Below are positions 1 through 64,000 of a stretch of DNA of 64,000 bases, piece by piece. The position numbers and the translations under genes were made by a program. Source of the DNA: an uncultured virus (IMG/VR IMGVR_UViG_3300012147_000007) (Duplodnaviria; Heunggongvirae; Uroviricota; Caudoviricetes). The DNA lies in IMG/VR virus record IMGVR_UViG_3300012147_000007, positions 1-64,000 of that record; one strand, written 5' to 3'. The notes beneath the pieces are model-generated. The model worked only from the letters and a program-made list of their open reading frames with translations. It was not told the DNA's origin and made no database searches. Numbering within the stretch: position 1 is the stretch's first letter; each line of letters starts with the position of its first letter.

Positions 1-360
1 CAAATATCCTCCAACGGTTGGGTTAAATCCCTCTGGAATCGAAGTCAACCTGTTCAAGTACAAACCTTCTCCAACAGTTGGGTTAAATCCCTCTGGAATC
101 GAAGTCAACCTGTTCAAGTACAAACCTTCTCCAACAGTTGGGTTAAATCCCTCTGGAATCGAAGTCAACCTGTTCAAGTACAAATATCCTCCAACGGTTG
201 GGTTAAATCCCTCTGGAATCGAGGTCAACCTGTTCAAGTACAAACTTCCTCCAACGGTTGGGTTAAATCCCTCTGGAATCGAAGTCAAGCTGTCCAAGTA
301 CAAACTTCCTCCAACGGTTGGGTTAAATCCCTCTGGAATCGAAGTCAAGCTGTCCAAGTC
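1..360. repeat. 60-bp tandem coding repeat, 6 copies visible
   Basis: First six sequence lines nearly identical; encode LRR units. Confidence 0.97.
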
Positions 361-441
361 CAAAGTTCCATTTATTTTAACTTCACCAGTAAACTGCTCT
401 TCAGTTAAATTGTATTCCTTGCAAAATTCTTTTTTATTCAT
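1..441 (-). CDS. Leucine-rich-repeat protein (3' end outside window)
   Basis: ATG at 441; hand translation MNKKEFCKEYNLTEEQFTGEVKINGTLDL then 20-aa repeats (D/N)(S/R)LTSIPEGFNPTVG(GS/GY/EG)LYL, open to window edge. Confidence 0.9.
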   Translation of the reverse strand, partial: MNKKEFCKEYNLTEEQFTGEVKINGTLDLDSLTSIPEGFNPTVGGSLYLDSLTSIPEGFNPTVGGSLYLNRLTSIPEGFNPTVGGYLYLNRLTSIPEGFNPTVGEGLYLNRLTSIPEGFNPTVGEGLYLNRLTSIPEGFNPTVGGYL

Positions 442-525
442 AATGTTTTTTTCTTCAGAAACCCAATCATCACCGCATGTGTGGTTGGGTTATTGACATT
501 ATACGCAGTAAATCAAAAAATGTTC

Positions 526-795
526 TTAATCTTCAGAAGCATTTTTCTGCATCTCTTCCACAAAGTTTCCAAAATGCAACACCAAAGCGGGTTCATAACC
601 AAACATTTTAAATGGATGCTCTGAAGCAAGTATCACATCCATCGGAGATTTAGGATACCAACTTTCAGCTTTTTCATCACCCACTATTTTTCTCAAATAC
701 TTATCAAACTCAGGCCACATTTCATCGAGACCATCATTACTCAACTCAACACCTGGGTATTGAATTCTTACAAAATGTCTAAAACAATCTTTCAT
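526..795 (-). CDS. hypothetical protein
   Basis: 89-aa ORF preceded by AAC-N-CGTATAA promoter motif. Confidence 0.7.
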   Translation of the reverse strand: MKDCFRHFVRIQYPGVELSNDGLDEMWPEFDKYLRKIVGDEKAESWYPKSPMDVILASEHPFKMFGYEPALVLHFGNFVEEMQKNASED

Positions 796-840
796 TCTAC
801 TTTATACGTAAAATAATTAAAAATGTTTCAGAGATAGCGG

Positions 841-1647
841 TCAGATTGTATAATTTTCATCCCACTCCCTAATTTTCTCTTTCAATTCTTCTAACGTTAT
901 TGAACTATCGTAGTTCTTGACATTATTATCACTATGTTTCATCAACCCGCAGTTTGCTGGGTGAGCTATTATCTCTGGAGCAACCTTATTAATAAAACCA
1001 TCTCTTACACTATACGAATGGTCTCTACTGACCCCGTTAATATTATTTCCTTTATTTGATGGGCTGTACCAACCATGTTGTTCAATCAATGTGAAATTAA
1101 ATTCTTCTTTAAAATCTCTAACATCAAACTTAAACTCACACGCAGGCCGATAAGCCTCGTAATATTCCATCCTACAATCGTCACAAATCAACTTATGCTT
1201 CTTGGATACTTTAAATTCATCACAATATCTACACTTCTTTTTTCCATTCACTTTTTTGGTTCTTTTTTCTATACTAATTCCACCTTTCCATCTTGAATTA
1301 TTTTCTCCACTATTCTTTTTTATTGTTTCATCACTTACTACATGCCCAAAAAGACTTTCTCCTATCTTTTTTTTAGTTTCATTACTATGAGTACTTCCAA
1401 AATTATTAAATGAAGCAGAACAAGAACTTGAACAGAATTTTCTTTTTGATTTAATTAAATCAAAAAAACTTACACCGCAGTTATTACAACTATATTCTTT
1501 ATGATTAATGATATTCAACCCTAATCTATAACACCTATTTCTAACACTACTTTTAGTGACCCCTATAACTTGAGCAATATCTTCATGTTTTTTACCAATA
1601 AGAATTAATTTCCTTAACTCTTCATCCAAATTTTTACTCCATCTCAT
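841..1647 (-). CDS. Homing-endonuclease-like protein (HTH, Zn finger, NUMOD3-like, HNH-like C-terminus)
   Basis: CxxC...FCSSSC, HSNETKKKIGES, SRDH..SV..GF...IAHPANC motifs. Confidence 0.75.
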   Translation of the reverse strand: MRWSKNLDEELRKLILIGKKHEDIAQVIGVTKSSVRNRCYRLGLNIINHKEYSCNNCGVSFFDLIKSKRKFCSSSCSASFNNFGSTHSNETKKKIGESLFGHVVSDETIKKNSGENNSRWKGGISIEKRTKKVNGKKKCRYCDEFKVSKKHKLICDDCRMEYYEAYRPACEFKFDVRDFKEEFNFTLIEQHGWYSPSNKGNNINGVSRDHSYSVRDGFINKVAPEIIAHPANCGLMKHSDNNVKNYDSSITLEELKEKIREWDENYTI

Positions 1648-1702
1648 ATTAATAAATATGATAAAAAAAGCAAAAACAAGATTTCGAGCCAGTATGATTT
1701 TG

Positions 1703-1774
1703 AGACAGCGAAGGGATTCAAACCCTTATAACCACACTTTGCAGGTGCGTACCTTATCAATCGGCCACGCTGTC
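1703..1774 (-). tRNA. tRNA-Cys (GCA)
   Basis: Cloverleaf GACAGCG/CGCTGTC, loop CT-GCA-AA, U73. Confidence 0.9.
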
Positions 1775-1787
1775 TTATATTTTATTG

Positions 1788-1872
1788 AGGTCAGGGAGGG
1801 ATTCAAACCCCCGATGGGCTTGCGCCTACAGATTTGCAGTCTGTCGTCTTCAATCACTCGAACCACCCGACC
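1788..1872 (-). tRNA. tRNA-Cys (GCA) with long variable arm
   Basis: GGTCGGG/CCTGACC, ACAGA-CTGCAAA-TCTGT, variable arm GGC-GCAA-GCC, U73. Confidence 0.85.
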
Positions 1873-1891
1873 TTATAAAGGGGAAAGTCAA

Positions 1892-2563
1892 TTAAGACCT
1901 TCCACCTTTACAGATTATATCAGCTGCACAAGTTGCAGCCCAAGAGTTAGGCTTAAACCTTACTCTGTATCCTAATCCCTCAAGATGCGCTTTTGCAGCA
2001 GCATAAACAATGTGGGACCTGTTCTTTGGAATACCTGGAGACTTACCTGCTCTGATAAGTTCTTTTTGCCAAGAAGTCCAACCAGCATCTGGGTTAATGT
2101 CAATATCAATATCAACTAACTTGGTTTGGTTTGACTTGTAACCTTTAGCAACAGCTTCTTCTGGTGTCATCCTCTTGTACTTCCCTTCAAGCTCTCTCTC
2201 AAAGTATTCTCCAAGTTCGAAAAGCCTTTCGGTTTCATGCCAGATTCTTTGGAAAATAGATGAAGTCAAATTCTTTCTGTGAAGCTCTTTGTCTTTAACT
2301 TTGTTTCCAGTCTTGCTGAATTTAACTTGGTTACCAGAAATAAGCTCTCTATTGAAAATGTAGTGTACACCGTCATTTCTGTCGTTATCGTAAAACGCTA
2401 CAACATCTGCATACATAATTTTTCTACCATTTCTTCTTACATCAGAGTCGCATCCAATGTAAACAGTTTCTCCTGGAAATTTCTCAATGTGTCCTCTAAC
2501 GTACTCACCAAGGTCAGCAATTATTTCACCTCCAAATTTCTTAAATACTCTTTCTTCCATCAT
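1892..2563 (-). CDS. RNase H-like YkuK/DUF458 family protein
   Basis: VYIGCDS ... RIWHE ... DIDIN ... FKPNSWAATCAAD. Confidence 0.8.
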   Translation of the reverse strand: MMEERVFKKFGGEIIADLGEYVRGHIEKFPGETVYIGCDSDVRRNGRKIMYADVVAFYDNDRNDGVHYIFNRELISGNQVKFSKTGNKVKDKELHRKNLTSSIFQRIWHETERLFELGEYFERELEGKYKRMTPEEAVAKGYKSNQTKLVDIDIDINPDAGWTSWQKELIRAGKSPGIPKNRSHIVYAAAKAHLEGLGYRVRFKPNSWAATCAADIICKGGRS

Positions 2564-2654
2564 TTCTTCTTTTTTTAGTAGTCCTAAAAAGTTGTCAGTT
2601 TTTTCCAGTCTAATTCATCATTATTACTTGTTTTTTGTTTTTAAATTTGCGCAT

Positions 2655-2692
2655 AAAAAAAAGCCCAAACTATTCGAGATAGCTTGAGCTTA
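2655..2692 (-). terminator. Attenuator terminator of Cys leader
   Basis: AAGCTCAAGCTAT...ATAGTTTGGGCTT followed by T run. Confidence 0.85.
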
Positions 2693-2715
2693 AAATTTCT
2701 TTTATTATTATAAAT

Positions 2716-2826
2716 CTACTTCATAACACTCAAACTAACGTTTTTTTTGCAAAACGGACATACCCCTTCCAGGCCGCAATCAATCGCTTGCGAAGTTGGT
2801 CTCCAATATGTCATGTTAGTTTTCAT
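2716..2826 (-). CDS. Leader peptide (3 Cys), putative attenuator of tRNA-Cys unit
   Basis: MKTNMTYWRPTSQAIDCGLEGVCPFCKKNVSLSVMK*; its TAGTTTGAGT can pair with the terminator 5' arm. Confidence 0.8.
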   Translation of the reverse strand: MKTNMTYWRPTSQAIDCGLEGVCPFCKKNVSLSVMK

Positions 2827-2848
2827 CTGTTTATAAATATATTATTTT

Positions 2849-3124
2849 TTATCCAAGCAGCAATCCGCTCTTTTTTTCTTGTTTTTTTGCATCTTTCCAT
2901 TTCCATCCGAGGAAGAATCTGGTACACGCTCTATGAAACCAATTTGGCTTCTTTGTATAGTTGAAGACGATTGAACCTTCTACTTGGTTGCTTCCTGTTA
3001 TATCATATCCTCCAACAACTGGTGGTGGAGTGTATATTTTAACATCTGCAACATCAATTGCTTCATCAATTTCTGGCTTTTTTCTTTCACCAGAATATTC
3101 TTGTTCTTCCCAATATATATTCAT
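2849..3124 (-). CDS. hypothetical protein
   Basis: 91-aa ORF, C-terminal KKPNWFHR...LGWKW motif. Confidence 0.65.
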   Translation of the reverse strand: MNIYWEEQEYSGERKKPEIDEAIDVADVKIYTPPPVVGGYDITGSNQVEGSIVFNYTKKPNWFHRACTRFFLGWKWKDAKKQEKKSGLLLG

Positions 3125-3201
3125 ATTGTAAATATATAAAAATAATATTTAATATCAAATTAATAACCTTTTATTTACGCAGGGACTTATATTATTAATT
3201 G

Positions 3202-3275
3202 TGGGCCCCATCAGACTCGAACTGATAACCTTTTCATTATGAGTGAAATACACTAACCAATTGTGTTAGAGGCCC
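3202..3275 (-). tRNA. tRNA-Ile2-type (CAT)
   Basis: GGGCCTC acceptor, CT-CAT-AA loop; Ile2 rather than Met inferred from acceptor stem. Confidence 0.8.
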
Positions 3276-3285
3276 TTAAATTTTG

Positions 3286-3362
3286 TCGGGAAGGTGAGAT
3301 TCGAACTCACATGTAACCAATTACCCTTTCTACAAGATATAAGCTTGAGGGGATACAACCCG
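3286..3362 (-). ncRNA. D-armless tRNA-like RNA, anticodon TAT (Ile)
   Basis: CGGGTTG-TA-TCCCC-TCAAG-CTTATAT-CTTGT, 21-nt variable region, canonical T arm. Confidence 0.7.
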
Positions 3363-3404
3363 ATACATATGTCTATTTCACTTTCCATTTTATTTATTTT
3401 TTTG

Positions 3405-3502
3405 TGGACAATACGAGAATCGAACTCGTATCTCCAGTTTGCGCTATCCTGTGTGGTTGCACTTCATAGCCTTCACCGATTTACCAATTAATCTAATTGC
3501 CC
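3405..3502 (-). ncRNA. tRNA-like RNA with G3:U70/A73 and expanded anticodon domain
   Basis: GGGCAAT/ATTGTCC-A, normal D and T arms, ~40-nt insert in place of anticodon arm. Confidence 0.7.
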
Positions 3503-3507
3503 TTTTG

Positions 3508-3577
3508 TTGGTGTAGAGGGACTCAAACCCCCGACCCCCTGAATTACAGGTGCTCTAATCAACTGAGCTATACACCG
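3508..3577 (-). ncRNA. tRNA-like RNA with shortened anticodon arm
   Basis: C1:A72 mismatch, normal D/T arms, 13-nt arm CCTG-TAATT-CAGG. Confidence 0.7.
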
Positions 3578-3621
3578 AACTCTTCAATCGCCTTAAGTCG
3601 ATTTCCGAGCTACTTAAGTAG

Positions 3622-3704
3622 TAGTGACGGTGGGAATTGAACCCACTTTGTACTTACGTACCCACGTTATCAGCGTGGTGCCTAAACCATCCAGCCCCGT
3701 CACT
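3622..3704 (-). tRNA. tRNA-Ile (GAT) with long variable arm
   Basis: CCACG-CTGATAA-CGTGG, variable arm GTAC-GTAA-GTAC. Confidence 0.85.
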
Positions 3705-3715
3705 ATAAAAACTCT

Positions 3716-3952
3716 TTAGAAGAGTCTTTCTATTTCAATCCAAGTATAGGAATAAACTCCATTTTGAACTGGTATTCTTTTGCTAATATCCGCTCTTAAC
3801 ACTTTGAACATTGGATACTCTACCAAAAATCTTTCAAGCGCCTCGCTTGGCGTTATCATGTCTCCATCAAAATCAACAAGCCCGCCAACTACTTCCCACT
3901 TGTGTGATTGCCTCCATGTAGTGCAAATACTAAATAAAATATACTCTTCCAT
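3716..3952 (-). CDS. hypothetical protein
   Basis: 78-aa ORF. Confidence 0.6.
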   Translation of the reverse strand: MEEYILFSICTTWRQSHKWEVVGGLVDFDGDMITPSEALERFLVEYPMFKVLRADISKRIPVQNGVYSYTWIEIERLF

Positions 3953-3959
3953 TGCTCTA

Positions 3960-4730
3960 TTAATTCTTTACTTCATCTAAAATATTATATTTTAAACACC
4001 ATTTTCTAACTGTATTATCAGAAACTGCATACTTATTTCCAACCCTTGTAAAATATTTAAATTTTTTAAAATCATCCAATAGAACCATTTTGTTTGGTAT
4101 TCTGCTTTTTCTTTTACAATTATATTCTTTGCACCACTTTTTAATTACACCCAATGAAACCCCTAAGTGTTTAGATAATTCTAAATCACTTTTAAATTTC
4201 GAAAATACCAACACAAATTCTTCTTTATTTATTTTTGGTAAAATATTTATTTCACTAATTACCTTTCCAAGTTTTTCATATTCTCTTTTTATTTTATGAC
4301 ATCTTTTATAATTACCACCTTTAGGGGTTAATCCAGTTTGTATTAATGACTTTCTCATATTCCAGTCATTAATCAACAAATATTCTAATAATTTTTCATT
4401 ACTAATTTTTTCTTTTTTTATTTTATTTCTACCCCTCCAATTACTTGTTAAACCATGGCAGTTTGGACATAGACACTCAAGGTTTGTTTTTTTATTATTT
4501 GTATTATCCCCATCAATGTGATTAATTTCCAAAGGTATATTACACCCTTGCCATTTATTTAATTTACATTTTTTACAAGTTCTTTTATTTTCATATATAA
4601 TATATTCTCTAATCATATCCCAAGATAAATCATCAAAATTTTTACTTAAAATATATTCTTCACGTTTTTTTCTTTCTTCTAAATTATATAACTCCTTTTT
4701 TTCACTAATTCTTAACCACTGACTTGACAT
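3960..4730 (-). CDS. HNH endonuclease with C-terminal HTH
   Basis: LEINHIDGDNTNN..NLECLCPNCH. Confidence 0.9.
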   Translation of the reverse strand: MSSQWLRISEKKELYNLEERKKREEYILSKNFDDLSWDMIREYIIYENKRTCKKCKLNKWQGCNIPLEINHIDGDNTNNKKTNLECLCPNCHGLTSNWRGRNKIKKEKISNEKLLEYLLINDWNMRKSLIQTGLTPKGGNYKRCHKIKREYEKLGKVISEINILPKINKEEFVLVFSKFKSDLELSKHLGVSLGVIKKWCKEYNCKRKSRIPNKMVLLDDFKKFKYFTRVGNKYAVSDNTVRKWCLKYNILDEVKN

Positions 4731-4816
4731 AATATTTGTTTTTTATTATAAATATTATGAAAAAAGTAAAAGTTCGATTTTTTGTTAAATTAATTCGAAC
4801 TTTTACTTTAAATTAG

Positions 4817-4889
4817 TCTCCCCGATAGGACTTGAACCTATTCTCTTTCGATTAAAAGTCGAAGGCTTCCCCTGTTAAGCTACGAGGAG
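4817..4889 (-). tRNA. tRNA-Lys (TTT)
   Basis: TTCGA-CTTTTAA-TCGAA, full cloverleaf. Confidence 0.9.
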
Positions 4890-4905
4890 GTTTTTAATTC
4901 TTTCG

Positions 4906-4977
4906 TGAACCCACCGAGAGTCGAACTCGGTTCCATAGATTAAGAGTCTATAGCATCACCACTAATGCTTTGGGTCC
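4906..4977 (-). tRNA. tRNA-Lys (CTT)
   Basis: ATAGA-CTCTTAA-TCTAT. Confidence 0.9.
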
Positions 4978-5027
4978 AGAATATGTTTATTATCAAGGCC
5001 TGCAACTCTATTGCTTGAGCAAGCCTC

Positions 5028-5063
5028 TTAACGTTTCTTATATTTCATCTTTTTATATTTCAT
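5028..5063 (-). CDS. Lys-rich mini-ORF upstream of tRNA-Lys pair
   Basis: MKYKKMKYKKR* followed by hairpin GAGGCTTGC...GCAGGCCTT. Confidence 0.5.
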   Translation of the reverse strand: MKYKKMKYKKR

Positions 5064-5078
5064 TTTCTTTCTTTTTTG

Positions 5079-5151
5079 AGCTGTTGACAGGGGTCGAACC
5101 TGCGACATCTTCATTACAAGTGAAGTGCTCTACCAACTGAGCTACAACAGC
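5079..5151 (-). tRNA. tRNA-Thr (TGT)
   Basis: CTTCA-CTTGTAA-TGAAG. Confidence 0.92.
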
Positions 5152-5169
5152 ATATTATTATTTTTCTTG

Positions 5170-5242
5170 AGCTGGAGATGGGTCTCGAACCCACAGCCTA
5201 CTGCTTACAAAACAGTCGCACAACCAATCGTGCTCCTCCAGC
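5170..5242 (-). tRNA. tRNA-Thr (TGT)
   Basis: ACTGT-TTTGTAA-GCAGT. Confidence 0.88.
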
Positions 5243-5248
5243 ATTTTA

Positions 5249-5929
5249 TTACCAAGATTTTCCTTCTTTATAATTTTTTCTTCTTCTCTTTCTTCTTCTA
5301 CTATACCTACCATCCCCTTCTGATATAGCTTTCCAACTTTTAGTTAATGCATGATGATTTGGGCATAAAATCTGCAAATTATCTACTTTATTATTATCTG
5401 GATTACAATCTACATGATGCAACTCCAGCGGTATTTTACCTGAATATTTATTTACCTCTTTCCATCCGCACTCCATGCATTTTTCTCCATGTATAGATAT
5501 AAGATAAGTCTTATAAATTTTGGTATGCTCAGTAGTATATTCTCCTTTTTCTATTTTATCAAAAATCTCTTTTCTTTGAAATTCTTGTTGACACTTATTA
5601 TTACAATATTTCTTATTTCCATCTATCTGCTCTTTACAGTTTGTACAATTATTAAACTTTTTTCTTTTTCTATTGTTATAACTCACCCCACATGATTTGC
5701 AACAAAACTTTTTTGGATTAGACTTATTAACTTCAAACCCACATTTACACTCTAAACAACTCCTATCCTCACTACTTGAATTATGTTCTGAAAATTTAAC
5801 TCCAGATTTATTCATTTTATTCCTAACAGAATCAACACTCCTATTTAATTCTTCAGCTATATGATGAAATCTAAACCCATCTATAACAAGCTTTTTAGCT
5901 TTTTCAAACTCTTCTTTGCTCCATTTCAT
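5249..5929 (-). CDS. HNH endonuclease
   Basis: LELHHVDCNPDNN..NLQILCPNHH. Confidence 0.9.
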   Translation of the reverse strand: MKWSKEEFEKAKKLVIDGFRFHHIAEELNRSVDSVRNKMNKSGVKFSEHNSSSEDRSCLECKCGFEVNKSNPKKFCCKSCGVSYNNRKRKKFNNCTNCKEQIDGNKKYCNNKCQQEFQRKEIFDKIEKGEYTTEHTKIYKTYLISIHGEKCMECGWKEVNKYSGKIPLELHHVDCNPDNNKVDNLQILCPNHHALTKSWKAISEGDGRYSRRRKRRRKNYKEGKSW

Positions 5930-6009
5930 ATCTATCTATTTTATAATAAATAGTTAAAAATAATGAGCTTTCAAAATTATTCGAAAACTATACCACTTTC
6001 ATATACCAG

Positions 6010-6083
6010 AGCCTTGTATGGGACTCGAACCCATCTTTCAGACTTACCGAATCTGTACATCAATCCAACAATGCTTACAAGGC
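6010..6083 (-). tRNA. tRNA-Thr (GGT)
   Basis: CAGAT-TCGGTAA-GTCTG (C33). Confidence 0.85.
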
Positions 6084-6109
6084 ATATTTCAAATAACTTT
6101 TACTTTTTG

Positions 6110-6195
6110 GGTGAAAGATGGGTTCTGACCCCACGACCTCCCGATTCACAGTCGGGCGCTCTACGACTTTCGTCTCCAGCTGAGCTACAATCACC
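6110..6195 (-). tRNA. tRNA-His (GTG), D-loop hairpin insertion
   Basis: G-1/C73, CCCGA-CTGTGAA-TCGGG, GAC-GAAA-GTC in D loop, T loop GTCAGAA. Confidence 0.8.
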
Positions 6196-6232
6196 ATATT
6201 AAATTAAAAAGAACTTTTTCTTTTTTTTGTTG

Positions 6233-6306
6233 AGGACCCACCGAGACTCGAACTCGAAATCGCAGATTAACAGTCTGAAGTGATAACCAATTTCACCATA
6301 GGTCCT
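6233..6306 (-). tRNA. tRNA-Asn (GTT)
   Basis: CT-GTT-AA loop, cloverleaf. Confidence 0.88.
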
Positions 6307-6315
6307 TAATTTATT

Positions 6316-6774
6316 TTATTTACTCTTTTCTATTTCTTCATGTATTTCAGCATGACAATTAGAACACACTAAAATACATTTATCTAATTCTTTTTTTACT
6401 TTTTCCCAAGACCTCGTATAACCTTTGTGACCTATACCAAATTCTTTTTCATTTGGGTTTAAATGATGAAACTCTAAAGCTCTACTACATTTATTATACC
6501 CACACCTTTCACAACAACCACCTTTATACTCAATTGACAATTGCTTAACCTTTTTCCTTCTATTTTGAACTGCTTCAACATTTTTCTTTCTTTTATCTTC
6601 TTTTTGAAGGGGTGATAAAGTTCTTTTACTTACATATTCTAACACTGTAGTTTTACTCACTCCAAACTCTTTAGCTACAATCCTTGATGATTTTCCAGAA
6701 TTATACTCTTTTTTAATTAATTTAATTAGTTCTTCACTAATTTTTTTTCCTTTTTTACTTTTTAATTCGTCCAT
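6316..6774 (-). CDS. HNH endonuclease with N-terminal HTH
   Basis: YKGGCCERCGY..ALEFHH..KCILVCSNCH. Confidence 0.9.
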   Translation of the reverse strand: MDELKSKKGKKISEELIKLIKKEYNSGKSSRIVAKEFGVSKTTVLEYVSKRTLSPLQKEDKRKKNVEAVQNRRKKVKQLSIEYKGGCCERCGYNKCSRALEFHHLNPNEKEFGIGHKGYTRSWEKVKKELDKCILVCSNCHAEIHEEIEKSK

Positions 6775-6828
6775 AATATTAACTTTGTTTGTTAAAAAAT
6801 AGGACTAAATTTTTCAAAGCATCACTTG

Positions 6829-6900
6829 CGACTCCAACGGGGCTCGAACCCATAACAAATGATTAACAGTCAAACGTGATACCAATTTCACCATAGAGTC
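6829..6900 (-). tRNA. tRNA-Asn (GTT)
   Basis: GACTCTA/TGGAGTC-G, CT-GTT-AA. Confidence 0.88.
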
Positions 6901-6949
6901 ATATTTCAAATTTTAAGATTCTGAACGTTTCTCAAAAACCTTTGGACAC

Positions 6950-6978
6950 AAAAAAAGCCCGACCTATTGGCCGAGCTT
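6950..6978 (-). terminator. Attenuator terminator of Asn/His/Thr/Lys/Ile leader
   Basis: AAGCTCGGCC-AATA-GGTCGGGCTT plus T run. Confidence 0.9.
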
Positions 6979-7004
6979 CTGTATATTTTAAATTGTACTT
7001 GTGA

Positions 7005-7115
7005 TTAAATTAGTTCATCACTTCCATTTTTGCTTATACATAGCTCGACCATACCATTTTGCTTTTTATTGCAAATCGTATTATTAATCGTTGTATGTAT
7101 ATTTAATGAGTACAT
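7005..7115 (-). CDS. Leader peptide (N/I/H/T/K block), putative attenuator
   Basis: MYSLNIHTTINNTICNKKQNGMVELCISKNGSDELI*; TGGTCGAGCTATGTATA complementary to TATACAGAAGCTCGGCCA. Confidence 0.85.
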   Translation of the reverse strand: MYSLNIHTTINNTICNKKQNGMVELCISKNGSDELI

Positions 7116-7160
7116 TGTGTTTCTTTTTTCTAAATAGTAATTAAAAATTCTTTTTTTGTT

Positions 7161-7232
7161 TTCTTCTACGCAAATATATAACTTTTGTTCTATTAAATCC
7201 AAATCTTTTTTAAAGAAATATTGAAAATAATT
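7161..7232 (-). promoter_or_regulatory. Promoter module shared with 21560-21632
   Basis: Near-identical ~70-bp block containing GAACA-N-TATATTTGCGTAGA. Confidence 0.75.
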
Positions 7233-7294
7233 CGTAACTGCTTGATAATCAAATAAAAAGGGAGTAAACTTTTTTTCACTCCCTTTCAATTATT

Positions 7295-7594
7295 TTACCT
7301 GTTTGGCTGTGGTCTACGTGTCCACGTTCCATTTTCAAGTCTGTAAACTCCTTGTTTAACCCATTTCTCCCAGCCGTTAGATTTGATTTTGAAGTGGTCC
7401 TCCAAGTGTGATACAGTAAAATTCCAGGATTCGAATCGACCTAAGCCTGATTCATCTCTCGCTATCCTGATAGCCTCTTGTTCCGATTTCTCTCTTGTCC
7501 AAGCTTCTGGTGTAGAAGTTTCGATGTAGAAAGAGGGGGCACGATGGCCAGCGCTGTGCTGGGTATCCACCCTCCATAATCTTAGTTTATTCAT
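7295..7594 (-). CDS. hypothetical protein
   Basis: 99-aa ORF. Confidence 0.65.
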   Translation of the reverse strand: MNKLRLWRVDTQHSAGHRAPSFYIETSTPEAWTREKSEQEAIRIARDESGLGRFESWNFTVSHLEDHFKIKSNGWEKWVKQGVYRLENGTWTRRPQPNR

Positions 7595-7671
7595 AATATG
7601 AATTTAATCCATTGACTAAATCCAAGTTATGTGCTATCGAGGTAATATGTTTTTGTGTTCTTCATGCGTTT

Positions 7672-8406
7672 TTAAATAAGTATTTTTTTTGTAATCTCAT
7701 CCCAACGTGCCTCAAGCATTTTGCAATAAGCAATTTTATTTAGTCCATATGCACTAAGACCAAATGCGTCATTCATTTCTATAAGAAGCGTTTTTCCATC
7801 TGCAGTAACTCCGAAATCAATTGAGTAAGCCATTGGCTGAACTGCATAATCTCTTATTGCAGACTCAATAATACTATAATCTGGAGATATAGTAAAGTCC
7901 CCAGTATAATTCTTGCTCCCTATAAGACCTCCATTTAATACAAAACATCTATACTCTGTGACAAAATCAACACATTCTGACACTATCAAAGGAGTGTTCG
8001 GATTGCATCTAAGCTTCGCTTGCAACAAGTCATGCTTTGATTTAACTACATAACCAGTAAACAACTTATGCTGATATAGCGGCTTTATAAAGAAAGGAAA
8101 AGCTCCTTCTGTTTTAGAATATTCTTCAACATCTTTAAATTCCATTTCAAAAACTTTTCTTCCCATATATTCTGGAAGGTGGTGATGCGGATTATCTATC
8201 CTTGGCTGAAGTATGTGAAGCTCATCAAATATTTTTCTGATTGTATTGATTCCTCCTACAACAATTGGGTTTGTACTATGATTAATTTCCTCTGAATTTT
8301 CAAAACCAATCACTCTATATCCCATTTGCCCAAAACCAGCAGCGGCTTCATAACAGTTAACGCTTAAGAATTTATTCCCAGCTCTTTGTATATAGACTTC
8401 TCTCAT
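7672..8406 (-). CDS. ATP-grasp protein (DUF4343/R2K-like)
   Basis: FFIKP..KLFTG, EYRCFV, YSIDFG...LLIEMND. Confidence 0.85.
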   Translation of the reverse strand: MREVYIQRAGNKFLSVNCYEAAAGFGQMGYRVIGFENSEEINHSTNPIVVGGINTIRKIFDELHILQPRIDNPHHHLPEYMGRKVFEMEFKDVEEYSKTEGAFPFFIKPLYQHKLFTGYVVKSKHDLLQAKLRCNPNTPLIVSECVDFVTEYRCFVLNGGLIGSKNYTGDFTISPDYSIIESAIRDYAVQPMAYSIDFGVTADGKTLLIEMNDAFGLSAYGLNKIAYCKMLEARWDEITKKILI

Positions 8407-8474
8407 TATTCAAATTTAGTAAAAAAAGGGGGAAACTAAAATATTAATTTCCCCTTTCTCTTATAAGATGGTTT

Positions 8475-8855
8475 TTAGAACGGTAAATCATCCGCAGCTT
8501 GAGCTCCTGGAGCTGCTACTGGCGTTTGGTTTACTGGGGCCTCTGTTGGCGCAGAAGCTGCCGCAGGAACACCTGCTTCAATTCTCCACATGTCAAGAGA
8601 GTTCCAATATCTTACGTTACCTTGAGCATCAGGTTTCCCTTCTCTACCTCTAAGGTTGTAGTGTACTGTTACATCACTTCCTACTGTGAATGTGCTCAAC
8701 GCATCGCACTTATCGTTTGTTGCTTGAACTGTGATATGTTGTGGGTATTGACTATCTGCATCAATAGTTACAACAAATTCTCTTACTTTAAAAGTATCAG
8801 AAATGTTTTTCACTTCGTTTAATACTTTAATTTTTCCTGTTAATTCATTAGACAT
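8475..8855 (-). CDS. DUF3127 family (OB-fold, SSB-like)
   Basis: FKVREFVV..QYPQ..YNLRGRE..YWNSLDMWRI, DDLPF tail. Confidence 0.85.
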   Translation of the reverse strand: MSNELTGKIKVLNEVKNISDTFKVREFVVTIDADSQYPQHITVQATNDKCDALSTFTVGSDVTVHYNLRGREGKPDAQGNVRYWNSLDMWRIEAGVPAAASAPTEAPVNQTPVAAPGAQAADDLPF

Positions 8856-8929
8856 AATCTTTCTTTTTTATTTTCTTTAAATTATTATATTTTAATATAC
8901 AGAATTCCAGTACTAAAATCAAGTATTTT

Positions 8930-9160
8930 TTACTTTTTTTTCACTTTTTTTTCTATTCCAAAATCATAATTATACCACGCCCTCTCGTGAAGGTAATATA
9001 AAACAAATTTTATGATTACATCTGCAGCTCCAATAGACAAACCAGCCTTAATATCTCCCGTAACTCCCCAAGCAAGAAAAAAACTTGTCAAGGATGCAAT
9101 TATTCTCCAAGTTATAGCTTTGAATAAATGTCTTTTCCTATCTATATTTGGTTTAGTCAT
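8930..9160 (-). CDS. DUF2061 family membrane protein
   Basis: RHLFKAITWRII...YYLHERAW. Confidence 0.85.
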   Translation of the reverse strand: MTKPNIDRKRHLFKAITWRIIASLTSFFLAWGVTGDIKAGLSIGAADVIIKFVLYYLHERAWYNYDFGIEKKVKKK

Positions 9161-9755
9161 TGATTAAGTATTTTGCCACATCCTCTTGGATTGATTCGTC
9201 TACAAGCTCTTTCCAGTCATCATTTCCATCAATGATTGATTGACGAATCTTTGTTGCCGAAATCCAAGCCAGGTTATCTGGTGGTGTAAACTCGTTTATT
9301 TCGTATCCAACACCACGACCATAATTAACAGACTCAATATCTGGAATTACCACAACTTCAACATCATCACCCTTTGCTTCATGATATTTTTCAATCATTG
9401 AAACCGTTTGTTCTGTTGTAAATGGATTCTTTTCATCTGGCTGAATGTCTCTTACCATTATAAGAGCTGGAATACCTTCGTCCAACTTTTGTTGAACCAA
9501 TGAAATATGCCCTTGATGGTAAGGCTGGTATCTTCCAACGAAAATAGCTCTCTTCTTATCTTTGTTTGGTGTTGGGTTTCCTCCATGGTTTTCTTTAGAC
9601 CACTTACTTGAATCTATTGGTTCCATGTTCATCTGCGTCAAAACTTTATCAACGCATTGCTCAACGCTAAACTTCCCAGCCTCTAAAACAATATCTGGAT
9701 TGTTTGGCTCTTCATACGGTGAGTCAATTCCTGTAAAATTAGGAATAATACCAGA
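9153..9755 (-). pseudogene. 5'-truncated adenylylsulfate kinase C-terminus fused to cytidylyltransferase-like domain
   Basis: IPNFTGIDSPYEEP.NPD (CysC C-terminus) then FVGRYQPYHQGH (HxGH); P-loop half missing, no proper start. Confidence 0.7.
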
Positions 9756-9921
9756 CCTTCTCGATATATAAACCAGAGAAAGCTCCTTTAAATCCGAAAG
9801 AGGCTGCTCCAGTTTCTTCACAACCCATCTCAACAAGTTGATTAAGCCTCTTTCTGGTTAGTTCATTACTTTCTTTTCCCATATGAGAAAACACAAACTC
9901 TTCAACTTCTATCTTGCTCAT
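9739..9921 (-). CDS. hypothetical protein, probably 3'-truncated
   Basis: ORF ends where the CysC-like fragment begins in another frame. Confidence 0.5.
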   Translation of the reverse strand: MSKIEVEEFVFSHMGKESNELTRKRLNQLVEMGCEETGAASFGFKGAFSGLYIEKVWYYS

Positions 9922-9989
9922 ACTAAATTACTTTATAAAAAGTTATACGCAAAAAAAAGAGGAATGTTCTAAATTCCTCTTATAATTTT

Positions 9990-10304
9990 TTAGCACCAGT
10001 ACCAATTTCCCCAAGTACATCTCCAGGCGTATCCAGAATAATGCTGAGTGTACCACCCGTTGTTGCCCCAAACGTATACATATCCGCTATATTGTTCTTG
10101 ATACCATGTTGTAGCTCTACACTTTCTTTTAACAATAGCATTTCCCCAATTGTCATATCCAACAATTACATTTTGCCACTGAGTCCAAGATTGACCTTGA
10201 TATTGATAAACTCTACCTGTAGACCAATTACTTTGTGCATCAGCTGCAAATGTCATACCCACAACAAGAGCAAGTGTCAGCATTAATTTTTTTAATAATT
10301 TCAT
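9990..10304 (-). CDS. Small secreted Trp/Tyr-rich protein
   Basis: Signal peptide MKLLKKLMLTLALVVGMTFAADA. Confidence 0.7.
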   Translation of the reverse strand: MKLLKKLMLTLALVVGMTFAADAQSNWSTGRVYQYQGQSWTQWQNVIVGYDNWGNAIVKRKCRATTWYQEQYSGYVYVWGNNGWYTQHYSGYAWRCTWGNWYWC

Positions 10305-10359
10305 AATTTTATTTTTATAAATTTATAAAAAATAATAATAAAAATCAAATATTAAAAAA

Positions 10360-11075
10360 TTACTTTTCAGATTTCAATTTTATACCACAAGCTCTTTCAA
10401 ACATTTCATATTGCTTAATAACATTTTTCCACATTTTATTTTTCATACCTTTTCCCCATTTAGTATTGAATTCAGCAGAATCAAGAAACTTTCTTTGAGG
10501 TTTAACAAAATCTAAAAAATCAAGACCAATCTCACTCGATAAACCTGCGATATTTTGATGAATCCAATTATACTCAAAAACTTGCATTAAGTCAGCATCT
10601 CTAATTATACCTTGCCTAATGTTTAAATCTTTACCATCAATTTCATAAGGATATTGTGTAGCATCAATTATTTCATTAACTGAATCCAAGTCAACCTCAA
10701 TATCTTCAGATTCAATAAATAATTTTATTATTTTTTTTGAATTTTTAATATTTACATCATCCGTCTTCTTACCTCCTGAGTGATTTACATCATGAAAAAT
10801 GGCAGCTATTAATAACTCTCTTAATTCTTTTTCGCCAGAAACACCTTCCTCTATAGCTCCAATATAACAGTATTTCAACACTGTTAAAAGATGATTTAAG
10901 TTATGATAAGGTTTATCGTTAGAATTGCTATTGATGATAATATATTTAAAAGCTTTTTAAGATAATCATATTTATCTATAATCTCAATTGCTTCTAATTT
11001 TGTGTCAACCTTTTTTTCTCCTTCATTTATAAAACCTCCTGTACCAGAAAAGTATCTGCATTCTTTGTTTTTCAT
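10360..11075 (-). CDS. HD-domain phosphohydrolase (PDEase-like), 1-nt frameshift near 10955
   Basis: KPYHNLNH upstream in frame, AAIFHDVNH, IIRDADL; ATG at 11075 joins via an A run. Confidence 0.75.
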
Positions 11076-11122
11076 TCATTTATAATATTATAAAAATAAT
11101 GCATAAAAATCAAATATTTGGA

Positions 11123-11165
11123 CAAAAAAAAGGCTAAACAACTTTGAAGTTATTTAACCTTTTTG
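11123..11165 (-). terminator. Terminator after large ncRNA
   Basis: AAAAGGTTAAATAACTT...AAGTTGTTTAGCCTTTTTTT. Confidence 0.8.
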
Positions 11166-11173
11166 GTTTTAAA

Positions 11174-12110
11174 AGCCTGAGTTTACAGCATTTATTAGCG
11201 TCCTTTAATGACCTTACCCACATCATCTTGCGGTTAATCAATGTATCCACGCACCCTTTCAGGTGGTATACGCCAGTCTCGATACCTATGGGGTATCATT
11301 CCTATCGTGCAATCTAACTCTGTATTTTCCACCTACACTATCTTGCCAGACATATGCGAGCTTTCGTTACAATCGACACCCACCTTGCGAGGATGAATGA
11401 CTCCCTGATTCTGCCGAAGCATCCAGGGTCTGAGAGACCTTTTAATATACACGCCCATGAGACTTTCACTTTTTTTCTGTTTATAGTAAAAACCAGCCAT
11501 GCCAAGGCTAATATATACTGCATGAGATATACAGTACGAAGAGACGTGCCCACAGGAGTGGTTTCATAACTTTTTGGTTACAAAATGCCACACGCCTCTC
11601 TGTTAGTCTATGCTGACCAACAATTAAACCCGAATTACTTTCTACGAATAGTTAAGTAACCAAATCCAAATGAGATGAAGCCCTTGCGTTTCTTACACGC
11701 TCGAACAACACAACTAAGCTTTTCCTTTTCATCAGCCGAAGCCAACTTTTTTTGCAAAATTTCTAATGCTCAACTACCATTTTTAATCTCATGATAGTTT
11801 ACCTTGTCCAGGTAAGTACTCACTTATTGCATAGGTGTCCAACAGAATAAATTCTGAAGGCGAGGGTGACACCCCCTTTTATAGCTTGTTACCAAACTTT
11901 ATCTTCCCACAAGGGGCTTGCAATGATTTTCATCACCACGAGACTCTACACAGCCTCAAAATGATTGTTATTTGAATTGTAAAAGCTGGTTCATGTTACA
12001 TAACCAATTTAAAAGCGAAGGACTCTGCTATATTTCATACAGTTGAATGTTTGTCCCATTCTCACTTTCCTCACTTACTCTTACTGTCGAATGGACCTAA
12101 ACATTTAGAC
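11174..12110 (-). ncRNA. Large structured ncRNA, GOLLD-like
   Basis: ~940 nt without credible ORF, raised GC, many GNRA/UUCG hairpins, 3' end CTGTAAACTCAGGC, next to tRNA-like genes; family call from recalled motifs. Confidence 0.65.
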
Positions 12111-12230
12111 CAATAACAATTTTTTCAATATTTTTAATTCAAAGAACGTTTCCTTTTGTCTTGCGACTCTGCAAAGCTAAACTATTTATTAACACAATGC
12201 AAGCTTTTTTTAAAAAAAATAAAAACTTTT

Positions 12231-12869
12231 TTATTTTCTACCTTTTTCCCAACCTTGTTGAGTATGGTTTTCCAACTCATGTTTTTTTATTTTCTTGTTT
12301 TCTCCATCTCTGGTAATCCAACAAGTTCCATACTGAGAGTTCTTCCCCCCTTTTCCAAGACCCTTCTTTGATTCGCTCATCAATTTCTTTGTCTCTTCTG
12401 TATGACTCTTTCCACTCCAATCGTATTGCTTTACCTTGCCTAATACATGTAGTTTTTTCATATTTTTAGAAGCTTTTTCACTATGCCACTTAGCATACTC
12501 TTTATCTTCCTTTAATTTAATAGTATGTACTTTTCCTCCACGTTTACCACCTTTTGAAGAGGATTTAATATTTAAAAATCCACCTTGACCTCCAACCATA
12601 AGATTCATACAATCTTTTTTTGCAATCTCATTTAGGTTGACAACCTCCTCCTCTCTCCTCTTCAACTCTTCTCTGGAATCTAAAAACTCCAGTATTTCTC
12701 TCTCATGGTTTTCTTCACCATGCTTGTTTATGGAATATCTCAGTCTTTTTCCTGAACCCAAATAACCATCTTCTAAATTGTCTGTTGAGTGCATTCCAAT
12801 GTAATACTTGCCACTCAGCAAGTTTGTCGTCTTGTAAATGAAGTGAAACTTCTTTTCTTTTCTTGGCAT
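12231..12869 (-). CDS. GIY-YIG (Seg-like) homing endonuclease, NUMOD3
   Basis: FIYKTTN..KYYIGMH..GYLGSG; HTEETKKLMSE. Confidence 0.9.
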   Translation of the reverse strand: MPRKEKKFHFIYKTTNLLSGKYYIGMHSTDNLEDGYLGSGKRLRYSINKHGEENHEREILEFLDSREELKRREEEVVNLNEIAKKDCMNLMVGGQGGFLNIKSSSKGGKRGGKVHTIKLKEDKEYAKWHSEKASKNMKKLHVLGKVKQYDWSGKSHTEETKKLMSESKKGLGKGGKNSQYGTCWITRDGENKKIKKHELENHTQQGWEKGRK

Positions 12870-12921
12870 AACCTATCTGTTTAAAGATAAATAGTACAAA
12901 AAAGTACAAAATCGACTAAGG

Positions 12922-12992
12922 GAATCCATACGGGATTCGAACCCGTGCCTCCTGCCGAAAGGCAAGCGCTCTATCCGCTGAGCTAATGGACA
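12922..12992 (-). ncRNA. tRNA-like RNA, anticodon loop reduced
   Basis: Arg-like D arm, arm CTTGCC-TTTC-GGCAGG, canonical T arm. Confidence 0.7.
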
Positions 12993-13076
12993 CATCACCT
13001 TAATATCGTTCTACTAAAACTATCTTCAGGCTCCATTCACAACATTAGTAGGGTTGCTTCAGGACTTTTTTTAAAG

Positions 13077-13176
13077 TGGCGAAGGGAGGATTCGAAACCT
13101 CCGACCCCCAATGCTGTCCATTCTTTCACAAGAACAACTAACACACTGGTGCTCTGACCAACTGAGCTACCTCGCC
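13077..13176 (-). ncRNA. Met-like tRNA body with elongated anticodon arm
   Basis: GGCGAGG/CTTCGCC-A; ~42-nt arm capped by TTCTT-GTGA-AAGAA. Confidence 0.75.
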
Positions 13177-13218
13177 AAATGATGATGTAGTCACTTACGC
13201 AGCAACACCATCAATTTT

Positions 13219-13605
13219 TTAGACTTTCAAAAAAGGCATAACCCCTTTCAATACATCTAAATGGGTCAAGATGACATTTGCATTAGCATCAGCTTTCAGC
13301 AGAACCTCAAGTGATGGATAATACGTTATATCTCTTTCTTCCATTTCCTCCCACCCATAACATGAACAGTGACCACCTGATACCGCAGCCTATTGCCCTG
13401 AGGCAGTGAACCCGTGTTGAGTAACCCACTCTTCGTAATCATCAAGTTGATAACCATCAGCCATTACAACCCATAGTACATCTCCTAAAGCGAATTGAAT
13501 TCTGTCGATGTTCTCAATACCTGTTTCCAAGTATTTAGGACCACCCCAGTTATTCATTCCTGCTTGAGCCGAAAGTGCTTCTTCAAATGTTTCAAATTTT
13601 TTCAT
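13219..13605 (-). CDS. Hypothetical protein with in-frame TAG (codon 72)
   Basis: Frame continues 56 codons past TAG 13390-13392: GQ*AAVSGGHCSCYGWEE...PFLKV; GHCSCYG is a recurrent phage motif. Confidence 0.7.
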
Positions 13606-13805
13606 GATAATATCTTTTTTAGTTAGTATTAGACTTTTCCTAAAATATTATCGCTTCCTTATTTAAAGTTTGAAGAAATACGCTTCAGCAACAACTTGGT
13701 CTTCTGTTTGAGCGCAACGTTAATTACAAGCAAATCGTAATACACCTTGTTATTGCTGAATATTTTTAATTTTCAATATGTCAATGAACTTTTAGAACCG
13801 TTGTT

Positions 13806-13965
13806 CTAAAAAAACAAAACGCTTTGAAAGATGTAACCTTAGTCCCTTCTGCCCTATTCTGGCGGGAGCCTGAGAATGTGTTCTTATGGTACAGTCCATC
13901 GGCCTTAGTCACTCTATCGTGAGCTTTTCTTAATCTCGTCACCGAGGTATTTCGTTTTGTTTTCT
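13806..13965 (-). ncRNA. Structured RNA resembling a glycine-riboswitch aptamer variant
   Basis: Closing stems AAACAAAACG/CGTTTTGTTT and ACCTCGGT/ACTAAGGT; GCCGATGGA...TTCTCAGGC...AAGGGAC. Confidence 0.4.
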
Positions 13966-14044
13966 GTTTCTTTATACGGGCAAAGATATATAATGTTCTA
14001 CTAATTACCAAAAGAATTTTAATCTTTTTTTAAACCACTATAAA

Positions 14045-14362
14045 TCAACCGTTTGGATACTTACTTTTTAATTCAGCAAGAACCCTTCTTTCTTCAAGTT
14101 CTTTAATATCCTTAGCTTCTTGGGTTGCTGCAGCATCATCTGCTGCAAATAAACCATCAATATCTAATTCGCCCTTATTTTCACTCACTTCATACAAAGT
14201 AGCTCTTTGAATGTTATCTCTTCCGAAATATTCAATTTTTTCTCTCACTTTATTTCCAAGCTCTTCTTCAGAAAATGCTTCAAATTCAACAATAGTTTCT
14301 CCACACGATATAGTGTAGTCACATCCGTTACCTTGATATAGGTGTAATAATAATTTTGCCAT
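14045..14362 (-). CDS. hypothetical protein
   Basis: 105-aa ORF, GCDYTISCG motif. Confidence 0.75.
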   Translation of the reverse strand: MAKLLLHLYQGNGCDYTISCGETIVEFEAFSEEELGNKVREKIEYFGRDNIQRATLYEVSENKGELDIDGLFAADDAAATQEAKDIKELEERRVLAELKSKYPNG

Positions 14363-14363
14363 C

Positions 14364-15104
14364 TTAATCTAATTTTTCTAATTTCTTTAATATCTTAGGA
14401 TTGAACTCATCGACCCTATCATTTCCAAACCTAATTGAAAGTCCGTCCTCTCTTGTGTTCTTAATGACAAAACCTTTTAGTCCTATAAATGCACCATATT
14501 CTACTCGGTCATCTCTATCCATTTTCTTTTCATCAAGCATAACCCAATCATTCCTCTTTACTTCTTCAAGAATATTGTCAGTCTTTACTGTATGCCTGAA
14601 CTTTCCTTTGAAATACTCCAGCATCACATGAATTCTATCACTATGAAGGTATCCAAGTTCTCCAACCTGCTCAGAATCTGGCATCTCACGACCCCATGGT
14701 TCTCCAGTCAACATAACACTCGAACAAACAGAAGTTGTAGGTCTAACGTAATGCCACCCATCTCTATGAGGCATATCATAATACATGCTACCTTGTGATA
14801 TAATCGTAGAGAATACCTCTGGTTCTTCAAGACCTTCTCCGAATCCTACACCCATTTCATATTCTCCTTCAAGCACATGAATAGCGCTTGGCCAAGGGTG
14901 AGGATGAAACAAAGACTCCCCTGCAGCGCAAGGATGAATAAAGTGTAAAAACAATCTATGATTTCCCAGTTGACACCAAAGCCTTTCAACGTGTGGTGGA
15001 TGGTAATTTACATCTACTGATTTCCATATAGAAGCGTCACACAAAAGGTCATACAATTTAACTCTTTCAATCTGTTGTAGTTTTTCTATAAAAGTCCTTT
15101 CCAT
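14364..15104 (-). CDS. Cupin-like protein
   Basis: LFLHFIH..FHPHPWPSA..GEYE..WHYV. Confidence 0.6.
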   Translation of the reverse strand: MERTFIEKLQQIERVKLYDLLCDASIWKSVDVNYHPPHVERLWCQLGNHRLFLHFIHPCAAGESLFHPHPWPSAIHVLEGEYEMGVGFGEGLEEPEVFSTIISQGSMYYDMPHRDGWHYVRPTTSVCSSVMLTGEPWGREMPDSEQVGELGYLHSDRIHVMLEYFKGKFRHTVKTDNILEEVKRNDWVMLDEKKMDRDDRVEYGAFIGLKGFVIKNTREDGLSIRFGNDRVDEFNPKILKKLEKLD

Positions 15105-15178
15105 ATCTAATAGCAAAAGTATGGAATGTTTGAATGAATACCAAAAATATAAACCTATTTATAAGAAACTTTTTTATA

Positions 15179-16690
15179 ATGGACAATATTGAACTTGAAA
15201 ATGAAATAGAACTAAGGATGAATCCTCACGACTTTTCCTTATCTACAGGGGGCTTAATAGATATAATGAATGAATACGATTTATCTGAGCATGATGTAGC
15301 CTTTGTTTATAGTAAAATAGTAGAAAGAAAAAGAGAAGAACTTGTAGATACCTCAAAAGATGTTATCAAATATTTTAGAGATAAAGGAAATCACTACCCT
15401 TCATTTAATGAGTTCAAAACAGTTTTTAAACAATACGGTCCTACTTTTGTAGACGACAAAATTCTAAGAGATATGCACAGGAGAGAAACACGAGATTCAA
15501 ACCAAATTTCAATGTTTGAAATCAGAAAAATGATTAGAGAAGGGCTTGGTTCTATGTGGAGCGAGTTTGACCCAGAAGAATTTGAAGGTGATGCAAAAAA
15601 AGCTGCAATGCAAGACATTGGAGACGAATTTGAAGAGCTTGGCACTACTAAGTACGAAAAAGGTATGGACAAAGATGAGTTCATAGGAAACCTTGACAGA
15701 GTTAAGTTAAATTTACCAAGCGATGAAGAAGAGTTCGAAAGAATCTCCAGCATGATGAAAAAGAAAAAAAGCCATGAGGACCTATTTGGAGCAGGTACAT
15801 TGAATGAGGAAGGGATTGGTCAACAAGGTTTATTTAAACCACAAGACTCTCAAGGAAATGACATAAACCTTAAAGCTCTTGTCACAAACTTGGAAGGGAC
15901 AAAGAAAGGTCGTGTGCTTGGATTTGGAGATGATGGACAAGGAAACCAAACTATAAGAGTAAGCTGGGCATGGCCTATGGATATGAAATTCACAGCACCA
16001 GAAGAAATGGGAGACAAAGTAGAAATGGCAGCCGACCTTATTGTTCAAGGAATGAACGAGAACAATGGAGAAGCTGGAAGAAACAACTTAAGAGCCGTTG
16101 AAGTTACTTATGTTGACGGCACAGTTATACCAACATCAATGGCTGCTCATCTATCAGACGAAGACATTAAAGCCTATTTTGAACCAGGTAAACTATTTAA
16201 CATCGGAAGTGTTGAAGATAATATGCAAGCAGTACAATCAATAAATATAATAAGAGAAGATATGGACAACTTAAATGAAAATGAAGAAGTGGTTATGGCC
16301 ACTGGAATGCTAAACAAAGCGCTTATGGACTTTCACAACGCAGGAGGAAGCAAAGAGTCTGCACAACAACAGCTTGATTCTGTTTTTGTTGGCTCAGACA
16401 GCGAATGGTCTACTCATGTAGATGCTATGAAATCAAAATACCCCGACATGTACCAAGATGGTATTGAGGAAGCGAGAGGTCTTGGTCATGGAGTTAAAAA
16501 TTCAGGAGATAGAAATGTTAAAAGAAGTAATGATAATTCTCACGCTCCAGTAACAACTCTTCCAGAAGGTAGAACTCTTGATTCTAAAATCAAAACTTTA
16601 TCAGAAAGCGCTCCTACAAAGAAGGACCTTTTAAACTTCATTAGCGAACAAGCAACAAAGCTTGCTAAAGATATTAGAGAAGGTAAATAA
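15179..16690 (+). CDS. Acidic probable virion/internal head protein
   Basis: TATTTAT upstream, IRKMIRE motif, repeated L(N/S)E. Confidence 0.7.
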   Translation: MDNIELENEIELRMNPHDFSLSTGGLIDIMNEYDLSEHDVAFVYSKIVERKREELVDTSKDVIKYFRDKGNHYPSFNEFKTVFKQYGPTFVDDKILRDMHRRETRDSNQISMFEIRKMIREGLGSMWSEFDPEEFEGDAKKAAMQDIGDEFEELGTTKYEKGMDKDEFIGNLDRVKLNLPSDEEEFERISSMMKKKKSHEDLFGAGTLNEEGIGQQGLFKPQDSQGNDINLKALVTNLEGTKKGRVLGFGDDGQGNQTIRVSWAWPMDMKFTAPEEMGDKVEMAADLIVQGMNENNGEAGRNNLRAVEVTYVDGTVIPTSMAAHLSDEDIKAYFEPGKLFNIGSVEDNMQAVQSINIIREDMDNLNENEEVVMATGMLNKALMDFHNAGGSKESAQQQLDSVFVGSDSEWSTHVDAMKSKYPDMYQDGIEEARGLGHGVKNSGDRNVKRSNDNSHAPVTTLPEGRTLDSKIKTLSESAPTKKDLLNFISEQATKLAKDIREGK

Positions 16691-16697
16691 ATTAAAT

Positions 16698-17405
16698 ATG
16701 AATTTAGTAGAACAGCTGGCTAAAATATTAAAACCAATACTATCTGAAGAATTGGAACCAGAGGGCGCTTCATACAAATCTACTCTTAATAGAATATCTG
16801 AATTGTCAGATGAGATTAATGATTTGATTGACGAATCGGATGACCTACCTTCTTGGATTCAAGATAAGATTACAATAGCAAATCACAATATGGATGCTAT
16901 TCTTGGTTATTTTAAATCTCAAGAACTTGACGAAGAGTCAAAAGGTCTTTGGGCAAATATTCACGCCAAGAGAAAAAGAGGAGAATCTCCTGCTAAAAAA
17001 GGAGAAAAAGATTATCCAGATAAAAAATCATGGGACAAAGCTTCTAAGTCAGAATCTCTTTCAGAAGAAGAATATAATGAAGCATGTTCAATAATGGAAA
17101 GAGTATCTTTCATGTCTGAAGGAGATAAGTTCGGCTTTAAAGAGATTGATGCTCCAGAATTAAATGAAGCTGAATACCAAGGTAGAAAAGTTGAGCTGGG
17201 AAAACCTACAGCAGGTGATGTCAAAAAATTTAAAGTATACGTTAAGAATGATAAAGGAAACGTAGTTAAAGTAAACTTTGGACAAAAGGGTGTTAGAATT
17301 AAAAAAAATAACCCAGAAAGAAGAAAGTCATTTAGAGCAAGACACAACTGTGAAAACCCAGGACCAAGATGGAAGCCGAGATATTGGTCTTGTAAAAAAT
17401 GGTAA
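16698..17405 (+). CDS. Modular probable virion protein
   Basis: GLWANIHAKRKRGE module and EAEYQGRKV...RRKSFRARHNC...YWSCKKW module. Confidence 0.75.
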   Translation: MNLVEQLAKILKPILSEELEPEGASYKSTLNRISELSDEINDLIDESDDLPSWIQDKITIANHNMDAILGYFKSQELDEESKGLWANIHAKRKRGESPAKKGEKDYPDKKSWDKASKSESLSEEEYNEACSIMERVSFMSEGDKFGFKEIDAPELNEAEYQGRKVELGKPTAGDVKKFKVYVKNDKGNVVKVNFGQKGVRIKKNNPERRKSFRARHNCENPGPRWKPRYWSCKKW

Positions 17406-17406
17406 A

Positions 17407-18106
17407 ATGAAAAAAGTAATCTGCAAAAATTGTGATTGGAAATGGGATATAGAAAAGGATGACAAAAACCCTTACTTATGTCACAAATGTGGGTACGATA
17501 ATAAGAAAGATAAATTTGACTACAAAGCTCTTAATAAATGGAAGAGTGATAATGGAATCAAAGAATATATAATAGACATCAGAAAAATAATACAGGAAGA
17601 ATTTGAAAAAATTTTTAAAATTGATTATCCATACCATAAAATCGAAAAGCTAGTAGATTATTATAAGGAAGAGTTTGATGATTATATGGATAAACAAGGG
17701 TGGAATATATTTCAATCCGATTCACCTTCGCTTTTATGATAAATATAATACTGATGGTGATTATTTTTGGCAAATTCAAGTTGTAGATGAGCCATATGGA
17801 GAAGCTGGATTCTATGACCAAGATAAAAATGCTGTTATTGGAATTTCTACAGACCAAGAAGCTATAGGGCTTGCTAGAAAAACAGGCCTCATGGTTGATG
17901 ATGATGGAGTTGTGTTTGGATTTCAAGGACATTCACTTTTATCTGAAGAAATTAACTTGCCGATAGAAATTGGTGATGAAATTTTAACTGGACGATTCAA
18001 AAACAAGAAGACTAAAATTAAATCTATTGATAAAAACGATAAGGGCGACTTAACAATTAATGATAAGCCTGCTCTTAAGTTTAGAATACCTAAAAATACA
18101 AAATAG
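17407..18106 (+). CDS. Probable virion protein, frameshift near 17700
   Basis: CxxC..CxxC, DIRKIIQEEF; continues in the 17675-18106 frame. Confidence 0.6.
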
Positions 18107-18163
18107 AATTAAACAATCCTACCAAAATCTCTTTTACCAACTTTCATTATTTGACTCCGCATG

Positions 18164-18237
18164 TACCGATGAAGGGTTTCGAACCCTAAGCCTTATCCTT
18201 ATGAGGGATACGTACTAACCTATTATACGACATCGGC
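18164..18237 (-). tRNA. tRNA-Met (CAT)
   Basis: TATCC-CTCATAA-GGATA. Confidence 0.85.
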
Positions 18238-18272
18238 ATGTGATGGATTGATAGCTCCATCGGGCATTTTCC

Positions 18273-19360
18273 TTATGAGAATCCATTGTTCTTCTTCCAC
18301 TGCTCATGCTTTTGCTCAACACTATACATGAAAGAACCTCCTGGAATTACCTTCGCATCTGGGAATCCGTTTTCTGTTGTCAAAACAGATTCTGATTCTT
18401 TTATTGCACCAGTAAACTTTCCAGCACCTTTCTTATTTTCAATATTACCTGTTGAAGGATTGTATTAAAATTAATTTTTACTTTTTTTAGTTTATTTATT
18501 AATAAACCAAATATGAAACCTAAATATACAAACGAACAACTTAAACATGCTAAGTCTTTTGATAAATTACCATTAGAATGTTATGAATGTAATAAAGATT
18601 TTTTTATAGCAAAGACGCACATCAAAGATGCTAAAAATCCAAATTGCAAAAGAACTGGTGAATTTTGCTCAAAACAATGTTTGTCTTTATCAAAAAAAAC
18701 AAAAGCTAAATATAATTGTCATAACTGCGGAAAAGAATGTGAAAAAAAGATTTCTCAAATAAAACTATCAAAATCAGGTTATAATTTTTGCTCAAGGAGC
18801 TGCACATCATCTTATCATATGAAAAACAAAAAATACGGCACAAATAGGTCTAAATTAGAACAGTGGATTGAAATTCAATTAACAAAATTATACCCAAATC
18901 TTAAAATATCTTATAATGACAGGCAAATTTTAAATCCTTTGGAATTAGATATATTTATCCCAGAATTGTCAATAGCATTTGAATTAAACGGCATTTTTCA
19001 TTATGAACCCATATTTGGACCTGAAAAGCTAAATAAAACTCAAACTAAAGATTTCAACAAACACAAACTTTGCTTTGATAAAAGGGTGGATTTATGTGTA
19101 ATTGACACATCAAGTCAAAAATATTTTAAAGAACAGACATCTAATAAGTTTTTAAATATAATTATAAAAATTATTCAAGAAAGATTTTAATTCTATGTAA
19201 CTTATTTGAACAAATAATCCGTTCTAACACCACCCTTAGGCTCAATAAACTCTACCATATAAGACTGTTCAGTTCCATCATTCATATGAACAATCAAGTT
19301 ACCAGTTTCATCTCGGTTCACTAAAAAATTCTTTCTCACCTCTTCTCTCTTGTCTTTCAT
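18273..19360 (-). pseudogene. Hypothetical gene split by an opposite-strand endonuclease
   Basis: 5' half 19202-19360 (MKDKREE...GGVRTD), startless 3' half 18273-18464 (YNPSTGNIENKKGAGKFTG...). Confidence 0.65.
18513..19190 (+). CDS. Zn-finger + PD-(D/E)XK-like homing endonuclease
   Basis: FCSRSC, RSKLE, ELDIFIP..AFELNGIFHY; paralog of 43994-44695. Confidence 0.85.
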   Translation: MKPKYTNEQLKHAKSFDKLPLECYECNKDFFIAKTHIKDAKNPNCKRTGEFCSKQCLSLSKKTKAKYNCHNCGKECEKKISQIKLSKSGYNFCSRSCTSSYHMKNKKYGTNRSKLEQWIEIQLTKLYPNLKISYNDRQILNPLELDIFIPELSIAFELNGIFHYEPIFGPEKLNKTQTKDFNKHKLCFDKRVDLCVIDTSSQKYFKEQTSNKFLNIIIKIIQERF

Positions 19361-19406
19361 GACTTTTGTTTTTAAAATTATATTTTATTTCATTATCGAA
19401 CAAATG

Positions 19407-19480
19407 AGCAGGTAGACGGGATTGAACCGTCTCTATTCCAGATTGGAAATCTGGCGCACCACCATTTATGCGTTACCTGC
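19407..19480 (-). tRNA. tRNA-Gly (TCC)
   Basis: CCAGA-TTTCCAA-TCTGG, U73. Confidence 0.9.
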
Positions 19481-19485
19481 GTTTG

Positions 19486-19640
19486 TGGACATGGGAGGAA
19501 TTAAACCCAAGACGTAAATCTCGCTTACTTTGCTCCTGAAATGACTAATGCGCACTTATCAATTCACTCACGTTTCAACCCTTAGCTTTCTTAGCACCAA
19601 CACCAAAGTTGGGACGGTTCATCTCACCGCAAGCATATCC
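19486..19640 (-). ncRNA. 155-nt RNA with tRNA-like ends
   Basis: GGATATG/CATGTCC-A, degenerate T arm, GCTTGC/GTAAGC stem enclosing several hairpins. Confidence 0.55.
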
Positions 19641-19675
19641 ATATTTGCCTATTTATAGTCGTAGCAAGGACTTTG

Positions 19676-19748
19676 AGCGAAATGTGGGAATCGAACCCCG
19701 TCTTCTCCTTGGAAGGGAGACGCTTTCAGCCATTAAGCTACATCTCGC
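19676..19748 (-). tRNA. tRNA-Gly (TCC), possible 8/4 fold
   Basis: GCGAGATG/CATTTCGC, TCTCC-CTTCCAA-GGAGA, short T stem. Confidence 0.8.
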
Positions 19749-19953
19749 ATATGGAGTCATTTATACACAGCTCCTGAGTGTTTATTTTACTTATTAAGAT
19801 TTTTTAATTTATCTTTCTTATTGTCCTCTTGGGTAATTCTTAATCTTGCTGCGAAGTCCATTTGTGAAATTAGTTTTTTAATCCTATCAGGGTCTTCATT
19901 TTCTTTATTTTTCATAGTTTGGTTTTTAACAATATTATAGCCTTCAACTTTTG

Positions 19954-20037
19954 TGGGGGTGGTTGGATTCGAACCAACTCAGACCTATGCCAATGGTGTT
20001 ACAGACCATCCCAACTCTCCAACTTTGGCGCACCCCC
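19954..20037 (-). tRNA. tRNA-Tyr (GTA)
   Basis: ATGGT-CTGTAAC-ACCAT, long variable arm. Confidence 0.88.
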
Positions 20038-20163
20038 AGTTTACGAAATTTCTTTTATTTTCAGTTTGCGGATTTCGTAATCCCATTTCTGCTATTCTTA
20101 ATTTGTCAGGGAACAAAGCACTGACAAACGTCTTGTCTGAATTGTAAAATTCATTTCCCTTAG

Positions 20164-20236
20164 TGGAGGTGGTCGAAATCGAATCGACCTCAGGAACATT
20201 GCAAATGTTTCTCGCCAGCCTTGGACATGCACCCCC
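20164..20236 (-). tRNA. tRNA-Ala (TGC)
   Basis: G3:U70, TT-TGC-AA. Confidence 0.85.
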
Positions 20237-20296
20237 ATTGCGCTATGGTGGAAAGTACTTTCCTATGGTTACCATAACTTATTTATCCGCTTTTTG

Positions 20297-20374
20297 TGGA
20301 GAAATAGGGAGTTTAACCCAGTTCAGTCGCTCCGCTAAGCTGTTACACAACATTAACTGAATACTTAAATCTCC
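20297..20374 (-). ncRNA. Degenerate tRNA-like RNA
   Basis: GGAGA/TCTCC-A ends, GGGTTAAACTCCC T-like arm, TTCAGTT/GACTGAA stem. Confidence 0.45.
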
Positions 20375-20375
20375 A

Positions 20376-20893
20376 TTATTTATTATTTTTCATAATTTCA
20401 AAGTACTTCTGATTCCTCAATCTTTTTTTCTTGTCGATTCTATTTCTAAAATCTTTAAGAAGAGGTTCTGGAATCTGGATGCCCCTCTTTTGGAACTCTC
20501 CTAATATTTCTTCCTCTGTAAATGTCCAGTCGCAAATTCCATCGCTCCACTGGTCCACCCAAAGACCAAAACTTCTTTTTCCACTCATTACAGCTTTGAC
20601 GATATTCGGATGTCTTGTCCTTATCACTGTATTCCTCTTGATGTCTCCGTTTTCAACTTGCCTAAAGCAATATTTACCTTCTTCACCATTTGGGTCAAAC
20701 TCAGTTTCTATTATTGAGCCTGAGAATTCTAATAACCCACTTCTATAGCTCTTAAGAAAAAATATAAACATTTCATTGAAGTTATCAGAATATTTTCTAA
20801 GCTTCCTGTTTTTTCTACTTCCTACTTTCTTTTTTTGCTCATCAAGCCTACTTAACTTCTGGCTCCCAAGCGGTGTTCTCCTTGCTCTTTCAT
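20376..20893 (-). CDS. hypothetical protein (start probably frameshifted in an A run)
   Basis: Long ORF; nearest ATG at 20893 is one base out of frame. Confidence 0.6.
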
Positions 20894-20930
20894 TTTTTCT
20901 AAATTTATAAATTAATTTAACATTACCCAG

Positions 20931-21003
20931 CGGTCCCGAACGGATTCGAACCGTCAACCATCTCGCAGACAACGAGCTACACTACCAATTGTGCTACGGG
21001 ACC
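20931..21003 (-). tRNA. tRNA-Asp (GTC)
   Basis: TT-GTC-TG loop, G73. Confidence 0.85.
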
Positions 21004-21009
21004 TTATTG

Positions 21010-21083
21010 TCTAAGTGACAGGGGTCGAACCTGCGGCCTGAGCGCCCCAAACGCCCCACTCTACCAAACTGAGCTACACCTAG
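21010..21083 (-). tRNA. tRNA-Pro (TGG)
   Basis: C1:G72, TT-TGG-GG. Confidence 0.9.
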
Positions 21084-21091
21084 ATATTTTG

Positions 21092-21167
21092 CGGTCTATA
21101 CGGTTTTCGAATCCGTCTGATATTCCTCCGTGACAGGGAGGTGGACACCCAAGCATCCCCATAGACC
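21092..21167 (-). tRNA. tRNA-Asp (GTC)
   Basis: CCTCC-CTGTCAC-GGAGG, G73. Confidence 0.85.
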
Positions 21168-21178
21168 ATTTTTTTAAG

Positions 21179-21254
21179 TCTGATGAGCTGGATTTGAACC
21201 AACGTGCTGCAATTTCCAAAATTGCCGAGATAAGCCTGACTCCTCTATCACCAG
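21179..21254 (-). tRNA. tRNA-Pro (TGG), A37
   Basis: GCAAT-TTTGGAA-ATTGC. Confidence 0.85.
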
Positions 21255-21331
21255 ATATTTTACTTTAATTTCCAAGATGTCAATTTTTTACTTTCGAAAG
21301 ACTCAGTGACGTTTCACAAAAGTCTATAAAC

Positions 21332-21365
21332 AAAAAAAGCTCGGTCCTTTTTGGAACCGAGCTTT
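21332..21365 (-). terminator. Attenuator terminator of Pro/Asp/Ala/Tyr/Gly/Met leader
   Basis: AAAGCTCGGTTCC-AAAAA-GGACCGAGCTTTTTTT. Confidence 0.9.
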
Positions 21366-21391
21366 AAACTATTCGTTTAGATATTATATTA

Positions 21392-21511
21392 TCAAACTTT
21401 AAGTTTATGCAAAACGATTCCGTCCCTGCTGCAATCATCTGCCGCTGGCGCCCCCATATAGCCCATCGGGTTAATTGAAGTGTTCTCGTTATATGTATAA
21501 ACTTTTTCCAT
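21392..21511 (-). CDS. Leader peptide (PMGYMGAPAADD block), putative attenuator
   Basis: MEKVYTYNENTSINPMGYMGAPAADDCSRDGIVLHKLKV*. Confidence 0.85.
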   Translation of the reverse strand: MEKVYTYNENTSINPMGYMGAPAADDCSRDGIVLHKLKV

Positions 21512-21646
21512 TTGAATTTGTTTCTCTTTTTTCTAAATAGCAGAAAATTTCTTTTTCCGCTTTCTTCTACGCAAATATATAACATTTGTTCTATTAAATC
21601 CAAATCTTTTTTAAAGAAATATTGAAAATAATTTTGAACCTCTTGA

Positions 21647-22280
21647 TTACCAGCAGTTTATCTCACGATAAAATTTTTCGAAATTTTTCATTTCTTGTAT
21701 TGTGTAGCCGTATCTCTTTCTATTATGCTCTAAAGACTTCTTAATATCACCATCTTTATTCCTTAAAGTTGATGCCTTCCAATCAACAAGCATTTCAATT
21801 CTATCAAGTGGTTGCATTTCCTTTAGCAATAAGTACATCAGCAGGAGTCCATACAGCAACCATGTCAACACCTATTTTCTTACGTTTTCCAGTTTTAATA
21901 GTCTTACCATCAGAAGTAACTTTCACTACGTCTCTTGTTTCAGTGTATCCAGTATTATACTTAATAGAAGCATCTGTATTCTCGCTTGCAGCGATGAAGT
22001 TAATTGCCTCTGGGTTATAAGTTGTTTCATCTGTGTTTACAGGGATTCCATTATCAGCAGCCCATTTTACAACGATATTCCAGTCACCATCTCTAATAAC
22101 GGTAGCACATGTCATACCTCTTGCATTTTGAGGGTCTTGCTTAACAGATGGTGGAGCCATGAATTGGTCCTCACCTAATGAACGTCCACATGAGTATATA
22201 ATCTCAGCTGTGTAGTCATTACCTAATCTTGATAACTGTTCGTTAGCTCCTGCAAGCCATGCTGGACCATAATCACCCAA
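21647..22280 (-). pseudogene. Two fused gene fragments (second resembles DUF5662 C-terminus)
   Basis: Overlapping ORFs without ATG starts; IEMLVDWKAS..KDGDI..S. Confidence 0.45.
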
Positions 22281-22362
22281 TTGTTTATTTAATTAATTAT
22301 TAGTTTAGCGACTACAAAATAAGCCAAAATTTACAACCTATGCAAATTTTAGCCTATATTTT

Positions 22363-22830
22363 TTAATACTTCATTGGAAAGTCTTCCAAATCTTGGTATA
22401 CAATTATTTTACATGAATCATTTTCGATTACAATATCTAAGTGAGTTCTTACTTCAGTAGCATTAATTTCTGCTATATAAACAAGAGTCTTAATGCCATC
22501 TTCATCATACATTTTCTTAGGCTTACCAAGTTTGTATCCGAACTGCATTTTTTTATAGTGCTCAAGAATAACATCTTCACCGTGTAGGTCAATGCTCATT
22601 TGAGAAGTAAACGCCAGCATAGTTTCATACTCGCCTTGTATATACAAAGTTTGGAAGAAGTTTCCAAAATCGCTTCCATATATCAAAGCAGGATTAGAAA
22701 AAGGTTTATTTTCTAACTCAGAAGAGCTATCTTTAGCTGTAACCAATGGACCTGGGCCTGGCTTTATTTCAAGCTCATCACATGACACAGTGATTAAACA
22801 GACTAATAATATGTAAATATAGTTTCTCAT
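22363..22830 (-). CDS. Lipoprotein
   Basis: Signal peptide ending ITVSC. Confidence 0.75.
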   Translation of the reverse strand: MRNYIYILLVCLITVSCDELEIKPGPGPLVTAKDSSSELENKPFSNPALIYGSDFGNFFQTLYIQGEYETMLAFTSQMSIDLHGEDVILEHYKKMQFGYKLGKPKKMYDEDGIKTLVYIAEINATEVRTHLDIVIENDSCKIIVYQDLEDFPMKY

Positions 22831-22891
22831 AATATTATCTTGTACGTATAAAAGTTAAAAAATGTTTCAAATTTTTATAGAAAAATACTAA

Positions 22892-23526
22892 ATGTCTATT
22901 AAACTCAACATATTAGAGTCTAAAAAACTATTAACTATCTAATGTCTGATGTTGATTTTAAGGAAGAGTTTGCTGTAGAGTATAGCTCTATATTTGAGAA
23001 GCACTTAAGAAAACTATTGAATGACGGGCCTATACTTAAGCAAGCTTGCAAGGATAGGTTTGGTAAGTTACTTGAACCAGATGAAGAGAAAGAGCCTGAG
23101 TACCCAGAATCGGGTTCTGGCGAAAACGTTGCTCCAGGACCAATCTTGTCAGACTCTAAAGAAGTAGTTGTGTATACTGGCCCAAAAACAGAAAACAAGG
23201 AACCAGCTTTGCTATTGGTGGGAGACCCTGAAAAAGTAAAACACCTATAAAGAAAAATTGTTCAAAAGACACATCCAGACAAAGTGAATAGCGATGCGCT
23301 AAATGAACTTTACTATAAAGCTACAAAAGCTAATAAGTCGAAAGACCTTCTAGCTCTATACTCTATTTGTAATGAGCTTGGAATTAAGTTCAATATTACT
23401 GATAAAGAAATTGCTATAATTAAGAACAGACTTCTTGCGATAAAACAACAACAAGAAAGGTTTGAGAAAAGCCACTTATGGTTATGGGCAAACATAGAAG
23501 ATGATAAACAAAAAAGGAAATACTAA
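22892..23526 (+). pseudogene. J-domain-like (HPD) protein, disrupted
   Basis: KHL*RKIVQKTHPDK with in-frame TAA 23248-23250 plus frameshifts near both ends. Confidence 0.6.
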
Positions 23527-23556
23527 AACACTTCCTTCTTAATAACGCTCCTATGG

Positions 23557-24375
23557 TTAAAGGTTTGTTTTAACATACTCTGTCAAAGCCTCAACATACT
23601 TTTCAATATCAGCGTGATAGAACCCTACTGAGTTCATGCATCCACACTCAATGATATAATACCTCATATCACCATCTTCATGTCTTACACTTGCTATATC
23701 AATAGCTATGACCTCATGTGGAGCATACTCACTTAGTCTGTCTTCAACAAACTGAATCATATCTGCTGGAATGTCTTCTCCAGACTTTGAAAGTCTAAAG
23801 TTCTCTCTGTACCTTGAACTGGTTACTACCTTTCCATCTACACAATAATTTCTCCACTCTTTATGTATGTTGTAAGCTGGGCCAACAAGTATTTTAGAAT
23901 CTTCATTCAACGGACCTTCGTACTTAATCATGCGCTCAATCATGTCCATGATTTCATATTCATTAGCTGCTGTGCCATCAAACTCTTTTCCATCACCATC
24001 TGGTCTAACAAACAAAGTTATACATGGATTGCTTCTGTCATTATCAAGAAATTCTGAAACCTTCATTATCTCAGCTCCAGATGAAAGCATGTGTTCACCC
24101 CACTTATTAATATAGTTCTCCATAGAGAAAGTATCTGGATTATAAAACAACCCAACTGGATTCAATTGCTCATGAAGATTATTCATAAAAGTAGTTGAGC
24201 CATAATAAATATTCTCATACTCATCATCAACTGGAAACTCTGGTAATTCATCTGAAAAAGGAACTACTATAACTTCTACGTGCTCAATACCCAGTTTATC
24301 ACAAGCATCTTGAAATTGGTTCCTGTCGTTTTCTGCTATCAGGTTGTCCTGAATAATCCACCTCACTTTCTTCAT
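23557..24375 (-). CDS. ATP-grasp protein (DUF4343/R2K-like)
   Basis: FVRPDGDGKEFDG, EWR, IDIA..IIECGCMNSVGFY. Confidence 0.85.
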   Translation of the reverse strand: MKKVRWIIQDNLIAENDRNQFQDACDKLGIEHVEVIVVPFSDELPEFPVDDEYENIYYGSTTFMNNLHEQLNPVGLFYNPDTFSMENYINKWGEHMLSSGAEIMKVSEFLDNDRSNPCITLFVRPDGDGKEFDGTAANEYEIMDMIERMIKYEGPLNEDSKILVGPAYNIHKEWRNYCVDGKVVTSSRYRENFRLSKSGEDIPADMIQFVEDRLSEYAPHEVIAIDIASVRHEDGDMRYYIIECGCMNSVGFYHADIEKYVEALTEYVKTNL

Positions 24376-24698
24376 TATGAATCAAAATTTAAAGGCCTAC
24401 CCGTTTTGTCACACTCTATTATAAACGGACCAAGCATTGCGTTTTTATATTGCTCTTTTTTGCAGTGACTACACTCATAACTCCAAACACCATTCTCTAA
24501 TTCATAAGAATAAGATTCTGAATGAGATAATTCATTTCCGCATGAACACCAGTTTAAAGAATGCTTCCACCCTTCTGCTTTCTCAAGCTTTGTTCCTTTT
24601 ACAAAATCAGTATTTATAATCCATTCGCTATTAACGAAGTAATAAAGATTTCCTGTTAGTTTTCTAAACCAACTCAATTGTCTTAAATATCGTTTCAT
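24375..24698 (-). CDS. Zn-ribbon hypothetical protein
   Basis: CSCG..ECSHC. Confidence 0.65.
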   Translation of the reverse strand: MKRYLRQLSWFRKLTGNLYYFVNSEWIINTDFVKGTKLEKAEGWKHSLNWCSCGNELSHSESYSYELENGVWSYECSHCKKEQYKNAMLGPFIIECDKTGRPLNFDS

Positions 24699-24699
24699 A

Positions 24700-25494
24700 T
24701 TATTTAACTGTCATATGAGTTTCCCAGAACTTGACAGACTTTTCGAAATTGTCTTCAATTTCCTTCATCTCTGTTTGGTACTTCACAACATCACTGTTGT
24801 ATTTCTTCATTAATTCTGATTCCTCTACAAGATTTGGCTTCACTGGAGGAACTGGAAGTTTCATTCCACTACCACCCATTGATAGGTCCATGTAATTTCT
24901 CATCATTGTAATTGGCTTCATTGGCTCCTCTCTCGGAGTCATCTGACCAAGTATTGCAACAACACCCCAATCGGCATCAAAAGGCTCTGACTTCTCAAGA
25001 CCGATTGCGTCAACTCCACCTCTTGCTAAAGTTTTCTCATAATCAATCAAAGCTTCTTTGTCCATCTGCGCCTTGCTGTAAAGAACAGTGATTGTGTATT
25101 TTGCCACTGGCTTGCCAAATGGAAGCTCAAGCCATCTTGATAACACTGGCCATTCACCTTTTCTTCTTGATGAATATCCGCTTCTAACAAAAGGGTAGTG
25201 TGCTAACTCAAAAGGAATTGCTCCAGCTTTAGCATCAGTTATGTTTGCCATAACAAGAAGTTTACAGAACGGAGCATATCCATCAAGAATGTTAACACGA
25301 ACATGCCCATCTGATTTATCAATCATTCTATCTTCTGGTTTGTCAAAGTATAGATTTTTAAAACCATTAAGATGTTGTTCAAAATCTACTGGTTCTAAAT
25401 TTAGAATTTTTGTTCCACCAAAGTCTTGGTCGAAATGTCTTAAGGCGAAATCACTAATCTTGATTGTGCCCAATCTTTCTGTTTGTTCTTTCAT
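24700..25494 (-). CDS. DUF3228 family protein
   Basis: LDGYAPFCKL, SGYSSR..E.PVLSRW, LYS..Q, EEPMKPITMMRN. Confidence 0.8.
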   Translation of the reverse strand: MKEQTERLGTIKISDFALRHFDQDFGGTKILNLEPVDFEQHLNGFKNLYFDKPEDRMIDKSDGHVRVNILDGYAPFCKLLVMANITDAKAGAIPFELAHYPFVRSGYSSRRKGEWPVLSRWLELPFGKPVAKYTITVLYSKAQMDKEALIDYEKTLARGGVDAIGLEKSEPFDADWGVVAILGQMTPREEPMKPITMMRNYMDLSMGGSGMKLPVPPVKPNLVEESELMKKYNSDVVKYQTEMKEIEDNFEKSVKFWETHMTVK

Positions 25495-25777
25495 TATTTT
25501 TTAATGTTTAAAGTAGTTGGCTCTATTCCCTTTTCGGTCTTAATAAATAGGACTGCATCATTTGTTGCTTTATTGTCTTTTACTAAATAAGCAAGAGTCC
25601 CACAACACTCTGTAGAACCTATATGATTTACATATCTGTGATTACACACAAAACACTCAACTGTTATATCATTGTTTTCCATTGCACGAATTTACGAAAT
25701 AAAAAAAGGGGAACCAAATTAATGATTCCCCTTTTATACGTCATAAAACTTAAATTGTTCCATTTTGGAGCAACTAC

Positions 25778-26095
25778 TTAGTGAATAAAGTAAACTGAGC
25801 CTTTTTCTTCATCACACGTTAAATATTGAGGGCTTCTAAATAAATTTGGACCGCAGTGGTGTGTGTTTGCTGAAATATATAGCTCCACTATCTCATTATG
25901 AGAGTTTCGCACTTTGCATACCCATCCGTCCTGTATTCTTTTAGCATCCTCCAATGCTTTTAATTGATAATTATATCCTTTTTCACATTCATAAAGGGTC
26001 TCGCCCTTCTTGATGTTACTAATTTCTAAGTAGTAATCTACCCAGTTTTCGCCTAAATCGCATTCGCTCGGCTTGATAAAATTTGTGTTTTTCAT
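25778..26095 (-). CDS. hypothetical protein
   Basis: ORF, ATG at 26095. Confidence 0.6.
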   Translation of the reverse strand: MKNTNFIKPSECDLGENWVDYYLEISNIKKGETLYECEKGYNYQLKALEDAKRIQDGWVCKVRNSHNEIVELYISANTHHCGPNLFRSPQYLTCDEEKGSVYFIH

Positions 26096-26256
26096 AACTT
26101 TAAATGTTAATTTTTCAAAGAACTCGTATAACTTTTTATACATCTATAAATAGTTACATAAACGAAAAACGGGGTAAAAAACACTAAATGTTAATAAAAA
26201 AATGGCACTAATTTTAGTGCCATTTTGTCAGTATTAGTATGTTAGTTTTCAGCCTT

Positions 26257-26574
26257 TTAAACAGTAGTAATGCTGGCTTGGTTTTTGCTATTAAGCATCT
26301 CATTATATAAAATTGTCTGATTTGTCATTACGAATTTAATGTTTTCGTAAATCGGCTCTTGAGAGACATGTGTTCTACGAGCCTCTTTAAGCGTTGGTAC
26401 AATTTCCTCCATAGTTTCTTTAAGGTATTCTGATTGCTTTTCTGGCTTGAAGCCTCCAACCATTGTCAATAGATTATGAACTCTATCAAAACCTTTTGCA
26501 AGAGAGGCGATTGGACAAGTAGCTAAGTTTGCAAAATAAGTAACTGCTGGAATCTTAACCCCATTTATTACCAT
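26257..26574 (-). pseudogene. C-terminal fragment of HD-domain (RelA/SpoT hydrolase-like) protein
   Basis: ASLAKGFDRVHNL.TM....EYLKET; N-terminal HD part absent. Confidence 0.5.
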
Positions 26575-26863
26575 TTAACCCAGTTTTCTCAGTATAAATT
26601 TCATTCCATTCTTCTAAGTTTAAAATATTATACCCACTTGTTAGTAAAGTAACTTTGTAACAATTATCTCCAAAATGTTTTGCATAATCTAAATTAATCG
26701 AAAAATAATCAATGGGCTTCTTGGTTTTATCATAAATACCATCAACACAAGTATATACAATAGTTTTACCAAAACCCCTCACCTTTTCTATCATTTCCCT
26801 TATTTCCATATTCTTTTTATATATAAATATTCTAAAATTAGACCTCCACTAAACAAACCGTAC

Positions 26864-27576
26864 TTGTGCTAACAGCGTATATAAGAAATGACACATAAAC
26901 ATTCGTACTAAATTTAAACTTTCTGCAAGTGCCACTTCTCATATACGCAAAACGTTACCCACCATTAAGGTAGTTCGGTAACAACATAGTTTATAGCCAT
27001 ATTTATTTCAGTTTCAATCTGAAATTTAAAGCCCTTAAATTCATACACTTTTTTATCCTTTACTTTTTCAAGGCTATATTTTTGCAATAGTTCATATATT
27101 TCAGAAAGTGAAATACTGCTTACATTTGCTTTTATATTTAAATTTATTGTCATCATATCTTTCAATTTAACGGTGGGTAACACTACCTAAAAACAAGTTC
27201 GTGCCTCACCAATTTTTAGCCTAAACGTTATGTGCCATACTAAAACAACCATATAGCATCACAAAACCCATACTTTATACGAGCCTCTTTCCAAAATTCT
27301 GCTTCTGCAAATTCAATACATTGGGTTTTAACTTCAAATTTTTCTAACCAACGTACTTTATCAGTAATTTCACCTCTTGCAATTCCATCACGCTTGTCGA
27401 TGTAAACAAATGGTTCTACAATAAATTTACGTTTACATAAAAAAGTACGGCACATAACATTGTATAAACCCAATGCCTTTAGTGCTTTTTTGATATGATA
27501 TTTCATAATTTTAATTTTAGTGTTGTTAATTAAGTTCATTGATAGGCACTGTGTTTATACCTACCGTTACCTGCAA
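26864..27576. repeat. Three attC-like palindromic elements separating small ORFs
   Basis: TAAC...CGTTA imperfect hairpins; GTTACCCACC(26954)/GGTGGGTAAC(27172) and GTTATGTGCC(27227)/GGCACATAAC(27449). Confidence 0.65.
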
Positions 27577-27742
27577 GTTTTAAAAAGAAAAAAGCCCTTC
27601 CCATCAACCGACATGCTATACAAACACCCAGCAATGCTATGACTTTCAATAAACTCAATCTTGTGACCAGCAATTTCATAAACTTTAATTTCATCAAGTT
27701 CAAACTCATCTTTCTTTCCAAAAAGTCTTTTCCAAAAACCCA

Positions 27743-28546
27743 CTATTTTCTGTTCATAAATTCATATCCATACCACTTATACTTGCTGTAATCAACAAGT
27801 TCTGCAGGCTTCCAGGTTTTTGTCCAGTGCTCATCAGTTTTAACGTGACCCTGGCGAACCAGTTTGAACAAATTGTTGAATTCGTTATGATGCACGTCAA
27901 GAACTCCAGCGTTTCTACTATCGTATCCTTCAATGTTTCTAATCACAAATCCTTCAGATGAGTCAGCTCCAGTATCAAGGTCGTATCCACCAAGCAACCC
28001 TGGAGTATCAACACTTTCAACCCAAGTCATTCCCAGATTCTCTTTTAACCAATTGTCAAGCAAAACATCTTCATCAACATCATCACGATAAAAATCTTTC
28101 AATGTTGTTTTAATAGGAATCACTGGAACCGTTGGAAAATCAAACATGGCAGCGTAGAACTGGACTTCCTCCCAAGATAACCACTTGCCATTTTCTCTGG
28201 CAGCGAATACATAATAATAAGATTCAAGATTCTTGTAAGCAACAGAGTGAATTCCATACATGTTCTCGCCAAACAATTCAAGCTTACCAAGGTCATTTTT
28301 AATCAACTCCCAGCGTTCACGCATTGGCTTATCCCAAGGATGTGCTGTTGGAGTAACATGACTTCTGGCAAATACTCCTTCTTTTTTGAAGTGGTTATTT
28401 TGTCCATCAAGCTTTTCTGTCATTACAAGCTCTGGCATTTCAGCAAAAGCCTTGACGTAACCCTTAGGCATGAAGCGGTCATCAGATGTCGTTCCGAGCG
28501 AAATCTTTGCATGAAGGCATCTTCCATATTTATCCTAGCTACTCAT
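27743..28546 (-). CDS. RNA ligase (Rnl2-like) with in-frame TAG at codon 4
   Basis: TEKLDG, FGE, EGFV; ATG 28546 coupled to upstream stop (TAATG); MSS*DKYGRCLH..GTTSDD. Confidence 0.85.
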
Positions 28547-28734
28547 TATTTTAACTTTTTCTTAATCCTACAAAGTTCGAGATATACCTCTTCAACCTCT
28601 TCTATAAATTCATCACTATAATCTCCGCTTCCCCATGTTTCTGGGTCCAGAAATTCTCTTAAATCCTTAACAGCATCACGAACATTAGCTCTGACACTTT
28701 CTATTTTCTCATCTGCTGTTGTAGTTGCACTCAT
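28546..28734 (-). CDS. hypothetical protein
   Basis: 62 aa, translationally coupled on both sides. Confidence 0.7.
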   Translation of the reverse strand: MSATTTADEKIESVRANVRDAVKDLREFLDPETWGSGDYSDEFIEEVEEVYLELCRIKKKLK

Positions 28735-29201
28735 CTTCTTATTCCTTTTTTGTATAATTTATAACTATTCTCTACATATAGATAATCGTAGTTGTCAAGG
28801 CACCTATAAAGATTCGTTCTCAGAATATTTATATCATACTTGAAGTGTTCTTCGATTCCTCTGGTTATGTCATCAATTATAACAAAATAATCAACATCAT
28901 TATCGTCAATCCAGTGCTGAATTTCATCAGCTCTTCCATTGTCAAGTTCTGGTGTTAACCCGATTACTTCAGCTTCAATTCCTCTTTTTTTGAATAGGTC
29001 TTGAAATACTTCTAAGCTTCTCGTTTTTCTCCAGGTTGATGAAACTACAATCTTACCATCAATGTGATTGGTTATTTTATTTAATGCATCAATTGCTGCA
29101 GGTTCAAAAAGGTGACCATCAACATCTCTATTTTCTGTTGAGTTTCCCATCTTTAACCAAGAAGCCAACACTCCGTCTATATCTAAAAATACTATATTCA
29201 T
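28731..29201 (-). CDS. HAD phosphatase (Swiss-Army-knife RNA repair-like)
   Basis: FLDIDGVL, IVVSSTWR, R.DEI..W, FVIIDD. Confidence 0.85.
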   Translation of the reverse strand: MNIVFLDIDGVLASWLKMGNSTENRDVDGHLFEPAAIDALNKITNHIDGKIVVSSTWRKTRSLEVFQDLFKKRGIEAEVIGLTPELDNGRADEIQHWIDDNDVDYFVIIDDITRGIEEHFKYDINILRTNLYRCLDNYDYLYVENSYKLYKKGIRR

Positions 29202-29242
29202 TATACGCAAATATAATTAAAATGTTCTTTTCGTGAAAGGGT

Positions 29243-30169
29243 TTATTGATTTTTATTATCCAACCTGGATGCTGGCCTTTTAATATCCCAATGCTTTGGC
29301 ATATATTTAGGCTTCATTGTGTCAATGAAATGTTTTCTCCACATTTCTACAAATGCCTGAATTGAATCTGGGCCTTCAAGTATTAATTTCTCAACAACAA
29401 TCTCTCCATGAGATTTCATCTTCTTAGCTTCATCGTAACTAATTTCAATTAAGTTATCAATTACTTTTTGAGTTACATTTTTCCTTCCAGTGTAGATTCT
29501 AATCTTTTCTTTATGGTCATCTAATTTATCTTTAGGGATTTGGTCTCCATGATTTTTAATTGCATGCGCAGATTTTATAGCATAAAATAATTCATGATTT
29601 ATAGTTGAGCTACCTTCAAGAGGAGCATTGTATTTCTTTGCTAATTTTATCTTTAGCTTATCAGCAACTCTCTCGTACTCATAATGCTCATTACTTCTTA
29701 TCGGAACTATGTCATGAGAATTAGCGCTCTTATATTCTTCTGGAAAATACTTTCTGTAGCAATATGGAGAAATGTGATGTGTTGTCAATGACTCAAGAAT
29801 TTTACTTCCAGTTACAACACACCTATTTTTCTTTTTAGATAAAGAATACTTATCTCCCTTATTCCCTTCATCTTTAGGTTCAAAGTTAAATTGTATCTTT
29901 CTACTTTTCATTTTAACTGAAAAAATAGTAAACAAGAAATTTAAAATAGGATTTATATGCTTTATCTCGAAAGCTAAAGGTTTCTTGGTTTTTTCATCAA
30001 CACGACTAAGGTACCAGTCAATTTTTTTATCAACACAGAGAAACATTAAATTACCATCTGGAGAATAAACTCTACAATTTACATAGATTTCATTCTTTCT
30101 CGAATTACCATTATACTTAAGAAAGTTTTGAGCTTTAGAGTCGTAGGATGTTGTTTTGGATTTTCTCAT
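29243..30169 (-). CDS. HNH-like protein resembling EXD2 C-terminal domain
   Basis: YVNC...PDG....C..KK..WYL; HHISPYCYRKYFP..KS.NSHDIV; WRKHF..MKPKY. Confidence 0.7.
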   Translation of the reverse strand: MRKSKTTSYDSKAQNFLKYNGNSRKNEIYVNCRVYSPDGNLMFLCVDKKIDWYLSRVDEKTKKPLAFEIKHINPILNFLFTIFSVKMKSRKIQFNFEPKDEGNKGDKYSLSKKKNRCVVTGSKILESLTTHHISPYCYRKYFPEEYKSANSHDIVPIRSNEHYEYERVADKLKIKLAKKYNAPLEGSSTINHELFYAIKSAHAIKNHGDQIPKDKLDDHKEKIRIYTGRKNVTQKVIDNLIEISYDEAKKMKSHGEIVVEKLILEGPDSIQAFVEMWRKHFIDTMKPKYMPKHWDIKRPASRLDNKNQ

Positions 30170-30222
30170 ATGCAATTATACGACAAAAAAAACAATTATG
30201 TTCTAAAGTGTTGATAAAAAGT

Positions 30223-30837
30223 TTAAAAATCTTTTTCTTGTGGGAACTCGTGAGGGCCATCGCTAACGCTAATATTCAAGGAGTGTCCTCCAGTTTTTTC
30301 TTTAGGAAACTCTCTTGGTTGACCTGGTTTCAAACCATTGCCTCCAATTGACATATCAATTTCTTCAATATCATCTCTGTTAATACCACCTTCGTTTGCT
30401 GCGAGATAATCAGCAGTTCCTTGAAAGGTTTTAATTCCATATCTATTGTCAATTCCATGCTCTTTTATGAACCAACCTTTTGGAACTCTCATGGATGCTT
30501 CTGCAGCAAATCCTGGTATTGGATACCAATCTCCTTGAGTTTTGGAGCCCGTACCTTTCATAGAACTGTAAAACAATACAACCGTGCCGTCTGGGTATCC
30601 TACTTCAGCAAGAGCTCTTCCACTTCTTTCTCCAGTAGATAAAACTTGCAAACCTGCAATATTGTCTGAATAGTTATTATCAAGCTTTGCGCCTGTTGAT
30701 TTTAACTCAGCCAACTTATCATATATCTTTATAGGTGGAAAGTCGTAATTCTTGTCGTTAGTCGTGTGTCCTTCATTCATGACTACGAATATAGAACTTT
30801 TTTTTAACTCTTCTCTTATTATTTTTCTAATATCCAT
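30223..30837 (-). CDS. Probable virion protein (DIRKIIREE leader)
   Basis: N-terminal motif shared with neighbours. Confidence 0.7.
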   Translation of the reverse strand: MDIRKIIREELKKSSIFVVMNEGHTTNDKNYDFPPIKIYDKLAELKSTGAKLDNNYSDNIAGLQVLSTGERSGRALAEVGYPDGTVVLFYSSMKGTGSKTQGDWYPIPGFAAEASMRVPKGWFIKEHGIDNRYGIKTFQGTADYLAANEGGINRDDIEEIDMSIGGNGLKPGQPREFPKEKTGGHSLNISVSDGPHEFPQEKDF

Positions 30838-31841
30838 CATAACAACCAATCTGCATTAGGATTATAACTTATTAAGTCTCCGTTGAAGTACTTCTTAAGC
30901 ATCTCTTCGTGATTAACCTTAGGAATATCTGGCATTGCCATTTGTTGACCTTGCATTCTAATGTATTCTTCTCTTAATTTTTGGTAACTTGCGCTTCCTG
31001 GACCAATCCAAGACTTAGCTTCTTTGCACCAAAAAAGTTTATCATCAGCTATTCCAAAATGCTCAACCATGGTTCTATGACACTTGCTTTTAGTTTCAGA
31101 AAGGTCAACATGCTCCGCTATTCTAAAGTTTGTATTAAACAAAGTATTAAAACTCTTAAGTAAATCATTCACTCTTCTATAGGTGTGATTTTCCATATTA
31201 AAGCTCTCGCCTTCAAGAAGGACTGACTCTTGGTCTATTTGAATTTGGTTTCTATGATTTAACTTTATATCCTTTGGTTTCACTTCACAAAACAAATACA
31301 TCATAAGAGATGTGTGAACTGATTCATAAAACTGCTCCTTACCAGAAGGTTTTCCACTCCTATCAAGAAGTCTGTTTTTTTTGATTGCGTAACCCATTGT
31401 CTTCTTTTCAAGTTGGGTCATATTGTCTTGCATTGGATATGTGGTCCTACTCGCTCTCACTGGAAGTCTGTCAATATTATCAACTCCTATGTCATGAAGG
31501 GTTGCTGCTTTTCCGCCAACTCTAAATGAAGAATCTTCAGCTTGAGAGCTCTCAATCACGCTTTCACTCTTCGGGTCGTATGAATTGTAGGTATTTATAA
31601 TTGACTTAACATTCATTTCTGGAATGCCGAGAAACTTTGATGCACCTTTGATGTTTGACTCAGTAATAGACTTTGGGTCAACCTCACAAAGTTCTTGTAG
31701 GTAATATTTTTGATTTGTGTTAAAATCCCACTTTAAGTGGTTGAAAGTTGTAGGTACAGGAACTGAAGCATAACCCTTATAATAAGATTCGCTCAACACG
31801 GTCTTTTGAACCTCTTCCCTTATTAGCTTTCTTATATCCAT
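30837..31841 (-). CDS. Probable virion protein (DIRKLIREE leader)
   Basis: 334-aa ORF. Confidence 0.75.
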   Translation of the reverse strand: MDIRKLIREEVQKTVLSESYYKGYASVPVPTTFNHLKWDFNTNQKYYLQELCEVDPKSITESNIKGASKFLGIPEMNVKSIINTYNSYDPKSESVIESSQAEDSSFRVGGKAATLHDIGVDNIDRLPVRASRTTYPMQDNMTQLEKKTMGYAIKKNRLLDRSGKPSGKEQFYESVHTSLMMYLFCEVKPKDIKLNHRNQIQIDQESVLLEGESFNMENHTYRRVNDLLKSFNTLFNTNFRIAEHVDLSETKSKCHRTMVEHFGIADDKLFWCKEAKSWIGPGSASYQKLREEYIRMQGQQMAMPDIPKVNHEEMLKKYFNGDLISYNPNADWLL

Positions 31842-31843
31842 TA

Positions 31844-32455
31844 TTATTCACCAACACTTATTGTAAATAAGGTTCCAGTTGGAGTATCCATTGTTGGAGT
31901 ATCTACAATCTTTTCAGCAACCTCATTGATTCCTCCAAGAATATCTAAAAGAGACTGCTTAGCTCTTATGTCGCTTACATACTTTGCAGTACCCATTAAG
32001 TCCTGCTTAATTTCGTCATCAATTTCAGCAGCTTCGTAATCACCACTTTCAAAATCATCAAGACCTTTTCCTACTCTTATGTATTTTAGATTGTCGTTAA
32101 TGTAGTTTTCTATAACATCACCATCAAGTTCCCAATCGCCTAAATCAACATCAGGCATTCCGTCTTCATCATATCCATTAAAAGCCTCCTCTCTATCTGC
32201 ATATTCTGCATAATCATCATTATCTTCTAACTCAGTGTTGTAGACATAAAGTCTTCCTTTTTTATCTTTTACAATTGCAAAACCAGCATTACCTGCATAC
32301 CAGATTACTTCAAAGCTTATTTCGCTTGCAGTATTTCCCTTTCTTGTGTTGTCAGTTTGGTTCCATGGTGCAGATGAATCGTACTGAGCTCCTGCTGGAT
32401 AGTTCTCATTTAGAGCTTTCCTAATTTCTTGTTGTATAATTTTCTTAATATCCAT
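31844..32455 (-). CDS. Probable virion protein (DIKKIIQQE leader)
   Basis: LNE-NYPAGAQYDSSAPWN. Confidence 0.75.
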   Translation of the reverse strand: MDIKKIIQQEIRKALNENYPAGAQYDSSAPWNQTDNTRKGNTASEISFEVIWYAGNAGFAIVKDKKGRLYVYNTELEDNDDYAEYADREEAFNGYDEDGMPDVDLGDWELDGDVIENYINDNLKYIRVGKGLDDFESGDYEAAEIDDEIKQDLMGTAKYVSDIRAKQSLLDILGGINEVAEKIVDTPTMDTPTGTLFTISVGE

Positions 32456-32457
32456 GT

Positions 32458-32799
32458 TTAATCAATGTTAACTTCCCCAAGTCTTTTAGCCACTTCTGAC
32501 TTAACTTCTGGAGATGATGTTTTAAAATAACTTTGTACTGCTTCGTTTATGTGCTTCAATGCCTCGCTTAGATGTTTGTCAACTTCTGGGTTTGTTCCAG
32601 ACAAACCTAATTGCTCTTTAACTTTTTTCGATGAACCCTGAATATCTTGCATGAATGATAGACCAGCTGAAACTTGGGCCTCAAAAGCCTCATAGTCCTG
32701 ACGGTCATGATACTGCCTTTCTTCTGCAGCATAGTCATAATCCTCACTAATAAATTTAGCTATTTCTTCTGATACTATTTTTCTAAGATTTTTTTCCAT
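32458..32799 (-). CDS. Probable virion protein (LRKIVSEE leader)
   Basis: TATTTAT upstream. Confidence 0.7.
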   Translation of the reverse strand: MEKNLRKIVSEEIAKFISEDYDYAAEERQYHDRQDYEAFEAQVSAGLSFMQDIQGSSKKVKEQLGLSGTNPEVDKHLSEALKHINEAVQSYFKTSSPEVKSEVAKRLGEVNID

Positions 32800-32832
32800 A
32801 ATCAAGCTTTAATATAAATAGGATAAAAAATC

Positions 32833-33207
32833 CTATTTAGCATCATAAAGCTTGTTATCTTGCGCCAATACTCTGGCTACATTTTCTACTTTTTCTAAAG
32901 TATCCTTATACACGAAAGAGTCGTGCTTATATGGGTTATAGTATATTTCTCTAAACTTAGAAACATCCATTCTTTCGTCAAGACACCTATAAGAACAAGG
33001 CTCAACATAAGCGTGAACACCTTTTCTCTTGTCTCTAATAACTTTCTGCCTTCCAGCTTCATATATCTTGAAGTTGCAGTTTTCAAGCATCGCAACAGAG
33101 ACTCTATCGGTCACACGGTAGCCACGCCTCTCCTGGAGATACGATTGAATTGAGAAATTTCCCTTGTGTAGATTTCGATATACCCTAAACGGCTTTATCT
33201 TCTTCAT
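32833..33207 (-). CDS. Conserved phage hypothetical protein
   Basis: RVYRNLH..GRQKV...K.VHAY..YNPYK. Confidence 0.75.
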   Translation of the reverse strand: MKKIKPFRVYRNLHKGNFSIQSYLQERRGYRVTDRVSVAMLENCNFKIYEAGRQKVIRDKRKGVHAYVEPCSYRCLDERMDVSKFREIYYNPYKHDSFVYKDTLEKVENVARVLAQDNKLYDAK

Positions 33208-33261
33208 AATGCAAATGTATAGTTTTTAATTAAGGAAAATTACCTACTAAACCATGTTTTT

Positions 33262-33531
33262 TTACATATAAGGCTTGCTGATTATACAAGCCTCCTCCAC
33301 ACTCTTCTTTGCTTTTCCAACTTCTTTTGAAGCTTCGTTTAGAGCTTTGGCCAACCTATTTCGTCCACCCTTCGTATCTTCCATTGAGTCGAGGAATAGT
33401 TTTCCAGATAATCTATCTAATAAATGTTCTAAAGATTTATAATGAAGATTACTGATGTCATCAGCAAGCTCATTTATTGTGCCATCGTATTTCTCAACTT
33501 CTTTCTTGTGTTTTTGACATGTGTTTCTCAT
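33262..33531 (-). CDS. hypothetical protein
   Basis: 89-aa ORF. Confidence 0.7.
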   Translation of the reverse strand: MRNTCQKHKKEVEKYDGTINELADDISNLHYKSLEHLLDRLSGKLFLDSMEDTKGGRNRLAKALNEASKEVGKAKKSVEEACIISKPYM

Positions 33532-33588
33532 ATAATAATATAATAAAAAATATATTTATAATCAAGAACTTCTTTGCGCATATGGCGG

Positions 33589-34293
33589 TTAAGATTCTTT
33601 GATTTTATTAATTAAAATAATTAAATCTTCATCAGAATGTCTATTTTTCATATAGTTAACACCCAAAACAACCCATCTAACATTGTTTTTTATATAGCCT
33701 AATTTGTTATCAACCCTATCTAAAGAAGCTGTTTCATAAATCTTAGTATCACTTTCTCTATTAGGCAATTTAATAGATATACCTGTAATTCCACACAACC
33801 CATTCTGCTCATCAAATAGTACTTCTAAATATTTACTATCCAAATCACACTCATAACCTTTTTTCTTAGACCTTTGAATTACTCCTTGTAAATAACAAGA
33901 AAAAGGATTGAAGGCTAGGGCGCCAAAACACTTACTTGAACAGGTGTTTTTATCTTTAATGTCTTTTTTGCTTTTAAAGTATTCTTTACCACAAATATAA
34001 CATGATACAGGATGTATTCTATTAGATTTAATGTGATTAATAGTAATGTTTGGATAAATATTCTTTAAAGATTCGTATTTGTTTAAATGACTTTTATTTA
34101 TAGTATCACTATTTCTATACTCACCAACCTGCTTTAGCACTTTAAGTTTGTTTTCTAAATAATGCTTGTGCCTATATTTTTTATGACAAGACTTGCAAAT
34201 TGACGATAAGCCGCTTTTCTTGCTTTTGTTTTTAGAAAAATCATCTATAGTTCTTTTAACATTACATTTTGGACATTTCTTTATTTTACACAT
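33589..34293 (-). CDS. Homing-endonuclease-like protein
   Basis: CPKC..CKSC; QNGLCGITG..ASLDRVDNKLGY..NV. Confidence 0.8.
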   Translation of the reverse strand: MCKIKKCPKCNVKRTIDDFSKNKSKKSGLSSICKSCHKKYRHKHYLENKLKVLKQVGEYRNSDTINKSHLNKYESLKNIYPNITINHIKSNRIHPVSCYICGKEYFKSKKDIKDKNTCSSKCFGALAFNPFSCYLQGVIQRSKKKGYECDLDSKYLEVLFDEQNGLCGITGISIKLPNRESDTKIYETASLDRVDNKLGYIKNNVRWVVLGVNYMKNRHSDEDLIILINKIKES

Positions 34294-34328
34294 ATCTATA
34301 TTTTATAATAAATAGTGTTAAAATTTAA

Positions 34329-34377
34329 AAAGCCTCCAAACACGCTATGTGTTGATATAACGTGTTTGGAGGCTTTT
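34329..34377. terminator. Long inverted repeat after tRNA-Trp
   Basis: AAAAGCCTCCAAACACG...CGTGTTTGGAGGCTTTT. Confidence 0.75.
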
Positions 34378-34378
34378 G

Positions 34379-34456
34379 CGCAGATGTCAGGATTCGAACC
34401 CGAACAGAATTAACACGGGGTTGGAATCCGCTTAGCTCACCAATGCATGCACCTGC
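34379..34456 (-). tRNA. tRNA-Trp (CCA)
   Basis: GCGGA-TTCCAAC-CCCGT, G73. Confidence 0.8.
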
Positions 34457-34488
34457 GTATATTTTGTGACCGAGGGAGGACTCAAACA

Positions 34489-34986
34489 TTAATCAATTAT
34501 CCCTCCATGTATTTCTCTATGACAATTTGAACATACTAAAATGCATTTATCTAATTCTTTTTTTACAGAATCAGTTAATTTTAAAAGTTTAATTCCACCC
34601 AGTTGAAAATCTTTTTCTTTCGGGTCGAGATGATGAAATTCCAATGCTCCACAATATTTATCATATCCGCACTTTTCACAACACCCTCCTTTATATTTAA
34701 CTGCAATAATTTTAAACCCCCTTTGCCTTTCAACTGTTTGCTCGTTAGTACAAGGCTTGCAATATGATGATGCTCCAGCCTTTCCTTTTCTTTGATAAAA
34801 TTCTACCAACTTCTTTTCTTTGCTACATCTCGGACACACTCTTTCTGTTTTTTCTCTGCTCTTACTTTTTAATTCATACTTCTTAAGCCAATACCTAATT
34901 GTAGTCTGACTTAAATTAAATTCATAACCCATTTGTCTTGTGGTCATTTTTTTATCAACCGACTTTTTTAACAACTCTTTTTCCAT
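34489..34986 (-). CDS. HNH endonuclease
   Basis: ALEFHHLDP..KCILVCSNCH; paralog of 6316-6774. Confidence 0.9.
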   Translation of the reverse strand: MEKELLKKSVDKKMTTRQMGYEFNLSQTTIRYWLKKYELKSKSREKTERVCPRCSKEKKLVEFYQRKGKAGASSYCKPCTNEQTVERQRGFKIIAVKYKGGCCEKCGYDKYCGALEFHHLDPKEKDFQLGGIKLLKLTDSVKKELDKCILVCSNCHREIHGGIID

Positions 34987-35036
34987 ACTAATAAATATGA
35001 AAAAAAAATATTATTTCATTTTGAGCTATAACTCTG

Positions 35037-35110
35037 AGGCCTTAGCGAGATTCGAACTCGCAACCTTTTGTTTAGGAAACAAAAACTCTGTCCAGTTGAG
35101 CTACAAGGCC
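35037..35110 (-). tRNA. tRNA-Arg (CCT)
   Basis: TT-CCT-AA, A20. Confidence 0.88.
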
Positions 35111-35113
35111 AAG

Positions 35114-35197
35114 TGATGCAAGCAAGCCAGGTTCTGCTCCTGGTTCCGCCTAAGCGGTATGCTCTGATGAACGTTCTTTTACAACATTACTCACATC
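35114..35197 (-). ncRNA. Multi-arm small RNA with 11-bp closing stem
   Basis: GATGTGAGTAA/TTGCTTGCATC, CCGC-TTAG-GCGG, CCAGG-AGCAGAA-CCTGG. Confidence 0.55.
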
Positions 35198-35199
35198 TT

Positions 35200-35282
35200 T
35201 GGTACACCAGGCGGGATTCCAACCCACATTTTCAGCTGCAATTACGGATAGCAATTTAGAAAAATGCCTCGGCTACTGGTGC
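35200..35282 (-). ncRNA. D-armless tRNA-like RNA, anticodon TCT (Arg), encoded CCA
   Basis: GCACCAG-TA-GCCGAG-GCATT-TTTCTAA-ATTGC, 23-nt variable region, T arm, ACCA. Confidence 0.65.
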
Positions 35283-35304
35283 TTATTTTTATAACTTTAT
35301 TTTT

Positions 35305-35878
35305 CTAAATATCTTTTTTTCTTGCAGAATTTTTATTCTTTGATTTATATGTATCTAACTGTGAATCGCAATTAGGACAAATTAATCGTAAATTATTTCT
35401 TAAATTATTACCAGCATCTCCATCTATATGGTCTAAAATAAAAACAATTTCCTTATCATTCCAAGTATTGGAATTATTACATATATCACATCTATTTTCT
35501 TGTTCTTTTAATATGTGAGATTTAATAAAATGCATATTTCTAACATAACAAAAATCACTTTGATTATTTAAGTAATTTTCATAAAATTTATTCTTTTTAT
35601 ATTTTTTTTCACATATTTTACCACAAAACTTTTGATTATAATGAGTTGTTAATTTAAACTCTTCATTACAATTAAGACAGTTTACCTCTTTTTTTATTCC
35701 TTTATTATGTGGCACATGCTCAGAATTAAACTTCTTTCTTTTTCTCTAACACAATACCTAATTTAATAGCATTTCTCCTTATTGTTGTATCAGAAACTTT
35801 ATATTTTTTAGCCACTTCAGTATAAGATAATTTTTCAACTATAATTAACTGATATAATTCTTCTTTATTGTATTTCAT
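35305..35878 (-). CDS. HNH endonuclease (frameshift in A run near 35740)
   Basis: LDHIDGDAGNN..NLRLICPNC; HTH N-terminus in adjacent frame. Confidence 0.8.
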
Positions 35879-35975
35879 ATTATAATTTTATTATAAATAT
35901 AAATATTTTTAACAAACCGATTACTAATGATAAATTGTTTTACACCTATGCATAATCGACTTGCAAACATATATG

Positions 35976-36049
35976 TGACTCCGATAGGATTCGAACCTAT
36001 AACCGTCAGGGTAGAAACCTGATGCGCTATCCAGTTGCGCCACGGAGCC
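35976..36049 (-). tRNA. tRNA-Arg (TCT)
   Basis: TCAGG-TTTCTAC-CCTGA, A20. Confidence 0.92.
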
Positions 36050-36055
36050 ATTTTG

Positions 36056-36142
36056 CGGAAGTAATGGGGCTCGAACCCATGCACCCCTTGCGGGGCCTAA
36101 TAACTTTCCAAGCTATCCTCTTTACCATTTGAGTATACTTCC
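36056..36142 (-). tRNA. tRNA-Ser (GGA)
   Basis: TT-GGA-AA, long variable arm, G73. Confidence 0.9.
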
Positions 36143-36149
36143 ATTAATA

Positions 36150-36241
36150 TGGCGGAGAGAGAGAGATTCGAACTCTCGATACCAGTTTCCCAGTATAACA
36201 CCTTAGCAGGGTGCCGCCTTCAACCACTCGGCCACCTCTCC
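36150..36241 (-). tRNA. tRNA-Ser (GCT)
   Basis: CT-GCT-AA, long arm, CCA. Confidence 0.93.
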
Positions 36242-36250
36242 GTATTTTTG

Positions 36251-36323
36251 TGGATTCAGCAGGATTTGAACCTGCAACCAACCCCTTTGCAAGAGCCGCT
36301 CTATCCAGTTGAGCTATGAATCC
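36251..36323 (-). ncRNA. Arg-like tRNA body with GCAA-capped anticodon arm
   Basis: A20 D loop; 18-nt arm GGCTCTT-GCAA-AGGGGTT. Confidence 0.7.
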
Positions 36324-36345
36324 AAGGGAACCATGTCTTCCCTCT

Positions 36346-36433
36346 TGGCGGTAGATATGGGGTTCGAACCCATGTTCCCTTTCGGGGCTACCTGTTTAGC
36401 AAACAGGCCTCTTTACCATTTGAGTAACCTACC
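36346..36433 (-). tRNA. tRNA-Ser (GCT)
   Basis: CCTGT-TTGCTAA-ACAGG, long arm, CCA. Confidence 0.9.
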
Positions 36434-36438
36434 AGTTG

Positions 36439-36520
36439 CACGGGGGTGAGGATTCGAACCTCACTCATCTTAAGGGAGCGACCCCTCAGATTTCCAGTGT
36501 AGCTACACTTCAAACCCCGT
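36439..36520 (-). ncRNA. tRNA-like RNA without canonical D/anticodon arms
   Basis: ACGGGG/CCCCGT, GTGAGG-TTCGAAT-CCTCAC, two tetraloop arms. Confidence 0.6.
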
Positions 36521-36528
36521 GTATATTG

Positions 36529-36617
36529 CGGAGGCGGCAGGATTCGAACCTGCGGACCCCTTTCAGGGCCACTGCTTTTCAAGAGCAGCGCAATAAACCA
36601 GACTCTGCCACGCCTCC
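36529..36617 (-). tRNA. tRNA-Ser (TGA)
   Basis: CT-TGA-AA, long arm. Confidence 0.93.
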
Positions 36618-36622
36618 GTATT

Positions 36623-36790
36623 TCAATTTTCTTCTTTATAACGTTTTATAAAGAACTCTCTTAATTCTTCCTTCCTTTTAATTGATGCCTTGATTCTCGC
36701 CACCTTTTCTGGAGAAGGGTCTGTATCAACTGTAAATTTGATTCCATTTTTCTCACAATAATCTGTCATTTCTTCAAAACAATTTTCCAT
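36623..36790 (-). CDS. hypothetical protein
   Basis: MENCFEEM... small ORF between tRNAs. Confidence 0.55.
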   Translation of the reverse strand: MENCFEEMTDYCEKNGIKFTVDTDPSPEKVARIKASIKRKEELREFFIKRYKEEN

Positions 36791-36804
36791 CTTTCTATTT
36801 TTTG

Positions 36805-36892
36805 CGGAGGGAGAGGGGGTCAAACCCTCAAGGCCGTTAAGCTCGCTGGGGTTCAAAACCAGTGCAGTCGTCTACTTTCTGCTTGCCCCTCC
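36805..36892 (-). tRNA. tRNA-Ser (TGA)
   Basis: TT-TGA-AC, long arm. Confidence 0.85.
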
Positions 36893-36906
36893 GTATTTTT
36901 TGGCAC

Positions 36907-36941
36907 AAAAAAAACCCTAATTCAAAAAGAACCAGGGTTTC
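36907..36941 (-). terminator. Attenuator terminator of Ser/Arg/Trp leader
   Basis: AAACCCTGGTTC-TTTTT-GAATTAGGGTTT plus T run. Confidence 0.88.
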
Positions 36942-36963
36942 AAATATTTTTATAACAGTATCG

Positions 36964-37056
36964 TTACATAACATTTTGACATACCAGTGTTCTTTCCGTA
37001 GCTCTATTCGAACTCGAACTCCATCTGGACCATCTATTTGTTATTACTGTTTTCAT
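36964..37056 (-). CDS. Leader peptide (RWSRWSSSSNR block), putative attenuator
   Basis: MKTVITNRWSRWSSSSNRATERTLVCQNVM*. Confidence 0.88.
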   Translation of the reverse strand: MKTVITNRWSRWSSSSNRATERTLVCQNVM

Positions 37057-37258
37057 CTTATTTCTAAATATAGGAAAAAAAGTTTATTTCTTCTTTCCTC
37101 GTGTTTTATTTTTATTATCGTCTTTACCTTTTTCTTTTTTAAGTTGTTTCATCCAACCTTCTAAGGCTTCTAAATTTGCGTGTGTGCTATTTACTGACAT
37201 CTAATTGTTTTCTTCTACGCAAATCTATAACAAATGTTTCAATAAATCAAATCTTTTT

Positions 37259-37528
37259 TTATTTTTTTTCAATCGACCTCATAGTTCCAAACCACTCAGC
37301 CCTTGATACTACTATAAAAAACGTAGGATTGTCATCATAAAACTTTTTTATAATTTGACAAATTTCAAACTCTTCTTTATCTTGAAAATAGGAAATAGCC
37401 TCATCAACAATAAAAGTTGGAGTTAATTCATTCGCAATTCTTTTACTAATGTCTTTTGCAACACTTGCAACACAATTGTAGAATAATATATCTTCCTTTT
37501 TAATATTTGATTTGCCCCTGATTCTCAT
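37259..37528 (-). CDS. hypothetical protein
   Basis: 89-aa ORF. Confidence 0.7.
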   Translation of the reverse strand: MRIRGKSNIKKEDILFYNCVASVAKDISKRIANELTPTFIVDEAISYFQDKEEFEICQIIKKFYDDNPTFFIVVSRAEWFGTMRSIEKK

Positions 37529-37531
37529 GAG

Positions 37532-37882
37532 TTAATATTTAACACCAGAATTTCTTCTTGGCTTCGAAGTTCTTTTTAATTTTTTAACTTTAGTATCTTG
37601 ATTTAATGTGGCACAAAATAAAGAAGTTGAACCTGGTTGCTGAAGCGGTATTGTTCCACTGTCTTCACAAAGAGGAACGTTCCATGGAACTGTTTTTGTA
37701 TTATCATAAATAAAAGGCTTAGCATCATCTTGGCTAAACCTGTCTGGAGTCACTTTGTCAAACACTAAGTCAAGATGGTCTTGAATAGTTTTAACCTGCT
37801 CAGGAGTCATTCCTTTCTCAAGCATATCTGGATTCATCTCAAGTGCTCCTTGTAGCCAATATGCAAACTCATTACTTCCCAT
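37532..37882 (-). CDS. hypothetical protein
   Basis: FAYWLQG..E..QVKTIQDHLDLVF. Confidence 0.7.
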   Translation of the reverse strand: MGSNEFAYWLQGALEMNPDMLEKGMTPEQVKTIQDHLDLVFDKVTPDRFSQDDAKPFIYDNTKTVPWNVPLCEDSGTIPLQQPGSTSLFCATLNQDTKVKKLKRTSKPRRNSGVKY

Positions 37883-37886
37883 TCTT

Positions 37887-38699
37887 TTAATTTTTATATT
37901 TCCAAATAAATCCACCAGAAGTTTTACTTCTTCCTTTTAAACAATTTACAATACTTGTTTTTTTAATTCCAGTTGAATTAGATGCATCACTAATGCTTTT
38001 GAAATCATTAATAAATTCACTGCTATTATCAAACTGAATTACTTCTAAAATATTATGTTTAGGAGGCTCAATATATTTATCAATTTTTATTTTAACTTTT
38101 CCATCTTTATATATCCACATAAACTCACTACATCTATAACCATTTCCTTTACAAACTTGAGTTATATTAGAATGACTTAAGTTTAATTTTTCTCCAGCAT
38201 CAACAGCAGATTCCCATTCTTTAATAAAGTTTCCCTCCAAATTATATTGCAAAATTGGTTTTTTAATAGAATCAAAATGTTTTCTAATAGCCTTTTTCCT
38301 ATTTCCATTTTTATCGTTTTGATTTATTTTTAAACCAAATCTTGCTTTTTTATTGTTAATATACTGCTGTTTGCTCCATGGTATTCCAATTCTTCCATAG
38401 GTTGCACCACCTTCTCCACCTTCTAAATGATTAGTTAAATCAAACAAACCACTATAATATTTAATCCAATATCTTTCTCGCTCCTGCCAATTATTTTTGC
38501 CACATTCTTCAATTAACTCTATTTTTGGAACTAATCCTTTTTTTATAACTGAATTAATCCATATAGCTGAATGATACTTGTTATACTTACTCCTATTAAT
38601 ATGAGACCTTAGTCTTTTTTTCATATTAGTAGTTTTTCCAATATATCTAATATCATTAATAATTGGGTCTTTTAAACAATATATAAAAATCTTTCTCAT
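37887..38699 (-). CDS. GIY-YIG endonuclease with NUMOD1 repeats
   Basis: FIYCLKDP..RYIGKT; IKEWESA; SGGFIWKY. Confidence 0.9.
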   Translation of the reverse strand: MRKIFIYCLKDPIINDIRYIGKTTNMKKRLRSHINRSKYNKYHSAIWINSVIKKGLVPKIELIEECGKNNWQERERYWIKYYSGLFDLTNHLEGGEGGATYGRIGIPWSKQQYINNKKARFGLKINQNDKNGNRKKAIRKHFDSIKKPILQYNLEGNFIKEWESAVDAGEKLNLSHSNITQVCKGNGYRCSEFMWIYKDGKVKIKIDKYIEPPKHNILEVIQFDNSSEFINDFKSISDASNSTGIKKTSIVNCLKGRSKTSGGFIWKYKN

Positions 38700-38797
38700 A
38701 TAAATAAATATGCTAAAAAATTAAATAAATTATTTTGCATTCATAATTATTCTTCTGCGTTCATGTTTCTTTATTATAAATAAATTTAAATTTTAAA

Positions 38798-39055
38798 TTA
38801 GAGAGCGTTTTCTTCAAGAAATTTCCATTTATCTTCCTCTTTTACCAACAAAACAAGAGCATGTCTCCATGCTTCAATCTCATCTCCTGACAACCCATGA
38901 ATGTAAACCTTCTCTCCCCAAAGTGCCTTAGCAAAATCTTCTCTGAAAATAATTGCATAAACATTTGTTCCATTTACTATTCTACCCAATTCATACTCAG
39001 CATCAGGACCTTTGTAGCCACCAGCTTTAGCTTTGGCCATTACTTTCTGGAAAAT
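38798..39055 (-). CDS. hypothetical protein
   Basis: IIFREDFAKALWGE. Confidence 0.6.
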   Translation of the reverse strand: MFQKVMAKAKAGGYKGPDAEYELGRIVNGTNVYAIIFREDFAKALWGEKVYIHGLSGDEIEAWRHALVLLVKEEDKWKFLEENAL

Positions 39056-39062
39056 GTCTAAT

Positions 39063-41174
39063 TTATTCACTATCTTTCTTTTTTGATTCAAGCATAACTA
39101 TGTTCCCTTGCTTATCTCCATACCTTTGTGTTAGAGTTTTTCTTGGACCTCCATTAGCATCTTCTTCTGAAAGAGCATCTGCAATCCTTTGCTTAAATGT
39201 GTGATAAGTGTCTTTATCTCTAAGAGCTATTGGTTTACCATATTCATCAATGAATTTTTTAACCTTCTTAGCATCCATTCTTGAGTGGGTTGACAAATAT
39301 TCACCAATCTTTAATAGAAGATATTTATTATCACTAAGTATTTTCGTACACTCCTCTTCGCACTCTCTGATAAGTTTTCTTGCCGCTTGCTCGGTAGCTT
39401 TTACGTTTTCTGTATTGAACATTGTGTTAGTGCTTGAACTCTTGTGTCCGTAAAACATTGGAACCTCGTCAAGCATACCAAAAATCTTAGCCATATTTAA
39501 AGCAACTGAAGTTGCACTTTCAAAATCTCCTCCAGTACCAACTCCAAGATTTTCTTCTCCAAAAATCATTTTCTCAGCAACAAACCCGCCAAGAGCTATG
39601 ATTATATACTTTCTTAAAGTATCTCTCGTGTCAATAGCTGGAAGCTCTGCTGCACAGTACCCTTCAGACATATTAGCTGTTCTACTAAGTATTTCTGTAG
39701 GAAGAATTTGAGCTCCATATATTGCTGCAACAGCATGTCCAGCTTCGTGTATTGCTACGTGAGCTTGCATTTCGTCTCCAGTAGATTTTCTTAGACTTTC
39801 AATTTTTAATTTAACTGGGAATTGTGATGTAGACAAAATCTCTCTACTACTATTTAGCATCTCTATTTTATGTTTTCCTCTGGTAAATTTCCACGAAACT
39901 ATTTTGACCGAACCTTTTGTTTCAATTATTTGCTCAATTACTTTTCCAACATGACTTTCTACAAGAGAATTTATAGTTGTAAAAACTGGCCTTGCTCCTT
40001 GCGTTGGCAAAACACCTTCTTTGTAAACAATTGTGTTTACTGATTCGTGAAATTCAATATCAATATCATATTCACTACTTATTTTTTCAACAAGCTTTTC
40101 TAACTCAAGAGATATAAGTTGCCTATAAACCTTAGAACTGAAGGCAGGATATATTATTTGACTATTTCCAAGCCTGGCAATTTGTTCTGCTCTAAACCTC
40201 TTTTGTAAGGCAGCTTTTATTTTTGGCATCGTAATCTTTAGAGAATGCTTATAAAACCTATCAGCATCACTATCTGGGTCAAAGTTGTTTGACATTTGAT
40301 ATGCTTCATCAACATTTCCAATAACAAAAATACAAGACTTAGAATAATCGAACTCCATTGGCTTAAACGCTCTATGCATTGTTTCATCAAGAAAAGTAAG
40401 AGACTCATTGTGGTCCATCGTCTTAAGGAACTCCTTCAACTCTCTCTCTGATAAAAATCTCGTTTCCCAAATTGACTGTATGTACCAATAGAAAACTGAA
40501 GGAACAAATAGGTCTTCCTTTTTTTCTTCTTCTTTTTCTTTCTTGTTTTTTGAATCCGTGCCATCTTCTTTGAAGTACTTTTCGTGATAACTCTTGTTTG
40601 ATGATATAATTCCCATCTTAGACTCAACTTTTCCGCTGTCTACACAGTCTTTTAACTTCAAGTAAAGATGATACACTCTACTTCCATAATAAGAACTCTG
40701 AAGGATTGAAATCTTTCCAGAATCTAATAAATCCCACATAGCTCTAAGTCCTGATTTATCAAGTTCTTCACCATTTTCGTTTATAGTTCTTCCAAGTTGG
40801 AATTCGTCAAACACAATTCCTATCTGGTGGCCTTCTCTGTTTTTTAACTCTTCTGAAAATGAATGAGCTAATTTTGTGTTATCTTGTGAAGCATAATCTC
40901 CAACATCAAACTTATAAAGACTGTCTTCCAAGCCAATGTGAAAGAAAAGTCTTTTTACCAACCTTGTCTTTCCTACTCCAGTCATTCCCCAGAGATTAAT
41001 AATTGTTGGTCTAATCTGCCCATTAGGAAAAAGATACCAAGGCCTCATTAAATCGACCACCTCATCAATGATGTCATCAAGCCCAACGAACTCCTTTTTC
41101 AATTCCACTTTGGCACTTTCTAATACCTCTTTTCTTCTAAGAAACCCCTTTTTATCTTCAGCTGAAATTTTCAT
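39063..41174 (-). CDS. AAA+ ATPase fused to peptidase M41 (FtsH-like, no TM segments)
   Basis: GMTGVGKT, VFDEFQ, HEAGH, LGGFVAE, GDFESAT. Confidence 0.85.
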   Translation of the reverse strand: MKISAEDKKGFLRRKEVLESAKVELKKEFVGLDDIIDEVVDLMRPWYLFPNGQIRPTIINLWGMTGVGKTRLVKRLFFHIGLEDSLYKFDVGDYASQDNTKLAHSFSEELKNREGHQIGIVFDEFQLGRTINENGEELDKSGLRAMWDLLDSGKISILQSSYYGSRVYHLYLKLKDCVDSGKVESKMGIISSNKSYHEKYFKEDGTDSKNKKEKEEEKKEDLFVPSVFYWYIQSIWETRFLSERELKEFLKTMDHNESLTFLDETMHRAFKPMEFDYSKSCIFVIGNVDEAYQMSNNFDPDSDADRFYKHSLKITMPKIKAALQKRFRAEQIARLGNSQIIYPAFSSKVYRQLISLELEKLVEKISSEYDIDIEFHESVNTIVYKEGVLPTQGARPVFTTINSLVESHVGKVIEQIIETKGSVKIVSWKFTRGKHKIEMLNSSREILSTSQFPVKLKIESLRKSTGDEMQAHVAIHEAGHAVAAIYGAQILPTEILSRTANMSEGYCAAELPAIDTRDTLRKYIIIALGGFVAEKMIFGEENLGVGTGGDFESATSVALNMAKIFGMLDEVPMFYGHKSSSTNTMFNTENVKATEQAARKLIRECEEECTKILSDNKYLLLKIGEYLSTHSRMDAKKVKKFIDEYGKPIALRDKDTYHTFKQRIADALSEEDANGGPRKTLTQRYGDKQGNIVMLESKKKDSE

Positions 41175-41253
41175 TGTCTTTTTTTTATGTAAAGATAGTC
41201 AATTCAATTCTATAAACAAAAAGAATCCTGAACAATTTGCTCAGGACTCTTTT

Positions 41254-41883
41254 TTACTTTAAAACCCACTGATAGTATCCAGGTTTTTTGTTGTTATCCA
41301 ATCTTTCAAATAAACCAGACTTATAAACACCATGTGTGTTATGCAGATTTGAGCCTTGCTCTTTTTCGTCTTTATCATACACCTTCCATGTATAATAATG
41401 ATGCATATTTGGTTTTAACTCTTTGTTGTCAACCTCTTTGTTTTGAAACCAGGTCCAACCATCTTTTGCATTGTCTGAATTTCTTTTTATGTTTTCATCA
41501 AAAAATCTCTTTTCCATTTCATACTCTTCATCCCAAGCTTCTTTTGCAATCTTCAAGATTCTATCCTCTCTTTCTTTTCTTTGCTCTGGGAATGAATATG
41601 TAAGTTCAAACTTAAACATCTTCTTAATGTTATCCCAATTATCTGGGTCATGTAAATCAAAGTGATGTTCAACAAAGCCATCAATATCTCTGCAATGCAA
41701 ATCTATCTTAGAACCTTTTGTTGAATATACGTAGTTTCCATCTTCATCAATGTATGAGTATGGGCCATCCCAGTATCCAGCTTTGTGTTCTGCGAAAACT
41801 GGGATTCCACCCTCCATTCTTATATGAGCATTACCTTCTGGGTCTGCCTCTTGAAGCATTTTTATAAATTCTGATGTTGTCAT
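41254..41883 (-). CDS. hypothetical protein
   Basis: 209-aa ORF. Confidence 0.75.
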   Translation of the reverse strand: MTTSEFIKMLQEADPEGNAHIRMEGGIPVFAEHKAGYWDGPYSYIDEDGNYVYSTKGSKIDLHCRDIDGFVEHHFDLHDPDNWDNIKKMFKFELTYSFPEQRKEREDRILKIAKEAWDEEYEMEKRFFDENIKRNSDNAKDGWTWFQNKEVDNKELKPNMHHYYTWKVYDKDEKEQGSNLHNTHGVYKSGLFERLDNNKKPGYYQWVLK

Positions 41884-42365
41884 TACTGTAAGATTTTTTT
41901 GATTTCTAACTTCAATGTTTCCGAATCAGAACTTGCGTCAATAAACCTTTTGACAATATCCCACTTAACTTTCATCTCTGCAGATGGTTTAACTGACTTA
42001 TGCTTCATCTCCTGACGGAACACATTGTTCTTAAGCATTCCAAGATGATTCTTTGTTGTAACCCAACTTGTGTCAGCCACCTTGACATTAACCTTTCCAC
42101 CTTCAATCGTAACCGCTACATAGTGTAGTTTACCATCAAATGTTGTTGAGAATACTTTGCAGTAATCTTCTTTAAAATCCTTGTCCCACACGTATTTCGT
42201 TTGGAAATAATGCTTCTCTGAAGCTTTTAGGTAATCCGATACCATCTTGTCTAATTGTTCTTGCGTAGGTATTACCTTCACTGATTTTTCTTTTTTCATA
42301 ACTTTTGTTTTTACTGTTTCTAACGTTTTCATAATTTTTGTTTTTAAATTTTTAATTGATTTCAT
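41883..42365 (-). CDS. hypothetical protein
   Basis: ORF coupled to next gene. Confidence 0.7.
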   Translation of the reverse strand: MKSIKNLKTKIMKTLETVKTKVMKKEKSVKVIPTQEQLDKMVSDYLKASEKHYFQTKYVWDKDFKEDYCKVFSTTFDGKLHYVAVTIEGGKVNVKVADTSWVTTKNHLGMLKNNVFRQEMKHKSVKPSAEMKVKWDIVKRFIDASSDSETLKLEIKKILQ

Positions 42366-42378
42366 TGTTTTTGATTTT

Positions 42379-42804
42379 TTATTGTTCACTGCATGGTGGG
42401 TGACCAAACTTGTGAAAGTACTTCAAGGGTCTTTTAAATTTACCATCAACCCAGAATCCCCACTTCCTTTTACTTCTTCCAGAGAATACGAGTGTCCAAC
42501 ACCCTCCTTCTGGTACATCCACATAATGAGCATGAGTTGCTTTTCTGTATCTGATAGAACCTGCTTTCATCAAGTCTCTTCCATCATTTGATACATCTGT
42601 ATAACTCCCTTTCAATACACATGTTAGGAATGACCATCCGTGGTCGTGCATGTACCTCTTGTCATCGCTTCTAATGAAATGATGAATTCTGATGGCGAAG
42701 AAGTGAAAATTAAATATCCATCTATACGCATAAGGGCACTCTTTTTCTCCAAGAGCCTCATTCCACCTTACTTGAATTGGTCTGTATTTCTTAAACTTTT
42801 TCAT
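42379..42804 (-). CDS. Cupin-like protein
   Basis: IHHFIRSDD..HDHGWSF..GSY..H. Confidence 0.7.
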   Translation of the reverse strand: MKKFKKYRPIQVRWNEALGEKECPYAYRWIFNFHFFAIRIHHFIRSDDKRYMHDHGWSFLTCVLKGSYTDVSNDGRDLMKAGSIRYRKATHAHYVDVPEGGCWTLVFSGRSKRKWGFWVDGKFKRPLKYFHKFGHPPCSEQ

Positions 42805-43310
42805 TTTTCTAAATTTATAAGAATTGTGGGTACAGTTTTTCCATCCTCCATATAAGAATTATCTGGGAGGACTGTGATTGTGTAACTCTTATCTTCGAGC
42901 CACTTACGAAATTTAATTTGAAGTTCCGAATTTCCAGTCATCCAATAAGGAGACATGATAGAAATGATTTTTCCACCCTCTTTAACGCAATCATACATCT
43001 TCATGACATGTTCGCAGTCGATGTTGTCTTTGAAGTTTGGTGCGCCAATTACTCGGTCATATAAATACTTTGGTTTGAAGTCAAGAAAATTGCTCCAAAT
43101 AACATTGAACCCCTTATCTCTCAATACCTCTTTGCATTGCGAGTTAAGTTCAATACAATCCAAATCAATGTTTGGATTATGTTTAAGAATGCCTTCGGCT
43201 AATAAGCCAACTCCTGCAGATGGTTCAAGGACTTTGTGCCCATCTTGTATATCAGCCACCTACATGAAGTGGTCAATAACTGACTGTGTTGTTTCTCTTT
43301 TTGTTTTCAT
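42801..43310 (-). CDS. SAM-dependent methyltransferase-like protein with in-frame TAG at codon 17
   Basis: MKTKRETTQSVIDHFM*VADIQDGHKVLEPSAGVG; NPPF position reads APNF. Confidence 0.75.
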
Positions 43311-43326
43311 TTTTACTTATATTTAG

Positions 43327-43474
43327 TGGCACAGGGTGGGCTCGAACCAACGACCTCTGGGTTACGGTGAGTGAATCTTTTTCACTTTACACATACTACT
43401 CGCCTTATTACGTAATTCACGCTTTTGCTCGGTAACCTTATCTCCAGCGCTCTAACCAACTGAGCTACTACGCC
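43327..43474 (-). ncRNA. Met-like tRNA body with ~75-nt insert in anticodon loop
   Basis: GGCGTAG/CTGTGCC-A, canonical D and T arms, insert closed by GGTTAC/GTAACC. Confidence 0.75.
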
Positions 43475-43525
43475 TGGTGCCGCAGGGAGGAATGACCCTC
43501 CACTTTATAGCCTGATGGCTGCAGC
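43475..43525 (-). ncRNA. ~50-nt mini-tRNA with encoded ACCA
   Basis: GCTGCAG...TATAAAG-T-GGAGG-GTCATT-CCTCC-CTGCGGC-ACCA. Confidence 0.65.
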
Positions 43526-43531
43526 GTGTTG

Positions 43532-43583
43532 TGGGAGAACCAGGATTCGAACCTGAGATTGATACCTTACATATCTTTCTCCC
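43532..43583 (-). ncRNA. 52-nt tRNA-like RNA lacking one arm
   Basis: GGGAGAA/TTCTCCC-A, GATAT..GTATC hairpin, CAGG-TTCGAAT-CCTG. Confidence 0.65.
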
Positions 43584-43588
43584 ATTTG

Positions 43589-43726
43589 TGCCCGTGAGTG
43601 GATTCGAACCAAAGAACTCTTTTCCCACTTTGTTGCAACGTTTCGGAATCGAGTGCAAGAATATACCAACTGTTACTCCTCACAATTAAACGTTATCATT
43701 GCGTCTTGTAATCTTGCATCACGGGC
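43589..43726 (-). ncRNA. 138-nt RNA with tRNA acceptor stem and T loop
   Basis: GCCCGTG/CACGGGC-A, GGTTCGAATCC, TGCAAGA/TCTTGCA stem. Confidence 0.6.
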
Positions 43727-43731
43727 GTTTG

Positions 43732-43807
43732 TGGCGAATGAAGGGTTCGAACCTCCGACCTCTGCCATCCGAAGATGATAGCGCTCTACCAACTGAGCTA
43801 ATTCGCC
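43732..43807 (-). ncRNA. Met-like tRNA body with cUUCGg-capped anticodon arm
   Basis: CTATCATC-TTCG-GATGGCAG. Confidence 0.75.
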
Positions 43808-43856
43808 TGGTGCAGTGGGGAAGTTTGACCTCCCGCTTTATAACCGAGTCACTGCG
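43808..43856 (-). ncRNA. ~50-nt mini-tRNA with encoded ACCA
   Basis: GCAGTG...TATAAAG-C-GGGAG-GTCAAA-CTTCC-CCACTGC-ACCA. Confidence 0.65.
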
Positions 43857-43865
43857 TATGTTTTG

Positions 43866-43937
43866 TGGTCCATATCGGGCTCGAACCGACAACCTGCGGG
43901 GTTAGAATCCGCTGCTCTACCATTGAGCTAATAGACC
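43866..43937 (-). tRNA. Amber suppressor tRNA (CTA)
   Basis: Canonical cloverleaf; GCGGA-TT-CTA-AC-CCCGC. Confidence 0.85.
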
Positions 43938-43993
43938 TTGTTGTCCTTGGGGCTGGGATTTGAAAATTGTTTCTATTTATATAAAAACAAAAT

Positions 43994-44695
43994 ATGAAAC
44001 CACTATTCACCGACAAGGAATATAATTCTGCTAAATCAATGGACAAATTATCATGCGAGTGTTATTATTGCGAAGAAGCTTTTTATGAAATCAAGAAAAG
44101 AATCACAGAATTCAAAAAAGGAAACTCTACCAGAACATTGAAGTCTTGTTCTAAAAAAGAATGCAAAGCTAAGCAGCAATCAAAAACACACAATAAACAA
44201 AAGTTAGTAACATGTGAAAACTGCGATAAAGAGTTCTCCAAAACAAGAAGTCAAATTAAAAAATCTAATAATAACTTCTGCTCTCGCTCCTGCAGCGCAA
44301 CCCACAACAATAAAAACAAGACTCATGGTACTCGTAGGTCAAAACTTGAAGTATGGCTGGAGGAGCAACTTGCCTATCTGTATCCAGAGCTTAAAATTCA
44401 TTATAATCAAAAAGATGCAATAAATTCAGAGTTAGATATATACATACCAAGTTTTAACCTTGCAATTGAAATAAATGGTATTTTTCACTACAAACCTATA
44501 TTCGGAGAAGATAAGTTTAATAATATTATAAAAAATGACCAAAATAAATTACAAGCATGTATTGATGAAGGTATCGAAATAATATCAATTGATGTTTCTC
44601 AAATGAATTATTTCAAGCCAAAAAAGGCTCAAAAATACCTTGACATCATTTGTCAATTAATTAGCAATAAGTCAAAGAACATGTTAAAATCTTAG
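43994..44695 (+). CDS. Zn-finger + PD-(D/E)XK-like homing endonuclease
   Basis: FCSRSC, RSKLE, ELDIYIP..IEINGIFHY. Confidence 0.85.
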   Translation: MKPLFTDKEYNSAKSMDKLSCECYYCEEAFYEIKKRITEFKKGNSTRTLKSCSKKECKAKQQSKTHNKQKLVTCENCDKEFSKTRSQIKKSNNNFCSRSCSATHNNKNKTHGTRRSKLEVWLEEQLAYLYPELKIHYNQKDAINSELDIYIPSFNLAIEINGIFHYKPIFGEDKFNNIIKNDQNKLQACIDEGIEIISIDVSQMNYFKPKKAQKYLDIICQLISNKSKNMLKS

Positions 44696-44751
44696 TCACT
44701 CCATTGAGTGTGCAGCAACCACTACGTGCAAGTGTTTTAACTTTGGTTACC

Positions 44752-44828
44752 TCCTGGCGGCTGAGATTCGAACTCACGACCTCTATCAAATATCAGGATA
44801 GCGCTCTAACCAACTGAGCTACGCCAGG
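44752..44828 (-). ncRNA. Ile-like tRNA with 9-nt anticodon loop
   Basis: CTATC-CTGATATTT-GATAG. Confidence 0.65.
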
Positions 44829-44852
44829 TTGTTTTTATATTTCATCACATCA

Positions 44853-45281
44853 TTATGATGCTGTTTTTTTAATGTTATTAATATGAAAATTACTAACAGG
44901 GTCTTCTTTTATTCCTTGAGAATCAACCCACTGTTCGTAGTATTCTTTTTGAGCAAGACGTAAGCTACCTGTTAACCTACGAGCTTGGTCGCATGCTTCA
45001 ATAGCCATAGATGTTGCTTTATGATTTAAGTCTGGTTCACGAAATACAGAAACACACACTCCTCTTTGTCGAAGTTTTTCAACAAGAGACAATAAAGACT
45101 CTTCGTCTTCAATTGATAAACATGCTACGTATTGTGAATTTTCGTACCATTCCTTAAATTGGTCTGGATACTCGACTGCAAATTGAGACATTGCATGAGC
45201 CGATTGCGCAATTTGAGCTCCAGGATGCAAATCTCTTGTAACAACTATTCTAAGTTTTTCATTATTTTTTACCTATTTCAT
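44853..45281 (-). CDS. Peptidyl-tRNA hydrolase, Pth2-like, in-frame TAG at codon 3
   Basis: MK*VKNNEKLRIVVTRDLHPGAQIAQSAHA...FREPDL..T. Confidence 0.8.
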
Positions 45282-45349
45282 ATCTAAGTTATTTTTAATT
45301 ATTTTGGTGTTTATTTTTATACGTAAAAATTTATAAAATGTTTCTATAA

Positions 45350-46462
45350 TTATAAACTTTCTATTAATTGACTCATTTTCTTTAACAAATCTTCATTATA
45401 TGCAATTCTTAATAATTTAATTTCACTTTTACTACAGTAATCAGTTTTAATGCTATCGTTTATTTGCGTTAATTCCAATGCTTTTTCTCCCCCAAAATAA
45501 TCAATAGACTTAAAATGTTGCCTACCATCAAATTCAATACAAATATTGTAATCAGGCAAGTAAAAATCAAATGGTAACTCCATTATATTCCTACATTCTT
45601 TAAATTTCTTCTGCCTTTCAAATTTTATTAAATTTTCTTTTAATAATTTTGAAATCCTTTTTTCTCCCTTTGACTCATTGCAATGTGGACAACCAATACC
45701 TCTAATGTGATGTGTTGGCACCTGCTCAAATTCATCGTGAACTGGGCAAATTATTTTTATTTTTGTTTTAGAGTTAATATATTTAACAAAAGAATAATCA
45801 TATTTATTCTCATGAATCAAATGTGACTCCATTATAAAATATTCTTGTGATTTTTTAAGCTTATCAGCACGCTCTATTATAGCGCATTTATTACAACCAC
45901 GCCCAGATAAATGGTCATGAGGAGTTTGTTGAAATTGTCCATGATTTGGACAAATTATTACAATTGGTTTTTTTGAATTGTTATATTCCGTAAAAGAGTA
46001 ATCATATTTATTTGAATGGACACTTTGAGCTCTTACTTTGAAATCTTCGAGAGTTAACTTCATTCTATCATTCCCACACGATGGACAACCCCTATTAGAT
46101 AGGTGATTCAAAGGCATTTGATTAAATTCTCCATGATTTTGACAAATTATTGTAACTGGAGTTTTATAATTCTTATAATTTACTTTGCTATAATTGTAGC
46201 AATCACCATGAATTGATATTGCTTTTTTTACAAATTCTTCTTTTGATAAGGATTGTTTGTATGATTTTTTTAAGTTTCCACAACCTGGACAACCAACCCC
46301 ATTAGCGTGATGAAAAGGCAATTGATTAAACACTCCATGAACTGGACATTTTATATCTATTTTAGTTCTTGCATTTTTATATTCTACAAGACTATAATCG
46401 TAAAAATTATTATGAATTTTTTGCGCCTTTTTAATGAAGATGTTTTTGTTTTTTTCTTTCAT
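45350..46462 (-). CDS. Homing endonuclease with DUF723-like repeats and PD-(D/E)XK-like domain
   Basis: 4x YDYS..Y....IICP.HG.F.Q; SKGE, LPFDFY, IEFDGRQH. Confidence 0.88.
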   Translation of the reverse strand: MKEKNKNIFIKKAQKIHNNFYDYSLVEYKNARTKIDIKCPVHGVFNQLPFHHANGVGCPGCGNLKKSYKQSLSKEEFVKKAISIHGDCYNYSKVNYKNYKTPVTIICQNHGEFNQMPLNHLSNRGCPSCGNDRMKLTLEDFKVRAQSVHSNKYDYSFTEYNNSKKPIVIICPNHGQFQQTPHDHLSGRGCNKCAIIERADKLKKSQEYFIMESHLIHENKYDYSFVKYINSKTKIKIICPVHDEFEQVPTHHIRGIGCPHCNESKGEKRISKLLKENLIKFERQKKFKECRNIMELPFDFYLPDYNICIEFDGRQHFKSIDYFGGEKALELTQINDSIKTDYCSKSEIKLLRIAYNEDLLKKMSQLIESL

Positions 46463-46489
46463 ACTAATAAGTAGTAAAAAATTTTCAAC

Positions 46490-46564
46490 AAGTTGTGCGC
46501 CAGGATGAATATCACGTATTGTGACTATTCTTAATTTTGAATTATTAATCTATAAGTTTTTCAT
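46490..46564 (-). pseudogene. Displaced 5' remnant of Pth2-like gene (also with early TAG)
   Basis: MKNL*INNSKLRIVTIRDIHPGAQL. Confidence 0.8.
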
Positions 46565-46697
46565 AACTTGTTTTTATAATTTGTTTCTTTCAATTATATA
46601 TACGCAAATATAAGACAAAATGTTCTATAAATGCAAATCTTTTTTAATCTTTTTTTACAAATCCCTTATTTTACTGGGACTGTAGAGTAAAATTTTT

Positions 46698-46940
46698 TTA
46701 GTCTTCACTGCTCCCGTTTGCAATCATTTTGATGATGAACGCAATTATATGAGCAATCAACCATCCAATTCCAAGGTCTGCATAAACAATATAATACATT
46801 ATAAGCAGCCTTGGAAACACTAACGAACCCAATACATCAAAAAACAAAGGGACATTGTTATGCGGAATTCCTCCAGCAAGATAAGCTATAAATAAACTTA
46901 TCCTTGGAAAGAACAAACTGAATAATAGTAATAACGTCAT
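46698..46940 (-). CDS. Small membrane protein
   Basis: Hydrophobic, two FPR motifs. Confidence 0.7.
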   Translation of the reverse strand: MTLLLLFSLFFPRISLFIAYLAGGIPHNNVPLFFDVLGSLVFPRLLIMYYIVYADLGIGWLIAHIIAFIIKMIANGSSED

Positions 46941-47467
46941 TAAAGCAATCTTTTTAGTACCGCATCCCAATCTGGATACTCCTCATTTCCAAACATTATG
47001 TGCTCACCAATGAACTCTCCAGCTCCATACTTAACTCTGTCATCAATTAAATAATGCCCCATGTAGTGACCTTTATGGAAGGATAGGTCCATTTTCTTAT
47101 AGAAGGTAGGGAAATGTTCTTCAACCCACTTTCTCTTATCAGAGAAACAACTTATATTCCCCCAAGATGGTGCAGACACAAAACATAACTCATATTTACC
47201 TGAGTTTTCAAGTATCTCAATCGCCTCTTTTGCTCCTGGATATAGAGGCAGGTCTTTATAAAAACCTTTAATATGCCTGTATTCACTCCTGTCAGCAAAC
47301 TCTCTAAATGTAAGTCCCATTTTTTTAGCCTCTTCTGTTGCTTTAGGAACAAAATCTGCAACAACACCATCCATATCAATCCATACCATCTCTTTTCCAC
47401 CATGCACTTTTGTTAGTGCATCCATGATTTCTTCAACAGTCTCTTTACTTAAATAACTTTTAATCAT
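46940..47467 (-). CDS. 5'(3')-deoxyribonucleotidase (NT5C, HAD)
   Basis: IDMDGVVADF, K..WV, YLIDDR. Confidence 0.88.
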   Translation of the reverse strand: MIKSYLSKETVEEIMDALTKVHGGKEMVWIDMDGVVADFVPKATEEAKKMGLTFREFADRSEYRHIKGFYKDLPLYPGAKEAIEILENSGKYELCFVSAPSWGNISCFSDKRKWVEEHFPTFYKKMDLSFHKGHYMGHYLIDDRVKYGAGEFIGEHIMFGNEEYPDWDAVLKRLL

Positions 47468-47470
47468 ATC

Positions 47471-48040
47471 TTATATATTACAATCTTCACACATCTCTGA
47501 AATAAACTCCGTTCTGTGCAATAAATCAGTTCCGCATGATTTGCAATAACCAAGCCCGTTCTTACCATTACTTTTAACTCCAGCTTTTTCAAGCAAATAC
47601 TCTGTTACTTGCTTCCAGGTTTTAAATTTCCCTTGATGTCCGAACCTCATGAATTCTCCTCTAAACTTTGTTTGTCCATGAATGTCCCAGTCATCAATAA
47701 GGTAATCACCTTCTTCTCCAATTCTCTCTTTCTTTGGAACCAAGTTTAAATTCTCAAGAGCCTCAAAGCCAACGTTATCCCTAACCCAGACCGCTTTTTC
47801 TGTATAAGAACCAAGATTGTAAACAGAAGGCCTTGTGCAGAACGCCATATCATAATGCTCTCCAAGAACTTTCCAAGCTTCTAAAAAACCTGGCATTGGC
47901 TCCATACTTGAGAAGAAGCCTATAATTGATTGAGGGTATTGATAATCTGGATACTTAGCTTTATATTTATTCAACTGCTTACTGAATTGGACCGCTGTAT
48001 CATCCATGTCTATGTATACTGTTGGTTTTCCGTCTACCAT
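47471..48040 (-). CDS. 5'(3')-deoxyribonucleotidase (NT5C, HAD)
   Basis: YIDMDDT, EKAVWV, YLIDD. Confidence 0.85.
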   Translation of the reverse strand: MVDGKPTVYIDMDDTAVQFSKQLNKYKAKYPDYQYPQSIIGFFSSMEPMPGFLEAWKVLGEHYDMAFCTRPSVYNLGSYTEKAVWVRDNVGFEALENLNLVPKKERIGEEGDYLIDDWDIHGQTKFRGEFMRFGHQGKFKTWKQVTEYLLEKAGVKSNGKNGLGYCKSCGTDLLHRTEFISEMCEDCNI

Positions 48041-48135
48041 ATCTATTCTCTTTTTTATAAATTATCACATTCCAATCTCCACCAGCAAATATAATAAAAA
48101 ATTTTAACTATTTATAATAAAAAACAAATTAAATT

Positions 48136-48849
48136 ATGGGAAATATAGGGATTTACAAAATTACAAACAAATTAAATAAAAAAATATACATAGGAAGTTC
48201 TATGAATATAAAAGCAAGAATATCTAAACACAAATCGCAATTAAGAAATAACAAACACAAAAACAGTCATCTACAAAACTCATGGAATAAATACGGAGAA
48301 GATAATTTTAAATTTGAAGTCGTAGAAACTGTTGATAGTTTTGAGTTACTATTAGAAAGAGAGCAATTCTATTTAGATAACACAAAAAACAAATATAACA
48401 TACTTAGCAAAGCATACGCAAGTTATGGCTACAAGCACTCTGAAAAAACAAAAAAACTTTTAAGCGAGCTTGGAAAGATGAAAACTGGAGATAAAAACCC
48501 ATTTTATGGCAAAACTCCTTCAAAAGAATCAATAGAAATAATTAGAAATATAGGAAAATCTCAAACTGGAGATAAAAACCCATTTTATGGCAAGCACCAC
48601 ACCAAGGAGTCTAAAGAAAAAATGTCAAATTCTCTTAAAGGAAGAAAAATGCCTGAATCATTTTTAGATAAACAAAAAGGAAACACAAGGGGAGCTAAAG
48701 AATTTTCAGTCACAACACCAAGCGGTACTATGTTTACTATTGTAAATTTAACAAAATTTTGCAAAGAAAACGACCTTAACCCAAGAAACGCAATTGCAGC
48801 TGTAGCTGCTGATAGAAAATACAAGGGATATTATTTTAAGAGAATTTAG
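48136..48849 (+). CDS. GIY-YIG endonuclease, NUMOD3
   Basis: GIYKITN..YIGSS; NPFYGKHHT. Confidence 0.92.
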   Translation: MGNIGIYKITNKLNKKIYIGSSMNIKARISKHKSQLRNNKHKNSHLQNSWNKYGEDNFKFEVVETVDSFELLLEREQFYLDNTKNKYNILSKAYASYGYKHSEKTKKLLSELGKMKTGDKNPFYGKTPSKESIEIIRNIGKSQTGDKNPFYGKHHTKESKEKMSNSLKGRKMPESFLDKQKGNTRGAKEFSVTTPSGTMFTIVNLTKFCKENDLNPRNAIAAVAADRKYKGYYFKRI

Positions 48850-49327
48850 ATTTATATTTTTCTATATTTTTAAAGTCATTTTCCCACACCACAATAGTCA
48901 CATCTTCATTAAGTAGTTCTTCTGATATTATTTTTTCTATAACATAAAAATCACCACCCGCAAGCCCAGAGCCTATAAGAGGTAAGCCAATTTTCTTTCC
49001 AGAAAATTCAGACTTCATCGCTTTCATACACCCTCTAATTGCATCATAATCAGCATTTATGTTTCTACCTTTGTAGTCCCACTGAGTGTACATGTTTAGA
49101 ATTGTGATATTATCATTAGACCATTGAGTATAAGTTCCAAGCTTACCTTTATCTGCAAAAGCAGAAGCTTTATCTGCAGAATAAGCCTGTGGATACTTTC
49201 GCTTGACTGTAAGGGCGATACCCGCTCCAAAAACACAATAACAATTACAGCCATGTGCTATTACGTCAAAATCTCTTTCCGCATCTCTTACAAGGTCTCC
49301 TTTTGTATATTTAATTTCATGCTCCAT
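48836..49327 (-). CDS. Macro-domain (ADP-ribose processing) protein
   Basis: KGDL..IAHGCNC..GAGIA..PLIGSGLAGG. Confidence 0.88.
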   Translation of the reverse strand: MEHEIKYTKGDLVRDAERDFDVIAHGCNCYCVFGAGIALTVKRKYPQAYSADKASAFADKGKLGTYTQWSNDNITILNMYTQWDYKGRNINADYDAIRGCMKAMKSEFSGKKIGLPLIGSGLAGGDFYVIEKIISEELLNEDVTIVVWENDFKNIEKYKSKFS

Positions 49328-49381
49328 AAGCACAAATGTAAACAAAAAAAAGCGAATCATCTAATAATTCGCTTTCTAATT

Positions 49382-50032
49382 TTAAAACAACCTACGCTGC
49401 TTGTGTTTAATTGTTATCTCTCCATAAAGTAGAGCATCACTCTTATCTCCGCAATCTCCATAATCAAAATCTCTAAAGGCTTTAATTTCAGTCACCTCAC
49501 ACTCTGGTATTAATATAGTCTTAACTGTAACTCCAGTTGGGTCAAGAATATGAATTTTAACTTCTCCAACTTTAGGAGACCCTTCGAGTTCTTTAAGTTT
49601 TTCACAAATATCAATTTCAGCATTAGGAAACAGCATCAAAACTCTAAAAGAAGAATAATCATCTTTTATAATCTTTTTTGAATGGGCTAATTTTTTTTCA
49701 GAGTGAACATCTGTTCCAACATATTTATACGACTGAAAGAAATAAGGTGGTATGCCTGGAAATTCTACTTTAAATCTATTTTTTCTATAAGGCTCATACT
49801 CAGGCACTGGCTCAAATAATCTTGTTCCCTTTTTTTTATCATCTTCAAACTTAAAGTATTTTACTTCTGGCTCTTCATCTGGACCTTCTGTGAAAGGTTT
49901 TTTCCCTTTAGTCCAATTTATTTTACCAGTATCTGAACTTTGATGTATTCTTCTAAATTCCCCTTCTTTTCCTTCTTCTGGTTTCATAAATGTTTTATTA
50001 AACCACTCTTTTACTTTATCTACTCTTTTCAT
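49382..50032 (-). CDS. Protein with tail-tube-like C-terminal domain
   Basis: EPYRKNRF.VEFPGIP..LDPTG. Confidence 0.45.
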   Translation of the reverse strand: MKRVDKVKEWFNKTFMKPEEGKEGEFRRIHQSSDTGKINWTKGKKPFTEGPDEEPEVKYFKFEDDKKKGTRLFEPVPEYEPYRKNRFKVEFPGIPPYFFQSYKYVGTDVHSEKKLAHSKKIIKDDYSSFRVLMLFPNAEIDICEKLKELEGSPKVGEVKIHILDPTGVTVKTILIPECEVTEIKAFRDFDYGDCGDKSDALLYGEITIKHKQRRLF

Positions 50033-50107
50033 AATATGATGTTTTTTAATTATAAGCATGTTGTACCGCTTTTTTAATAACTATTTATTAAAAAAAATAG
50101 TAGACTT

Positions 50108-50374
50108 ATGAAAAACAAAAAAGACTTTTTAGACGGAGACCATTCTTTCAAGAAATGGTTTTCAATAATGTGGAAAAACGGTTACATATTCTTGTTTTTT
50201 TGCTTTTTAGCAATAACAATAGTGGGAGCATTTTTCTCTGAACGATTTGAATTTGACCCAGAAGAAAATTGGAACTGGTTTATGGCTGGATTTGGCGTTC
50301 TTGGCATGAGCCTTATTGCTTATAAGGGATTTTGGCAATTCTGGAACGACCTTAAAAACGGAAGAAGCAGATAA
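50108..50374 (+). CDS. Small 2-TM membrane protein
   Basis: Two hydrophobic stretches. Confidence 0.7.
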   Translation: MKNKKDFLDGDHSFKKWFSIMWKNGYIFLFFCFLAITIVGAFFSERFEFDPEENWNWFMAGFGVLGMSLIAYKGFWQFWNDLKNGRSR

Positions 50375-50397
50375 CAAAACAAATAACAAAACATAAT

Positions 50398-50811
50398 ATG
50401 AAAAGACAACAAAACATCATATATAGAATGCTTGCTTACATAGGCGAATCTGTATATGACAAGAAAGGTGGAAAGGTTTCATCTACAAGAATGGCATCTT
50501 ATTTTATACTTGGAGGTATATTGACATCAATGCTTCTCCTTGTTGGAATAGAGCTCATTAATGCTATTATTATGTGGAAGCAAGGGCTTGGGTATGTTAT
50601 ACCAGGAGAACACATAACAATATTTGGTATGGTCCTGGCTCATCACCTTACTCTTCTTGGTATTAACAAATATGCAGAAAGAAAAGTGGATGTTGCTACA
50701 CAAGACAAACTTAGGTCTCATAACCAAATTAACCCAAGAGACATACCCACAGAAGTTCCTGACTCTCCAAAAGATATAGAGGAAGGTCCAAGCGACTCTA
50801 ATATGGAATAA
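50398..50811 (+). CDS. 2-TM membrane protein (holin-like?)
   Basis: GKVSSTR then two TM segments. Confidence 0.6.
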   Translation: MKRQQNIIYRMLAYIGESVYDKKGGKVSSTRMASYFILGGILTSMLLLVGIELINAIIMWKQGLGYVIPGEHITIFGMVLAHHLTLLGINKYAERKVDVATQDKLRSHNQINPRDIPTEVPDSPKDIEEGPSDSNME

Positions 50812-51182
50812 ATTAAAAAGACTCGAATTATCGAGTCTTTTTTTTGTCTTGTAGGTAAGTGTTGTTTTCTAAAATTAGAAACATGTTTTCGGTATTCTGA
50901 CAATGCTCTAAAAACATCTTCCTGTCATCAAAAGATAGTGAAAAAAACTCTCCCTGAAGCTCTCTTCCATCTTCGTCCTCTTGTGATATTGTAAATATGA
51001 AACAAAAATACAAAATCATAATTGATAAATCAAATTTATTTTAAAGTTTTTTATTTTTTTTTAAAAACCCAGACAGCCAGGGCGTTTGCGGCAATATAGG
51101 ATTTGTTAAAAAAATTTTAACCAAATTGGAAAGCTCCAGAAAAATGCTTACTATTTATAATAAGAATCTAAAAAAACAATAT

Positions 51183-51458
51183 ATGTCAGAAGAAGAAAAA
51201 AACTCAGAAAACTCAGAAAACGAAGAGTTAATGCAAGAGCGAGAGTCAGATGGTGGAAGCGCTATGGAATTAGGTTATTTAACAACCGCAATTCTTGACT
51301 ATTATGAAACAACAGCAACTGAAGGATTTGATGAAGGAGAAGGTTGGAAGGCTGGAAGCGAGCATGACAAAAGAAAAAAAGGAGTAGAAATTCCTGCTGA
51401 TTTAAACGCAGAAATAAAAAAAGCCTTTATAGTTCAAATTAAAAAATTTCAAAAGTAA
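51183..51458 (+). CDS. hypothetical acidic protein
   Basis: ATG after TATTTAT motif. Confidence 0.65.
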   Translation: MSEEEKNSENSENEELMQERESDGGSAMELGYLTTAILDYYETTATEGFDEGEGWKAGSEHDKRKKGVEIPADLNAEIKKAFIVQIKKFQK

Positions 51459-51461
51459 AAT

Positions 51462-52289
51462 ATGTTTGAGGACAATAACCTATGGTTTTTCTTATTCGCT
51501 GTAGTACCAGCAATATTATACTCTCTGTTCATTTATCACAGAGCGCCAAAGGGTGTTGTTAAAAAAAGACCAATGTGGAGTTACATAATTATTGGACTCT
51601 TGTCTATTCAAATACTCAAAACTATTCATTTCTTATTCCCTCACATTCACAAACACATTGAATACCACGCAGTCGCACACGACCTTGGTGGGGGTAGACT
51701 TATATTATCAGAAGAACCTACTATATGGGCAATATTTGTATTTGCATTCTTCCAGGTTGCATTCTTTGAAGAAATATCTAAGTGGTTTGCATTCAGAGTA
51801 GGTAATGCAGTAAGAGGAGATACCAGAGATGGTAGAGATTCAGCATTTGCTGTAATGTTCTATTCTGTTATGATTGCAGTAGGATTCGCAGTATTCGAAA
51901 ACATTCACTACGTTAGCAGAGTTCTTTGGGGTGACCTTCAAGGAGTTGACCCGAACGAGATGTTAATGATTAGGTCAATCAACTCAGTTGTGGTACACAT
52001 GCTTAGCGGTCTATTTATGGGATACTTCATCGCTCTTGGTAGAAGATGTAAGAATATATTCAAACATGCAGGATATACGATGCTGGGACTATTAGCGGCC
52101 ACTCTATTTCATGGACTCTATGACTTCAATCTTATGAAAGGGGTTACTGATGCAGATTTTGTAAGCATCTTAGGTCTTGACTTCCATATTGTTAACAACA
52201 TTATGATTATAGGAGCTCTTATTGTTTCTTGGTTCATGGGAAAACATCTTCTAAAAGTTGACTACAACAACAAAGGTTTATTGAGGTAA
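51462..52289 (+). CDS. PrsW-family intramembrane glutamic protease
   Basis: FEEISK, GFAVFENIHY, H, HGLYD; multi-TM. Confidence 0.88.
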   Translation: MFEDNNLWFFLFAVVPAILYSLFIYHRAPKGVVKKRPMWSYIIIGLLSIQILKTIHFLFPHIHKHIEYHAVAHDLGGGRLILSEEPTIWAIFVFAFFQVAFFEEISKWFAFRVGNAVRGDTRDGRDSAFAVMFYSVMIAVGFAVFENIHYVSRVLWGDLQGVDPNEMLMIRSINSVVVHMLSGLFMGYFIALGRRCKNIFKHAGYTMLGLLAATLFHGLYDFNLMKGVTDADFVSILGLDFHIVNNIMIIGALIVSWFMGKHLLKVDYNNKGLLR

Positions 52290-52811
52290 CAATAGAGCGC
52301 CACTCTTAATCAAAGCTGGCAATTCATCAAACAAACAATTTAGCAAATCAAACAAGCTTAATTTAGCGTTTGATTTTATTGATGCGCCTTCGCTAATAAA
52401 TTCTATGCTTTCATCAATATAAACAGGAAGTCCTGAAATGTTTTTGATGCCATCTCCAGCTGCAGTTTTAACAAACTCAATCTCTGGAGTCATATACACA
52501 AACTCTTTATCGTCTTCTAACTCAATTCTAAATTTCTTATAGACTCTAATTGCTTTATACTCTATTGGTAACTGTGTTGCTGATACAAGCGCTCTAACAA
52601 CTTCGTATTCTTCAGAAAAAACGCTCCTAACCAAACCTTTGGCATCATAGAAAAAGTGAATTAAATCAGCGCAAGTTATACTCTCTCCAAGCTCTACATC
52701 CAACATAAGTATGCTTGAAAGAAATTCTGACTTGTCTTCTAATTTAGACAAGTCAGCAAGTTCTCCTCCAATAGATACTCTGCCTCCAGAATCTATTTTT
52801 AACATTCTCAT
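52278..52811 (-). CDS. hypothetical protein
   Basis: 177 aa, coupled to Clp ATPase. Confidence 0.75.
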   Translation of the reverse strand: MRMLKIDSGGRVSIGGELADLSKLEDKSEFLSSILMLDVELGESITCADLIHFFYDAKGLVRSVFSEEYEVVRALVSATQLPIEYKAIRVYKKFRIELEDDKEFVYMTPEIEFVKTAAGDGIKNISGLPVYIDESIEFISEGASIKSNAKLSLFDLLNCLFDELPALIKSGALLLPQ

Positions 52812-54823
52812 GATTTAGCTACTATTTTATTATTCTTCTTATCGAATGATAACTTAATTTTAGTTCCCTCAGGAAGATTGTCGTTAAGAATAGCTTTTGC
52901 AATCACATTCTCCACGTTTTGAGTAATAGCTCTCTTAAGAGGTCTTGCTCCATATTCTCTATCGTAACCTATCTCTACCAAATAATCCTTAGCAGCTTTA
53001 GCGATAGTGATTTCGTAACCTTTTTCTGAGATTCTATCAATTGTTTTCTTGATTTCAAGCTCTACGATTTTAGCAATATCTTCTTCGCTAAGAGGGTTGA
53101 ATACAATTTTTTCATCAATTCTATTTATCAACTCTGGTCTAAGGTGTTTTTTAAGTTCAATACCAACTATTTCAGCAATATTTGCATGCTCATCATTGTT
53201 AACTCCAAAACCAAGAGTTTTCTTGCCCATTATCTTATCAGTACCAATATTTGATGTCATGATGATAATAGTGTTCTTAAAATTAATTTCTCTTCCTGTA
53301 GCATCAGTTAAAATACCATCATCAAGAATTTGAAGGAAGATGTTAAAAATATCTGGATGCGCCTTTTCAATCTCATCAAAAAGCAAAATAGAGTATGGCT
53401 TGTTTTTAACAGCCTCAGTAAGTATACCTCTATCTTCGTGACCTACATATCCTGGAGGTGAACCAATAAGTTTAGTTACATTGAATTTCTCCATGTACTC
53501 ACTCATATCAAATCTAATAAACGCATCTTCGCTGTCAAACATAAAATTAGACAATTGCTTCGCTAAGTGTGTTTTACCAACACCTGTTGAACCTAATAAT
53601 AAAAATGATGCAATTGGCTTATTAGGGTCTTGAATACCCAACCTCGAACGTTGTATTGCTTCGCAAACTTTTTCAACTGCTTCATTTTGACCAATAACTG
53701 TTTTTTCAAGATAGCTCTTCATGTTGATTAATCTCTCGTTTTCATTATCTGTCATCTTTGTAATAGGAACTCCAACGTGATTAGCGATTACTTCTGCGAC
53801 ATCCTGAACGGTTACAACCACTCTTGTTTCTCTAAGCTTTTCTTCCCACTTAATAGTTTCTTCTTCTATCTTCACGAGCATTGCTCTCTCTTTGTCTCTA
53901 AACTTTGCTGCATCTTCGTATTTTTGACTCTTTGCAGCATCGCTCTTCTTTTCCTGGATTCCTTCAAGCTCTTTTTCAAGTTTCTTGATTCCTTCTGGAA
54001 CTGGCGTGTTATTCAACTTAACTCTTGAACCTACTTCGTCCAATGCGTCAATAGCTTTATCTGGAAAGTTTCTGTAATTAACATACCTATCAGTAAATTC
54101 AACACACTTCTCAAGAACTTCATCAGAATAAATCACATTGTGATAATTCTCATACCTTTCTCTAAGCTGCTTTAGAATCTGTAAAGTCTCTTCTGGCGAA
54201 GGGATGTCTACATAAATTTTTTGAAATCTTCTTTCAAGAGCGGAATCGCTCTCAATAATCTTCTTGTACTCATCAACCGTTGTAGCACCGATTACCTTAA
54301 TCTCACCTCTGGCAAGCGCTGGCTTGATGATGTTTGATGCATCCATAGAGCCAGATGCTCCACCTGCTCCAACTACATTATGAAGCTCATCAATGAATAT
54401 AATTACATCTGGACTTCCTTTTACTTCTTTTAAAAGGTCTTCCATGCGTTGCTCAAATTCGCCTCTATATTTAGTTCCAGATACAAGTGAGGTAAAATTA
54501 ATCTCAACTATTCTTTTGTTAAAAAGCCATCTATCAACTTGCTTGTTAGCGATTCTTAAAGCAAGACCTTCTGCGATAGCAGTTTTACCAACTCCAGCCT
54601 CTCCTACAAGTACAGGGTTATTTTTCTTTCTCTTATTGAGGATTTGAACTAACTTGTCAACCTCTGCATCTCTACCAACAACAGGGTCAAGTCCACCTTT
54701 AGTGGCCAACGCTGTTAAATCCTTTCCATAATGGTCAAGGATTGGAGTTTTGCTCTTACTATTCTTTTTGATTCTATCTGTATTAGAATCATCGTCTTCT
54801 GGTCCAAAAGCTCTTCTGTCCAT
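52808..54823 (-). CDS. clpC: ClpC-like ATPase lacking N-terminal Clp repeats
   Basis: LDPVVGR, GEAGVGKT, KYRGEFE, UVR middle domain, GSTGVGKT, GSPPGYVG, GARPL. Confidence 0.92.
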   Translation of the reverse strand: MDRRAFGPEDDDSNTDRIKKNSKSKTPILDHYGKDLTALATKGGLDPVVGRDAEVDKLVQILNKRKKNNPVLVGEAGVGKTAIAEGLALRIANKQVDRWLFNKRIVEINFTSLVSGTKYRGEFEQRMEDLLKEVKGSPDVIIFIDELHNVVGAGGASGSMDASNIIKPALARGEIKVIGATTVDEYKKIIESDSALERRFQKIYVDIPSPEETLQILKQLRERYENYHNVIYSDEVLEKCVEFTDRYVNYRNFPDKAIDALDEVGSRVKLNNTPVPEGIKKLEKELEGIQEKKSDAAKSQKYEDAAKFRDKERAMLVKIEEETIKWEEKLRETRVVVTVQDVAEVIANHVGVPITKMTDNENERLINMKSYLEKTVIGQNEAVEKVCEAIQRSRLGIQDPNKPIASFLLLGSTGVGKTHLAKQLSNFMFDSEDAFIRFDMSEYMEKFNVTKLIGSPPGYVGHEDRGILTEAVKNKPYSILLFDEIEKAHPDIFNIFLQILDDGILTDATGREINFKNTIIIMTSNIGTDKIMGKKTLGFGVNNDEHANIAEIVGIELKKHLRPELINRIDEKIVFNPLSEEDIAKIVELEIKKTIDRISEKGYEITIAKAAKDYLVEIGYDREYGARPLKRAITQNVENVIAKAILNDNLPEGTKIKLSFDKKNNKIVAKS

Positions 54824-55181
54824 AATTATCTCTTTAAATGTTTGTAAAATTTAAGAATTTTAATCCAAAAAACCAAGAGAAAACAAAAGGTTCTGTATAT
54901 TTTTTAAATTACTCCTTTAACCTTTTATATACCAGCTCTATAAAGATTATCTTTTCATTATCTTTTAGAGCACCTATAGATTGTACATCGTATTTTTCTG
55001 TTGGATATGTTCTTCTGATTTTGTCCCAAAAGAATTCGAAACCTTTTTTCTCTATCTCATTTGTAGTAATTGAGATTACCACCTTTTCCATCGTTTTTAA
55101 TACTAAATCCATAATTTCTAAGTTTCCTATAAATAATCAGAAGAAACCAATAAATCACTGTATAAGCAAACTAAAAAATGG

Positions 55182-55529
55182 CTAAACTCCTAAATTTGAA
55201 TAAAATTGATGATTTTCTTTCAAATTGTTGATAACTATTTCTGCTATGTCGAGAATATTAAAGAGACTTCTCTTTGCTTTTTCCACATAAATACCTTTAA
55301 CAAATTCCTCCATTGGAAATCCGTATAGGTCATTGTTTTCAGAAACTTCATCCCAATTCATCAAATAATCTTCTTTAGTGTCTATTTCCTCTGGAAGCCT
55401 TACGATGTCATCTTTCTTGTGATAAGGAAAACTATTGTGACCACCAACTACCGAATGAGATGGGTGTTCCTGCTGCATCGCCTCATGCAACGCTCGCCTT
55501 ATTTCTTCTCTTATTTCTTTTTCTTCCAT
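55182..55529 (-). CDS. Probable virion protein (IREE leader)
   Basis: IREEIRRALHE; TATTTAT upstream. Confidence 0.65.
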   Translation of the reverse strand: MEEKEIREEIRRALHEAMQQEHPSHSVVGGHNSFPYHKKDDIVRLPEEIDTKEDYLMNWDEVSENNDLYGFPMEEFVKGIYVEKAKRSLFNILDIAEIVINNLKENHQFYSNLGV

Positions 55530-55604
55530 TACCTATATAAATATGGCAAAAAAAAAAGGTAGACACATTGCCTACCTTTAATATTTTTAAACTAAAACTA
55601 TTTC

Positions 55605-57002
55605 TTATTTTGACACCAAGGAAACAACGTTCTTAGCTTGCTCATAGCTCATTGTAATTTTTACATTATCCTTGTCATTCATGTCAGTAATTGATAATAG
55701 ATTACAAACGGTAAGGAAATTATCTACAACCCTCTTATCATATACGATATTTCTTGACTCAATATCTTTAATCAAACCTTTTATTGGAGGTATAGTATCT
55801 CCAATAACTCTTTTACCATCTAAGAACAAAGTATCCAATAAGCTCATGTAAATAGGATTTGACTCTATACCCTGAAGTATTGCTGCAAAACTTTTCTTTG
55901 GTTCATCTTTTTTTTCGAATTCACCATTTTCACCTTCAACATACTCAGCTACTTCTTCGCTTTTTTCTTCTGGGAAATCATGACCAAAATCAAGAATTTC
56001 AGAGTCAGCATCCACGCTATTAATTGCATCAACAATTTTTTTCTGCCTTTCATCAGAGTTTTCTATTGCCTCATCTAAATCGGTTTCTTCAACCAATTCT
56101 TCTATCACCTCTTCTGGTTCATGTTTTTTGAATCTGTCTCTTAGACGGCCTAAAAACCTTTTTTTATCATCTTCTGGCAGCCTGTTTCCTTCATTGTTAG
56201 CATCATATATGTTGCTGGCAAATATAACCAACAACACAGCCAATGGGTCAAATACAAATATAAGCATTAATATGAACCAGTTTATAATATCATCCATAGG
56301 CCTATCAAGAACTGTTGACATATATTTAAGTGGCCCTATTTCTGTAGCTATGTCTGAATTTTGAAGGTCGAGTATTTCGATGTCTAAATCTCCAATCTCT
56401 TGATTTATCACATTTACTTTTAAAGCAATAGTATCCAGTTCAGCTTGAAGCTTTTGAATCTCCTCTGTTGACTGCTCTATAAGAATTTGTGTTTTTTTAG
56501 CACTACTGCTCCAGCCTTTATTATAAAGCGAATCAAGACGAGCCTCCTGCTGAACCCTTGTGTCATTAAGTAAAGTAACTCTATCAGATTTTGATGTCTT
56601 GATTTCGTCAATACCAGCGATTTGAGTTTGCTTCTGCTCTTGTTGCTTCTCTATCAACTCTATTTTACCTTGAATTTTGTCTAATTGAATTGACGTTTCA
56701 GAGTAAGCTCCTGCCAGGAACCCATAAATACCTGAACTGGTAATAAGCATTACAGCCAACACCATAGCTGTTAGCGTGTATTTCATCCACCACTTTGTCT
56801 TGGTCCAATATCTGTGAAGCGCTGCTGTAGTAGCAAGCTTACCAAACTCTATAAAGGATGCCATAATGATAACCTCAAGAGCGGCACCACCAAATAATTT
56901 AGACAATCCTGAAATAGAAAAGTACGCTGCAGAACCAGCGAGACCAAGAGCCGCCAACACTATAAGTAGCGTCCAAAAGTACTTATTAAAGAATTTTTTC
57001 AT
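55605..57002 (-). CDS. Membrane-anchored coiled-coil protein
   Basis: 3 TM, long coil, EIGPLKY, IFVFDPLAV. Confidence 0.8.
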   Translation of the reverse strand: MKKFFNKYFWTLLIVLAALGLAGSAAYFSISGLSKLFGGAALEVIIMASFIEFGKLATTAALHRYWTKTKWWMKYTLTAMVLAVMLITSSGIYGFLAGAYSETSIQLDKIQGKIELIEKQQEQKQTQIAGIDEIKTSKSDRVTLLNDTRVQQEARLDSLYNKGWSSSAKKTQILIEQSTEEIQKLQAELDTIALKVNVINQEIGDLDIEILDLQNSDIATEIGPLKYMSTVLDRPMDDIINWFILMLIFVFDPLAVLLVIFASNIYDANNEGNRLPEDDKKRFLGRLRDRFKKHEPEEVIEELVEETDLDEAIENSDERQKKIVDAINSVDADSEILDFGHDFPEEKSEEVAEYVEGENGEFEKKDEPKKSFAAILQGIESNPIYMSLLDTLFLDGKRVIGDTIPPIKGLIKDIESRNIVYDKRVVDNFLTVCNLLSITDMNDKDNVKITMSYEQAKNVVSLVSK

Positions 57003-57047
57003 ATGCAAATTTAAGATTTTTAAACATAAAAATCAAATAAAAATAAC

Positions 57048-57476
57048 TTATTTTTCCCCTGGAGCAAGGTCAGTGTGAGAGTTGTCTCCTATCCCGTGCT
57101 TGCGCTTGAAGTTGCTAAGTATTTTTATAAGAAATGATGTTGGCCTACCTTGAGTTTCGCCATTAGGCCTAAGGTTATCTAAGTGTTTCATTGTCCACTT
57201 ATTCGGTCTTCCATCTGGAAGTATGTATTGTTCATTATTATGATACCATCTTTGACCATCCCATACATACAAAGGATGTTGTTCTCCATAAGAATACGCT
57301 GCATACATTTGACCAAGGTCTCCCAAATCTTCACCATAAGTGTGTGAGCCAACGAAGTTTTGTCTATTCGCAACTTCCTCTGCAGCATCTTTATTGGAAA
57401 TTCTTTCTTCCTTATAAAGTTCTTCTTTGAAAACTTTCGAAAACTCTTCGTTTACTATGTCTGTAAGCTTTTTCAT
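57048..57476 (-). CDS. hypothetical protein (IVNEE leader)
   Basis: 142-aa ORF. Confidence 0.7.
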   Translation of the reverse strand: MKKLTDIVNEEFSKVFKEELYKEERISNKDAAEEVANRQNFVGSHTYGEDLGDLGQMYAAYSYGEQHPLYVWDGQRWYHNNEQYILPDGRPNKWTMKHLDNLRPNGETQGRPTSFLIKILSNFKRKHGIGDNSHTDLAPGEK

Positions 57477-57590
57477 ACAAAAATCATTTAATATAAATAG
57501 TCTAAAAAAAAGGTGTCATAAGCCGTTATTCTATAAAAAAGGCAACATTATTTTTAAATTTACGTATATAATATATACCTTTAAAGTAAT

Positions 57591-57986
57591 ATGGGACTAA
57601 AATACAAACTTAGAAAACTACGAGTAAGGCTCAAAAAATCTAAAGATAAAGACTTAGCTTTGGATGACGTTCAAGAAAAAGCTATTGCAGTTGTTATTCA
57701 AATGATTAACAGTAGCAGTAGCGAATTAATCATGGACCCCAAAAATTCAAGAAAAGGCGTTAAAAATAAAGACTCATTCATCTGCATTAGAAGACATAAA
57801 TTAACTATTATTAATGGAGGATACCCTTATGATGTACCTATTGATGACAGGATTCATGACCATATTACAGAAAAATTCTACGAAAAACTAACAAGAAGAT
57901 TTAATGCAATTGATTGCCAAATTGATTCTATGGTAAAAGAGAATTTAGACACCATAAAAGATAATCTAAAAAATAAAGAATCTTAA
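57591..57986 (+). CDS. hypothetical protein
   Basis: 131 aa after AAC..CGTATA motif. Confidence 0.75.
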   Translation: MGLKYKLRKLRVRLKKSKDKDLALDDVQEKAIAVVIQMINSSSSELIMDPKNSRKGVKNKDSFICIRRHKLTIINGGYPYDVPIDDRIHDHITEKFYEKLTRRFNAIDCQIDSMVKENLDTIKDNLKNKES

Positions 57987-58048
57987 ATTTTCCAAACATT
58001 TTCTTTTTGTTTACGTATAACTTAATTGAACCAATAGAACATTAAGTT

Positions 58049-58690
58049 ATGCTATACTATTTTGATAAAGAAAAACTTGAATATAGATTTGCTAAAAAAT
58101 CATTAGCAATAATTGTCACATCAACTCTATTGCTAATTGCAGTTGCTGTACTCTTTATAAGCTCGCTAATGGCTAATAAAAGAGTTGAGAAGAAAATTAA
58201 TGAAAATCCGAACATTATCAACCTATCCTCAATGGAGCCAGAGGAAATTATAGTCGTTGTCAATAACGCTGATGAATTCTCTGAAGAAAAACTTAAAAAC
58301 TATATTCTTGAGTTAAATATTAAATTTCCAGACATTGCGTTTGCACAAGCGAGATATGAAAGCGGAAACTGGGGGACCAATCCTGGCGCTAATATGTTTG
58401 AGAAAAACAATAACCTTTTTGGAATGAAGTGTGCGACCTCAAGAACAACAACTCACAAGGGAGAGCAAAATGGTCACGCTTATTATAGTCACTGGAGAGA
58501 AAGTGTTATTGACTATGCTATGTGGCAGGATGCCTACGCAAGAGATTTGAAGACCAGAGAAGATTATGTCGCTTACCTCAAGAGGGTGTATGCCGAGGGA
58601 ACATATGTTTCTATCATGCAAATCGTCAAAGAGGTTAGAAAAAAATACCCAGAACTTTACGTCAAGTCTTATCCAAAATTAGATAAATAA
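58049..58690 (+). CDS. Glucosaminidase (GH73-like) with N-terminal TM
   Basis: AQARYESG, NNLFGMK, AYYSHWRESV.DY. Confidence 0.8.
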   Translation: MLYYFDKEKLEYRFAKKSLAIIVTSTLLLIAVAVLFISSLMANKRVEKKINENPNIINLSSMEPEEIIVVVNNADEFSEEKLKNYILELNIKFPDIAFAQARYESGNWGTNPGANMFEKNNNLFGMKCATSRTTTHKGEQNGHAYYSHWRESVIDYAMWQDAYARDLKTREDYVAYLKRVYAEGTYVSIMQIVKEVRKKYPELYVKSYPKLDK

Positions 58691-58745
58691 AAAAACCCTC
58701 CAGCATTGCTGAAAGGTTCTTTTAATTTAATAAACAAAACTTAAT

Positions 58746-59255
58746 TTAGAATGGTAAATCATCCTGTGCTTTTGCGTTAGCAAAATCATTTGTTGCAACA
58801 TACTCCTTAGTTTGCGCTTGAGCCTCTGCAACTGGTGCATTAGCTTTTTGTGCTGGAGCAGAGTTTTGTGCTGGAGCAGAGTTTTGTGCTGGAGCAGCGT
58901 CAGTACCGTTAGCTTTTGTTCCAGTGAACAAAATTTTGTCAGCAACTACTTTAGTAGAATAAAAAGTAACCTCTTGACCATTAACTTCTTTTACGTAGCT
59001 ATCAGTCTTTAATTTACCTTTTACGATAAACCCAGTTCCTTTTTTTCCATAACTTCCTAAGAAATTAGCAAGACCATTCCAAGCCTCAACCTTAACCCAT
59101 TCAGTAGTTTGAACTCTATCTCCACCAGCTTTAGGCGCATAAGAGTCGTTAATTGCGATAGACATGTTTGCAACAGCCTTATCACCATCTAATTGTTTTA
59201 CTTCTGCATCAGCACCTAAAGTACCCATGATAGTAACATCGTTTAATCCATTCAT
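58746..59255 (-). CDS. ssb: Single-stranded DNA-binding protein
   Basis: LNDVTIMGTLGADAE, TEW, KGKLKTDSY, DDLPF. Confidence 0.92.
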   Translation of the reverse strand: MNGLNDVTIMGTLGADAEVKQLDGDKAVANMSIAINDSYAPKAGGDRVQTTEWVKVEAWNGLANFLGSYGKKGTGFIVKGKLKTDSYVKEVNGQEVTFYSTKVVADKILFTGTKANGTDAAPAQNSAPAQNSAPAQKANAPVAEAQAQTKEYVATNDFANAKAQDDLPF

Positions 59256-59388
59256 GATTTTTAATTTTAAATTATTATTTGTTTCACTTAATTAGACTAC
59301 AAATCTATGTCACTTTTAGTTAACATCCAAATTTATTTTGACTTTTTTGATGTATTTATTAGAAACAACTCATTAACATTACCAAACA

Positions 59389-60789
59389 ATGAACAAAGAC
59401 GTTAAAAAAATAATTTCAGAAGCATTCAATGAACTATATAAAGATTTGATTTCTGAAGCAGAAGCTGGTATGAATCCTGCAGACAAAGCAGCAGCAGATA
59501 AAATGATTGCAAGAGTTAAAACTTATGGAGATGCAAGTGGGTTCTCAAACAATGGAGCAAACACAAAGCAGAATGATGTTTTTAACTACATATTAGATGC
59601 GCTTATTTCTGAATACAAAAGTACAGAAGACCAAAATACTAAGCAAAAAATTAAAAATGGTATCCAGGGAGCTTTTTTCCCAGCAATGAATGCAGATGGA
59701 AGACCCAACAAGACATTAAATGTACTTATGGGAAAATGGCCAGGAAAAGATAGAGATGCAGTTCAAGATGCTGCAGCTTCAGCGTATGAATCATTCATGA
59801 AAAACTTTGATGGGTTTATAGACAAATACACACCTGGAGCTGGAAGTAGTTTTGGTGGAATTGTTTTAAACAACTTGAATTCTAAAATGTATGATGTAAT
59901 TCAAAAAGGATTTAGAGGAAAAGGCCTTGGTGGAACTCAGGATACTTATTCAAGAGCTGGAAACAGCATGGGCTCTATGGATGACCCTTATGGAGACGAT
60001 AGCACACTTGGAGCGACAATGGCTGACCCAAACTCATTAGGAGCAGACAATGACACTGAAGCATCAATATCGGAAGACCAAGATTTATTGGCAATCGTTA
60101 ATGGATGGCTTAAGAATAATGTTTCAGAAAAACAATACATCGCCTTTAGAGAACTTACAAAAGGATTTACTCCAAATGAAGTTGCTGAAGATTTCCCAGA
60201 GCATTTTGGAATTGGTAAAGATGTTTCAAGAAATTTCGCACAATTACTTTCGAGAAAAGAAAAAGATGAAGATGGAAACACTGCCCTTACGCTTGACAGA
60301 CTTAGCGACATGCTTTCTTATGCAAAGAAAAGAGATATTGACTTGAAAAACATAGTTCTTAAAAATCTTAGACAAACTATCTCTCAAGACCCAAGCTTCT
60401 CTGGGGATGGAAAACGTTCTTACGTATCTTCTCCTGAAACAAAAGCGGCTCTTAAAGATTTGAGCGATTCAATGTATGAACTTGGTCCAGATGTTTTAAG
60501 CAAACTTGGAGTTAAAGATAAAATTGATTTCCAAAATGGAGCTCAAATTTCAAAAATTATAAACAAACTTACTGTCCTTGGATTGGAAAGTGAGGTTCGT
60601 GATATTGAAGATGCTTGGGCTGATGTTAAAAGAACAAGAGATGCCTCAGCTGATTATGGTAAAGTAACTAACTATGCCGACAAAGTAGATGAAAGCGGTA
60701 TCGCAGGAATGTTTGAAGGACTTGATGTCTATGATGGTTTCGATATAGAAATTCTTATGAACAGAGTTATGCAAAGATTATCAAAATAA
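59389..60789 (+). CDS. Sigma-70/ECF-like factor with virion-protein-type N-terminus
   Basis: Region 2-like DAVQDAAASAY..YTPGAGSSFGGIV..YDVIQK; region 4-like SEKQYIAF...GFTPNEVAE; VKKIISE leader. Confidence 0.55.
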   Translation: MNKDVKKIISEAFNELYKDLISEAEAGMNPADKAAADKMIARVKTYGDASGFSNNGANTKQNDVFNYILDALISEYKSTEDQNTKQKIKNGIQGAFFPAMNADGRPNKTLNVLMGKWPGKDRDAVQDAAASAYESFMKNFDGFIDKYTPGAGSSFGGIVLNNLNSKMYDVIQKGFRGKGLGGTQDTYSRAGNSMGSMDDPYGDDSTLGATMADPNSLGADNDTEASISEDQDLLAIVNGWLKNNVSEKQYIAFRELTKGFTPNEVAEDFPEHFGIGKDVSRNFAQLLSRKEKDEDGNTALTLDRLSDMLSYAKKRDIDLKNIVLKNLRQTISQDPSFSGDGKRSYVSSPETKAALKDLSDSMYELGPDVLSKLGVKDKIDFQNGAQISKIINKLTVLGLESEVRDIEDAWADVKRTRDASADYGKVTNYADKVDESGIAGMFEGLDVYDGFDIEILMNRVMQRLSK

Positions 60790-60839
60790 ACTTAATTTTA
60801 TAAAATTAGAAAAGACACCTCATTGGGTGTCTTTTTTTG

Positions 60840-61058
60840 TTATAACAACAATGCTTTAAAGTTTTGATTGTCTATCTGCTGAGGAACCCCATCGACAAGT
60901 TTATAAATATTAAGGTCTGAATCAAATAGAACTAAATCATAATTCATATCTTCTTCTGTAAGAATTTTGTCATTCTCCATATCCTTAATTCTCACGATGT
61001 GCCTCTTGAGTCTTGACGCAAACATTTTATCAACTTTATCGTGAAATTCTTTATTCAT
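60840..61058 (-). CDS. hypothetical protein
   Basis: 72-aa ORF. Confidence 0.6.
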   Translation of the reverse strand: MNKEFHDKVDKMFASRLKRHIVRIKDMENDKILTEEDMNYDLVLFDSDLNIYKLVDGVPQQIDNQNFKALLL

Positions 61059-61075
61059 AAGTTAATGTACTAAAT

Positions 61076-61624
61076 TTATTTATTATCGTATTTTGATTTT
61101 TTAGCTTTTGCGTAAATACCAATCGGTAAAATTATAATACCAATAATCAATGGTAAAGTACAGATGCCTAAAATTAACCACGCATTAGCGACATATCTTT
61201 GTGCATACCAAGGTTTTGATGCATCCATCTCATCTTCTTTAATTTTTTGCATATTCTGTGCATATTTAACCTCAAATTCAACATCGGATAATTTAACAAT
61301 TTCAGATAAGTATTTTGTTAAATCTTGGAGATGATAATTCGCATTTTGGACCTCAATTGAGTTATCAAAAGAGCCAAGCTTACGTCTAATCTCAATTGTA
61401 ATTTTCGTGCTTATATCTGAAATTTTAGTCATATTAAAGTCAATATAGACACCTAATGATAAACCCTCAAAGCATTCAAGAATAACTTGGTTAAGAATGT
61501 CATTCTCATCATGAATTCTATATTTACCATCGGATGTGATATAAATTTTAGAAATAGATGATTTTACTTTTTCTATTGGGAAATCAATTGTGATTTCTTT
61601 CTTTGGATTTAGAATGCTAATCAT
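61076..61624 (-). CDS. hypothetical protein with C-terminal TM
   Basis: 182-aa ORF. Confidence 0.75.
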   Translation of the reverse strand: MISILNPKKEITIDFPIEKVKSSISKIYITSDGKYRIHDENDILNQVILECFEGLSLGVYIDFNMTKISDISTKITIEIRRKLGSFDNSIEVQNANYHLQDLTKYLSEIVKLSDVEFEVKYAQNMQKIKEDEMDASKPWYAQRYVANAWLILGICTLPLIIGIIILPIGIYAKAKKSKYDNK

Positions 61625-61743
61625 TTTTACTTTTTTGTTTTTAAATTATTATTACTTATTTATACGTTAAATTTAAAGAAATGTTTCATGATTTCTAAAA
61701 AATCAGTTTACAAAGATAATAAATTTTTAATTAAACGAATAAT

Positions 61744-61890
61744 TCAAAATTTATTATCTTTAGTTTTAGTATTGACATGCACAACATTAGAATAATCATA
61801 CCCATCATTCCTATCATTCCTATCATTCCTATTATTCCAGTTACCAGAGTCTTTCAGTTTCTGTAAAAATTCTTTAGTCTTGTCTGTCAT
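61744..61890 (-). pseudogene. Remnant of DUF723-like endonuclease with 9-bp repeat expansion
   Basis: EFLQKLK..(RND)3GYDYSNVVHVNTKTK. Confidence 0.5.
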
Positions 61891-61907
61891 ATATTAAGTC
61901 AATTAAA

Positions 61908-63422
61908 TTATTCATAAATCATAAAATATAGTTTATGCTTTGAGCGACTAACAGCTACGTAATGAATATTCTTAGACTCTTCATCTTTTTCAGTAAAAGA
62001 AACTCTCTCCAGGCGTTTTTTTCCAAGCTTGTCGTAAATTCCGCACTCCTGAAGAACTTCTGGAGAAACAGAATTAACAACAACACACTCATCAAACTCA
62101 CGCCCTTTACTCTTGTGTATTGTAGTAATAAATTTCTTAGACTTTTTGAACTGCTCTATGAACGTCATTAATTGGGCATCATTTTCGAAGTGACCCTTGA
62201 AGTTATTCATTTTACCTCTAAGGTGAGAATCTACATCTCCTCCTTTGTATTTCTTAATATCAGCATCGTTGATGAAATTGAAGTACTTCATTGGAACCTT
62301 CCTCTTTAGCAGTTCTTTCTCAAGTTTTCTAATTGTAGCATTTGTCCTAACCAGCACAACAACTTCTCCTGGTTGTTTCAACAATTCAACAAGCTCATCT
62401 AACCTAAGCATCACTTTCCTGTCAACATCACCTTTGTCTGCGCTATTTGCAGTCGCTGTAAGAGACGAATACTTATTTGAGTTCTCTACAATCAACTCAT
62501 CACTTCTAAAGTTGACAGAGAGGCTCATTTCGGTAACATCACGCCTTTTCTTTAGCATTGACTCAAGTTTGCTACAGTTTGCTCCAGAGTATCCATAAAT
62601 ACTTTGATTACGGTCACCAATTAAATAGTAATACTTAGCATTTAACGAAAGAAGTGTTTGAAGCTGTATAGTACTCGTATCTTGATACTCATCTACAAAT
62701 ATGTAATCATACTTATCTCTAAACATCTTAAGCCACTTATTCTCTCTTAATAAATCACGAACCTCAATAAGCATGTCAGAAAAATCTCTTTTCTTTGTTA
62801 CTCTTAAGAATTTTCTGTAATCATTATAAAACTGAGGAACTGGAGCCTTTACATTATCAGCAGACTGCAACTTAAATGAACCTATAGCTGAAGACAGCTG
62901 TTCAGCATCTTCATACATGTTTGCAATAAGTTCAAAGTGAGCCTCTTTTTGTTCTTTAGTAGCGTGACTACTTGGTTTATGCTCTTGTCTGAACCAGTTT
63001 AAAAACTCATAAAATGACGCTATCGCTTTATACTTTTTCATACTGGCAAGCAAACTATTAGAGAATGCATGTATAGTAGTAATCGTACAACCCTGTCCAT
63101 GAGAACTTACTTTCTCACGAACTTGAATCCCTGCAGACGCAACCCTTTCTCTAAGCTCATCAGTGGCAGCTTTTGTGAAACTGAAAAATATAATCTTGTT
63201 TGGGTCAACACCTCTATCAACAAGAGACTTTAACCTTTGAACACAACTGAATGACTTTCCTGAACCAGCTGTTGCCGCAAGTATTAAAGAATCTTTTTCT
63301 GAATAATTTATAAATGCACTCTGCTCATCTGTATATTGAATCTCTGATTTTTTTGCGTGCGATGTACCTTCGAATAAATCAACTTGACCTCTGTCTATTG
63401 TAATTTCTTTCTTTTTTCCCAT
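61908..63422 (-). CDS. UvrD/Rep-like SF1 helicase
   Basis: ATAGSGKS, VDEYQD, GDRNQSIY, TIHKSKGREF, YVAVSR. Confidence 0.93.
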   Translation of the reverse strand: MGKKKEITIDRGQVDLFEGTSHAKKSEIQYTDEQSAFINYSEKDSLILAATAGSGKSFSCVQRLKSLVDRGVDPNKIIFFSFTKAATDELRERVASAGIQVREKVSSHGQGCTITTIHAFSNSLLASMKKYKAIASFYEFLNWFRQEHKPSSHATKEQKEAHFELIANMYEDAEQLSSAIGSFKLQSADNVKAPVPQFYNDYRKFLRVTKKRDFSDMLIEVRDLLRENKWLKMFRDKYDYIFVDEYQDTSTIQLQTLLSLNAKYYYLIGDRNQSIYGYSGANCSKLESMLKKRRDVTEMSLSVNFRSDELIVENSNKYSSLTATANSADKGDVDRKVMLRLDELVELLKQPGEVVVLVRTNATIRKLEKELLKRKVPMKYFNFINDADIKKYKGGDVDSHLRGKMNNFKGHFENDAQLMTFIEQFKKSKKFITTIHKSKGREFDECVVVNSVSPEVLQECGIYDKLGKKRLERVSFTEKDEESKNIHYVAVSRSKHKLYFMIYE

Positions 63423-64000
63423 TTTAAAATTTCTTTTTCTAAAATCGCTTCAATATTTTTCTTATCATAATATGGTATTCTTAAAAGCTTTTTATTTGTT
63501 TTTTTGCAAAATTCATTTTTTATAGAATCATTTTCTTTAATCTTTTTAAAGTTCGAATCACTCTTTTTTGAAATTGTGAATCTGGGCTCAAAATGCTGCT
63601 CTCCATCATATTCAATGCACATATCATAATTTGGAAGGTAAAAGTCAAATGGAAGGTAGTTAATATTCTTACATTCATCAAATTTCTTTTGAGATTCATA
63701 TAAAACCCTTTTGTTATCCAAGAATCTTTTGACCTCCCTTTCTCCGTGAGACAATCTACACCTTGGACACCCTTGTCCAGCTTTATGTTTCCCTGGAGAC
63801 TGTTCAAAAACGCCATGATTTTCACAAATTATTTTAACTTTAGTTTTATCACCAACATATTCAACTAATGAATAATTATAATTATCTCCATGTACTTCTG
63901 CAAACCTTTTTATAGCATCAGATTTATCGTCTGTTTTCTCTTCTTTTGCACAACAAGGACATCCTATACCTTTTAAATGATTCCATATACATTGCTCAAA
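63395..64000 (-). CDS. DUF723-like repeat homing endonuclease (5' end outside window)
   Basis: Frame open to window end; GCPRC, SHGE, LPFDFY, IEYDGEQH. Confidence 0.85.
   Translation of the reverse strand, partial: FEQCIWNHLKGIGCPCCAKEEKTDDKSDAIKRFAEVHGDNYNYSLVEYVGDKTKVKIICENHGVFEQSPGKHKAGQGCPRCRLSHGEREVKRFLDNKRVLYESQKKFDECKNINYLPFDFYLPNYDMCIEYDGEQHFEPRFTISKKSDSNFKKIKENDSIKNEFCKKTNKKLLRIPYYDKKNIEAILEKEILKWEKRKKLQ

What the first reader, a model, noticed from the sequence alone, without database searches (positions are those of the whole stretch)
36907..37056. Ser/Arg/Trp leader attenuator with isoacceptor-level match
The block is AGA TGG TCC AGA TGG AGT TCG AGT TCG AAT AGA. TCC, AGT and TCG correspond to the three Ser anticodons downstream (GGA, GCT, TGA), AGA to Arg-TCT and TGG to Trp-CCA. 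AAAGAACACTGG..TCAAAATGTT (36970-36995) pairs with AATATTTGA..CCTGGTTCTTT and ends just before the stop, the textbook attenuator geometry.
Basis: partly seen in the sequence, partly recalled or inferred. Interest (0 to 1): 0.92.

Follow-up and report, generated by a model that had tools for sequence, protein, structure and literature searches.

The report
Leader-peptide attenuators gating phage tRNA arrays
A tiny gene spelled largely in serine, arginine and tryptophan codons, followed by a switchable transcription stop, sits directly in front of a phage's block of serine, arginine and tryptophan-type tRNA genes, and four sister copies tuned to other tRNA blocks suggest the phage makes each tRNA set mainly when ribosomes run short of it.

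Summary
On the minus strand a 30-codon ORF (37056..36964) carries the block R-W-S-R-W-S-S-S-S-N-R. An intrinsic terminator follows (36941..36911 plus a T-run). Only about 10 bases separate the T-run from a tRNA array (Ser x4-5, Cys, Arg x2, a weak Trp-like tRNA), which ends at a strong terminator (~34376..34326).

It is one of five paralogous cassettes in this uncultured lake phage. Each has a shared promoter or 5'UTR motif, a small ORF, a terminator and a tRNA array, and each ORF is rich in the codons of its own array. The clearest case is seven Gln codons before four tRNA-Gln genes. The true leader-to-array pairing is the best of 120 permutations. Matched codons are biased to rare synonymous codons (16 of 67, 4.9 expected).

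Every cassette has an alternative hairpin that sequesters the terminator's 5' arm (C: -20 kcal/mol, z -4.05). Simple ribosome-masking models predict a clean switch only for cassette A, and kinetically for E. C is ambiguous.

Best reading: ribosome-mediated attenuation of tRNA transcription, a known mechanism on a new target. Six literature searches found no published account. Earlier notes of this scan report the same kind of element in other phages. There is no expression evidence.

The parts
37220..37260 (-). Repeated promoter-like element of cassette C (TTTG at 37251..37248, TAGATTTG at 37227..37220), followed by the shared start GCGTAGAAGAAA
   Evidence: Copies lie at ~7203, ~21604 and ~46637 on the same strand. 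The match to a Bacteroidota -33/-7 consensus is my recollection, not a tool result.
37084..37200 (-). 38-codon Lys-rich ORF between the promoter and the leader. It is present only in cassette C and is in the same frame as the leader.
   Evidence: Its role is unknown.
37057..37073 (-). 5'UTR motif CTATATTTAGAAATAAG directly before the leader ATG, shared by the cassettes
36964..37056 (-). Leader ORF of cassette C, 30 codons plus TAA
   Evidence: It is identical in L005 and L007, and its coding part is identical in L006.
37003..37035 (-). Regulatory codon block AGA TGG TCC AGA TGG AGT TCG AGT TCG AAT AGA
36970..36998 (-). Region 2: 5' strand of the antiterminator (codons 20-29 of the leader)
36924..36949 (-). 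Region 3: 3' strand of the antiterminator; includes the terminator 5' arm 36941..36929
36903..36941 (-). Intrinsic terminator: 13-pair stem 36941..36911 with a 5-nt loop, then a T-run 36910..36903
36804..36892 (-). First element after the terminator: a degenerate tRNA-like sequence with a long variable arm and anticodon TGA (Ser-like)
   Evidence: ARAGORN calls it only at an 85% threshold. Rfam tRNA gives no hit at E<=1. tRNA-Sec gives 20 bits, E 0.12.
35975..36617 (-). Core of array C: tRNA-Ser(TGA), Ser(GCT), Cys(GCA), Ser(GCT), Ser(GGA), Arg(TCT)
35036..35110 (-). tRNA-Arg(CCT)
34379..34456 (-). Weak tRNA-Trp(CCA)-like element, last of the array
   Evidence: 24.2 bits, below the gathering score of 29
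34326..34376 (-). Strong terminal terminator of the transcription unit (-32.5 kcal/mol, z -11.3)
21336..21511 (-). Sister cassette B: leader 21511..21392 (MEKVYTYNENTSINPMGYMGAPAADDCSRDGIVLHKLKV) and terminator 21365..21336, before Pro, Asp, Pro, Asp, (Ala-like), Tyr, Gly, Gly, Met
6955..7115 (-). Sister cassette A: leader 7115..7005 (MYSLNIHTTINNTICNKKQNGMVELCISKNGSDELI) and terminator 6978..6955, before Asn, Asn, His, Thr x3, Lys x2, Ile, Met, Cys x2

Best explanation
The 30-codon ORF and the hairpins after it form a ribosome-mediated (leader-peptide) transcription attenuator that gates a phage tRNA operon.

Proposed mechanism (inferred, not shown):
1. Transcription starts at the repeated promoter (~37260..37220).
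2. A ribosome translates the leader.
3. If it decodes the Arg/Trp/Ser block (37035..37003) without delay, it runs on over region 2 or is released. The leader then folds on itself (1:2), the terminator 36941..36911 (3:4) forms, and transcription stops ~10 nt before the array.
4. If the ribosome stalls on the block because charged Ser, Arg or Trp tRNA is scarce, region 1 is covered and region 2 (36998..36970) pairs with region 3 (36949..36924). The terminator's 5' arm is sequestered, and RNA polymerase reads through into the Ser/Cys/Arg/Trp-type tRNA genes.

The product of the operon relieves the stall, so this is a demand-driven feedback loop on tRNA supply. The phage carries at least five such cassettes, each tuned to its own array.

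Shown: the sequence elements, the codon-to-array match, and the alternative pairings. Inferred: translation of the leader, stalling, and the switch itself.
For: (1) Anatomy of cassette C:
- ORF, terminator and array.
- The whole leader region folds as a 1:2 hairpin plus terminator: -44.2 kcal/mol, z -4.63, 0 of 200 shuffles.
- The mutually exclusive 2:3 hairpin is -20.0 kcal/mol, z -4.05, 0 of 200 shuffles.
- Only 18 nt lie between the terminator stem and the first tRNA-like gene, with no TTTG/TAnnTTTG motif there in any of the 5 cassettes. The array can therefore be reached only by read-through.

(2) Paralogous cassettes with the same promoter/5'UTR motif, small ORF, terminator tail TTTTTTTGTG and an array:
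- A: run NIHTTINNTICNKK before Asn, Asn, His, Thr x3, Lys x2, Ile, Met, Cys x2.
- B: PMGYMGAPAADD before Pro, Asp, Pro, Asp, (Ala-like), Tyr, Gly x2, Met.
- D: a Leu/Phe/Val/Arg-rich leader before Phe, Val, Leu, Arg(ACG), Leu, Leu.
- E: QQQQQQQ before four tRNA-Gln genes, 16 nt after the terminator.

(3) Statistics:
- The true leader-to-array pairing is the single best of 120 permutations, at codon and at amino-acid level, with strict or loose tRNA sets.
- C strict: 10 of 29, P=0.0075. E: a run of 7, reached by 0 of 20,000 windows.
- Rare synonymous codons make up 16 of 67 matched-amino-acid codons against 4.9 expected (0 of 5,000 draws). Among the other leader codons they are 10 of 86 against 7.5 expected (P=0.21).
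- In C, 3 of 5 Ser codons are TCC or TCG, which together are 7% of Ser codons in 78 long ORFs. Binomial P is about 0.003 (my arithmetic).
- Arg codons track the Arg isoacceptor. C has AGA 4 of 4 with Arg-TCT/CCT. D has CGT 2 of 3 with Arg-ACG. Relative L113 has CGC and CGT, 2 of 3, with Arg-GCG. Genome usage is AGA 71%, CGT 6%, CGC 1%.

(4) Antiterminators:
- In all 5 cassettes the segment from just after the codon block to the terminator's 5' arm folds as one hairpin whose basal helix sequesters that arm. z-scores: A -5.69, B -3.07, C -4.05, D -3.78 (0 of 200 shuffles each); E -1.70 (12 of 200).
- The cross-matrix of leader 3' parts against terminator arms places the true pairing 2nd of 120.
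- Ribosome masking gives a clean switch for A: terminator pair probability 0.96 falls to 0.00-0.14 at codons 2-14 and is back to 0.96 from codon 16. A kinetic proxy supports E: barrier 13.5-15.6 kcal/mol when stalled against 5.5 at the stop codon.

(5) Natural variation:
- L006 and a salt-lake contig change a G.U pair of the terminator stem to G-C.
- A diverged copy has an in-frame 3-nt insertion and a synonymous TCG>TCA.
- Gln leaders in other metagenomes keep six or seven Gln codons through CAA/CAG swaps and an in-frame deletion.
Against: For cassette C itself:
- The equilibrium model keeps the terminator at 0.91-0.97 pair probability wherever the ribosome is placed.
- The kinetic proxy differs little between a stalled ribosome (10.4-11.2 kcal/mol) and one at the stop codon (9.8).
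- The plain duplex test of region 2 against region 3 gives P=0.07.
- C's leader 3' part pairs better with B's terminator arm (-11.0) than with its own (-7.9) in the restricted cross-test.

For the other cassettes:
- B and D show no switch in either model.
- B's duplex test gives P=0.26.

On the codon match:
- Under the strict tRNA set, leader C is as decodable by array A (0.34) as by its own array (0.34). Only background-corrected enrichment separates them: 0.116 against 0.310.
- The Trp tRNA, the first Ser-like element and B's Ala tRNA are below standard detection thresholds.
- The leader also holds 3 Asn and 4 Thr codons that its array does not serve.

Other gaps:
- There is no evidence that any leader is translated, and no RNA data.
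- Only near-identical relatives of cassette C were obtained, so there is no covariation test for C.
- An extra 38-codon ORF lies between promoter and leader only in C.
Confidence: 0.74

Rival explanations
1. The codon-matched leader does sense tRNA supply through the ribosome, but the output is not the 2:3/3:4 hairpin switch. Possible alternatives are a translating ribosome that changes precursor processing or stability, Rho-type termination after uncoupling, or a terminating ribosome that physically perturbs the nearby terminator.
For: The codon match is strong. My folding proxies predict a switch only for A and E. The stop-to-terminator spacing is similar across the five cassettes, 22 to 31 nt.
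Against: All five cassettes have an intrinsic terminator. All five also have a stable alternative hairpin that uses its 5' arm. That is unexplained if the hairpins are irrelevant.
Confidence: 0.13
2. The small ORF and terminator are an ordinary small gene, or merely the end of the upstream transcription unit. The tRNA arrays would be expressed independently, and the codon resemblance has no regulatory meaning.
For: Phage genomes are full of small ORFs and terminators. No expression data exist. Some matched tRNAs are weak calls.
Against: - The true pairing is the best of 120 permutations.
- A Q7 leader sits before four tRNA-Gln genes.
- Rare-codon bias is restricted to the matched amino acids.
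- There is no room or motif for a promoter between terminator and array: 16-18 nt in C and E.
- The leader peptides are unrelated low-complexity strings after a shared N-terminus.
Confidence: 0.08
3. The region is a structured non-coding RNA that binds uncharged tRNA or a protein directly (T-box-like or protein-mediated antitermination), and the ORF is incidental.
For: The region is strongly structured (z -4.63). There are weak sub-threshold resemblances to terminator-containing leaders (PyrR site 25.1 bits, rnk leader 24.8 bits).
Against: - No Rfam family reaches its gathering score, and no T-box match is listed.
- Variation keeps the reading frame and the amino acid: an in-frame indel, TCG>TCA, CAA/CAG swaps.
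- Runs of several different codons for up to six amino acids fit ribosome reading, not a single specifier.
Confidence: 0.03
4. Chance: an AT-rich genome throws up a short ORF and hairpins that happen to resemble an attenuator.
For: Single-cassette statistics for C under the strict tRNA set are modest: P=0.0075 and 0.02.
Against: Five cassettes show concordant matches, shared architecture, and homologous leaders in other metagenomes.
Confidence: 0.02

Closest known systems
Multivalent leader-peptide attenuators of enterobacterial amino-acid operons (thrL with Thr/Ile codons, ilvL/ilvGMEDA leader with Ile/Val/Leu, hisL with seven His codons, trpL); recalled from textbook knowledge, not read here
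   Same: A short ORF with a cluster of codons for the sensed amino acids, including rare codons. It is followed by overlapping 1:2, 2:3 and 3:4 pairings and a Rho-independent terminator directly before the regulated genes. Cassette E (seven Gln codons) resembles hisL. Cassettes A-D resemble the multivalent thr/ilv leaders.
   Different: - The regulated genes are tRNA genes, not biosynthetic enzymes, so the sensed molecule and the product are the same class (direct feedback).
- The element is viral.
- It comes as a set of at least five paralogous cassettes with swapped codon blocks.
- There is no sequence match to the Rfam leader families.
pheST (pheM) leader-peptide attenuator of phenylalanyl-tRNA synthetase in E. 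coli (recalled, not read here)
   Same: Leader-peptide attenuation controlling a component of the translation apparatus in response to the supply of charged tRNA.
   Different: It regulates a synthetase gene, for one amino acid, in a cell. Here the tRNA genes themselves are regulated, for several amino acids, in a phage.
T-box riboswitches (Rfam RF00230)
   Same: Transcription antitermination that responds to tRNA status, through a terminator/antiterminator choice.
   Different: A T-box binds uncharged tRNA directly through a specifier codon and the T-box sequence, without a ribosome. No T-box match was found here, and the element is an ORF with runs of codons.
Earlier unpublished notes of this scan on other phages (e1-5836933, e1-5870437, e1-5886956, e1-5926054, e1-6024449, e1-2978539)
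   Same: The same layout is described: a shared promoter, a test ORF of about 30 codons written in the array's codons, and a terminator directly before each tRNA block.
   Different: They concern other genomes. No look-alike stretch of this window was on record. I did not check those notes, so they are leads, not support.

Membership tests
Leader-peptide (ribosome-mediated) transcription attenuators | Short ORF with start and stop codon in the 5' leader of the regulated unit | tested here: met
   30-codon ORF 37056..36964 downstream of a repeated promoter. The same position is held by small ORFs in 4 sister cassettes.
Leader-peptide (ribosome-mediated) transcription attenuators | Cluster of codons for the sensed amino acids | tested here: met
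   R-W-S-R-W-S-S-S-S-N-R. 10 of 29 codons (strict tRNA set) or 12 of 29 (loose set) are readable by the array, against a background of 0.116-0.128. The true pairing is the best of 120 permutations across cassettes.
Leader-peptide (ribosome-mediated) transcription attenuators | Intrinsic terminator between the leader and the regulated genes | tested here: met
   13-pair stem plus T8 at 36941..36903. The first tRNA-like gene starts ~10 nt after the T-run.
Leader-peptide (ribosome-mediated) transcription attenuators | Antiterminator pairing mutually exclusive with the terminator, its 5' strand at the 3' end of the leader ORF | tested here: met
   36998..36970 pairs with 36949..36924: -20.0 kcal/mol, z -4.05, 0 of 200 shuffles. 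Analogous hairpins exist in all 5 cassettes.
Leader-peptide (ribosome-mediated) transcription attenuators | Ribosome position on the regulatory codons decides between terminator and antiterminator | tested here: inconclusive
   In-silico ribosome masking gives a clean switch for A and kinetic support for E. The result for C is weak (0.91-0.97 terminator probability at all positions; barriers 11.2 against 9.8 kcal/mol). B and D show none.
Leader-peptide (ribosome-mediated) transcription attenuators | Regulated genes are amino-acid biosynthesis/transport or aminoacyl-tRNA synthetase genes | tested here: not met
   The downstream genes are tRNAs with interspersed homing-endonuclease genes. This is why I file it as a new variant and not as a member of a described attenuator family.
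Leader-peptide (ribosome-mediated) transcription attenuators | Read-through induced by starvation for the cognate amino acid or tRNA | not testable with these tools
   No RNA run holds the stretch. A bench test is needed.
Rfam leader families (Trp, His, Thr, Leu leaders) and T-box | Match to the family covariance model at its gathering score | tested here: not met
   No such family is listed for 34000..45000 at E<=1, for the whole window at gathering scores, or for 36790..37070 at E<=10.
Codon-matched leader cassettes before phage tRNA arrays (unpublished notes of this scan) | Promoter, ORF of about 30 codons spelled in the array's codons, and terminator directly before a tRNA block, repeated for several blocks in one phage | tested here: met
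   Five cassettes in this phage. The notes themselves were not checked.

The most novel reading that the evidence does not exclude
Large phages carry sets of codon-matched ribosome-sensing attenuators, one per tRNA array. These work as array-specific demand sensors. Each block of viral tRNA genes is transcribed only when ribosomes stall on the very codons that block reads, including rare wobble-read codons. This would let the phage detect and repair a mismatch or a host-inflicted depletion of particular tRNAs, for example by anticodon nucleases or infection-induced tRNA decay. It would be the first case of leader-peptide attenuation controlling tRNA genes, and a direct feedback loop on tRNA supply.
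Probability: 0.55. Interest if true: 0.92.

Novelty: new variant of a known kind. Interest (0 to 1): 0.86.

Why it matters
How phages regulate their often large tRNA arrays, and why they carry them, are open questions. A leader-peptide attenuator in front of each array would mean that tRNA supply is sensed directly by the ribosome and corrected by transcription. That control logic is known for amino-acid synthesis but, as far as six full-text searches show, not described for tRNA genes.

It makes the questions testable. Each cassette is a ~200-nt self-contained part that can be fused to a reporter. It predicts which codons and which tRNAs switch it. It offers natural sensors for the availability of specific tRNAs, and it links phage tRNAs to host tRNA-depleting defences.

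The paralogous family, with one scaffold and swapped codon blocks and co-varying antiterminators, is also a natural experiment in how attenuators are retargeted.

Tried and rejected
- **RNA evidence.** No RNA holder was listed for 34300..37300, so expression could not be examined.
- **Cultured relatives.** blastn of 36500..41200 and of cassette E against 50,697 phage records found only tRNA similarity. tblastn of the helicase found nothing above 31% identity.
- **IMG/VR pattern scans** and a protein-anchored scan returned only three near-identical contigs plus chance hits. No covariation test was therefore possible for cassette C.
- **Handles** for metagenome contigs are not held.
- **Reads**. 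One salt-lake variant replaces 36917..37007 by 93 other letters that the tool did not show, so its terminator and antiterminator remain unknown.
- **Equilibrium ribosome-mask model.** No switch for B, C, D or E. My first measure, which required all stem pairs at once, was too strict and was replaced.
- **TAG recoding.** Reading TAG as sense adds little open frame (164 to 201 frames of >=100 codons, fewer than for TGA or TAA), and TAG ends 7 of 95 long frames. I found no support for a recoded genome despite a tRNA with anticodon CTA.
- **Pseudo-tRNA idea.** I considered whether the ORF region is a decayed tRNA (the TTCGA motifs). No tRNA model match covers 36900..37060.
- **Plus-strand ORF** 36862..37164 (100 aa). 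It spans the tRNA-like element, the terminator and the leader in antisense. I treated it as spurious and did not test it.
Full report
**What is at the coordinates.** The finding lies on the minus strand. Searches show a 30-codon ORF at 37056..36964 (MKTVITNRWSRWSSSSNRATERTLVCQNVM, stop TAA). Twenty-two bases after the stop codon the consensus scan finds a terminator-like hairpin: stem 36941..36911, 13 pairs, a 5-nt loop, then eight T. On its own it folds at -16.1 kcal/mol. About ten bases after the T-run a tRNA array begins.

**The array and its bounds.**
- ARAGORN and Rfam agree on Ser(TGA) 36617..36528, Ser(GCT) 36433..36346, Cys(GCA), Ser(GCT), Ser(GGA) 36142..36055, Arg(TCT) 36049..35975 and Arg(CCT) 35110..35036.
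- Four further tRNA-like elements are below standard thresholds:
  - a Ser(TGA)-like one right after the terminator (36892..36804);
  - one at 36520..36438;
  - one at 35282..35200 (26.8 bits);
  - a Trp(CCA)-like one at 34456..34379 (24.2 bits against a gathering score of 29; the alignment places CCA in the anticodon loop).
- The unit ends at a very strong terminator, ~34376..34326 (-32.5 kcal/mol, z -11.3).

**Genome context.** The window is the first 64 kb of a 117-kb IMG/VR virus record. It has about 34% G+C, and its genes are almost all on the minus strand. It holds about 35-40 tRNA genes, homing endonucleases, FtsH-like proteases and a helicase. No cultured phage is close. Public runs that hold it are lake and salt-lake metagenomes. 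A near-identical, more complete record of 195 kb (G001) is in IMG/VR.

**Sister cassettes.** The 55 bases upstream of the unit (37260..37205) recur three more times on the same strand. I read this element as a promoter of the Bacteroidota type: TTTG, about 20 nt, then TAnnTTTG. That consensus is my recollection, not a tool result. Two of the copies head other tRNA arrays with the same layout.
- **A:** promoter, 5'UTR motif CTATTTAGAAAAAAG, ORF 7115..7005 (MYSLNIHTTINNTICNKKQNGMVELCISKNGSDELI), terminator 6978..6955. The array is Asn, Asn, His, Thr x3, Lys x2, Ile, Met, Cys x2. The His tRNA is at 6194..6110, scores 41.5 bits, and I read its anticodon GTG by eye.
- **B:** ORF 21511..21392 (MEKVYTYNENTSINPMGYMGAPAADDCSRDGIVLHKLKV), terminator 21365..21336. 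The array is Pro, Asp, Pro, Asp, a weak Ala(TGC)-like element, Tyr, Gly, Gly, Met.

The part of G001 that my record lacks holds two more cassettes.
- **D:** MKNINNILRQLSLQFLQLLFVFSRQKFGRDMSLV, a terminator, then Phe, Val, Leu, Arg(ACG), Leu, Leu.
- **E:** MKTVININVQQQQQQQSSKEDSPGGA, a terminator, and 16 nt later four tRNA-Gln genes (TTG, TTG, CTG, TTG).

C and E share the first five codons. All five terminators share the tail TTTTTTTGT(G/T). A scan for that terminator type found these five cassettes and three other sites (G000 minus strand 49351, G000 plus strand 60832, L080 5779). Those three follow other ORFs that I did not examine, and no tRNA array was noted at them.

**Is the codon match more than chance?**
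- *Pairing test.* I scored every leader against every array with simple wobble rules. The true pairing gives the highest total of all 120 permutations. This holds at codon and at amino-acid level, and with or without the weak tRNA calls.
- *Leader C.* Against 20,000 random windows from 78 long ORFs, leader C has 10 of 29 codons readable by its seven firm tRNAs (background 0.116, P=0.0075). With the weak Trp-like and Ser-like calls it is 12 of 29, with a run of nine that no random window reached. Among 343 short ATG-ORFs of the genome only the leader itself has such a run.
- *Other cassettes*. A: run of 12, 0 of 20,000. E: run of 7, 0 of 20,000. D: 14 of 33, 0 of 20,000 for the fraction. B: 12 of 38, P=0.057 strict; 15 of 38, P=0.020 loose.
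- *A point against.* Under the strict set, leader C is as readable by array A (0.34) as by its own array (0.34). Only the background differs: 0.310 for A against 0.116 for C.

**Codon level.** Two things are not trivial.
- *Ser codon choice.* Leader C avoids the common Ser codons (TCT 33%, TCA 29%). It uses TCC once and TCG twice, which together are 7% of Ser codons in long ORFs. Three of five gives a binomial P of about 0.003 (my arithmetic).
- *Rare codons across leaders.* Across the five leaders, rare synonymous codons (<=12% use) make up 16 of 67 codons of array-matched amino acids. The expectation is 4.9, and 0 of 5,000 draws reach 16. Among the other leader codons the count is 10 of 86 against 7.5 expected (P=0.21). 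For leader C alone the same test is not significant (3 of 10, P=0.11).
- *Arg isoacceptors.* Arg codons follow the Arg isoacceptor downstream. C has AGA 4 of 4 before Arg(TCT)/Arg(CCT). D has CGT 2 of 3 before Arg(ACG). A related metagenome cassette has CGC and CGT, 2 of 3, before Arg(GCG). CGT is 6% and CGC is 1% of Arg codons.

**RNA structure.**
- *Fold of the C leader.* The C leader region (37060..36895) folds at -44.2 kcal/mol (z -4.63, 0 of 200 shuffles). The structure is a long hairpin that pairs the codon block with the 3' part of the ORF (1:2), followed by the terminator (3:4).
36998..36970 pairs with 36949..36924, which includes the terminator's 5' arm. The 77-nt segment folds at -20.0 kcal/mol (z -4.05, 0 of 200).
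- *Same architecture in all five cassettes*, with different sequences: A -26.0 kcal/mol, z -5.69; B -18.0, z -3.07; D -18.9, z -3.78; E -15.3, z -1.70 (12 of 200 shuffles as good).
- *Cross-test.* Pairing the leader 3' parts with the bare terminator arms puts the true pairing second of 120 permutations. A, D and E are best on the diagonal, but C pairs better with B's arm.
- *Duplex shuffles:* A 0 of 500, D 0.016, E 0.014, C 0.07, B 0.26.

**Does ribosome position flip the switch in silico?** Results are mixed, and I report them as such.
- *Equilibrium model.* Masking a 30-nt footprint codon by codon makes cassette A switch cleanly. Terminator pair probability is 0.96 without a ribosome, 0.00-0.14 with the ribosome on codons 2-14, and 0.96 from codon 16 to the stop. 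At equilibrium the terminators of B, C, D and E stay formed at every position. In textbook attenuators the terminator is also the more stable structure and the choice is kinetic (recalled), so this is not decisive.
- *Kinetic proxy* (structure formed before region 4 exists, then the direct-path barrier to the terminator fold). It supports E: 8 of 11 arm bases sequestered and 13.5-15.6 kcal/mol when stalled, against 2 of 11 and 5.5 at the stop codon. It is weak for C: 9 of 13 and 10.4-11.2, against 7 of 13 and 9.8. It does not support B or D.
- These static proxies ignore RNA polymerase pausing, ribosome release and 1:2 refolding.

**The array depends on read-through.** Between the terminator stem and the first tRNA there are 18 nt in C, 16 in E and 54-81 in A, B and D. 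None of the five spacers holds a TAnnTTTG motif.

**Variation and relatives.**
- *IMG/VR.* Two contigs are identical through cassette C. A third (L006) differs at three bases. One of them turns a G.U pair of the terminator stem into G-C. Right after the terminator, L006 has an HNH endonuclease gene in place of the first tRNA-like element.
- *Salt-lake contigs laid on the window*. One shows the same G.U to G-C change. One diverged copy of the leader has an in-frame 3-nt insertion and a synonymous TCG to TCA; the listed changes also include a +1 and a -1 indel about 18 nt apart. One variant keeps the first 16 codons but replaces 36917..37007 with 93 other bases that the tool did not show.
- *Metagenome scan*. 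Of 27 loci, 8 were true cassettes:
  - the E leader on a 364-kb contig;
  - MKTVINITCQQQQQQQSSKEDSPGGA before four tRNA-Gln genes (two contigs);
  - a six-Gln version before three tRNA-Gln genes, differing by CAA/CAG swaps and an in-frame deletion;
  - MKTVINISSSVRRQVIFFVQQCVRELGKGM before Val(TAC), Val(GAC) and Arg(GCG) (two contigs).
- Frame and amino acid are kept while third positions change. That fits a translated sensor better than a purely structural RNA.

**Comparison with what is known.**
- No Rfam family reaches its gathering score over the leader. The best are generic terminator-like resemblances: PyrR site 25.1 bits against 54, and rnk leader 24.8 against 50. No T-box or amino-acid leader family appears.
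- In function the element matches leader-peptide attenuators. Cassette E is hisL-like, and A-D are thr/ilv-like multivalent leaders. It fails one defining feature of the described families, because the regulated genes are tRNAs.
- Six full-text searches found no paper describing leader-peptide attenuation of tRNA genes. I saw only listings and abstracts, plus one passage of PMC3082878, which concerns a tRNA operon promoter and is unrelated. Subscription-only literature is not covered.
- Earlier notes of this scan describe the same kind of cassette in several other phages. None concerns this genome or a look-alike stretch. I reached my reading before seeing them and did not test them.

**Verdict.** The most likely mechanism is classical ribosome-mediated attenuation, turned into a feedback loop on tRNA supply and repeated once per array with a retargeted codon block and a co-varying antiterminator.
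- *Shown:* the elements, the match and the alternative folds.
- *Inferred:* translation of the leader, stalling, the switch, and any link to host tRNA depletion.
- For cassette C specifically the structural modelling is only moderately supportive, and one of its three sensed amino acids (Trp) rests on a weak tRNA call.

Noticed in passing
window 11174-11600 (-): A GOLLD RNA match (RF02032, 169.4 bits against a gathering score of 150, full length) lies in the tRNA-rich region of this phage.
   Followed up: no
window 43865-43937 (-) and 46564-46550 (-): A tRNA with anticodon CTA would read TAG. The gene behind promoter copy 46637 has an ATG at 46564 and an in-frame TAG at 46552..46550, in the same frame as the 370-aa HNH ORF that starts at 46462. 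Genome-wide I saw no sign of TAG recoding.
   Followed up: partly
window 36892-36804, 36520-36438, 35282-35200, 34456-34379, 20236-20163 (all -): Non-canonical tRNA-like elements sit inside the arrays. Their acceptor and T arms are intact, but the D or anticodon domains are aberrant, and they score below ARAGORN default or Rfam gathering thresholds. Whether they are working tRNAs, decoys or decaying copies is open.
   Followed up: partly
window 6194-6110, 3502-3405, 13176-13077, 43474-43327 (all -): These tRNAs pass the Rfam threshold but carry insertions. One is a His(GTG) with a hairpin inserted in the D-loop. Others are 98-148 nt long and may hold introns. The one at 12992-12920 has a shortened anticodon loop (ARAGORN reports the anticodon as 'tt').
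   Followed up: no
window 6947-6903 (-), 21331-21283 (-), L079 3021-3062 (+): After the terminators of cassettes A, B and D there is a shared motif GAAACGT inside a small hairpin whose stem differs between copies (GTGA/TCAC, ATGGA/TCCAT). B and D also share TCGAAAG. The folds are weak (z 0.0 to -1.6). This may be a processing signal of the tRNA precursor.
   Followed up: partly
window 37200-37084 (-): A 38-codon Lys-rich ORF (MSVNSTHANLEALEGWMKQLKKEKGKDDNKNKTRGKKK) is inserted between the promoter and the leader only in cassette C. It is in the same frame as the leader, and its stop lies 27 nt before the leader ATG.
   Followed up: no
L006 3380-3659 (IMG/VR contig of a near-identical phage): In this variant an HNH endonuclease gene starts right after the attenuator terminator, where the window has the first tRNA-like element. 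Homing endonuclease genes are also interspersed in the window's arrays (35715-35305, 38699-37887, 4730-3960, 46462-45350).
   Followed up: no
window 39063-41174 (-) and 52808-54823 (-): There are two FtsH-like ATP-dependent protease homologues in one phage: phrog_4871 at E 4.7e-239 for the second, and a divergent 703-aa one next to cassette C.
   Followed up: no
window arrays A (7115-1700), B (21511-18160), C (37056-34326); L079 arrays D, E: The tRNA genes are sorted into arrays by codon family. Array A holds mostly codons that start with A (Asn, Lys, Thr, Ile, Met). Array C holds Ser, Arg(AGR), Cys and Trp. Array E holds only Gln. This fits one sensor per array.
   Followed up: partly

Follow-up and report, generated by a model that had tools for sequence, protein, structure and literature searches.

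Candidate tRNA top-half mimics with encoded CCA ends in a duplicated module of a phage tRNA array

Background

The tRNA cluster of phage T4 contains two small RNAs that are not tRNAs, RNAC and RNAD (species 1 and 2; NC_000866.4, 70908-71046 and 71053-71171). They are 139 and 119 nt long and abut tRNAs, RNAC has a T-arm-like end, and their function is given as not known in the accessible part of PMC9697503. The T-even phages also make dimeric pre-tRNAs in which two decoding tRNAs have fewer than 5 nt between them, so that one RNase P cut frees both units. Synthetic minihelices, which join an acceptor stem and a T arm into a top half of about 12 bp with an NCCA end, are likewise cleaved by RNase P (both according to the available sections of PMC11143913). 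The vertebrate mascRNA and menRNA are miniature tRNA mimics with acceptor stem, T arm, and CCA end, whose bodies of 57-58 nt are made by RNase P (PMC11693755, as far as its open text goes). In the YrlA group of Y RNAs (RF02553) a T arm is followed across a junction by a D arm, and a YUAY motif lies upstream of the T arm (excerpts of PMC4201824 and 10.1101/312249). Finally, theta ribozymes are minimal HDV-like ribozymes of about 50 nt beside phage tRNAs, which start at most 5 nt from the tRNA end and fold into a nested double pseudoknot (accessible text of PMC10879173).

The window analysed here is a stretch of 64,000 nt that forms part of a 117-kb record of an uncultured virus (IMG/VR IMGVR_UViG_3300012147_000007). 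Its minus strand carries a tRNA array with two copies of a mini-tRNA-like element, called minis in the following, each of which is directly followed by a tRNA body, its partner. In minus-strand order the array comprises:

43866..43937, minus strand: tRNA whose anticodon is CUA (amber); it opens the array and lies 10 nt upstream of copy B
43808..43855, minus strand: mini-tRNA-like copy B, 48 nt
43732..43807, minus strand: partner B, GGCG tRNA body with abnormal anticodon arm
43589..43726, minus strand: tRNA-framed RNA of 138 nt with GCCCGUG/CACGGGC ends
43532..43583, minus strand: third small tRNA-like RNA, 52 nt if counted to the discriminator, with copy A following after 6 nt
43475..43525, minus strand: mini-tRNA-like copy A, 51 nt
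43327..43474, minus strand: partner A, GGCG tRNA body with an 83-nt insert (Rfam tRNA, 41.5 bits)

Three further features adjoin the array:

43994..44695, plus strand (opposite to the array): homing-endonuclease-like ORF, 233 aa
44752..44828, minus strand: tRNA-like RNA with a 9-nt anticodon loop (GAU) and the same D arm as the partners
44853..45260, minus strand: ORF for a divergent Pth2-like protein of the peptidyl-tRNA hydrolase family (Pfam PTH2, E 2e-9)

Comparison with known small RNAs

The minis are small non-tRNA RNAs abutting tRNAs in a phage tRNA cluster, as RNAC and RNAD are. However, at 48-51 nt they are much shorter and fold differently, and a search of the T4 tRNA cluster with covariance model R2 gave no hit, nor did the minis match RNAC or RNAD in sequence. 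The 138- and 148-nt units of the array are closer to RNAC and RNAD than the minis are. The tight spacing recalls the T-even dimers, but there both units decode, whereas in the present modules an anticodon arm is missing from the upstream unit and abnormal in the downstream one. With mascRNA and menRNA the minis share acceptor stem, T arm, and CCA end. In contrast to the D-loop GG, canonical T loop, anticodon-equivalent stem, and added CCA that the open text of PMC11693755 gives for these, the minis have no GG, a GUCA loop, a single-stranded UAUAAAG, and an encoded CCA. Neither an elbow between D-loop GG and T loop nor an anticodon-equivalent stem of the mascRNA type was found, the small loops being AUCA and UCG and the linker being single-stranded in copy A. 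No homology is implied, and both the T4 RNAs and mascRNA are analogues and not relatives. Compared to synthetic minihelices, the minis are encoded in a genome, duplicated, and extended by an internal segment of 14-17 nt between acceptor strand and T-like stem.

Size and location also suggest theta ribozymes, and copy B lies after a CUA suppressor tRNA. The minis, however, start 6 and 10 nt after the preceding discriminator, and a relaxed HDV descriptor, which is our own and not that of PMC10879173, gave nine hits at three other starts in a 650-nt region but none at G1 of either mini. A tmRNA family was not among the Rfam hits with E-values up to 10. The pair G3.U70 of the tmRNA head, which is the alanine determinant, is absent from both minis (U3.G70 in copy A, A3-U70 in copy B). 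The minis are not canonical tRNAs either. Neither ARAGORN nor the Rfam tRNA model (RF00005) gave a hit on them, they do not form a cloverleaf, and their loops, GUCAUU and GUCAAA(C), differ from the 7-nt UUCRANY T loop of RF00005. What they have in common with tRNAs is the acceptor end, namely a covarying stem of 6-7 bp followed by ACCA. The minis belong with the non-decoding RNAs of phage tRNA clusters, as an uncatalogued variant. Titles and abstract openings, to which our literature search extended, contain no description of this element.

Paralogy and covariation of the two copies

That the array contains two paralogous mini-tRNA-like elements ending in ACCA had been proposed in a preliminary description of the sequence, and this is confirmed for the minus strand. 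The bounds given there hold for copy A, while copy B ends at 43855 and not at 43856, which is the C at position -1. An ungapped comparison of the copies, running from TATAAAG through the final acceptor base, gives 22 matches over 31 positions (binomial p 1.3e-7). When a covariance model is made from copy A alone, copy B scores 40.9 bits (E 6.8e-9), the next hit in the window reaching 15.2 bits. Applied to the plus and minus strands of the 117-kb record, a structural descriptor consisting of an acceptor stem, a T-like arm of 5 bp, and NCCA retrieved copies A and B together with a single unrelated TCCA hairpin on the plus strand (42000-42042).

The stems of the two copies differ yet stay paired, as had been noted. 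In the model alignment all of the cells pair (29/29), with five pairs changed on both sides and one on one side. As a control, sliding the registers by one to three columns reduced pairing to 41-62% and left no double changes. When the same number of substitutions was placed randomly in the stems, all pairs were kept in 4-779 of 400,000 trials, corresponding to p-values of 1e-5 to 2e-3, or at most 0.2% of the trials. These values are favoured by the procedure, in which copy A supplied the structure to which copy B was then fitted, and the evidence base consists of two sequences from one duplication. In the 3' part 14 of the 17 unpaired positions are identical, while 11 of the 28 paired positions differ. 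Changed but paired stems together with fixed loops argue for selection on an RNA. In agreement with the strand, folding z-scores against shuffles are -2.9 and -2.8 on the minus strand and -0.6 and -0.7 on the plus strand. The minis are therefore very probably a selected structured RNA, and their structure is well supported in one phage lineage. They form a real, uncatalogued pair of mimics of the tRNA top half in a duplicated module. A coding explanation was rejected, since the minis contain only short overlapping ORFs.

Fold of the minis

Copy A has an acceptor-like stem of 6-7 bp (G1-C, C2-G, U3.G), a small hairpin, the linker UAUAAAGU, a 5-bp T-like stem with the loop GUCAUU, and ACCA. In copy B the acceptor-like stem has 6 bp (G1-C, C2-G, A3-U) and the linker UAUAAAGC is followed by a T-like arm with the loop GUCAAA(C) and by ACCA. 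The UAUAAAG linker and the GUCA start of the loop are invariant between the copies. The short hairpin that was described as shared is weak, comprising only 2-4 bp, and is missing from the predicted fold of copy B. Similarly, a GUCA loop of 6 nt on a 5-bp stem is predicted for copy A but not for copy B, whose T-like arm is shifted in the prediction to seven pairs with a 3-nt loop, leaving the register originally proposed with a probability of 0.01. The predicted acceptor of copy A comprises only 5 bp because AGCC/GGCU competes. Within the ensemble of the precursor each mini retains its own acceptor. Several features depart from tRNA: the T-like loops do not show the U54/A58 pattern, no D-loop GG is available for an elbow, and the distance from T loop to discriminator, as read from the letters, is 1 nt shorter than in tRNA, which may impair the action of RNase P.

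The CCA junction

In both modules the gap between the CCA of the mini and the GGCG body is zero, exactly as first reported, so that CCA is the entire spacer between mini and partner. The modules share the ten bases GCACCA|GGCG without a change, while bases of the flanking stems differ, and the junction has persisted through a divergence that altered 11 of 28 stem positions. Encoded CCA ends are rare in this phage, being present in two of the 32 tRNA-like genes of the window and in one of ten further genes in the identical phage record. Adjacent units are separated by a short spacer in 16 cases; a length of 3 nt occurs only behind the two minis, and the other spacers have 5-38 nt. Because the two minis derive from one duplication, the CCA junction counts as one origin.

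The helix of the mini ends 4 nt before G+1 of the partner in both modules. A comparable geometry is seen elsewhere in the window: the tRNA-like units that begin at 13176, 18237, and 35110 are each preceded, at a distance of 3-4 nt, by the end of an unrelated closed hairpin. These hairpins end in AUUU, ACAU, or ACUU, never in ACCA.

Partner tRNA bodies

The tRNA body that each mini adjoins starts with GGCG and its anticodon arm is abnormal, which bears out the repeated module of two RNAs. Partner A has normal D and T arms and a structured insert of 83 nt where the anticodon loop belongs, and therefore it cannot decode. Its CCA is not encoded, CTA following instead. Its acceptor stem is absent from the predicted fold, and forcing it costs about 2 kcal/mol. 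A spliced tRNA was considered and rejected, since rejoining does not yield a loop with U33 when read from the sequence. Partner B, which also lacks an encoded CCA, has two options for its arm. Either it forms a stem of 5-6 bp with the 7-nt loop AUCUUCG, which reads CUU and has U33 but also A32, C37, and G38, all atypical, together with a variable region that is long (8 nt), or it forms a longer stem capped by UUCG. With the 7-nt loop, partner B could be a variant tRNA-Lys(CUU) and not a pseudo-tRNA. The label pseudo-tRNA thus suits partner A and is uncertain for partner B.

The partners had also been called Met-like, which is not supported. Neither contains CAU, and the six bodies that score best with each partner include no Met tRNA. 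In a comparison of 157 tRNAs without their anticodon arms the partners are nearest to each other, followed by Thr, Val, Ala, Phe, and Asp. Among 40 listed phage matches to partner B, spread over 947 records, one is labelled Met and Thr is the commonest label. Together with a third GGCG body (13077-13176) the partners form a small phage-specific set. In this third body, on the minus strand of the window, a long GAAA-capped arm replaces the anticodon loop, and a closed hairpin (13177-13213, minus strand) ends 3-4 nt upstream of it.

Other units around the minis

The third small RNA (43532..43583) has a perfect 7-bp acceptor, a single 5-bp hairpin, and a canonical UUCGAAU T loop (folding z -2.8). 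It is not a paralogue of copies A and B and is more tRNA-like than either. The 138-nt RNA contains a T-loop-like GGUUCGAAUCC, and its middle is unrelated. The tRNA-like RNA at 44752..44828 has no mini upstream. The gene of the Pth2-like protein lies directly upstream of the array in the same orientation. Its product belongs to a virus-dominated family, does not align to the second Pth2 of the phage, and has A and E in place of K and D of a solved Pth2, the residues with a catalytic role.

The sequence TATTTATA recurs on the coding strand across the record, mostly 5-25 nt upstream of start codons, and is probably a promoter element of the phage; the endonuclease-like ORF has it 12 nt upstream of its ATG. 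TATAAAG as a promoter was rejected: the motif of the phage, TATTTATA, stands on the coding strand, while what the minis would provide on the plus strand is CTTTATA, and no gene follows it there. TATAAATA at 43981 is part of the endonuclease gene.

Additional tRNA-like genes with shortened or extended arms were seen on the minus strand of the window at 3405-3577, 6110-6194, and 12922-12992. Closed multi-hairpin or tRNA-framed RNAs lie between tRNA genes at 35111-35197, 36434-36522, and 19481-19674 (minus strand), of which the first two have folding z-scores of -3.2 and -3.1; none of the three has an Rfam match at the gathering threshold.

Distribution

The preliminary description had looked to homologues for support, and none were found beyond this phage and records near-identical to it. 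Pattern scans of viral sequences yielded 14, 34, 29, 7, and 8 loci, each comprising the three near-identical phage records and others without the full fold. The metagenome scan gave 20 loci, one of them identical, and the genome scan gave eight, none with both acceptor and ACCA. Pattern scans need exact motifs and therefore can miss diverged homologues. The best score of model R1 on 31 loci (612 kb) was 17.5 bits for an ordinary tRNA. Model R2 reached at best 22.4 bits outside the elements themselves on 78 pattern loci and 24.1 bits on 22 sources, both sets having been pre-selected by motif, and on whole records it hit one of 15, the identical phage. In blastn searches of 50,697 phage records copy B had no match, and copy A matched over 21 nt in five Xanthomonas/Erwinia phage records; in the one inspected the match is an intergenic hairpin without the remaining element.

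The closest relative examined at the DNA level (G004; 59% identity in the AAA protease, 90% in the portal) lacks the whole 5.7-kb block at 41254-46939, and its AAA-protease gene there abuts the NT5C gene. Closer relatives exist at the protein level, with identities of 56-73% for the AAA protease and mostly 61-88% for the Pth2-like protein, and the genes of both are near each other on one NCBI contig. As these closer relatives are known by their proteins only, absence of the minis outside this phage is weak evidence.

A different duplicated RNA of about 50 nt was observed in five other virus records (L157, L159, L160, L161, and L163) between tRNA-Asn, Gly, and Asp. It is absent from Rfam and does not match model R2. 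One of its copies has an ACCA directly against tRNA-Asp, and its stems covary.

Proposed processing and function

In the reading that explains the data best, to which we give slightly less than even chances, the minis are non-decoding top-half mimics that are released by RNase P and engage proteins acting on the tRNA acceptor end. An acceptor-like stem stacked on a T-like arm, together about 12 bp with ACCA, would mimic the top half of a tRNA. The whole array would be transcribed as a single precursor, in which host RNase P could cut at G+1 of the downstream tRNA bodies, whose D, T, and acceptor arms are intact. Because the spacer consists of CCA alone, one such cut would leave the mini with a finished CCA end, while other tRNAs of the phage would have to obtain theirs through trimming and CCA addition. 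A second cut at G+1 of the mini itself would set the 5' end, removing A/C-rich leaders of 6 and 10 nt. On balance it is slightly more likely than not that the minis are released in this way as discrete CCA-ended RNAs, although the missing acceptor of partner A in the predicted fold and the non-canonical T-like loops of the minis speak against it.

The last and weakest step concerns what the freed RNAs of 48-51 nt would do. They might act through CCA end and stem instead of a decoding site, with the invariant UAUAAAG linker and GUCA loop as a contact surface for a protein or for tertiary interactions. Host proteins that read acceptor ends, such as defence toxins modifying tRNA ends, synthetases, or EF-Tu, could be bound or diverted. 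Such a role as decoy or competitor is the one we favour, though only tentatively. Measured against the identity rules of the synthetases, the acceptor pairs fit no clear identity set. More doubtful still is a cassette in which the altered tRNA body serves as RNase P mark and the 48-51 nt minihelices act either as decoys for host defence toxins or enzymes attacking tRNA acceptor ends, or as aminoacylated carriers.

The gene content of the phage would suit such a role. The additional 78 kb of a near-identical record (G001) encode RtcB, Pnkp/Hen1, RlaP, and Tpt1, as well as MetRS, AsnRS, GluRS, an ArgRS-like protein, and the second Pth2, which brings the proteins of the Pth2 family to two. The phage also encodes an Rnl2-type ligase. 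This set of RNA-repair, synthetase, and Pth2 genes fits a conflict over tRNA. Repair systems against tRNA attack are common in jumbo phages (PMC7824862) and tRNA-cutting defences are widespread (PMC13434031), and the accessible parts of these two articles describe no CCA-end decoys of this kind. Irregular polycistrons of tRNAs have been described close to toxin-antitoxin genes (available text of PMC5389517). If the proposal is true, the minis would represent a class of phage counter-defence RNA that targets the CCA end instead of the anticodon. If the cassette is confirmed, they would be a natural counterpart of the laboratory minihelix, with altered tRNA bodies used as processing marks. They are short enough for synthesis, contain their own covariation control, and come with a clear prediction for processing, so that it can be tested directly whether phages release top-half mimics of tRNA and what these bind.

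Alternative explanations

The fixed geometry at the junction would also be expected if the minis were cis-acting structured leaders, gates for the maturation of the downstream body that are later degraded and leave the partner as the product, for instance a possible nuclease-resistant tRNA-Lys(CUU) variant in the case of partner B. The unrelated hairpins 3-4 nt before other units and the potential 7-nt loop of partner B with U33 and CUU agree with this. However, an exact CCA and a T-loop-like GUCA would both be superfluous in a leader, none of the other upstream hairpins ends in ACCA, and the body at 44752-44828 has the same D arm but no mini. We consider a leader unlikely.

It is somewhat less likely that the minis are decayed tRNA remnants, by-products of a fast-changing array that were duplicated once and now drift or are kept only because they do not block processing. 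The phage contains many odd tRNA-framed units, the surrounding block is accessory and adjoins a homing endonuclease gene, and homologues outside were not found. However, the substitutions in the 14 scored pairs all keep pairing at the p-values given above, and the linker UAUAAAG, which is not a tRNA sequence, is invariant. Drift predicts neither, which counts against remnants, and selection for mere foldability would not conserve the linker.

Mini and partner could also remain one RNA, either a larger one with two domains or a circularly permuted tRNA mimic like YrlA, in which the T arm of the mini, a closed acceptor loop, and the D arm of the partner would follow each other. Weak YrlA hits of 18.3 and 12.9 bits span the two junctions, and in each mini a YUAY lies upstream of the T arm, a feature that the excerpts of PMC4201824 give for YrlA. 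In addition, the 3' acceptor strand of copy A can make five pairs with the 5' strand of its partner, and GGYUA can pair with UAGCU of the partner in both modules. These junction scores, however, are what any abutting tRNA pair gives, since the YrlA model gives a better score, 27.3 bits, to an ordinary dimer of Glu and Thr tRNAs (its cut-off is 69). The closed acceptor hairpin is possible in copy A but has three of six pairs broken in copy B, and both cross-pairings have about zero ensemble weight. The Ro60-binding motif GNCGAAN0-1G (from the same excerpts of PMC4201824) has no match on the minus strand of 43301-43950. A TROVE gene (PF05731) was found in none of three records, the largest of which has 195 kb and is 78% complete, while control genomes match. 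A joined RNA is improbable.

An aminoacylated carrier used outside the ribosome, a natural minihelix that a synthetase of host or phage would charge and that might act with the Pth2-like protein, is equally improbable: free ACCA, G1-C72, C2-G71, and A73 in both copies as well as the phage synthetases and the co-oriented Pth2-like gene nearby would fit it, but pairs 3, 5, and 6 differ between the copies so that the shared identity is only G1-C, C2-G, G4-C, and A73, G3.U70 is missing, the Pth2-like protein has substituted K and D, and a phage MetRS without anticodon domain had to be rejected because the enzyme aligns to solved MetRS over its full length, including the anticodon-binding domain.

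Genomic setting

The record encodes a portal, baseplate, and terminase of the T4 type together with a sigma-70 factor, DnaE, and ribonucleotide reductase. The portal shares about 40% identity with the portals of Flavobacterium phage immuto and Microcystis phage Mel-JY01, and near-identical records extend to 195 kb and 364 kb. With 32 tRNA-like Rfam hits in the window, the setting is a T4-like jumbo phage with heavy investment in tRNA supply and repair. Although the phage encodes a CUA (amber) tRNA, 13 of 119 ORFs end in TAG; this does not support amber recoding, and read-through yields no general extension. The ArgRS-like protein (L070:3798-5012, plus strand) is short (404 aa) and divergent, and does not match a solved structure by sequence. 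The dense set of tRNA-repair and translation genes at loci L067, L068, and L069, to which RtcB, Pnkp/Hen1, RlaP, Tpt1, MetRS, AsnRS, and GluRS belong, also includes an L7/L12-like protein, and a GOLLD RNA is located on the minus strand of the window at 11174-11600 (169 bits).
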